Source: Chiloscyllium plagiosum
Lineage: Eukaryota
NCBI RefSeq assembly: GCF_004010195.1
Contig: NC_057719.1
Coordinates: 36,097,852-36,139,263, forward strand
DNA length: 41,412 nucleotides
Direction of reading: 5' to 3'
This document shows, piece by piece, positions 1-41,412 of the stretch. The position numbers and the translations under genes were made by a program. The notes below the pieces were generated by a model. The model had not been told where the DNA came from. It saw only the letters and a list, made by a program, of their open reading frames with translations, and searched no databases. Within the stretch, counting starts at the first letter, position 1. Each line of letters starts with the position of its first letter.

Positions 1-187
1 TCCCCACCCCCACCCTCCTCTAGCTTATCTCTCCAAGCTTCAGGCTCTCTGCCTTTATTCCTGATGAAGGGCTTTTGCCCAAAACGTCGATTTTGCCTGT
101 CCTCGGATGCTGCCTGAATTGCTGTGCTCTTCCAGCACCATTGATTCAGAATCTGGTTTCCAGCAACTGCAGTTATTGTTTTTACCT
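1..187 (+). mobile_element. Penelope-like element terminal repeat (pLTR) 3' end with minimal hammerhead motif
   Basis: CTGATGA(61)-a-GGGC tttt GCCC-aaaa-CGTCGA (GAAA mutated to AAAA); same family as the insert at 26899-27106. Confidence 0.75.
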
Positions 188-199
188 TCAACATATTGC

Positions 200-497
200 C
201 TAGCTAACACCAGTTGTTACAGCTAACCTGACAATGCAATTTTTAAAAAAAGGTTTTGTGATTTACACGTGAAAGTAGTGAAACTATCATGGTATTCGAA
301 CAGATGAAAGACTCAACAGACAATCAAGGTATTTTTCAATGTATAATTTCAGCTACATCGCACTGTAAACTTTTGCTATAAATTCTGTGCCTTACAATTA
401 TGTCCTTCACAGCCCCCTGATGAAGGAGCGGCGCTCTGAAAGCTAGTGCTTCCAATTAAACCTGTTGGACTATAATCTGGTGTTGTGTGATATTCAA
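200..497 (+). mobile_element. Penelope-like element 3' end, second family, with hammerhead motif
   Basis: CTGATGA(417)-aGGAGC ggc GCTCt-GAAA-gctag followed by cttccaattaaacctgttggactataa; inverted copy of the same end at about 640-711. Confidence 0.65.
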
Positions 498-605
498 ATT
501 TGGGTGTGTATTGTAAGGTCTGCAGCTACCAGGTTAGTTACAAACTGTCTGTTTGTGGCTGCAGCCTGTCTGCATTCTGCAGTATGTTTATTCACACATG
601 ATGTG

Positions 606-1400
606 GATGTTGGACTGGGGTGGACAAAGTTTAAAAATCACACAGCACCAGGTTATAGTCCAACAAGTTTATTTGGAAGCACTAGCTTTCAAAGCGCTGC
701 TCTTTCATCAGATAGCTGTTGAGCAGGATCATAAGACACAGAATTTATAGCAAAAGATCACAGTGTCATGCAATTAAATGATATATTGACCTGTTAAGTC
801 TTTCACTTTTTAGAGTGGGTTGCAAGTTTTGGTTCATTAATATGTAAATCCCAGAACTTCTTTCCAGTCACATTCTTGAGATAACTTAAGGTTTTATAAA
901 AAAAGGTGACATCTCAGCTCAGACAATGCATTAAAGGTGTGAGGTTAGAGTCTGTCTGTATCCCAATCTTGAGCCAGACTGGCTCTATTTCCAAAGTAGG
1001 AATTTATAAAATGTTACATGGACTGACTGCCTGCAGATTATTCTGCTTTTGAACAAAATAGAACGTATCTGCAATAAAAATTCTGCAACTGCAAATTCAT
1101 ACCATAGACATATTTGTGTGCTGGAGACAGAGAGAAAGAGAGAGAGATAGAGTGTGTTCATGTGTTTGCGTGTGTGTGTTTGTATATGGGAGAGTGTGTG
1201 CATGTGAGTGTGTGTGTTTTCATGTGTGCATACTTGGTAGAGTGTGTGAGTGTGACGGAGTATAAGCCTGTGCGAGAGTGTGAGTGTGAAGGATATGTGT
1301 GTGTGTCTGAGAGAGAACATGTGTGTGTGTCTACAGAGACATTCGGCCTCGGATCTTCGGGTGACCATCCTCCAAGGCGGACTTTGGGATATGCAACTGG
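606..1400 (-). mobile_element. Penelope-like element, same family as 200-497, with internal (GT/GA)n tract and a short inverted GIY-YIG-like fragment
   Basis: Minus-strand hammerhead at 682-711; microsatellite 1113-1331; HSASDLRVTILQGG fragment at about 1340-1395. Confidence 0.6.
1113..1331. repeat. Degenerate (GT)n/(GA)n microsatellite
   Basis: Directly visible; explains the low-complexity ORFs 985-1368 and 1114-1422. Confidence 0.9.
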
Positions 1401-1990
1401 ACTCTTGTTATCTCATTTTTGAAGGCTTCCCATTTTCCAACAGTCCCTCTACCTGCAAACATCTGCCCCCAGTCAACTTTTGAAAGTTCTTGCCTAATAC
1501 TGTCAAAATTGGCCTTCCTCCAATTTAGAACTTGAAATTTTAAATCCATCTATCCTTTTCCATCACTATTTTAAAACTAATAAAATTATGGTCACTGGCC
1601 CTAAAGTGCTCCCCTATGGACATCTCAGTCACCTGACCTACCTTATTTCCCAAGAGTCAGTCAAGTTTTGCACCTTCTCTAGTAGGTACATCCACATACT
1701 AAATCAGAAAATTTTTTGTACACACTTAACAAATTCCTCTCAATCCAAACCCTTAACACAATGGCAGTACCAATCTATGTTTGGAAAGTTAATGTCCCCT
1801 ACCAAAACCACCAAATTATCCTTATAGATAACTGAGATCTCCTTACAAATTTGTTTCTCAATTTCTGCTGACTATTGGGCAGTACAATCCCAATAAGGTA
1901 ATCATCCCTTTCTTGTTTCTCAGTTCCAACTAAATAACTTCCCTGGATGCATTCCAGAAATAAACTCCCTAAGCACAATATGTTGTACTG
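1400..1990 (-). mobile_element. CR1 LINE ORF2 fragment (endonuclease/linker region)
   Basis: VLNWRKANFDSIRQELSKVDW...KWEAFKNEITRVQ in ORF 1331-1549. Confidence 0.8.
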
Positions 1991-3169
1991 AGGTCAGATG
2001 GTGCCATGAACACTCAGACTGCTGTCACCATCAGATATCAGTGCTCAACAGGGCAATCATGACCGGAGCCAATAGATAGCTCTTCTCATCCAGTAAATCA
2101 CACTTGTGGTCACTTAAAAGCCATTGGTACTGTTGACTGGTACGGATTAAAGGTATCATGCTGTAGCCAAGATTACAGGCATTGACCTCACAATGTGCTT
2201 TTTGAGGTCATTCACCAGTTGGATATTGTGGTGTCAGGACTCTTTGAATTTGAGATGCTTCTCTACTGAAAATACAAACATTTTTAAGCCAGAAATTGAT
2301 TGTGGCTGTTGTAATTTTGTATTTCCACAATTGAAATGGACAGCACATTGCTTTTGTCTTGCTGGGTTTTCCACTGAGTACATTCTTTGTTGCTTCTAAA
2401 TGGTATGTATATGTACATCACCACCATGAGGATGCAAGGTGCCTATGATTAGTTAGATTCCTTTCTCTGTATATTGGGAGTTGATTTAAATCCATTTTGA
2501 TAAATAAAATCTTGATCCAGCACTAGCAGACCTTATAATGGTCTTGGGAGTGGGAAGCAAAGAGGTTGGGGAAAACGAATTTAATGACAGGACAAAATCA
2601 GGAACTTGATAGCATGCTGGATGTTTGCAATGAAGATCTTGGAACTTTAAAGGCAGGTCAAGCCCTTTTATATGCATTGGCATGTCATACAAGCTGATTG
2701 AAAGGCTTGCCAGAATTAGTTTCACTCTCCTAAGTTCTCTGTGAGCAAACAATCAGTGCCTTTCAATTCCTGCCTGCATGGGAGAGTTGTACAGCAGGCA
2801 AGGTACTGTGTTTGCTGGTCTTTAGGAGTAGGAGTCCCTGCAATATAATCTTCTTTGAGGAGTGTTCGGTAATGCCATGCCATGATTGAAATCAGACAGC
2901 GGTAATCTAATTTGCTCGCAATACCATTATGTCTTGAGGGAGGGATACTTGTATTTAAATGGGCTCAGGTCAAGAATATTGGCCAAGGGTAAATGTCTAT
3001 CTTTTCTAGGGTGGGTCTAGACCAAAATGAGGCAGCTTACCTGAGGAAGACTGAAAAGGCAATTTTTAATAATTAGTTTGTGGGATGTGACCAGCATTTA
3101 TTGCTCATCCCTAAATGGTGGTTCTCAAATTGCTGCTGTCCCAGTGTTATAGGTACACCCATAATGCTG

Positions 3170-4051
3170 CAAGGTTTGTGAAGGTTTGTAGCTCAGGTTG
3201 AGGTTTAGGGTGTAGGTTTGCTCGCTGAGCTGTAGGTTTGGTATCCAGACGTTTCATTACCTGGCTAGGTAACATCATCAGTGGCGACCTCCAAGTGAAG
3301 CAAAGCTGTTGTCTCCTGCTTTCTATATATATTTATGTCCTGGATGGGAGTTCCTGGGGTTTGTGGTGATGTCATTTCCTTGCATGGAATTTTGTAGATG
3401 ATGTTGGCTTTGTCCATGGGTTGTACTGGGTCTTTTAAGTTTGTTAGTTTTTGTTGGAGAGAGTTGGTGGGTTTGTGTGCTACTAGGATTCCGAGGGGTC
3501 TTAGTAGTCTGGCTGTCATTTCTGAAACTTCTTTGATGTAGCCCTACACATGGATGAAAAAAAACACCATTTCGACTGGGACAACACATCTATCCTGGGA
3601 CACAGACTGTATTTTTTGAGTATCCGTTCTTCTTGAATACGTTGTACAGGTGGTTCTCCTCTGTTTTCCGAAGTTCGTCTGTGCTGCAGTGTGTGGTGGC
3701 TCATTGGAATGGGACTGGGACTGGAATGGCTCATCGACTGGGACAACACATATATCCTGGGACAGGCTAAGCAAAGACATGCCAGAGAATTCCTAGAGGC
3801 CTGGCATTCCAACCACAATGCCATAAACAAACACATAGATCTAGATACCATCTATCAACCCCTCAGAAAACGAACCGGAAATGACATCACCACAAACCCC
3901 AGGAACTCCCATCCAGGACAAACATATAAATAGAAAGCAGGAGACAACAGCTTTGCTTCACTTGGAGGTCACCACTGATGATGTTACCTAGCCAGGTAAT
4001 GAAACGTCTGGATACCAAACCTATAGCTCAGCGAGCAAACCTACACCCTAA
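3170..4051. mobile_element. Rearranged Penelope-like element with inverted pLTRs, 32-bp tail and 13-bp TSD
   Basis: TSD acccataatgctg at 3157-3169 and 4052-4064; inverted arms about 3202-3378 and 3877-4054; GIY-YIG pieces ARLLRPLGILVAHKP...NIIYKIPC (-) and DWDNTYILGQAKQRHAREFLEAWHS (+); hammerheads at 3246-3281(-) and 3975-4010(+). Confidence 0.9.
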
Positions 4052-4214
4052 ACCCATAATGCTGTTAGGATGGGAATTTCAGGATTTTGGACAAGTGATA
4101 GGAATATTTACCTGTACCTCCTTGAGAGGTCAAGTGATGCTCTGGATGGCAAGGAATGAATGTCTGTCTGAGTGCCCCTTACTATGTTGCATTGACCTTC
4201 TACTCCTCTAATCT

Positions 4215-4815
4215 CTTATGAAAAGAGATTGAGCAGTTCAGACTCTCCAGAGTTTAGGAGAATGAGATGAGATTGAATTGAGGTATACAAGATGTTAAAG
4301 TGGATTGAGAAATTAGATGTAGACAGGATGTTTCCCCTTGAAGGACAATCTTGAACATGTTGTCCTATTTTAGGATGAGGGGTAACAGATTTAAGATCAG
4401 GAGGAATTATTTCTCTCAAAGGGCTGTGAATCTTTGGAATTCACTTCCCCAGTATATCATGGATGCTGGGATATTGGAAAATTTAAGGAGGAGACAGACA
4501 ACTTTTTAGTTAGCAGTGGGTTGGAAGCCCTAACACCTATCTGTCCAATTTACCTATTCCCTTAGGATTCTGACAAACATGCAAGGAGAAGCAAACTTTG
4601 TTTTCCCTTTAAATTAACTAATATTTTCCTTTCTATCCTCCCGAACTATTACAGCTTTTGATTCCTTGGCAATTTCCTTCTTGAATGAGCATGGGGGATT
4701 GAGCAGGAAAGTGGAGTTTTGACTAAATGAGATCAGTCATGATCATATTAAATGGTGACGTGGGCATGAAGAGCTGAATTGTTTACTCCTGCTCCCAGTT
4801 CATATGTTCTGATGT
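4215..4815 (+). mobile_element. CR1 LINE 3' end, decayed
   Basis: RMR*D*IEVYKMLK-type C-terminus and ttactcctgctcc...tatgttct 3' tail. Confidence 0.7.
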
Positions 4816-4874
4816 ATTCTTCAGAGTCACAAAAGGGATATCAACTTCTATTCAACCCAACCACAATATGAACC

Positions 4875-5149
4875 AGACTTTATAAAAGATCTTAAAGTAA
4901 GGGAACACTTAGGAAGCAGTGATCATAATATAGTGGAGTTCAGTCTGCAGTTTGAAAGAGAGAAGGCAAAATCGGATGTAATGGTGTTACAGTTAAACAA
5001 AGGTAATTACGAGGACATAAGAGAAGAACTGACGAAAATAGACTGGAAGCAGAGCCTAGCAGGAAAGACAGTAGAGCAAAAATGGCAGGAGTTTGTAGGT
5101 ATAATTGAGGACACAATACAGAGATTCATCCCCAAGAAAAGAAAGATTA
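4875..5149 (+). mobile_element. CR1 LINE ORF2 fragment running into a gap
   Basis: LGSSDHNIVEF...LNKGNYEDIREELTKIDW...KWQEF (endonuclease SDH motif). Confidence 0.85.
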
Positions 5150-5649
5150 NNNNNNNNNNNNNNNNNNNNNNNNNNNNNNNNNNNNNNNNNNNNNNNNNNN
5201 NNNNNNNNNNNNNNNNNNNNNNNNNNNNNNNNNNNNNNNNNNNNNNNNNNNNNNNNNNNNNNNNNNNNNNNNNNNNNNNNNNNNNNNNNNNNNNNNNNNN
5301 NNNNNNNNNNNNNNNNNNNNNNNNNNNNNNNNNNNNNNNNNNNNNNNNNNNNNNNNNNNNNNNNNNNNNNNNNNNNNNNNNNNNNNNNNNNNNNNNNNNN
5401 NNNNNNNNNNNNNNNNNNNNNNNNNNNNNNNNNNNNNNNNNNNNNNNNNNNNNNNNNNNNNNNNNNNNNNNNNNNNNNNNNNNNNNNNNNNNNNNNNNNN
5501 NNNNNNNNNNNNNNNNNNNNNNNNNNNNNNNNNNNNNNNNNNNNNNNNNNNNNNNNNNNNNNNNNNNNNNNNNNNNNNNNNNNNNNNNNNNNNNNNNNNN
5601 NNNNNNNNNNNNNNNNNNNNNNNNNNNNNNNNNNNNNNNNNNNNNNNNN
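5150..5649. other. Assembly gap (500 N)
   Basis: N run. Confidence 1.
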
Positions 5650-6249
5650 TGCACACAGCCTTAGAATGAATATAAATTACCGTTTTAAACTTTATTTGAC
5701 TCTTGTCAAAAATATCCAGAAGGTTTTATATCCAGAAGGCTTTTTGTTTCTGGTATGATGGATTATTTTAACAAACTGTATTTCAGTGCCATGCAAAAAT
5801 TACAGTTTTTTTAATTGGCTTAGTTGGCACACAGCTTTAATTTAAGAAGCTCAATTTTGTAATTACAGAATCGGAATGTGAACAAAAGGTATACAAAAAT
5901 AACATTTGATGGACAAGGCATTTGATTGTTTTGGGTACTTCCACTGCACAGAATCGTTTTTAGGCTAAAAACTGACGACAAATGTCTGTGTTTCGGAATT
6001 TGTGCGTCATAACAAATATTACCTGCGTAAGGGAATCCCATAAATTTGTTAGTGGGTCATTAATCAATCAGTTATATAAAGAATACAAAGGACAAGGATC
6101 ACCTCAGGGAAACATTGACATTTCTTTGTGGCTCATTTTTATTATGACAAGTGAGCGTCATTATATTTATATCGAATGGAGGAGTGAGGGGAATATGCTC
6201 GACTTGTAGAGTTTGGATAATCATTTTACAATGAACAAAGTTCATCTTT

Positions 6250-6590
6250 ATAGAATCACTACAGTGTGGAAACAGGCCATTCAGCCCAACAAGTCCACAC
6301 CGACTCTCTGAAGAGTATCCCATCCAGACTCACCCTACTACCTTATACCTGTAACCCTGCTAATCTACCTAACCTAAATATCCCTAGATACTATGGAAAA
6401 TTTAGCATGGCCAATCAATCCAAGCTGCACATCTTTGGACTGTGGGAGGAAATTTGAGCACCTGAAAGAAACCCACCTAGACACGGGAAGAATGTGCAAA
6501 CTCCACGCAGACAGTCGCCTGAGGGTGGAATATAACCCAGGTCTTGAGTGTTATGAGACGACAGTGCTAACCACTGAGCCAGCATGCCAC
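6250..6590 (-). mobile_element. HE1-type tRNA-derived SINE
   Basis: Minus-strand box A TGGCTCAGTGG and degenerate box B GGTTATATTCC; CR1/HER1-like tail cctgtttccacactgtag; related copies at 30443 and 37179. Confidence 0.85.
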
Positions 6591-6892
6591 TTGTAGCTTT
6601 GAGCAACCAAACTTGATAGATTCAAAAGATTGCATTAAGCAAATGAAATTTTAGATGCGCCCAATTTATTGGGTCATACAGTGGGAGAGTATGCAATGCA
6701 GAAGGAGGATCTTCGGCCTACACTGTGTCGATGCTGGTCATCTAGCACCTATCTATTCTAATCCCATCTCCCAGCACTTGGCCCATTGCCTTATGCTGTG
6801 GCTTTTCAATTCTTCATCTAAGTATTTGTTAAATGTTATGACAGTTTCCACCTCTACCACATTTTCAGGCAGTGATTTCCAAGTGCCCACCA

Positions 6893-8935
6893 CCATAAGA
6901 CAGGAGAGCAGAAATTAGGCCATTCAGCCCATTCAGTCTGTTCCACCATACAATCATGATTGATAAGTTTCTCAACCCCATTCTCCTGCTTTCTCCCCAT
7001 TACCCTAGATCTCCTTGATACTCAAGAATTGATCTATCTCAGACTTAAATATACTCAATGACCTGGCCTCCACAGCTTTCTGTGGCAATGAATTCCATAG
7101 ATTCACTACTCTCTGGCTGAAGAAGTTTCTCCTTATCTCTGTTTTAAAAGGTCTTCCCTTTACTCTAAGGCTATGCCCTTGGGTACTAGTCTTTCCTACC
7201 AATGGAAACATCTTCCCAACATTTACTCTGTCCAGCCATTCAGTATTCTGTAAGTTTCAATTTGATTCCCCTTCATCCTTCTAAACTCCATCGAGTATAA
7301 ACCCAAAGTCCTCAAATGTTCCTTATATGTTAAGCTTTTCAATCCTGGGACCATTCTCGTGAATGTCCTCTGAACACCTTCCAAGGCCAATACATCCTTC
7401 CTAAGATATAGGGCCCAAAACTGCGCACAATACTCCAAAAAGACTGAAGCCTTTTAGGTCTCAGAAGTATATCCCTGCTTTTAAATTCAAATCCTCTCAA
7501 AATAAATACCATCATTCAATTTGCCTTCCCAACTATTGACTCAACCTGCAAGTTTACCTTGAGAGAATCCAGAACTAGAACTCCCAAGTCTCTTTGCACT
7601 TCAGACTTCTGAATTTTCTCCCCATTTAGAAAATAGCCCATGCCCCTATTCTTCCTACCAAAGTGCATGACCTCACACTTTCCCACATTGTACTTCTGCC
7701 ACTTCTTTGCCCACTCTCCTAATCAAACCACAACTGAGGTTAGGCTAATTGTCCTGTATTTTGCCTTATTCCAGTTTTAAACAGGAGTGTCATGTTAGCA
7801 GTTTTCCAGTCCTCAGGGACCCTTCCTGATTCTAGCAATTCCTGGAGGATCACCAGTAACGCTCCACTATCTCTTCAGCTATCTCCCTTAGAACTTTGAG
7901 GTGTAGTCCATCTGGTCCAGGGCATTTATCCACCTTCAGGCCATTGAGTTTTCCAAGCACCTTCTCCTTGGTGATGGCCACCATATTCAGCTCAGCTCCC
8001 TCCCTCCCTTGAAGTTTTGGGATATTGCTTGTTTCTTCCACTGTGAAGACTGTCACAAAGTAATTATTCAGTTCCTCAGACTTGTTCCTCACTACTATGT
8101 CTCCAGCATCACTTTCCAGTGGCCCAATGTCCATTTTTGCCTTTCCTTGGCCCTTTACAAATCTAAAGAAACTCTTACAGTCTTCCTTTATATTACGAGC
8201 TAGCTTACCCTCATATTTAATCTTCTCCGTCCTTATTTCTTTTTTTGTTGCCCTCTGGTGGTCTTTGTAAGCTTCCGAATCCTCTGGTTTCCCTTTGCCA
8301 CACTATATGCTTTCTCTTTTGCCTTTATGCTATCCCTGACTCCCCTGGTCAGCTAGGGTTCCCTCATCTTGCCTCCCATGCTTCTTTTTCCTCGGGATGA
8401 ATTTTTGCTGTATCTCCTGATTTACTCCCAGAAACTCCTGCTATTGCTGTTCCACTGTCCTAGGCTCCTCTCCCAGTCAATTCTGTCCAGCTCCTCCCTC
8501 ACGCCTCTGTAGTTATCTTTATTCAGCTGTAATACTGTTGCCTCTGATTCTATCTCCACCCTCACAAATCCAGTATTGCCTGTTTTCTAGTGGGCTCCAT
8601 GACAAGATGCTGCAAAAAGCCATCTCATAGATATTCCACAAATTCCTTTTCTTGCAGTCCACTATCAACCTGATTTTCCCAGTCCACCTGTATATTGAAA
8701 TTCCCTGTGGTCACTGTAACTTTGCCTTTCCTACACACCTTTTCTATCTCCTGGTGTATCTTGTGCCCTAGCTCCTGACTACTATATGGAAGCTTGTACA
8801 TAATTCCAACTATGGCCTTGTTTTACCTTAGCGGTTTCTCAATTCTACTCACACAGATTCTACACCCTCTGACCCTACTTCATTTTTTATTATTGATTTA
8901 ATTTCATTCCTTACTAATAAAACAACCCAAACCCC
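6893..8935 (-). mobile_element. CR1 LINE, about 2 kb, decayed ORF2 with 3' end
   Basis: EYCAQFW...LEGVQRTFTRMVPG; RRNFFSQRVVNLWNSLP; KCPGPDGLHLKVLREIAEEI. Confidence 0.9.
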
Positions 8936-8984
8936 TCAGCTCATCTGGGGAATTTCTTTTCCTGATATACACACTATACCCTGG

Positions 8985-9200
8985 GCTGCTTATCTTAAAT
9001 CTGTGTCCCTTAGTTATTGAGCTCTGCACTAAGGAGAAACATTCCTTCCTATCTACTCTAGCTGTGCCCATCCTAATTCTGTTGAGCTCAATCTGGTCCC
9101 CCTTCAGCTTGAAGGAAAACAACTTCAATCTATCTAGTCTCTCTTTATAGCTGAAAAGGTACAACCTGGGCAACATTCTGGTGAACCTCCTCTGGATTTT
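8985..9200 (-). mobile_element. CR1 LINE 3' ORF2 fragment
   Basis: SYKERLDRLKLFSFKLKGDQIE in ORF 8904-9176. Confidence 0.7.
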
Positions 9201-10736
9201 CCTTTATTCCTTGGCTTTTTGATTTTATTACCATGTATATTTTATATAAGATTACAATTAAATCCTTTCCTCTTTCTCCCCAGTTCCCATCCCCACTGCC
9301 CCCTGTGTAACTCCAGTTCTACCTTCATTTCCCAGAGAAGTTTTCACTGATACCAGCTTTGAACACATGGTGAGACACACTCTGGGGCTTTCCTAACTGC
9401 CTGCCTCCCTTTTATCTGACTTGTGGTCACCCATCCATTATTTGACTGCATATCCTTAAGCCATACGGTGTCCACATTTAAAATCATGTTTTCCACCTAC
9501 GTTTCAGCCTCTTGAATGTATTACAGGTCTCCATCTGATGGTTAATATCTGAAACATGAGGCTCAAGCAGGTAAATCAGTGGCACAAGCTACAGATATGA
9601 TCACCCAGGCTTCCAGTCTAAGATTTCCTGCATATTCCTGATGAGATCCCATGGGATTGAACTCCCTGCCATATCTTAAGTTAAAATCTTTTGAATCAAA
9701 ATTTAAGGCAAGTAAAAAGAGAAAAATATGATATATTTTTGGTACTATTAATTCTAAACTGTATATTATTGTAACGTATAGTGGTTAAAGACAGTTGTAA
9801 ATGACAGCTTCTCAAGAATTCAATCACCTCTTGACCTTTCCATGTTGTTATTCAAATTTCTTTTCAAGCCTAACCAAGCTGTTTAAGGTGGTTATCCCCA
9901 CATAGGTCTGACTTCTCTCACCCTCAGAACCTATGTGAAAGGCCTTGAGTCTCAGCTATTCTTTATAGTTCAGTAAATGTGCTACCAAGCAGATTCTCAG
10001 AGTTTTATTGGAAATTATTAATTAACTAATCTGGACTGTGCCAAGACTTATACTGAAAACCTTGTCTTATGTAGAGAACAGGAATTTGTACAAACATTCA
10101 ACATTTAAATAATGGAAGATGGAGGCAGCCAATCACAGCTGTATTCCCATGGCAACATCCTGACCAATCAGGATATATTGGCCTGCTCAGAGGATTGAGG
10201 TTGAAGTTAATTGTACTTAGTGCTTCTCCAGTTATGGTCCAACCAACCAGCAGTCTTTCTCATTTTGTACAAAATTGTGTCCCTTTTTCTCAAGTCTGTT
10301 TCTTGCATCCTAGTTCTGATGAGTACTTTAGCTTCTAGTCTCCTCCCAGCAGTGTTTCATTTCACTGCTCATTGTGCGTTTGAAAGGGAGGATGTCTTGA
10401 GGGCTGCATTAGGATAGATTCTGTAATGCTAGAGTTAAGAAGTAGAAAGAGAGATAGTGCAATTCTTGATGTGCATAATAGTCAGCAATCATATACACTA
10501 GGTAGTGGGATATATCTGCACACACTTCATAGATACATGCAAGGATAACAGGATGCTAAAATTGATGGAATTGAACTATTGAATTCTATTCAAGATAGAT
10601 AGAATGAAGATAATGAGTGAGGTTAAATGATCAAACAGAATGTGATGTCCATTATGAACTTATATACTTTTATTCATTCATAGGGTGTGAGCATAGCTGG
10701 CAAGACCAGCACTTACTGTCCATCCTTAATCGTCTT

Positions 10737-10807
10737 TGAGAAGGCAGTGATGAGCCATCTCCTTGAACTGTAGCAGTTCAAGGAGATGGCTCATCACTGC
10801 CTTCTCA
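10737..10807. repeat. Perfect 34-bp inverted repeat with 3-nt loop inside a LINE 3'-end fragment
   Basis: TGAGAAGGCAGTGATGAGCCATCTCCTTGAACTG-tag-CAGTTCAAGGAGATGGCTCATCACTGCCTTCTCA. Confidence 0.95.
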
Positions 10808-12639
10808 TAGTGGAAATACATTCACACTACTACATCAATATAGCAACATTTAGGCAAAAATTATAAACTGTTGATTGGATTGTTTTAATTTAAATTTTTT
10901 CTACTTTTTATCAATTACAGAGTTCACTGAAAGTGGAGTAATATTGAATCAATAATGTGACAGATATAAATATGTTTCGAAAAACTATTCTTTCATGATA
11001 TGCATGTGTATCCACAAGCAAGTTAAGGTTTCTTTATATCTTCTTCAGGTAAAAGTGTTCTGTAAGCATTAAGTGATTCACATGAAGCTATACAATTACA
11101 GGGCAGGTCTGTTCTGGAGCAGTGACTCAGTAATAACTTCATTAAGATATCAAATCTTGTACAGAAACTACATTTACACAGAAGTCTCCACTTAGTTTGA
11201 GGAATAATTTGTATTTCATTTTTGCTACCTGTCAGAAATTAGTATGAATTTTAACATCTATAAGTATTTGTTTTCTGAAGCTTCCATGCTCCATCTGCCT
11301 TAACTGCATCTCTTGGATCCTATGTTCTACCATCTGCTTTAGAATCTGAATTTAAATTTTACTGGGCAAAGATGAAACCCAAGAGCAAGAGAATCATAAA
11401 CATATAATAGCATCAAAAGCTATTAATATTTGAGTGAACACAACTATATATTTCCTATAGCATCAATCATTTCATCACTTAACAGTTTATTACATAAGCT
11501 TGCAGGGAATCTGGATGCCAAAAGGAATAAGCTATAATATTCAGAAATATTTGTTGTACCATTTTCAATATTAAATAAGACAAACAATACTGTTACGATT
11601 GAGAATTGGAAGTGAACTAAATGCAAGAATTTTCATGCTAGTTAATAAAGTAAAATTGAGAAAAAGCGACATGTTGCAATTTGCTGTTCTGTAGCTTGAA
11701 GTAGGCTCAAATTATTACTGCACTACTTCAAATTCACCTCTAATTCACCTTGTAATTATAACATGTTTACAAAAAATCAACTTGACAGAACCTGGGAAAT
11801 ATAAAGTACAATCAGACAAGGCACACAGCTGCCAAATAGTTTCTTCCCTCAAACAATCTGTTTGTGGTAGTTCCCACGTAAGTACTGTAGTGTATTTATA
11901 ATTACAGTAAATACCATATAATTCTAAGTGCCACTAGCATGACAGTGAATAGTAGAATATGCCACTTTGAATAAGTACCTTAATCGAGTTTTATTACATT
12001 TCCACTAAACCATAATGAAGTTACAGATGAGTCATTGGCCTTACAAAAATTAGTTTTGCCATTTGCTAGTCTGGCAATTAGATGAAAGGAGAGATAATTC
12101 ACTATTCGTAATGATGGAGTACACTCGCACTAATCATCTGGCATAAACATACTAGGCTACATTATTTTGGGTACAAATAAAACAAGGTTTTATTTATACA
12201 AAACAAATTCCTTAGGGGGTGACTCATTGAAGGTAACTTTAATGACTTTCTGCTCCTAGTCAGGAAACTTGCAAAGTACATTGTTCAAAACTTCCACATA
12301 ACTCTTGAAATGCAGAAATAAATTATTTTTTAGGACAGAGCTAGTGGTAATAGGTCTGATTTATAGCTCATAATTATAACCTTTTAACTTCATGTACAGA
12401 AACAGCTCTCCAGTGCTGTTCTAGAAATATTTTGGGCAGACCCATTTCTCATTTGTCCCAAGAGGATGGCCTGAGGTATATTATTGCCAATCAGTTCCCA
12501 ATCCAATAGTCCATTGGACATGAAATTTATCTTGGTAGGAAAGAAGTGATATAGTGAATTGGAGCCTAGTTTGTAACCTATCTGATTTTATTCTGCCACA
12601 GGTTTCACCCGCTGCTCTATCACATTATATAAGCATAAA

Positions 12640-14130
12640 AGATGGCCAAAACATTCTTCCTTAGAAATGGGGCCCAAAACTGCTCAAAATATTCCAAATG
12701 CACCCTGACCAGAGACTTACACAGCTTCATCAGTAAATCTCTGCTCTTGTGTTGTATGCTTTTTGAAATGAAAGCTAACATTGCATCTGTCTTCTGAACA
12801 GCCAACCAAACCTGTATGTTAACCCTAAGAGAACCCTGAACTGGGACTCCTGTGTCCCTTTGTGCTTCAGTTTTCTGAAGCCTTTCTACGTTTATTCTTC
12901 CCACCAAAATGCATAACTTCACACTTTCCCCCATAGTATTCTATCTGTCACTTCTTTGCCAACTCTCCCAAGTCCTTCCACAGCCTCCCTGCTTCCTCAA
13001 CACCCCCTTTCCCTACACCTAATTTATGTCATCTGCAAACTTAGTAACAATGCCATCAGTTCTTTTGTCCAGATCGTTAACGTAAAACATGAATAGTTGT
13101 GGTCCCAACAGTGATCCCTGCGGAATTCCACTAGTCACTGGCTGCCATCATAAGCTTTTGCCTCCACTCTCTGCCTTCTCCCAGTCAGCCTCTATGCATG
13201 CCAATACCTTGCCCGTAACACTATGGGCTCTTAACGTATTCAGCAGTCTCCCATGCGGCACCTTGTCAAAGGCCTTCAGGAAATTCAAACAGAAGAACAA
13301 CTTGAAGAATAGGGATACAGTGAAAAGTTTTTATATTGGCTACCTGTAATGGTGTCATCTTAGGTACAAGTATGGTAACAAAAGAGGAATAAAAGTAGTA
13401 GCATTGCTTACATGGTCCAAAAAATAATTTAACAATAACATAGTTATAGTTAAAGGATTGACATTACAGTCCAGTAAAGAATTTTAAATAGAGATTATGT
13501 TGCAGCAGCATTGCAGCAGCTCGGCGAGCATGTGGTCTGACTGCCCGCGTCAGGCCTCAGTCCAACAACTATCCCCCTCTGCTCCAAGCCTCGTGTCTGC
13601 TCTGCGCCGGCACTCAGCTGCACCAAGGTAAGTCACTCTGCTGTAGGACTCACTTCCCCTCGTGCTGTACCGGGACTTGGGTTTCCCCCGTGCTGCTCCA
13701 CAACTACTAAAAACAGAGGAAAAAAAAAGGAAAAAGAACAGGAGGAGCAGAGGAGCTCCAGTGGAGTGTCCTACTCTGCTGCTATCTTGCCGCAAATAAA
13801 TCCCATCCACTGGCTTTCTTTTGTCCAACTTACCTGTTACCTCCTCAAAACTTTCTAACAGGTTTGCCAGGCATGGCGTCCCCTTGATGAGTCCCATGCA
13901 GACTCAGCCCTACTTTACCATGCACTTCCAAGTACTCCTAAATCTTATCCTTAATATTGGACTCTAAACTTTTACCAATGACCGAGGTCAAGCCAACCAG
14001 CCAATAACTTCCTGTCTTCTGCCTCCCTCCCTTCTTAAACTGGGGTGTTACATTAGCTATTTTTTTCCTGCAACCTCCCTGACTCCAGTGATTCCTGAAA
14101 AATTTACCACCAAAACCTTCAAAATCTCTT
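12640..14130 (-). mobile_element. CR1 LINE RT region, interrupted at about 13290-13792
   Basis: LVRVHLEYFEQFWAP; CLANLLESFEEVTGKLDKRKPVDGIYL; gatccctgcggaattccact (GIPQGS on minus strand). Confidence 0.85.
13290..13792 (-). mobile_element. About 500-bp non-autonomous insert (GC-rich head, L2-like cttttcactgta tail)
   Basis: Splits the CR1 RT; 5' end ggcaagatagcagc resembles a decayed CAAGATGGCGGC LINE start. Confidence 0.45.
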
Positions 14131-14134
14131 AAGG

Positions 14135-14640
14135 TGTTTCCTTAGGAAGAATGTTCCAAGATTTTAACCCACTGACAATGAAGTAACAGCGATATAGTTC
14201 CAAGTCAGGATGGTGTGCGACTTGGAAGGGAACTTGCCAATAATGCTGTTCCAGTGCATCTGCTGCCCTATTCTTCTAGATGGAAAAGGTTGTGTATTTG
14301 GAATTTGCTTTCTAAGGAACCATGGTGAGTTCCTGTATTGCATCTGGTGAATAGCACACACTGTTGTTGTGAGTCACAGTGAAGGGAGTGAATGTTGACT
14401 GTGGTGGATATGGTGCCAATCAGGTGAACTGATTTGATCTGGATGGAGTCAAGCTTTTTGAGCTATTTGGAGCTGCACCCATCCAAGTTGGTGGAATGTA
14501 TTATATCACACTCCTGACTTCTGCCTTGCAAATGGTGGACAAGCTCTGGGGAGAAAGAAAGTGAGTTTCTCACTGTATAACTCCTAGCCTCTGACCTACT
14601 GTTGGAGCTATAATGTTTTTGTTATAGCTGAGTAAGTTCT
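14135..14640 (-). mobile_element. CR1-group (Zenon-like) LINE 3' fragment
   Basis: Homologous to 21960-22420 (CAIHQMQYRNSP). Confidence 0.75.
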
Positions 14641-15029
14641 GGCTCAAATAGAGAACATCAGGTTTTGCCTCCAACACTGGATTTTCTGGGTGCATTACTT
14701 CCATTTGCTCATCAAGACATCCAGTGACCATACAGTGAGATTAACAGTGAGAAGCAGAAAAGGTGTAATTAGTCTGTGACTGATATGCCTGTATTCACAT
14801 AGTTGGCAGCTGCCATGCTTCCTTCATCCTCTGCTAGTTGAGGTAATTTCAGACCTTCACTCCAACCTTGACAAATAGATCCAAGGGATAAGGAGGTCCT
14901 TGAAGAGATGGTTACTCACTGTATTATAGAAGTTTCAGATAGAGGCAATGCCATCTGCTCACTAGGACAATCATTGAACCATCAGATTTCTGATGGTGCC
15001 ACACAGGAAGCACATTCCTAAAGATCAAT

Positions 15030-15475
15030 TAGTCCAGAACCGGAGACACAGTGTAAAGATGCGTGTTTGGTCATTTAGTACTGAGATGAAAAGAAATGTC
15101 TTCATCCAGAGAGTGGTGGGCCTGTGAAAGCCTCTGCCACAGAAAGTGGTTGAGGTCAAATCATTGAATGTTTTCTCTATCCATAGAGTCAGGGGTTACA
15201 AGATTAGGGCAAGGAAGTGAACGTGAAGAATGTTCGATCGTCCATGATCCCACTTAACAGCAGAGTAGGCTCAAAGGGCCAAACAGCCTGCCCTGTTCCT
15301 ATTTCTATAGTTATATGGTCTTAGAAGGAGTTAGATATAGTTCTTATAGTATTGGGCTACAGGGATGAAATGGCATATACAAAAGCTGGGTACCGAGTTG
15401 GATGTTCATCTATGATCATGTTAAAAAGGGCTGAATGGTCTATTCTTGCTCCTATTTTCAATGTTTTTATGTTTA
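15030..15475 (+). mobile_element. Two nested CR1 3' ends
   Basis: aatgtcttcatccagagagtggtg and two tails (ctgccctgttcctatttctatag; attcttgctcctattttcaatg). Confidence 0.6.
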
Positions 15476-17989
15476 CAGTATCTGGCCCACCATGCAAGAA
15501 TCTTGGTCATTGTCATGGTCTGCAGCACTCTCTTGACGTGGCCTTCCTTTCGGTGATGAAACTTTGGAAATATTAAGGGAAAGAGCAAGAACTGAGAGAG
15601 GAACAGGATGTAAAGGTAAGCATAAACAATGTTGACTCCTGTTGTACTGTAAGGTAGCTTTCTTCTTCATCCTCCAGAAAGGAAGTGTCCCTCCTCTCTC
15701 ATGGTCTCAGCATCAGATCCAGGTCAGTAGTGATGAGGTGATGTTTTATCTGAGCCCAAATGTTAGACTTTGGGGCTCATGTGACATCTTCCTTCCCTGG
15801 GATAGAGAAGAGTGCTTGGGTACAAACATCTGACCTCTCTTTCAGCACAACAGTAGTTTCATTGATAGCTGCTATGTGTCAAAATAAGTCCCACGCTTCA
15901 CTTGTCTACATTGCTTATAAGTGGGCAGGAAATCAGTCTCTGATATGAATCCACGGCGTATCCTTTTGTAAATCTGAACTTTAATTATTTTCCTACCCAG
16001 AGAAGTACTTATTAGTACAGAAACAGATGTGACTCCTTTTTCCCTCCTCCATAGTAAAAATTCAGTCTTTTATATCTGCTACCTATTACAAAAAAGCATG
16101 GTTATAGGGTTGAATCTTACATTTCTTTGCCAAAGTGTGAATTGCTTTAGGTTTTTTATCAGGAATCTCGCCATGAGGCTGAGCAAAATTTTGCTCCATC
16201 CCTTACCAACCTACCTACTCATATCGCGTCTCTCTAGTTGATTCTAACCCCATTTTACCGCACACAGTTGTTGGAAAGGCTTGCTACCACCCAGATATCC
16301 TGGAATTGATTGTCATTCCTAAAACTTGCGCCATCTTCAAAATGCCGTTGTCACCCAGACAAGCTCAGCCTATCCCCTGATGCTTGGTATTGATATGAAA
16401 GTACCTATGCAAGTGGGATTGTAGTAGGAATCTTGCTTGTGACTAGAAAGGTGAAATGCTCCAGAAAAAGATGTGCAAGCAGTTTGGAAATGGATGGCAT
16501 AGGTGGCCAGGGCCAACCAAGTTGAATAAAGGCTTGAGTTCCCAGCAGATATTGAGTTGTTATCCAAAACATAATTTACCTCACACTAACTAGCCCTATA
16601 CTGTGGAAAGGGTGTTATGATTGGATGAAGAAGGGTAAATCAGCTCCCACCTTTTAACTCGTTAGGTGGATGCAACAAAAGGTGTTTAATTCTATGCAAC
16701 TACTGTATGTCATTCTTCAGTTAAAATTTAGTACTACTCATTACAAATTACAAATTAAATGACATTTTTCTTGATTGTTTATCTCAAAACTTTCTTTCAA
16801 TCTTGAGATAAACAAAACAAATCTGAAGATAAACAATAAAATGTGAAATCAAACACAGGTACAAAGTTTAACAAGGGGGACACTGTTTAGTACAATAAGA
16901 AAATGAAGAACATAAAGTTTTAAAATTCCGAGCATCCCTGAGTTGTTTTAGTTGAACCCGTGACCCATGACTGTTTAACTGGTAGTTTATATCCTTGGTG
17001 GTGGCAAGGTTTGTGGAATCCTTGAGATCTTGGTGAATGGATGTTCTCCAATTTGTTTAATCGCCAGTTCAGACAATTTTCTTTAATCCATATTGTTTTT
17101 TTGAATTTGTCTCAGCCTGTTGTCAAGTGATTTAGGTCCACATTTGTAAAACCATGAAATTCTTAAGTATTAAAATCAGATGCTGGAAGTTGAAAATTGA
17201 CAGCCCATATTTGCCAGTATTGTGAAATACCACATGACAGCACTTCATAAACTTGTAGATTTAGTGATCCATGCTAGGATCAGGTAGAAATGTTGACCAG
17301 GAGTACTAGAAGCCAATGTGAAAGGCCAACAATGGTGAATTACACCCACCTGATGGTATGGGCCCCATGAAACCAGACTCATAATATCCAGAATCATGCA
17401 ATGATTTTTTTCTCACATTGTTAATGCACTTTGAACAAATGTCTTGCGTGTGTCTGTTATGTTGGCTAAAGTTTTTTTTTGTTCTGGCAATACTTTTGTC
17501 AGCCCCATCCAACTGGCAAAGCCTTAATCCTTGGCATAGCTTTGAATACAGTGAAGATATACGATTGCAGATGATGAGCTGTTTTGGTAAAATTGAGCAG
17601 TGGTTACTTCATTGTATCTCTTCAACTGTGAACTATTGTTTGGAGGAGGGTAAAATCTTATTCTGGCTTTTCTGATGCTACTACAAGAATAAAAAAAATC
17701 TTAAACACTTAATTAATTAATGTCACAGAATTAACTGTTCCTTGCTTTTTAAGGGGATATGATCATTACTTGAATTACTGTACCCAAGAAGTTACTAATT
17801 GATACCATCCCTATTATCTATGATTTATTCTTAAGCATCTCTAGAATGTACTGAACATAGGTACATTGCAACTGCTGCTGTAGGAAAAATGTGATTGATG
17901 CCACTTGTCATATGAGGCATTTCATTAAACAAATGAAGGTGGTTTATCCTGATCTAAATTGAATTAGCTGACCTTGGCCAGGATGTTGG

Positions 17990-19488
17990 CGAAATAACAC
18001 CACAGAGGCCAGTATCCCATCATTAAGCCACTCTTTAGTTACATGTGCATAGTAGTTGACACTGGTCCAGTTTCCTCAGAGCCAACTCTCAGAGTGAACA
18101 GAACCTCTGACACACCTGTTTATATCTGTCAGCCAGGGCTCCCTAATTGGACCAGGTTAACAGACCCAATCAGGAACTCATATTTATGAGGTCCACCTGA
18201 AATTCTGTTCAAGCTTAAGGGTTGGAGTCCAGATTGAAGTTTGTTAAAGACTGTTTCTGAAATTATTGATATAGCTCACTGGTATCGACCTCCGTTTGAA
18301 CTGGGTGACCATTTAACCAGATGTTAATTTTGATTGGTTCTAATTTGGATGTTGCTGGCAATTTAACTGTTCCAAGTGATATGTAGGTGGGCTTTCAAGG
18401 ATTTGTACTCTCCTGGATACTGGTCTATGAGCTTTGATACTGAATTTGGGCCTCATGGGATTCTTTTGTTGTTTCAAATCCACATCCTGACAGCAACTAC
18501 AATAGTTGGCTGATCTGAATCCTGAGGAAAATGTTAACTGTTTGGCTGAGGCTTGGCTTTGTTTTGGAGTTTTGCTGTAGGCTGATCTAGAGTCCCTTTA
18601 TTCTGGATATGTCCTGTGTGAGGCTATGTAATTGCCTTCAGTGAAGTTGGACTGGTGAGGGTACCTACTTCCATCAGAATACCCTGCAACTCACATGCTT
18701 TACTTTCCGCATTTTCCAATGATAAAGCTTGCTGTAGAGCCTGTTTGAAGGTCAGTTGGGATGCAGCTAGTAGGAGATTTTGTATGGTTACATGATTAAT
18801 CCCACATACCGAATGGCCTTTCAGCATCTTATTATGGGTTAAACCAAAGTCATATGCCTCTGCCAGTCATTTTAACCTAGTTAAAAATCCCAATATGGAT
18901 TCCCCTGGTTTTCGAACAGCTGAGTAAGACTGATAGTGTCTCAGAATTAAAGGAGGCTTGGGGTCATAATATTCCTTAACTAAATCCATCAACTCTTGAA
19001 AGGTTTTAGAATCTGGTGCTTCAGGGAAAGTTAGGCTCCTTATAACTGAAAAAGCTGTGGGTCCACAAGCTGTCAGAAGATCACTGATTGCTTTTCATCT
19101 GCTCCAATGTCAAAAAAAAGCATTCTTGCCACATAGTGGACTCAGTCTTTGATGGCAGCATCGAACAAGTCAAACTTCTCAAAAAATGACATGACGCCAG
19201 AAATGCTTGCCACAACTCAAGCTGCTCCGAGCTAATTTCTTCAGAAGTCGTCATACTGAAGTAACTCCAGACAGGCCAGTATCCTGTCACCAAGTCACCC
19301 TCTATTTGCATGTAAAGAGTAAACAAACTGATCCAGCTCCCTCAGAGCCAGCCCTCAGAATGAACAGGATGTCTGACAATCCTGTTCGTATCTGTCAGCT
19401 AGGGTTTCCTGATTTTAACAGGGTAGCCCCAATCAAGGAAGTCATATTCTATGAGGTCCATCTGGTTGACCTCGATACAATCATTACA
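17990..19488 (-). mobile_element. Gypsy LTR retrotransposon, internally deleted (LTR-gag-protease-partial LTR)
   Basis: Direct repeats about 17990-18200 and 19257-19488; gag from ATG at 19192 (MSFFEKFDLFDAA...VCGINHVTIQNLLLA...LTFKQALQQALSLE); protease-like LNGHPVQTEVDT near 18285. Confidence 0.85.
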
Positions 19489-19554
19489 TTGTCCCTTGGT
19501 GGACCTTCTACATGCTGATATAAAAAGCTGTCCTGAAAACATTTCAAGATTTTT

Positions 19555-19862
19555 TTTTCTAAGGCTGGGGGAGTCCAAAACTCAAAGGCATAGCCTTAAG
19601 GCGAGAGGGGAAAGATTTAAAAGGGACCTAAGGGGTAACTTCTTCACACAAAGGTTGGTGCATGTATGAAATAAGCTGCCAGAGGAAATTGTAGAGGTGG
19701 GTACAATGACAACATTTAAAAGACAGGTACCTGAATAGGAAGAGTTTCAAGGGATATGGGCCAAACGCAGGCAAATGGGACTAGTTCAATTTAGAACACC
19801 TGGTTGGCACGGATGGGTTGGACTGAAGTGTCTGTTACCATTCTGTATGACTCTGTGACTCG
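19555..19862 (+). mobile_element. CR1/HER1 LINE 3' end
   Basis: GERFKRDLRGNFFTQRLV; tail tgtatgactctgtgactc. Confidence 0.85.
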
Positions 19863-20389
19863 AATCTCCCACCATTAAACCCTTTTCACAATAACTATCT
19901 CAATTAAAGTTGGGAAAGTTGAAATCTCCTAATATAAATTACCTTATTGTTTTTACACACCTCTGATCCTCTATTGCCTGCAGACTGTTTGGGAACTGAA
20001 AAATACATACCTAGCTGTATAACTGACCCCTTTTTATTCCTAAGCTCTATGCACAAAGCTTCAATTTAAGATATCGTCGCTTCTTACTGCATTAACTGAC
20101 TTCTTCATTAATAATGTACTGTGTGTAGATCTGATACCCCTGAATGTTGCATTGACGGTCCTGCCTCTCCCTCAATCACCTCTCTCTAATGGCGATCACA
20201 TTGCAATTTCAATTATGACTAATGAATAGCCTGGGTGAGTTGGTAGCACCATTATAATTGAGCTGGTTGGATTCTAAAGGACATTGCTACTCGACGGGTC
20301 TGTGGTTGGTGTTAAAGGAAACAGTAAAGAGAAAAAAACAAACTTTATAATGTCCTTATCATTCTGCTGGATGCACATGCATTTGTCCA

Positions 20390-22564
20390 TGACAGTATCG
20401 GCGAGAGTGATCACTGCACAGTCCTTGATGGACATGAAATCGTGCCTTCAAATTGAAAAAACCCTTCGTGAGTTCCACCTTGCTAAATGGAACAGACTTC
20501 AAACAAATCTAGCAACTCAAGACTGGGCATCCATGAGGTGCTGCGGGCCATCAACAATGGCAGAATTATACTCCAATATAACCTGCAACCTAATGGTCTG
20601 GCATATTCCCCCCTTGACCATTATCATCAAGCCAGGAGATCAACCCTGGTTCAATGGACAGTAGGAGGGCATGCTAGGAGCAGCACCAGACTGAGAGGTC
20701 AACCTGGTGAAGTTACAAAACAGGGCAATTTGGATGCCAAGCAGCAAACGATAGACAGAGGGCTAAATGATCCCATAACCAACATGCAGTCCTGCCAAAT
20801 CCAAGCATGACTTGTGACAAACAATTAAATAACACCCTGGAGAATGAGCTCCACAAATATCCCCACCCTCAAAGATGGAAGAGCCTAGCACATCAGTGCA
20901 AAAAACAAGACTGAAGCATTCACAGCAATCCTCAGCTAGAAGTGCTGAGTGGATGATACATTTCAGCTTTCTCCAGTGGTCCCCAGCGTCACCAATACCA
21001 TTCTTCAGCCAATTTGATTCACTCAAGAAACAGATGCACTGGATATTATAAAGGCACTGGGCCCTGACAATATTCCAGCATTAGTACTGAGGACTTATGG
21101 TCTAGAAATCTGCCGCAATTCTAGCCAAGCTGTTTCAGTAAAGCTACAATACTGGCATCAATCCAAGGTTGTGGAAAGTTCCTTAGATAAACCTGTACAG
21201 AAAAGGCAGAACAAATCCATCCCGGCCAACTACCACCCCATCAGTCTACTCTCGATGATCAGTAAAGTGATGGAAAGTGTCAGCAATAGTACTATCAAGC
21301 AATGACCTGCTCAGGCAAGCGTACTCTGGGTTCCACAAGGGCTATTCAGCTCCTGAAAAGATGACAGCCTTTGTTCACACATGGTCGAAAGAGCTGAATT
21401 CCAGAGGTGAGATGAGTGTGACAGTCCTTGGCATCCAGGTGACATTTGACTGAAAGTGGCATCAAGGAGTTCTAGCAAAACAGAGGGCAGCGGGAAACAG
21501 GGAAAAGCTCTCTGCTGGTTAGAGTTAAACCTGGCACGTAACACAACAAAAGATGGTTGTGGTTGTTGGAGGACAGGTATCTCAGCTCCAGGACATCGCT
21601 GCAGCAGTTGCTCAGGGTAGTGCCCTTGGCCAACCATCTTCAGCTGCTTCATTGATGACCCTCCCTCCATCATAAGGTCAGAAGTGGGGATGTTTGTCAA
21701 TGATTGTACAATGTTCAGCATCATTCACAATTCCTCAGATACCAAAACACTCCATGTTCAAATGCAGTAAGATCTGGACAATATCCATGTTTTGGATGGC
21801 AGTGGCAAGCAACATTCATGCCACAAATGCTAGGCAATGGCCATCTCCAATAAGAGAATGGGATGTTCAATGGCATTACCATCACTGAATCCTCCCACTA
21901 TTAACATCCTGGGGGTTAACATTGACAGGAATCTACTAGTCTTATAAATACTATAGCTTCAAGAGCAGGTCAGAGGTTAGGAATCCCAAAGCAAATAACT
22001 CACCACTGGCTTCCCAAAGCCTGTCTGCCTTCAACAAAGTTCAAATCAGGAGCATGATAGAGTACTTCCCACTTACCTGGATGGGTACAGCTCCAACAAC
22101 ATTCAAGAAGCTTGACACTATCCAAGACAAAACAGCCTACTTAATTGGCACCACATCCACAAGCATCTGCTCCCTCCACCACTATTGCTCAGTAGTAGCA
22201 ATGTGTGCTATCTACAAGATGCACTGCAGAAATTCACCAAGTATCCTTAGACAGCATCTTCTAAACCCACAAGCTCTTCCATCTAGATGGACAAGGATAG
22301 CAGATACATGGAAACTACACTACCTGTTAGTTCTTGTCTAAGCCATTCACCGTCCTGACTTGGAAATATGCCACTGTTACTTCACTGTTGCTGTTTCAAA
22401 ATCCTGGAGTTCCCTCCCTAAGGGCATTATGGATTTACCTACAGCATATTGACTATAGCAATTCAAGAAAGCAACTCACCACCATGTTCTCAAGGGCAAT
22501 TAGGAATTGACAATAAATACAGGCCCAGGCAGTGATGCCCACTTATCGTGAATGCTTAAAAAAA
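20390..22564 (+). mobile_element. CR1-group (Zenon-like) LINE, about 2.2 kb, decayed ORF2 with A tail
   Basis: KPGDQPWFN; GPDNIP; NYHPISLLSMISKVME; gctcagggtagtgcccttggc (QGS motif); KKLDTIQDK; A7 end. Confidence 0.85.
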
Positions 22565-23524
22565 GTCATATCAGGTACAGAAAGTAAAACAAAAATAGGG
22601 GAAGAGAAAAATGAAAAAGTTAAAATACACAAAATAAAACACATTAATTATTTTTTCACTAATAACTAAAATTGCAAGGAATGAGACTCCACACTTGTGA
22701 AATTTAATTTCCAGTGCATTAGAGGTTGCTTGGCAATATTAAGACTTAACACACTATTAAAAAGATTATATTTGAATGGACAAGGTCTAACATTTTTAGA
22801 GTTTACTAAGTGTCTATTCTAAAAGATCTATAATTTCATACTATTGAAAGTATTTGAAAGACCAGTTTTTTTGGAGACAGCAATGTAGCACAGAGGAGCA
22901 GTGTATCTCTGACAGCAATTGAATTTCATGTTTATCTGTTCACATGTGGTTGCCAGAAGTTGCTGCCCATTTTTCAATTTAGTAACAGAGAGTGCTGTTA
23001 GCCTCACCACTATTTCTATAGAAAAAACACCCTCTTTTATTTATACTGAAAATAATGTTTGTACAATTGCCATTAAAATATCATTGCCACCACTCATCTT
23101 AAGACACAGCACAAATGAAGTCTCTACATGAGGTATTATTTTAGCACAGCTTATTGTGTACAACTCAATCTTTCCCGTGGCAACATCTAAACTGAATACT
23201 ATAATAACGATTGTAAAAGTAGTTGGTAGCCAAAATCACATATTGCCCAATTTAACAGCTGTCTTTTTATAAACTAGTCATTGTGATTTGGGAGTTTTAA
23301 AGTGAGCTCAAGGCAAGATTTTGTACCAAGCTGACCTGTGCATGTTTGCCAGTTTTATTGTTTTAATCTTCCTGGTAGCAGTTCTGAGAGCAGGGTAACA
23401 GATGATTTTCATATGACTCCATTGTGCGTATATTCAACTGAAAGTTTCCTTTAGAATTGGAGAGCTCTGGTTTACAAAATGCAGTAAATTTCAATCATTA
23501 TTCAGATAATATGTAAACAAAGAC

Positions 23525-23655
23525 AAGCCAAAGAACTACAGGTGCTGGAAATCGGAAACAAAAGTACAAACTTCTGGCAAAACTCAGCAGGCCTGGCACT
23601 ATCTGTGGAGAGAAAGCAGAGTTAATATTTTGTGTCCAGTGACCATTCTGGAGCT
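23525..23655 (-). mobile_element. Short PLE-derived terminal fragment
   Basis: Similar to 39322-39427. Confidence 0.55.
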
Positions 23656-23744
23656 CTAACTAATATGTAATTGTGCTGTTCTGTTCTAAACTACAACTGG
23701 CAGTAGTGAAATCTCATCAACAAAAGTGTGAGTGTGAATTTAGA

Positions 23745-24112
23745 ACAATGGGGCTGGGTGGAATCTTATAGAAATATATAAAATTATGAAGGGAATAGAA
23801 GCAGGAGATTATTTCCATTGGCAGGTGAAACTAGAACTAGGAGATATAGCCTCAAAATAAATTGAGGAAGAACTTCTTCACCCAAAGGGTTGAGAATCTG
23901 TGGGAATCCCTGCCCAATCAAGCAGTTGAGGCTACCTCATTTGATGTTTTTAAGGGAAAAATTTTGAACAGTAAAGTAATTAAGGATTATGGTGAGCTGG
24001 CAGGTCAGTAGAGCTGAGTCTACAAAAAGATTAGCCGTGATCTTATTGAATAGCAGAGCAGGCTCGATGGGCGAGATGGCCTACTCCTGCTCCTATTTCT
24101 TATGTTCTTATG
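23745..24112 (+). mobile_element. CR1 LINE 3' end
   Basis: RKNFFTQRVENLW; tail ggcctactcctgctcctatttcttatgttcttatg. Confidence 0.85.
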
Positions 24113-24299
24113 CAATTTTAGACATATTATATCAATACATTTAGAAGACATGAGAAACATAGTATTCACTATTTTCTACTTTTCATGTACTTAAGCTTAA
24201 TTGTTCTCTTATAATGCTGTTGAAGTTTAATTCTACATCATTATGTCTTTTTGTAAGTCCTCAGACACTTGTTCTGAAACAGGCCAAATGCTCGCTAGT

Positions 24300-24389
24300 C
24301 TAGGAAATGGGAATAAAGGTGGTTAATTTCTGCTCCAATTCATCAACAGTATTGGCTGAAGGCTTGTGGAGAGAAAGGAAGCTATTCGT
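24300..24389 (-). CDS. Candidate terminal coding exon of unidentified host gene (TNSFLSLHKPSANTVDELEQKLTTFIPIS*)
   Basis: AG acceptor at 24390-24391, 105-nt intron to the previous exon, phase 0, open to TAG; the TAG could alternatively be a splice acceptor. Confidence 0.4.
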   Translation of the reverse strand, partial: TNSFLSLHKPSANTVDELEQKLTTFIPIS

Positions 24390-24494
24390 CTATTAATTTA
24401 GAAAACTGCAAAAACTGATCAACAATTTTCAAAATTGCTAAGTCACTGAAGATGCCAATTTTGATGTAGAAATAGTGTGCTGGAACCTACTTAC

Positions 24495-24552
24495 AATGGG
24501 CAATATAGCGGCCGGGCACAGGGAGTTACATAGAAGACCGCTCAAGACACAA
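24495..24552 (-). CDS. Candidate internal exon (CVLSGLLCNSLCPAAILPI)
   Basis: ctcttcacctcag acceptor, GTAAGT donor, only one open frame (phase 2 to 0), CpGs retained. Confidence 0.55.
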
Positions 24553-24616
24553 CTGAGGTGAAGAGTTCCTTAAAGATATTAGTTCCTAAAGGGAGGTCTC
24601 TTAAGAGGTTCAGAAC

Positions 24617-25830
24617 TCATAGAGTCACAGAGATGTACAGCATGGAAACAGACCCTTCGGTCCAACTCGTCCACGCCAACCTAATCCTAACTTAATCTAG
24701 TCCCATTTGCCAGCATTTGGCCCATATCTCTCCAAACCTTTCCTATTCATATACCCATCTGGGTGCCTTTTAAATGCTGTAATTGTAGCAGTCTCCACCA
24801 CTTCCCCTGGCAACTGATTCCATACACACACCACCCTCTGTGTGAAAATATTGCCCTTAGGTCCCTTTTATATCTTTTCCTTCTCACCCCAAACCTATGC
24901 CCTCTAGTTCTGGACTCCCCTATTCCAGGGAAAAAAACAACTATTTATCCTATCCTTGCCCTTCATGATTTTATAAACCTCTATAAGGTCACCTCTCAGC
25001 CTCCAACACTCCAGGGAAAACAGCCCCAGCCTATTCAGCCTCTCCCTATAGCTCAATTCCTTCAACCCTGGCAACATCCTTGTAAATCTTTTCTGAACCC
25101 TTTCAAGTCTCACAACATCCTTCCGATAGGAAGGAGACCAGAATTGCACGCAATGTAACAAAAGTGGCCTAACCAATGTCCTGTAAGGCTGCAACATGAC
25201 CTCCCAACTCATATACTCAGTACTCTGAACAATAAAGGAAAGCATACCCAACGTCTTCTTCACTATCCTATCTACCTGTGTCTCTACTTTCAAGAACTAT
25301 GAACCTACACTCTCAGGTCTCTTTGTTCAGCAATACTTCCCAGGACCTTACTATTAAGTGTATAAGTCCTGCTCTGATTTGCTTTTCCAATGCAGCACTT
25401 CACGTTTATCTAAATTAAACTCCATCCACCATTCCACAGCCCATTGGCCCATCTGATCAAGATCCCGTTACAGTCTTTGCTGTCCACTACACCTCCAATT
25501 TTGGTGTCATCTACAAACTTACTAACTATGCCTCCTATGTTCACATCCAAATCATTAAAATAAGTGATGAAAAGTAGTGGACCTAGCACTGATCCTTGTG
25601 GCACTCCACTGGTCACAGGCCCAGTCTGAAAAGTGACCCTCCACCACCACCCTCTGTCTTCTACATTTGAGCCAGTTCTACATCCAAATGGCTAGTTCTC
25701 TCTGTATTCCATGAGATCAAACCTTGTTAACCAGTCTCCACGTGGAACCTTGTTGAATGCCTTACTGAAGTCCATATAGATCAGGTCTACCGCTCTGCCC
25801 TCATCAATCCTCTTTGTTACTTCTTCAATT
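24617..25830 (-). mobile_element. HER1/CR1 LINE, RT to 3' end
   Basis: SGVPQGSVLGPLLF...KFVDDTKIGG; LERVQKRFTRMLPG...RLRGDLIEVYKIM. Confidence 0.92.
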
Positions 25831-26189
25831 CTTTGGAATGTCTTCCATTGCTGGAGCAAGACATATTCAGATGTTCAAGATTGAATATGTAGAGTTTTTC
25901 TTAAAAACCTGCCAGACATTTTTCAATTCTAATATAGGACTGATTGCCATAAACACCCCATGTCCATGGACATTGGCATCCAACATATCCAGCCCTCTAA
26001 CAAACCTTTGGCACATCACTAATTCCCTTACAGGTCAGTTCTGCACTTCAATCCTGCACCACCAGAGCCACAGCAATGTGGTTGACTCTCAACTACACTT
26101 AGAATGGTCGAGCATGTCTCAAAAACAATGAAACCAGATGGACCACCTGGCATTGACCTGGAAAAGACAATTGCAGAAACAGTTCTGTC

Positions 26190-27632
26190 AACTGTGCTCT
26201 TCCAGTTCAGTTGCAACACTTGTATCTATCTAAGTATGTGAAAAGTTCATCAAGTATGACTTGTATACAAAAAGCAGGACAAATCCAACCCGGCCAATTA
26301 CCGTCTCATCAGTCTGCTCTCAATTGTAAGTAAAGTGATGGAAAATTTCATCAACAGTGCAATCAAGCAGCACCTGCTCAGTGGCGCCCAGTTTGGGTTC
26401 TGCCAGGGCCACTCAGCTCTGGACCTCATTACAACCTTGGCTCAAACATGGACAAAACAGCTGAATTCCAGAGGTGAGGTGAGAGTAACAACCCTTTACA
26501 TTCAACCGAGTGTGGAATCAAGGAGCCCGAGCAAAACTGAAATCAATGATGATCAAGGTGAAAACTCTTTGCTGGATAGAGTCATATCTGACACATAGGA
26601 AGATGGTTATGTGTTTTACAGGTCAGTCACCTTAGCTCAAGGACATCTCTGCAAGAATTCCTCAGACCCAACCATTTTTAGCTGCTTCATTAATGACCTT
26701 CTTTCCATCGTAAGGTTAGAAGTGGGGATGTTCGCTGATGATTGCCCAATGTTCAGAACCATTTGCAACTCTTAAGAAATTAAAGCAGACCATATTCAAA
26801 TACAACAAGATCTGGACAATATCCAGACTTGGGCTGACAGGTGGCAAGTAACATTGCCACATAAATGCCAGGCAATGATCATCTCTGATAAGAGACAGGG
26901 TAAAAACAATGACTGCAGATGCTGGAAACCAGATTCTGGATTAGTGGTGTTGGAAGGGCACGGCAGTTCAGGCAGCATCTGAGGAGCAGTAAAATCGACG
27001 TTTCGGGCAAAAGCCCTTCATCAGGGCTTTTGCCCGAAACATCGATTTTCCTGCTCCTCGGATGCTGCCTGAACTGCTGTGCTCTTCCAGCACCACTAAT
27101 CCAGAATCTGATAAGAGACAGTTTAATCACCGCCCCATGACATCCAATTGTGTTACCATCACTGAATCCCCAACAATCAACATTCTAGGGATTATCATTG
27201 ACCAGAAACTTAACTGGATTCTTCATATAAATATAATGGCTATAACAACAGATCAGAGGCTAGGAATACTGCAGTTAGTAACTCACCTCCTGACTCCCCA
27301 AAAGCCTGTTCAATTGTCTCAAAGGCGCAAGTCAGAGGTGTGATGGAATACTCCCCACTTGCCTGGATGGGTGCAGCTCCAACAACACTCAAGAAGCTTG
27401 ACATCATCCAGGACAAAGCAGCTTGCTTGATTGATGTCATATCCGCAAACATCCACTCCCTCCACCAGTGATGCTCAGTATCAGCAATATATACAATCTG
27501 CAAGATGCACTGCCAAAATTCACCAAAAATCCTTCACGAGCACCTTCCATACCTATGGTCACTTCCTTTTGGAAGGACAAGGGCTACAGATAAGTGGGAA
27601 AACTACCAGCTGCAAGTTCCCTTCCATGCCAC
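26190..27632 (+). mobile_element. CR1-group (Zenon-like) LINE RT fragment, split by a PLE insert and truncated at the ERV LTR
   Basis: NYRLISLLSIVSKVME; QFGFCQGHSALDL; GMFADD. Confidence 0.85.
26899..27106. mobile_element. 208-bp foldback PLE insert with 15-bp TSD
   Basis: TSD tctgataagagacag at 26884-26898 and 27107-27121; arms about 26930-27016 and 27023-27110; 31-bp unpaired tail. Confidence 0.9.
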
Positions 27633-28240
27633 TTAACCAAATCAGGGAAAACATAATGGGACTTGATTCAATCAAGGATGGATTCTTAGTAGATCCTTAC
27701 AGGACAAAGAACAGTGGTTTTGTATTGCTAAATGGGCAAGTGATTATCGAGGAAATGTGGGACCTTGAAAATGGTTGAAACACATTGGCGAACAGCAGGG
27801 GGTAAAACAACATTACTTTCACATGATGTGAAGGGTACTTCACTGGGCAATTGCGGTTACTGGTTGAAACGCTTAAATGAACAGCAGGGAGTAACTGCAG
27901 AGATCAATTTCAAATGCTATTGCTGCAGAAATTGACATTGCTATAGAAATTCATGTGTCTATAGACAAAACAAATACAGTTACACCCAAAACCACAGAAA
28001 CCACAAGTGTATAAGAATGCGAGCCGTGATCAGACAGTTAGCAGCTGCCTTATATCATCTATAGAGCTGTCTTATACCATCTATGCAGGTGCCTTATATC
28101 ATCTATGCAGCTGTCATGTCTTTGCAGTTGTCCTGTCCTATCCATGTATCTGCCACAGTTCTGCAATAAAGACTTAAAGAAGACATTGTGTAGTTCCCAT
28201 GCCTGGTCATTCCTATTATTGGAAAAACGAGTACCCAGCA
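27633..28240 (+). repeat. ERV 5' LTR (first ~50 bp missing)
   Basis: Aligns to 33041-33602; TATAAG 28010; AATAAA 28165; ends gtacccagCA. Confidence 0.9.
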
Positions 28241-28249
28241 ATTCTATCT

Positions 28250-28262
28250 TAGTCGGCAGTAT
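28250..28262 (+). promoter_or_regulatory. Degenerate primer-binding site, tRNA-Ser type
   Basis: TAGTCGGCAGtAT versus TGGCGTAGTCGGCAGGAT, the complement of the tRNA-Ser 3' end. Confidence 0.7.
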
Positions 28263-28302
28263 CTCAAGAGGATAAAGGGGGAGAAGACCACTTCACGCCT
28301 AG

Positions 28303-28310
28303 AGGTAAGG
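28303..28310 (+). promoter_or_regulatory. Probable ERV major splice donor
   Basis: AG|GTAAGG between PBS and gag ATG. Confidence 0.55.
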
Positions 28311-29147
28311 GCTCCTCTTACATTCACTCAGATAGAAATGACAGTCTGAAAATTTCCACTGTCTGACGTGCTCAATGATTTTGATTTGCATCTAAAGGAA
28401 TACAAACATCTGTGGCTGCAAAGGACAGGAAAGGGAGCCTTTGTCTACAACTCTTAGAGGGTGTATTTTGGTTCAAATCTAGGCAGAAAGCCAGGCATAA
28501 TCTCTAAATTAGAACTCCCTATTATAGTCAAAGATGGAAAAACACCATCTGACATTTTAGTAGATGAAGTCTCACAGAAATTAAAAGAATATATTGAGCA
28601 ACAATTTAATCAATTTAATACCTTAACTAAAGCCATCAAAAGTATCGAACCTCCACGAGATATTGGTCCCTGGATGATATAAAACTAGTTTGGATAAAAT
28701 GTACTCCTCTAAAAGATAAAGATCCAATGGTCACTGCACGTAATAATTTAAAAAATTGAATCATGAGAGAAAAATTCACAACCTAAAAGAACAATTAAAA
28801 ACAGTTTGTGCAGAATTGAAAACTACGAGTAGCGCGCTCCATGCCCTGAGGCAAGTTTGGCAACCTCTAGCAGCTCAGAAGATAGTGAGTGTCCCCCTGT
28901 TGCCATGAGACCAGTATGAATGAAATGGCAGAAAGGGAGGAAAATAAAAGTTGAAGAACAAGGGAGCACAGTTGCTAGGTAAGAATATACCCAATGGGCA
29001 ATCCATAAGACCCCTGATCCACAATTAGTTCAGAGATGGTCCAAAGAAGGGAGGTATGAGGACATGGAATGAGTTAGAAAAACTCAAGGACCTATATACC
29101 TGACATCACATGGACAGATTTCAAATCCTGTCTGTCATAGAATCCCT

Positions 29148-30442
29148 GCTGAAAATATGTTGCTGGAAAAGCGCAGCAGGTCAGGCAGCATCCAAGGAGC
29201 AGGAGAATCGACGTTTCAGGCATGAGCCCTTCTTCAGGAATGAGGAAAGTTTGTCCAGCAGGCTAAGATAAAAGGTAGGGAGGAGGGACTTGGGGGAGGG
29301 GTGTTGGAAATGCGATAGGTGGAAGGAGGTTAAGTGANNNNNNNNNNNNNNNNNNNNNNNNNNNNNNNNNNNNNNNNNNNNNNNNNNNNNNNNNNNNNNN
29401 NNNNNNNNNNNNNNNNNNNNNNNNNNNNNNNNNNNNNNNNNNNNNNNNNNNNNNNNNNNNNNNNNNNNNNNNNNNNNNNNNNNNNNNNNNNNNNNNNNNN
29501 NNNNNNNNNNNNNNNNNNNNNNNNNNNNNNNNNNNNNNNNNNNNNNNNNNNNNNNNNNNNNNNNNNNNNNNNNNNNNNNNNNNNNNNNNNNNNNNNNNNN
29601 NNNNNNNNNNNNNNNNNNNNNNNNNNNNNNNNNNNNNNNNNNNNNNNNNNNNNNNNNNNNNNNNNNNNNNNNNNNNNNNNNNNNNNNNNNNNNNNNNNNN
29701 NNNNNNNNNNNNNNNNNNNNNNNNNNNNNNNNNNNNNNNNNNNNNNNNNNNNNNNNNNNNNNNNNNNNNNNNNNNNNNNNNNNNNNNNNNNNNNNNNNNN
29801 NNNNNNNNNNNNNNNNNNNNNNNNNNNNNNNNNNNNNNNNNNNNNNNNNNNNNNNNNNNNNNNNNNNNNNNNNNNNNNNNNNNNNNNNNNNNNNNNNNNN
29901 NNNNNNNNNNNNNNNNNNNNNNNNNNNNNNNNNNNNNNNNNNNNNNNNNNNNNNNNNNNNNNNNNNNNNNNNNNNNNNNNNNNNNNNNNNNNNNNNNNNN
30001 NNNNNNNNNNNNNNNNNNNNNNNNNNNNNNNNNNNNNNNNNNNNNNNNNNNNNNNNNNNNNNNNNNNNNNNNNNNNNNNNNNNNNNNNNNNNNNNNNNNN
30101 NNNNNNNNNNNNNNNNNNNNNNNNNNNNNNNNNNNNNNNNNNNNNNNNNNNNNNNNNNNNNNNNNNNNNNNNNNNNNNNNNNNNNNNNNNNNNNNNNNNN
30201 NNNNNNNNNNNNNNNNNNNNNNNNNNNNNTCCACCTATCGCATTTCCAACGCCCCTCCCCCAAGTCCCTCTTCCCTACCTTTTATCTTAGCCTGCTTGGC
30301 ACACTATCCTCATTCCTGAAGAAGGGCTCATGCCCGAAACGTCGATTCTCCTGCTCCTTGGATGCTGCCTGACCTGCTGCGCTTTTCCAGCAACACATTT
30401 TCAGCTCTGACCTCCAGCATCTGCAGTCCTCACTTTCTCCTT
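29148..30442. mobile_element. Penelope-like element with inverted pLTRs, centre in a gap
   Basis: Inverted arms 29148-29323 and 30230-30405, 37-bp tail, TSD tgtcat(a/c)gaatccct at 29133-29147 and 30443-30457; hammerheads 29205-29237(-) and 30316-30348(+). Confidence 0.85.
29338..30229. other. Assembly gap (892 N)
   Basis: N run. Confidence 1.
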
Positions 30443-30762
30443 TGTCATCGAATCCCTACATTGTGAAAACAGACTATTTGGCACAACAAGTCCACACCAA
30501 CCCTCTGAATAGTAACCCACACAGACCCATTCCCCAACCCTATTACTCTGCATTTATCCCTGACTAATGCTCATAACCTACACATCCCTGAACACTATGG
30601 GAAATTTAGCATATCAATTCACCTAACTTGCATATCTTTGGACTATGGGAGGAAATCCACACAGGCACAGGGAGAATGTGCAAATTCCACACCGTCATCC
30701 GAGGCTGGAATTGAACCCAGGTCCCTGGCACTGTGAGGTAGCAGAGCAGCCATTGTGCTGCC
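30443..30762 (-). mobile_element. HE1-type SINE inserted in ERV gag
   Basis: Homologous to 6250-6590; box B GGTTCAATTCC on the minus strand. Confidence 0.85.
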
Positions 30763-31417
30763 ATAGTGGATGGCAATGCAGGACAAAAATTGTATTCCAG
30801 AGTTAAGGACCGTATCAACAGGATTTAAAGGATAGCTGGTGGGCAATCTAAAGTTGGCTTCATGAATATGGTCCATCCAGAACCAATTGGGGTAAAATAA
30901 TGGCATGCCAACAGAAGGGAAATGAAGATGTTAGAAATTTTGTAGGGAGCTGTGGTGAAGTGTGGATTGAGCATTCTAGACCAGCTCCTAATGGCAATCC
31001 AGAGGAATTAGAAGGTCAAATTTGGACCCATTAAAAAGCAGGCTTGAAGCCCAAACTGGCAAAAATGTTAAAAATACAATGCCATGATTTGGATAAAAAA
31101 ATTCATGCACTCTTGGCAATATAATAGAAGAAGCCAATTGCTAGGAGAGATATATGGAATCAAAACTCAGAACAATGCAGACTGTAAGGGCTACTAACAC
31201 TGAAAAAACACCCTTGGAAGTGCTACAATTGTGGAAAGGAGGGCCATTGTGCTAAAAGTTGTAGGTTAAAAACAAAAGTCTGGGTGAAAAACAAGCTCCC
31301 AAGTCAGATAAAATAAGCATCTGTATGGCATAAACTGCCTTTAAAGGAGCACCTTCCTCTATTGGAGCAACTCCAGGACTATACAGAATCTCAGGTGAAA
31401 GAGCTTATCAATCTCTC

Positions 31418-32735
31418 AAAAAACGAACACAGCCCACTTCCAATATTTTAGTTCCTTTTTCAGCAGTGTTAGAAAACCAACTGGATGGCTGCTATGTTGT
31501 GATGTGGTGGGCGAGAAGGAAATTGTCTTTTAGACATTGGTGCAGAGCTAACATGTTTACCTATAAGTGATTTAACTTTGGAGGGAGAGAAAGAAACACA
31601 CCTGGAGTGGGAAGAAAGGAACTAAAAATTGTAAAGGCCAAGATATTCCCAACAAGGCCAGGACCACACAAGATTGTTAAATCTGGCTGGGTCAGTCTCG
31701 TACAACAAGCCTTATGGATGTATTAACTCAAATACATTTGTCATTACACTTCGAGAACGGCCAATACGGCCCCTTAAACAAGAAGAATGGCGGGATAATC
31801 AAATGTGGACAAAGGATAAAAGTGACTGTGGCCTGTTAAAGATGACCCTGGTTATTTTCACTGGAATTGCTCTGCCATGAACTTAACAGTACCCCATCAG
31901 TTCTGCCTCTATTGCTGGTATTCTACTCCTAATCAAACGATTAGAGCATAAAGGTGTACTGATGAAAGTCCACAGTTCACCTAATAGCCTGGTATGGCCA
32001 GTTAAAAAGCCTGATGGAACCTGACATCTGACAGTAGACTACAGGCGAGTGAACCAGTGAATGAATTAAAAAGCACCCTTGGTTGCAGACCCCTCTAGCA
32101 TTTTTAAATCTCTGTCATTAAAACACAGATTCTTTTCAGTGATTGACATGACCAATGGATTTTGGTCGGTTCACCTGGCCCAAGAGGTACAACCATGGTT
32201 TGTGTTTTTACACCATCCAACAACAACAGTATACCTGGATGTGTTTACCACAGGCTTTTACAGTAGCCCTACTGTATTCCATATGGCTTTGCAAAATCAT
32301 TTGCAGAACCGTGTCTGATGGCATCAACGGTAATTCAACACATGGATGATATTCTAATAGCATCCCGAACAACATAGGGAGGATTTGTGTGTCCTCCTTG
32401 GCCATTTATGCTCCCATGGCCATAAGGCAAAACTTAAGAGTGCACAAATTGCCCAAGAAGAGGCGTTATACTTGGGATAAAAGATTTCAGCAGGGAAATG
32501 TGAAATAATTCTGGATCTGACAAGTGCTGTTAGTTATGCCTCCCAACAGATTGCAGTGGCATGAGGTGATCCTCCCGAAAGTGGACACGACTTAATTCCA
32601 GCACCTGGGTCTACATCAAAAACATACACAAAGAACCGCTGGGTGTCAAGTGGGAAGGCCCGTGTCAAGTTCTCCTGACAACACAATCAGCCATGAATGT
32701 GCAAGAAAAGATAGCTTGGATACATGCATCAAAAG
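31418..32735 (+). pseudogene. pol: ERV pro-pol: protease, RT, large deletion, integrase C-terminus
   Basis: LLDIGAELTC (31527-31556); WTKDKSDCGLL; QYPI; NSLVWPVKKPDGT; VDYRRVN; FSVIDMTNGFWSV; QYTWMCLPQ; IQHMDDILIAS; GHKAK; IN end WVYIK...KWEGPCQVLLTTQSA...WIHAS. Confidence 0.9.
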
Positions 32736-32756
32736 AGCTAACACTCCTGCTCCACC

Positions 32757-32961
32757 ATGAAGAACCTTACTCTGTTTGTGGGACTTGCAATTGTTTCAAT
32801 CTCTCTGGTAATGTGTACTCCATTGCAAAATGTGAGTCGAATGTTGACACATTCCTGTATTCATCTTATACATACGTAAGGAAAAATAATGTTTTCTCAC
32901 TTTATATGCTTGTGTTCAATATTTCAAATGTTATCTGCTCCGTTTACGTAATGATTCTTAG
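32757..32961 (+). pseudogene. env: ERV env remnant: signal peptide joined to a TM-like remnant
   Basis: ccaccATG then MKNLTLFVGLAIVSISLVMCTP; with a 1-nt shift MLTHPVFILYI...CFLTLYACVQYFKCYLLRLRNDS*; lies between IN and PPT. Confidence 0.55.
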
Positions 32962-32977
32962 TAAGTTATTAAGAATC

Positions 32978-32991
32978 GAAAAAGGGTGGAG
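32978..32991 (+). promoter_or_regulatory. Polypurine tract
   Basis: gaaaaagggtggag immediately before the 3' LTR. Confidence 0.8.
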
Positions 32992-33602
32992 TTATGGGAT
33001 TCAGTGGAAGCCCATCGAACATGAAAGGGTTAAGTTGGATTTAATTATACCAGGAAAACATATTGAGACTTGATTAGATCAGGGATGAGTTCTTGGCAGA
33101 TACTTATAGGGCAATAACTGTGGCTTTGCATTGCTAAATGGGACGTGATTATAGAGGGAATGGTTGAAGCACATCGGTGAACAGCAGAGGGTAACCACAA
33201 TATTAGTTTCACTGCAATATTACCTCCAGTGAAGGTACCTCCAGGGGATTAACTGCAGAGATCAGTTTGAAATGCCATTGCTTTTGAAATTAACATGTCT
33301 CTAGTCAGAACAAATTCAATTACACCCAAAACCACAGAAACCACAAGTTTATAAGAACGTGAGCTGTGATCAGACAGGTAACAGCTGCCTTATAACATTT
33401 TATGAGGCTATCTTATACCATCTATGCAGCTGCCTTATACCATCTATGAAGCTGCCTTATACATCTATGAAGCTGTCATGTCTTTGCAGTTGTCTTGTAC
33501 CACCCATGTAACCACAACACTTCTGCAATAAAGATTTAAAGAAGACATTGTGTAATTCCTGTGCCTGGTTTTTCCTATTATTGGGAAAACGAGTACCCAA
33601 CA
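32992..33602 (+). repeat. ERV 3' LTR (about 611 bp)
   Basis: TATAAG 33350; AATAAA 33527; ends gtacccaaCA; start uncertain by a few bases (no intact TG). Confidence 0.9.
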
Positions 33603-33835
33603 ATGTGTTTGTGATGACATTTTGCTGGAGTTGTCTGAAATGGCGGAGAATGATCCTCTGCATGTGGAGGCTGGTTGGATAAAAACTGAGGACAGAGGGA
33701 ACCCAATCACGCTGTTGTGAGTGATGGGAAGGGGCAAGGGCAGATGCACAGATGGGAGGTCAGATGCGGTTGAGGGCCTTGTCAACCATAATGTGTGGGA
33801 AACCACGGTCGTGGACGAAGCAAGCCATGTCTCGA
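33603..33835 (-). mobile_element. Penelope-like ORF fragment
   Basis: VPSVLSFYPTSLHMQRIILRHFRQLQ, resembling the PLE RT-endonuclease linker. Confidence 0.65.
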
Positions 33836-36107
33836 TCCCCTAATAAGAATTAATTAAGCTTGAGTTATCCATGTTATTTATTAAAAAGAAATAGTTTTTT
33901 TATCTCTAAGTTTCTCTTATGCAGGCGAGATCTTAATGTGGCCAACTGTCCAGGATTTTCCTGGAATTTCTAGACGTCAACTTTGAGGACACTACTGTTT
34001 GCAACTGTTAAGAAAGACCACAGGGACATTGAAAAGATTGACTTTTGTTTGTCATTTTCTTTTTCAAGTGCAAAAATATTGGAAACTGAAGAAAAAAGAC
34101 TGTTTGGCTGGCAATCAAATTTCATGCAATTAGTTGGCGAATCTTTTTGCTTCTCAACTGGCATTGCATTGCAGTGATGAGTGTTTGGTCAACTACAGGG
34201 TGTAGCATGGTTAAAACTGTGATAGTATAAATTTCAGAACGCTAATACCTGTTCATAGATTGAAAGAAGCGGCAATAACTCTGCCTTGAATAAACTATTA
34301 AAAGACAATGACAAACTTACACAGGAATTGAAAGCATTTAGTCTGTCTGAGAGAAGGAGTCAAGGCTACATGAACAAAACTGTTTTGACATCTACTTGAT
34401 AACTGGCAGCTTTATGGCACAAGGATAACTGATTGCCTTGCAGAAGAATTTAAGGAGTTAATCACAGAAAACTGGTGTTTTCAAACAGACAGCTAACAGC
34501 GAGAGGAGTTACTTCTGAGAAGCAAACAAGCTGCAGACTCAAGGACTCCAAAAGGGGAATCAACATTTTGGATGAAAACATCTGAAGATCATCAATAATA
34601 TTACACCATAGACCCAAAGGCTGAAAAGTTGTATGAGAATCCAACACCAGAATGTTTCATTAGCAGAACTTTGAAGAACAACACTGTACAAGGATCCAAC
34701 CCTGGACATCAGAGCCAGGCATTGTTGGTTGGGTTTGTAGCTAAATTCCACGATTAATCACTTATAGCCATGTTGAGTTGTGAGATTTGCTTACTTGAGG
34801 GGTCTTATTTTGGATGTTATGTGCAATAAAGTTTAAATCATTATTTCAGTACTTGATTATCTATGAGTTTTCTGAATAAGTAGCTGAATTAAAGGTAACT
34901 TGTGGTGACATAGCCACAACAAAACCATGTGAAGTAACCTTCAGAAATAAGTTCAATTAAAATTGGCACCCCTATGAAACCCTAAAGGTTCTGGTAGTTT
35001 CATATAAATGTAGGAGTTGCAGCACAAACAGAACTGACTCTTTTATTGCACCTATACAAATTTGCAAACCTTTGTGTGGACGTATAACTCTATGCTTCAT
35101 TTTATCATTCTTCTCACAACTATTTTGTTATTTTATGTTTATCTTTCCAACTACTTATTCAAATAGTTTAAATGATATGACCATCCATCATGACGTATAA
35201 TGTCTTTTGAAGTTGTGTGCCAACCTTGCTTGTTTTCTTATTTATAAACAACAAAGTAGAGAGATGGGTAAATGTTCTTCCCTATCTTCCCTTCCCTCGT
35301 CATCTGTCTAAACTTCAAGCAGGAAATCTCAGGCCTTTGACTGCTGTTGAATTGTTGCTGCCAGAGAAGCCCTGCAATGTTGAAAATCATCCTGTGCCCC
35401 TCATTAAGAAATTATTGTCACCCTCCAGTTCAGCCTGGCTGCAGAACTGCTGACCCTTTCATTTGCAGGGATCCATGGAAGGATGTAGCAGTAGCTCTTT
35501 ACAGCTGTCCCTGTGCTAGATCAAAGTCAGTAAGATGAAATGAAAGGGCATGGGAGAGGTGCAAGTGTCCTTTTCACAACTAGAAGGTGAGAAGGAATCA
35601 GGCCTTTTGTTTGCTGTGGGTGCAGGTATCAGTATGTTTGCTGAGAAACTTCAGGAAATTTCAGGGTAATAGGTGATGACTTGATATAATTAGTCTTTGT
35701 CCCTGTTTCTTTGCTAATCTTGAACGCCTGGCACTGGGCAAGAGAGAATATGAGTTGTGTTTGTGAGAATGTGAGCTCTGTGTGTATGGCTTCTCCTCTG
35801 TCTGGTTGTCTGCCGACACTACACTCTGTCCCTGAGAGGTTGAAGCAACTACAGTGAGGTGAGGTTTCCTCATTTGCCTCTTGCCTTGCCTTTGATGCTG
35901 TGCACCAATGGTTACAGCCATGAAGTGCAAATCTGTGCACATCCCCAGTACAGTATAAACTGGGTGTGTTGGACTTTGTCTCCATGGCAGTTTTCAACCC
36001 TTTCATTGAGACAGCCAGGCACATGAATCCCAAGGCAATGCTGACAATATTAGGATCATAGAATCCTTAAATGTTGATGGATTCCTCTGTCAGTTGATCC
36101 AGTTTAC

Positions 36108-36148
36108 CGACTGCCTCTGCGAAGCAAGCCTGCTGCTCCTGTGCCTAC
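36108..36148 (-). CDS. Candidate internal exon (VGTGAAGLLRRGSR)
   Basis: tatacAG acceptor after an 85-nt intron; GTAAAC donor; phase 0 to 2 matches both neighbours. Confidence 0.55.
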
Positions 36149-36233
36149 CTGTATAATTTGGCAAAGTCATTAATGACCAAGACCAATGGACAAGTTCAAA
36201 ACTGGAAAATTCAGCCCAAAACCATTCACTTAC

Positions 36234-36310
36234 GAAGCTTTCACTGTTGTGAAATTCATCAGCCTTAAAATTATCTTCCAAATATTTACAAACCTCATTG
36301 CAAGGTAATT
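36234..36310 (-). CDS. Candidate internal exon (ELPCNEVCKYLEDNFKADEFHNSESF)
   Basis: gttttcattgacttAG acceptor, GTAAGT donor, phase 1 to 0. Confidence 0.6.
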
Positions 36311-36630
36311 CTAAGTCAATGAAAACATGATTTCCTTTACGAACTGAGGTTTATACAGATGTCTTATTTGTATAGTTAATAAAATAAGGGAGTATTAATG
36401 TGTCAGAGCATTATTCATACCTAGAATGTGTCACTAGCTTAAAATTTAGAACTCATTAGACCTAACCTCTCTCACACTCCACTTTAAATGAACAATAACT
36501 TGTTTTCATTCAGTTAAAGTTTTCACTTTCCTTGTGAGGAGACACTTATGATTACATGAACATTGTACCCACTGGAGGCCTCCAAGTTTGCAATGTTAAG
36601 GGGAAACATTTAATTAGTGGCTGCACATAC

Positions 36631-36649
36631 CTGAATGCCCCATACCCAT
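36631..36649 (-). CDS. 3' part of a candidate exon emerging from the gap (MGMGHS)
   Basis: CAG|GTATGT donor; phase 1 fits the next exon; 320-nt intron. Confidence 0.45.
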
Positions 36650-37149
36650 NNNNNNNNNNNNNNNNNNNNNNNNNNNNNNNNNNNNNNNNNNNNNNNNNNN
36701 NNNNNNNNNNNNNNNNNNNNNNNNNNNNNNNNNNNNNNNNNNNNNNNNNNNNNNNNNNNNNNNNNNNNNNNNNNNNNNNNNNNNNNNNNNNNNNNNNNNN
36801 NNNNNNNNNNNNNNNNNNNNNNNNNNNNNNNNNNNNNNNNNNNNNNNNNNNNNNNNNNNNNNNNNNNNNNNNNNNNNNNNNNNNNNNNNNNNNNNNNNNN
36901 NNNNNNNNNNNNNNNNNNNNNNNNNNNNNNNNNNNNNNNNNNNNNNNNNNNNNNNNNNNNNNNNNNNNNNNNNNNNNNNNNNNNNNNNNNNNNNNNNNNN
37001 NNNNNNNNNNNNNNNNNNNNNNNNNNNNNNNNNNNNNNNNNNNNNNNNNNNNNNNNNNNNNNNNNNNNNNNNNNNNNNNNNNNNNNNNNNNNNNNNNNNN
37101 NNNNNNNNNNNNNNNNNNNNNNNNNNNNNNNNNNNNNNNNNNNNNNNNN
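36650..37149. other. Assembly gap (500 N)
   Basis: N run. Confidence 1.
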
Positions 37150-37425
37150 TCCAGCATCTGCAGACCTCACTTTCTCCTTTGCACATTCTCCCCATGTCTA
37201 TCTGGGTTTCCTCTGGTTTCCTCCCACAGTCCAAAGATGTGCAATGAATAGGTGTAAATGGCCATGTTAAATTGCCCATTGTGTTCAGGGACATGTGGGT
37301 TAGGTGTATTAGTAAGGGGTAAATGTAGAGAAATAGGGTAGGGGAATGGCGCTGGGTGGGTTGCTCTTCGGAGGGTCGGTATGGACTTGTTGGGCCAAAT
37401 GACCTGTTTCCACACTATTGTCATT
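37150..37425 (+). mobile_element. PLE tail (37150-37178) abutting the 3' part of an HE1 SINE
   Basis: tccagcatctgcagacctcactttctcct as at 30413-30441, then the HE1 body and cctgtttccacact tail. Confidence 0.8.
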
Positions 37426-37719
37426 CTAAACAGCCTTGGTTATAACATATAACGTTAATTTCAGTTCAAATAATCTTGATTTATTCCTCATTGATTTCTT
37501 GACTAGCCAAACCTCTGACTATTGCTGTGGCCATTTTAAGTCAGCAGTTTTCCTTTTTAAAACCATTTCACTCAAAGACACTCCCCAGGTATTAAAGCCA
37601 GGAATTCAAAAATCAATAGTTTACGTCCTGTCACTATTGTGAAATGGAAAGTAGAAAGTATCCACAACTCTCCTGATCTGTGCCATGTTAATCTTGAATT
37701 AGTGTTCAAACTTTAGGGA

Positions 37720-39080
37720 ATCAGAGGCTGAGTCAATTGCCACAGCACTTTTGAAAGCTGTCCTACTTTGTAGTCGCAAGGCTAATCTAGTTGTGTTTCT
37801 GATCAATGGTGGCCGCTTCTGGGATGTTGTTGGGGGATTGGTGTTTATATTGCCACTAAATATCAAGGGGAGATTCTGTTTTGTTGAAGAAAGTCATTCT
37901 GTGACATTAGTGTAGTGTGACTGTTATTTGCTACTTATCAACCCAAGACTGAAAGTTGTCCAAGTTTTATTACATATGGGTATGAACTGTTATCTGAGAA
38001 TGGAATTAACATTTCAATTATCAGTGAACTTCTGATCTTATGAAGGAAAGAAAGTTACCTATGAAACTGCCCTAGATGGTTTTGTTTAGGTCATTAACCT
38101 GAGGAATTCTGGGTAGGATGTCTTGGGGCTCAGGCACTTGGCTTCCAAAATGACTGTCATCTTCCTTTCCTCATTTCCCATTAACTTCAAGTTAACTCAG
38201 GCTTTTAGTTGCTGAGTAATGTGCTATCTGATATCAACAGTGGTCACTCTCACCTCATCTTTGGAATTCAGTCCATTCGCTCCTGTTTGGATGCCAAGTG
38301 GCCTTGGCAGAGCTCAAAGTGAGCATTAGCTAGAAAGTAAATGTATGCCTTTGAAAACATTGTCAATAACCCATCAATTACTTTGCAGCTGATTTAGATT
38401 AGACAGATGAGACTGTGATTGATGAAGTTTGACATCTATTGTTTTTTTGGCTAGGACAGATCTGTGCGATGTTTCACTTTGTCATATAGATGGAGGCCCT
38501 GGACAAGGTGCAGACAAGGTTGACCAGGATGCTGCCTGGATTAGAGGGTATGAGTTATAAGGACAGGCTAGAAAAACTCAGGTTGTTTTCTCTGGAGTGG
38601 CAAAGGCTGAGGGGGGATGTGATACAAGTTTATACAATTATGAATGCATAGATAGGGTTGACAGTCAGAATCTTTTTCCGAGAGTTGAAATGTTTAATAC
38701 TAAGGAGCTTGAATTTAAGGTGAGAGGGGAAAGTTCAAAGGAGATGTGAGGGGCAAACATTTTAGACAGAGTGGTAGGAGTCTGGAAAGCCCTGCTCCCC
38801 CGGGTGGTGGTGGAGGCAGGTACAATAGGGGCATTTAAAACACTTTTAGACAAGCACATGATTATGCAAGGAATGGAGGGATATGGACCAAGTGCAGGCA
38901 GAAGGGATTAATTTAATTTGGGGTCATGTTTGTGGGCTGACAGGCCTGTTTCTGCACTGTACTGTTCTATGTTCTATGTTCCATGTTTTAGATGCCAATG
39001 TTATAGCTATGTAGGAACAGCTGGGCCAGAGGCATGGATAGATTTGGAGCCTTACCTTCAATACTACAGCCATAACAGCT
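37720..39080 (-). mobile_element. Old Zenon-like LINE fragment split by a younger CR1
   Basis: ctcacctcatctttggaattcag and related matches to 21200-21800. Confidence 0.6.
38493..38988 (+). mobile_element. CR1 LINE 3' end with (GTTCTAT)n tail
   Basis: LDKVQTRLTRMLPGL; possible TSD tagatg at 38487 and 38989. Confidence 0.85.
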
Positions 39081-39102
39081 AGGAAGAGATTCAAACTCTT
39101 AC

Positions 39103-39150
39103 AAGAAACCAGGAATGACCCAGAAACAGATACCTGCTGTGATTAAGATC
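39103..39150 (-). CDS. Tentative upstream exon (DLNHSRYLFLGHSWFL or ILITAGICFWVIPGF)
   Basis: gagttttcAG acceptor, GTAAGA donor; frame ambiguous. Confidence 0.35.
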
Positions 39151-39249
39151 CTGAAAACTCGCACTGGAATTATAGCGGGAATAATTTCAAAATTATTGCA
39201 TTTAATTTGTTTTGCTACTTCTGTACAATTGTCAGGATTTCTCTGAAAT

Positions 39250-39755
39250 TTAGAAGGATGAGAGAGAATCTGATTGAAATGCATATAATTCTGACAGTGC
39301 TGGACAATCTAGATGCAGGGATAACCAAAACAGAAGTTGCTGGAAAAGCTCAGCAGGTCTGGCAGCATCTGTGAAGAGACATCAGAGGTAATGTTACGGG
39401 TCCAGTGACCCTTCCTCTGAACTCCTCAGATGCAGGGAAGATGTCTTCCATGGTTCAACATTCCAGAACCAAGGGTCATAGTCTCAGGAGAAGGAGTGTC
39501 CATTTTGGACTGAGGTGAGGAATTAATTCTTCACACAGAGGATAGTGAACCTGTGGAATTTTATATTGCAGAAAGCTGTGAAGGTCAGATTCAGGAAAGA
39601 AATTGATACATTTTTGGATCTTAAAGGCATTATAGGGCATTGGGAGAAAGTGGGAATATGTCTTTGAGATAAAGGCTTAATCATGATCATATTGAATGGT
39701 CAAACAGGTCTGAAGGGCCGAATGGCCTAGTCTTACTCTTAATTTCTATGTCCCT
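39250..39755 (+). mobile_element. CR1 3' end containing a 106-bp PLE insert (39322-39427)
   Basis: FFTQRIVNLWN; TSD agatgcaggga at 39311-39321 and 39428-39438. Confidence 0.8.
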
Positions 39756-41097
39756 GTTTTAACTTTATGTTTTATTTTAATTACTGACATAATGAAGTAA
39801 CATGTATAGAATAACTGAATGATTTTAGAGACTTCAGTAACATAGCCCATTTAATGCATTAGGAGTGTGTCACTGGCATTGGTAAATACCTGCCATCAGT
39901 AAACATCCAGTTGGCCATCCATCTAAAAAGTACTATAAAAGCCTGTTAGCAATCAGTTCCCCCCAACCCTCCCCCACCCCCGCCACACTCCCTGCAATAT
40001 TTCTTGTATTGAACAGTCTATGTATTTTTCTCCTGAAGAACATACACTTCTTGTAGTCAAATTTATGTTTCTTTATGTAAAATGCTTCTATGCTGTGATA
40101 TGAACTTAAAACATTTGTATTTGTCACAACATAAATGTAATAGATCTTATGCCAGGAACAGATATTTAACAATGTAAGGAAAAGTATTAATGTGTGCTCA
40201 TTCAGACAGCGATGACAAACTAATTTAGCATGGCTCTGCATGTTTGTAATCCATTGTCAACTATCCATTCTACATACAAGGCACTTGAAGAGATACAGAT
40301 AGACTAAGTCCACATTTTCTTGCACAACAACACAATTTGGATGTTTCCAGCAGAAAGTTGGAAAAATTAACATTTTTTTCACCTATTGATCTTTAGAAGA
40401 ACAGATCATTTTGTTTTAGTACTCCCTTCAATGGCATGATCAAATATTACAGAAACTGCTAGTAAACAATGGGTCAGCCAACTCTTGTTGATTTAGAACA
40501 TTTCCTGTTCCTCTCACTGGAATGCCAAAAGAACACCATGTGGTAATACCATCAGCAAGAATAAATAGGAAAAAAAACTCTAAAAGGTGAATAAAATGAT
40601 GTTGCCAAAAGTTACAAATCAATGCTTCAAAGCTTACAAGTTTGTAGAGAAACATAAAGTAAATGAATCTGTGCCACTCTTTAGAGTAAAAGGGATTTTG
40701 CTGACCTGGCCTGTGTGCAAGTTGTTCAAAAATTACCTTGACTTTGTGACAAGGTCAAATGAGGTAAAACAGATTGCTGATATCTTTACTACGTACTTCA
40801 TAGTAAGCTACCACAAAGAGCAATATTTACTTCAATACGATTGTTCCATTGATTCCAAATCAACTTGTTCTAAGCGTATTAAAGTTGGTAAAGGTCTTAA
40901 AGGGATATAGCACTTAAGGAAAACAATATTTTATTTTAGCAGCATAGTCCCACACCAAAGCAAGTATTTATATCATTGGTGCATCAATCCCTAATATAGC
41001 TTTTCTTCCCCTTCTCAGTATCTATAAAAACTTTGATTACATTATATTAAATATGTGACAATAGATTTTGTCAACCAAATGCCTTTAAATAAGTAAT

Positions 41098-41375
41098 TTC
41101 AAATGTTGATTTAATTGTGACATAAAACATAACTACAGTAAACGATGGACTGTCCTTCTTCCTGAGCTGTCATAGTACAACTTCTATACTACAGCGGGAC
41201 TTTGGAGAACTAGGAAGAAGGCTGAAAAGCAGGACGTTCAAATGTTGATTTAATTGTGACATAAAACATAACTACAGTAAACGATGGACTGTCCTTCTTC
41301 CTGAGCTGTCATAGTACAACTTCTATACTACAGCGGGACTTTGGAGAACTAGGAAGAAGGCTGAAAAGCAGGACG
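41098..41375. repeat. Perfect 139-bp tandem duplication
   Basis: 41098-41236 identical to 41237-41375. Confidence 0.95.
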
Positions 41376-41412
41376 TCCAAGGTGGTTATCTCCGGTTTGC
41401 TTCCAGTTCCTC

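Follow-up and report, generated by a model that had tools for sequence, protein, structure and literature searches.

Five short GT-AG segments on the minus strand of a repeat-rich shark locus are probably a chance chain of pseudo-exons

The window, that is, the whole 41,412-nt stretch of DNA analysed here, is about 40% GC, depleted in CpG and contains 1892 Ns. LINE-like, SINE-like and LTR-like repeats make up the bulk of it, and a repeat mask drawn by hand left approximately 15.3 kb of non-repeat DNA in 14 islands. A hidden gene of five small exons had been proposed on the minus strand of this DNA. The proposed exons, one of the claimed introns and an insertion between the exons are as follows:

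36631-36649, minus strand: exon 1 (partial), with the best donor of the set (CAG/GTATGT) and its acceptor inside an N gap
36234-36310, minus strand: exon 2, 77 nt, 31% GC, lacking CpG and with two open frames
36149-36233, minus strand: claimed intron of 85 nt, with no stop in the exon-2 frame
36108-36148, minus strand: exon 3, 41 nt, 63% GC, two CpGs, open in two frames
27646-33604, plus strand: broken endogenous-retrovirus-like element that occupies roughly half of the 11.5-kb intron claimed
24495-24552, minus strand: exon 4, 58 nt, 52% GC, three CpGs, a GTAAGT donor and a hydrophobic peptide (mean hydropathy 1.8)
24300-24389, minus strand: exon 5, the last, with a weak acceptor (-2.0)

A direct check of the sequence placed the five segments at the minus-strand coordinates given in the preliminary description, with GT at all four donors and AG at all four acceptors, and recomputation returned the described intron lengths of 320, 85, 11555 and 105 nt. 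When translated, the joined frame was free of stops and gave the 94-residue peptide that had been reported. CpG had been said to be retained in two exons, and the counts for exons 1 to 5 were indeed 0, 0, 2, 3 and 1, exons 3 and 4 being the richest. Among the five segments, exon 4 is the most exon-like. Exon 1 adjoins a gap of 500 Ns (36650-37149) in which its acceptor is hidden, and its ATG is the first readable codon; since it lies at the gap edge, this ATG is not established as a start codon. At the opposite end of the model, AATAAA was not found within 900 nt downstream of exon 5, and ATTAAA is present at 24231.

On the minus strand, this DNA accommodates several stop-free models that exclude one another. 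The stretch 36149-36310 can be read through the 85-nt claimed intron as a single exon of 162 nt, whose donor, scoring 5.7, is the best of the two clusters, whereas the claimed donors at 36234 and 36108 score 0.1; this exon does not match the phase of exon 4. Read on the plus strand, the segments showed neither a notable Pfam match nor a good acceptor-donor pair. The last exon had been named as the least certain part of the model and proved to be the weakest, its acceptor score of -2.0 comparing with 7.4 at 11791 and 4.3 at 6022, two stronger acceptors downstream of exon 4 that are both unused. The second of these opens a segment that was not part of the proposed gene:

5960-6022, minus strand: alternative last exon, with an 80-nt AG-free zone, a CTAAC branch-like site, three CpGs and 20 codons followed by TAA

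Exon 4, whose end lies in phase 0, can be joined in frame to this segment, the first eight residues of which have a hydropathy of 1.2; an AATAAA is present at 5696. If the gene is real, site quality and hydropathy would suggest an end at 6022 rather than at 24300, and, if it is also coding, exon 4 would more likely join 6022 than 24389. Judged by hydropathy, the peptide from such a join would run from a hydrophobic stretch into basic residues before its stop, in the manner of a C-terminal membrane-protein anchor. Given the weakness of exon 5 and the fit of other joins, the five-exon product in its exact form has a lower probability than a gene as such.

A possible, though tentative, reading is that an unannotated minus-strand gene, restricted to a lineage or tissue and either coding or non-coding, uses some of the segments as real exons. 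Its best support is the CpG retention in exons 3 and 4. Over the five exons, six CpGs were observed and 1.8 expected (p ~0.01), the exons having been chosen partly for CpG in the first place, and this excess was the one signal above background among the tests. Only five of 487 windows held at least three CpGs, and exon 4 and the 6022 segment make up three of these five. Exons 3 and 4 are also rich in GC (63% and 52%, against a background of 37%), and CpG and GC are likewise kept at 6022. Further points in favour are the GTAAGT donors at 36234 and 24495, the strong donor at 36631, the AG-free zones, 53 nt long at 36148 and 80 nt long at 6022, together with the AATAAA at 5696, and the hydropathy of exon 4 and of the start of the 6022 segment. 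The retroviral insert lies antisense in the large intron, an orientation that is usually tolerated in introns. The amino-acid composition score, 0.9 bits, was midway between the values expected for coding sequence (+9.2) and for background (-8.7; sd 4.9).

Against this gene stands, in the first place, the ordinary quality of its splice sites, which were scored with approximate vertebrate matrices. By such a matrix, the claimed acceptors rank within the top 7.5, 10.8, 15.9 and 29.6% of the 2775 AGs of the minus strand, and the claimed donors within the top 0.5, 11.3, 11.4 and 4.8% of its 2138 GTs, the top-0.5% site being the donor of exon 1. Dinucleotide shuffles were then compared with the real sequence, with a cut-off set at the site scores that exons 2-4 reach; the exon 5 acceptor (-2.0) falls below it, and junction stops were ignored, which slightly favours the shuffles. 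When all 15.3 kb of non-repeat DNA was shuffled 100 times, 74 of the products contained a chain of at least five phase-compatible exons. When only the two islands used by the model were shuffled, chains of at least three internal exons, the real value being three, arose in 71 of 300. The minus strand holds 22 candidate exons against 13.8 +/- 5.0 in shuffled DNA, where 22 or more were reached in 7 of 100 shuffles, while the plus strand holds five against 15.8; the 22 candidates on the minus strand against the five on the plus strand speak for a real gene. Short introns combining a GTRAGT donor with an AG-free zone numbered two, compared with a shuffled mean of 2.8, and at least one of this type occurred in 95% of 300 shuffles. 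Neither a T>A nor a G>C skew, as a further mark of a gene on this strand, was seen (z -1.9 and -0.8). The site quality and the length of the claimed chain are therefore at chance level: the pattern is present but statistically ordinary.

The homologue searches also weigh against a gene. A search for relatives of the peptide had been one of the checks proposed, and none of the exon peptides found one in any protein or Pfam search. Each exon was queried by itself, with Pfam as the only database for exons 1 and 3 in the originally proposed frame. In word searches of 5.8 billion proteins, the exon-2 frame (proteins of 152-2000 aa) met six candidates and the exon-4 frame (77-2000 aa) one, none of which scored. 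A further word search (71-2000 aa) used an alignment of four rows, namely exon 5, the alternative frame of exon 2 and two frames from the 6022 segment; it met 35 candidates, again with none scored. Phmmer with the exon-2 frame returned none of 1.84 billion representatives at E <= 0.001. In Pfam, none of 298 non-repeat ORFs had a match at E <= 0.02 (329 ORFs were listed, and some of the others were searched separately), 12 read-through frames gave nothing below E 0.08, and the exon frames gave sub-threshold noise only; real Pfam matches in the window were confined to transposon and retroviral remnants. Rfam gave no matches at the gathering score. The best Atlas match of the exon-4 frame (0.79, recognition 1168) was noise. 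Metagenome scans yielded 106 pattern matches, none of them confirmed, and no match to a 22-mer of exon 4. Two suggested likenesses were unsupported by Pfam or PDB, one between exon 4 plus the 6022 segment and the final helix of a seven-helix receptor, the other between exon 3 and a glycine motif of Rossmann type.

A near-identical annotated shark orthologue should share many five-residue words with these queries, so the blanks count against an annotated gene. A blank in the word searches is weak evidence; they skip proteins above 2000 aa and were run without a known shark exon as positive control, and queries of 19-29 residues have little power for distant relatives. The blanks leave room for proteins of more than 2000 residues, distant relatives, unannotated genes and a relative recognisable only across the whole joined peptide.

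Read mapping covered 5651-25600, the part with exons 4 and 5 and the 6022 segment, in runs X6, X8 and X5, and its output was swamped by repeats. Among the 15 joints listed out of 2945 for this repeat-dominated interval, none lay at 24495/24389 or 24495/6022. At 5888, which would lie within the predicted 3' end, X6 and X8 both had a depth of 0. They comprise a single-cell poly(A) run and a set of contigs and represent about 2% of one sample, so that this is a weak point against a real gene. Of the 2324 mapped reads of X6, 95% continue into unlike sequence, indicating that they derive from other copies of the repeats. The depth of X6 was 0-0.03 across 8976-12300 and 0 across 15626-16955, and the bins with exons 4-5 and the 6022 segment also contain repeats, so that the depth there is unreadable. 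For X5 (organism B), eight pieces with 1.6-4.0% other letters were listed, none of them over a claimed exon, and the divergence was lowest at 10937-12676 (27 of 1723 letters). For 36090-36649, five sequencing runs of unrecorded kind from two studies matched (shares 0.39-0.64); none was listed as RNA, which counts neither for nor against transcription.

A different product is conceivable for the region of exons 2 and 3, where the following frame overlaps the proposed gene:

36093-36350, minus strand: open frame of 86 codons that runs through exon 2, the 85-nt claimed intron and, out of its claimed frame, exon 3, and that weakly resembles gamma-crystallin

This frame could be a strongly diverged or decayed domain exon of beta/gamma-crystallin type, which we consider improbable. 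In that case the 85-nt intron would belong to the coding sequence, exon 3 would be translated in a different frame and an insertion of 15 residues relative to gamma-crystallin would be needed. A phmmer search of PDB speaks for it, as all 38 matches at E <= 10 were crystallins (best E 0.0026), while none of the five other ORFs of the window that were searched had a PDB match at this limit. The best E-value for any single stretch, however, was 0.12-0.16. The likeness falls into two pieces, query 18-52 with chain 105-139 and query 42-84 with chain 114-156, which are co-linear but offset by 15 residues; some alignments join both (query 19-69 with chain 106-141). In Atlas, the ten best family-bearing matches all belonged to one family or clan, with crystallin clusters at the top; the top score of 0.88 (155 shared features, recognition 2209) is below the 0.9 line and serves as a lead only. 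Pfam did not list PF00030 for the frame or its parts, and the phmmer search of 1.84 billion representatives had found nothing. The single-sequence AlphaFold model (pLDDT 41) was mostly helical, without a Greek-key fold, and at this low confidence is uninformative.

The gene family itself gives arguments in both directions. In the catshark, 41 gamma-crystallin genes and a putative pseudogene have been described, which speaks for the reading, but 40 lie within 1 Mb, which speaks against it (PMC11979771). Gamma-crystallin genes have each domain in one exon, with two domain exons (PMC2929430), whereas a motif scan of the readable stretch (1892 bases being N) found no second crystallin-like exon. 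Furthermore, a neutral relic as diverged as this would not be expected to retain 86 open codons. From the sequence, the resemblance is probably a chance match. In any case it contradicts the claimed splicing and cannot support the claimed peptide, because it crosses the claimed intron and reads exon 3 in another frame.

The boldest combination of these observations would be an orphan gene of cartilaginous fishes that spans at least 30 kb across the retroviral insertion, ends at the CpG-rich 6022 exon and encodes a small membrane-anchored protein, possibly with a highly diverged crystallin-like domain. We regard this as rather unlikely. Were the gene real, its product would be a protein lacking both annotation and known relatives, from a lineage in which orphan genes have received little study. 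A divergent domain of crystallin type, if it truly lay outside the known genes, would bear on how the superfamily spread. There is a very slight chance that something else altogether accounts for the segments.

The explanation that we favour, with a probability of roughly 0.6, is that the five segments are pseudo-exons, ordinary non-repeat DNA left amid LINE, SINE and retroviral insertions, and that their stop-free chain arose by chance. At 37% GC, splice-like sites are frequent: at this quality, each strand of the non-repeat DNA has about 150 acceptors and 30 donors. Segments 40-90 nt long, in turn, are often stop-free in at least one frame. Given both, chains could be made by hand, as the free choice of ends and frames would allow a reader to link several segments. 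The spliceosome would presumably ignore these sites, and the join would be absent from mRNA. Of the hidden gene as it was proposed, the open GT-AG chain is present, but it does not rise above chance in the shuffles and the homologue searches were all blank. The evidence leans against a protein-coding gene at the five segments, which likely make no protein. If they are pseudo-exons, the result is only one of calibration: splicing by hand should yield five short GT-AG segments with about 95 open codons from non-repeat shark DNA of roughly 15 kb.

Two known systems can be compared with the locus. To the C-terminal domain of gamma-crystallin (PF00030; PDB 1a5d, 2jdf), the 36093-36350 frame shows a weak, co-linear likeness over chain 105-157; it differs from this domain in having no Pfam match, in needing the 15-residue insertion and in having no partner exon. 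The other comparison is with pseudoexons, intronic or intergenic segments with splice-like sites on both sides, which by the estimate quoted in PMC1935003 outnumber real exons about tenfold. Pseudoexons are defined by their exclusion from mRNA, whereas the segments described here are candidates judged from sequence. They share with the pseudoexons of that account the AG and GT ends of moderate strength, an exon-like length and a number such as is found in shuffled DNA.

Further features were recorded in the window; four of them are listed here by coordinate, the others in the text below.

5690-6022, minus strand: CpG-retaining segment with a good acceptor, a CTAAC branch-like site and AATAAA downstream
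11749-11791, minus strand: candidate exon of 43 nt, acceptor 7.0-7.4 and donor 3.9
27646-33604, plus strand: broken endogenous-retrovirus-like element with a terminal repeat pair and Pfam domain matches
41098-41380: near-exact tandem duplication of a 139-nt unit, present in two copies with 99% matches

The segment at 5690-6022 may serve as the last exon of a transcript. A PDB search (E <= 10) found no homologue, nor did a search of 5.8 billion proteins (71-2000 aa) with two frames at 6022, and RNA depth in runs X6 and X8 was zero at position 5888. The two remaining CpG clusters in the non-repeat DNA of the window lie at 16221-16280 and 2861-2920.

By an approximate splice matrix, 11749-11791 outscores all other minus-strand candidate exons. 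It sits in 10937-12676, which shows the lowest divergence from organism B among the pieces listed (27 of 1723 letters differ). Three closely spaced CCAAT/ATTGG boxes occur at 10100-10200, where the bin containing them has slightly raised depth in X5 (organism B DNA) and X8; a low-copy repeat and a promoter-like element are both possible readings of this stretch.

The duplication at the end of the window is either recent or an assembly artefact.

The terminal repeats of the retroviral element (27646-28242 and 33053-33604) are about 85% identical (447/528) and contain a 22-nt tandem array. SINEs and an N gap break up the element. Pfam matches comprise a reverse-transcriptase fragment (32070-32315, E 2.7e-4) and, passing the Pfam cut-off, an MLV-type integrase C-terminal domain (32573-33070, E 9e-8).
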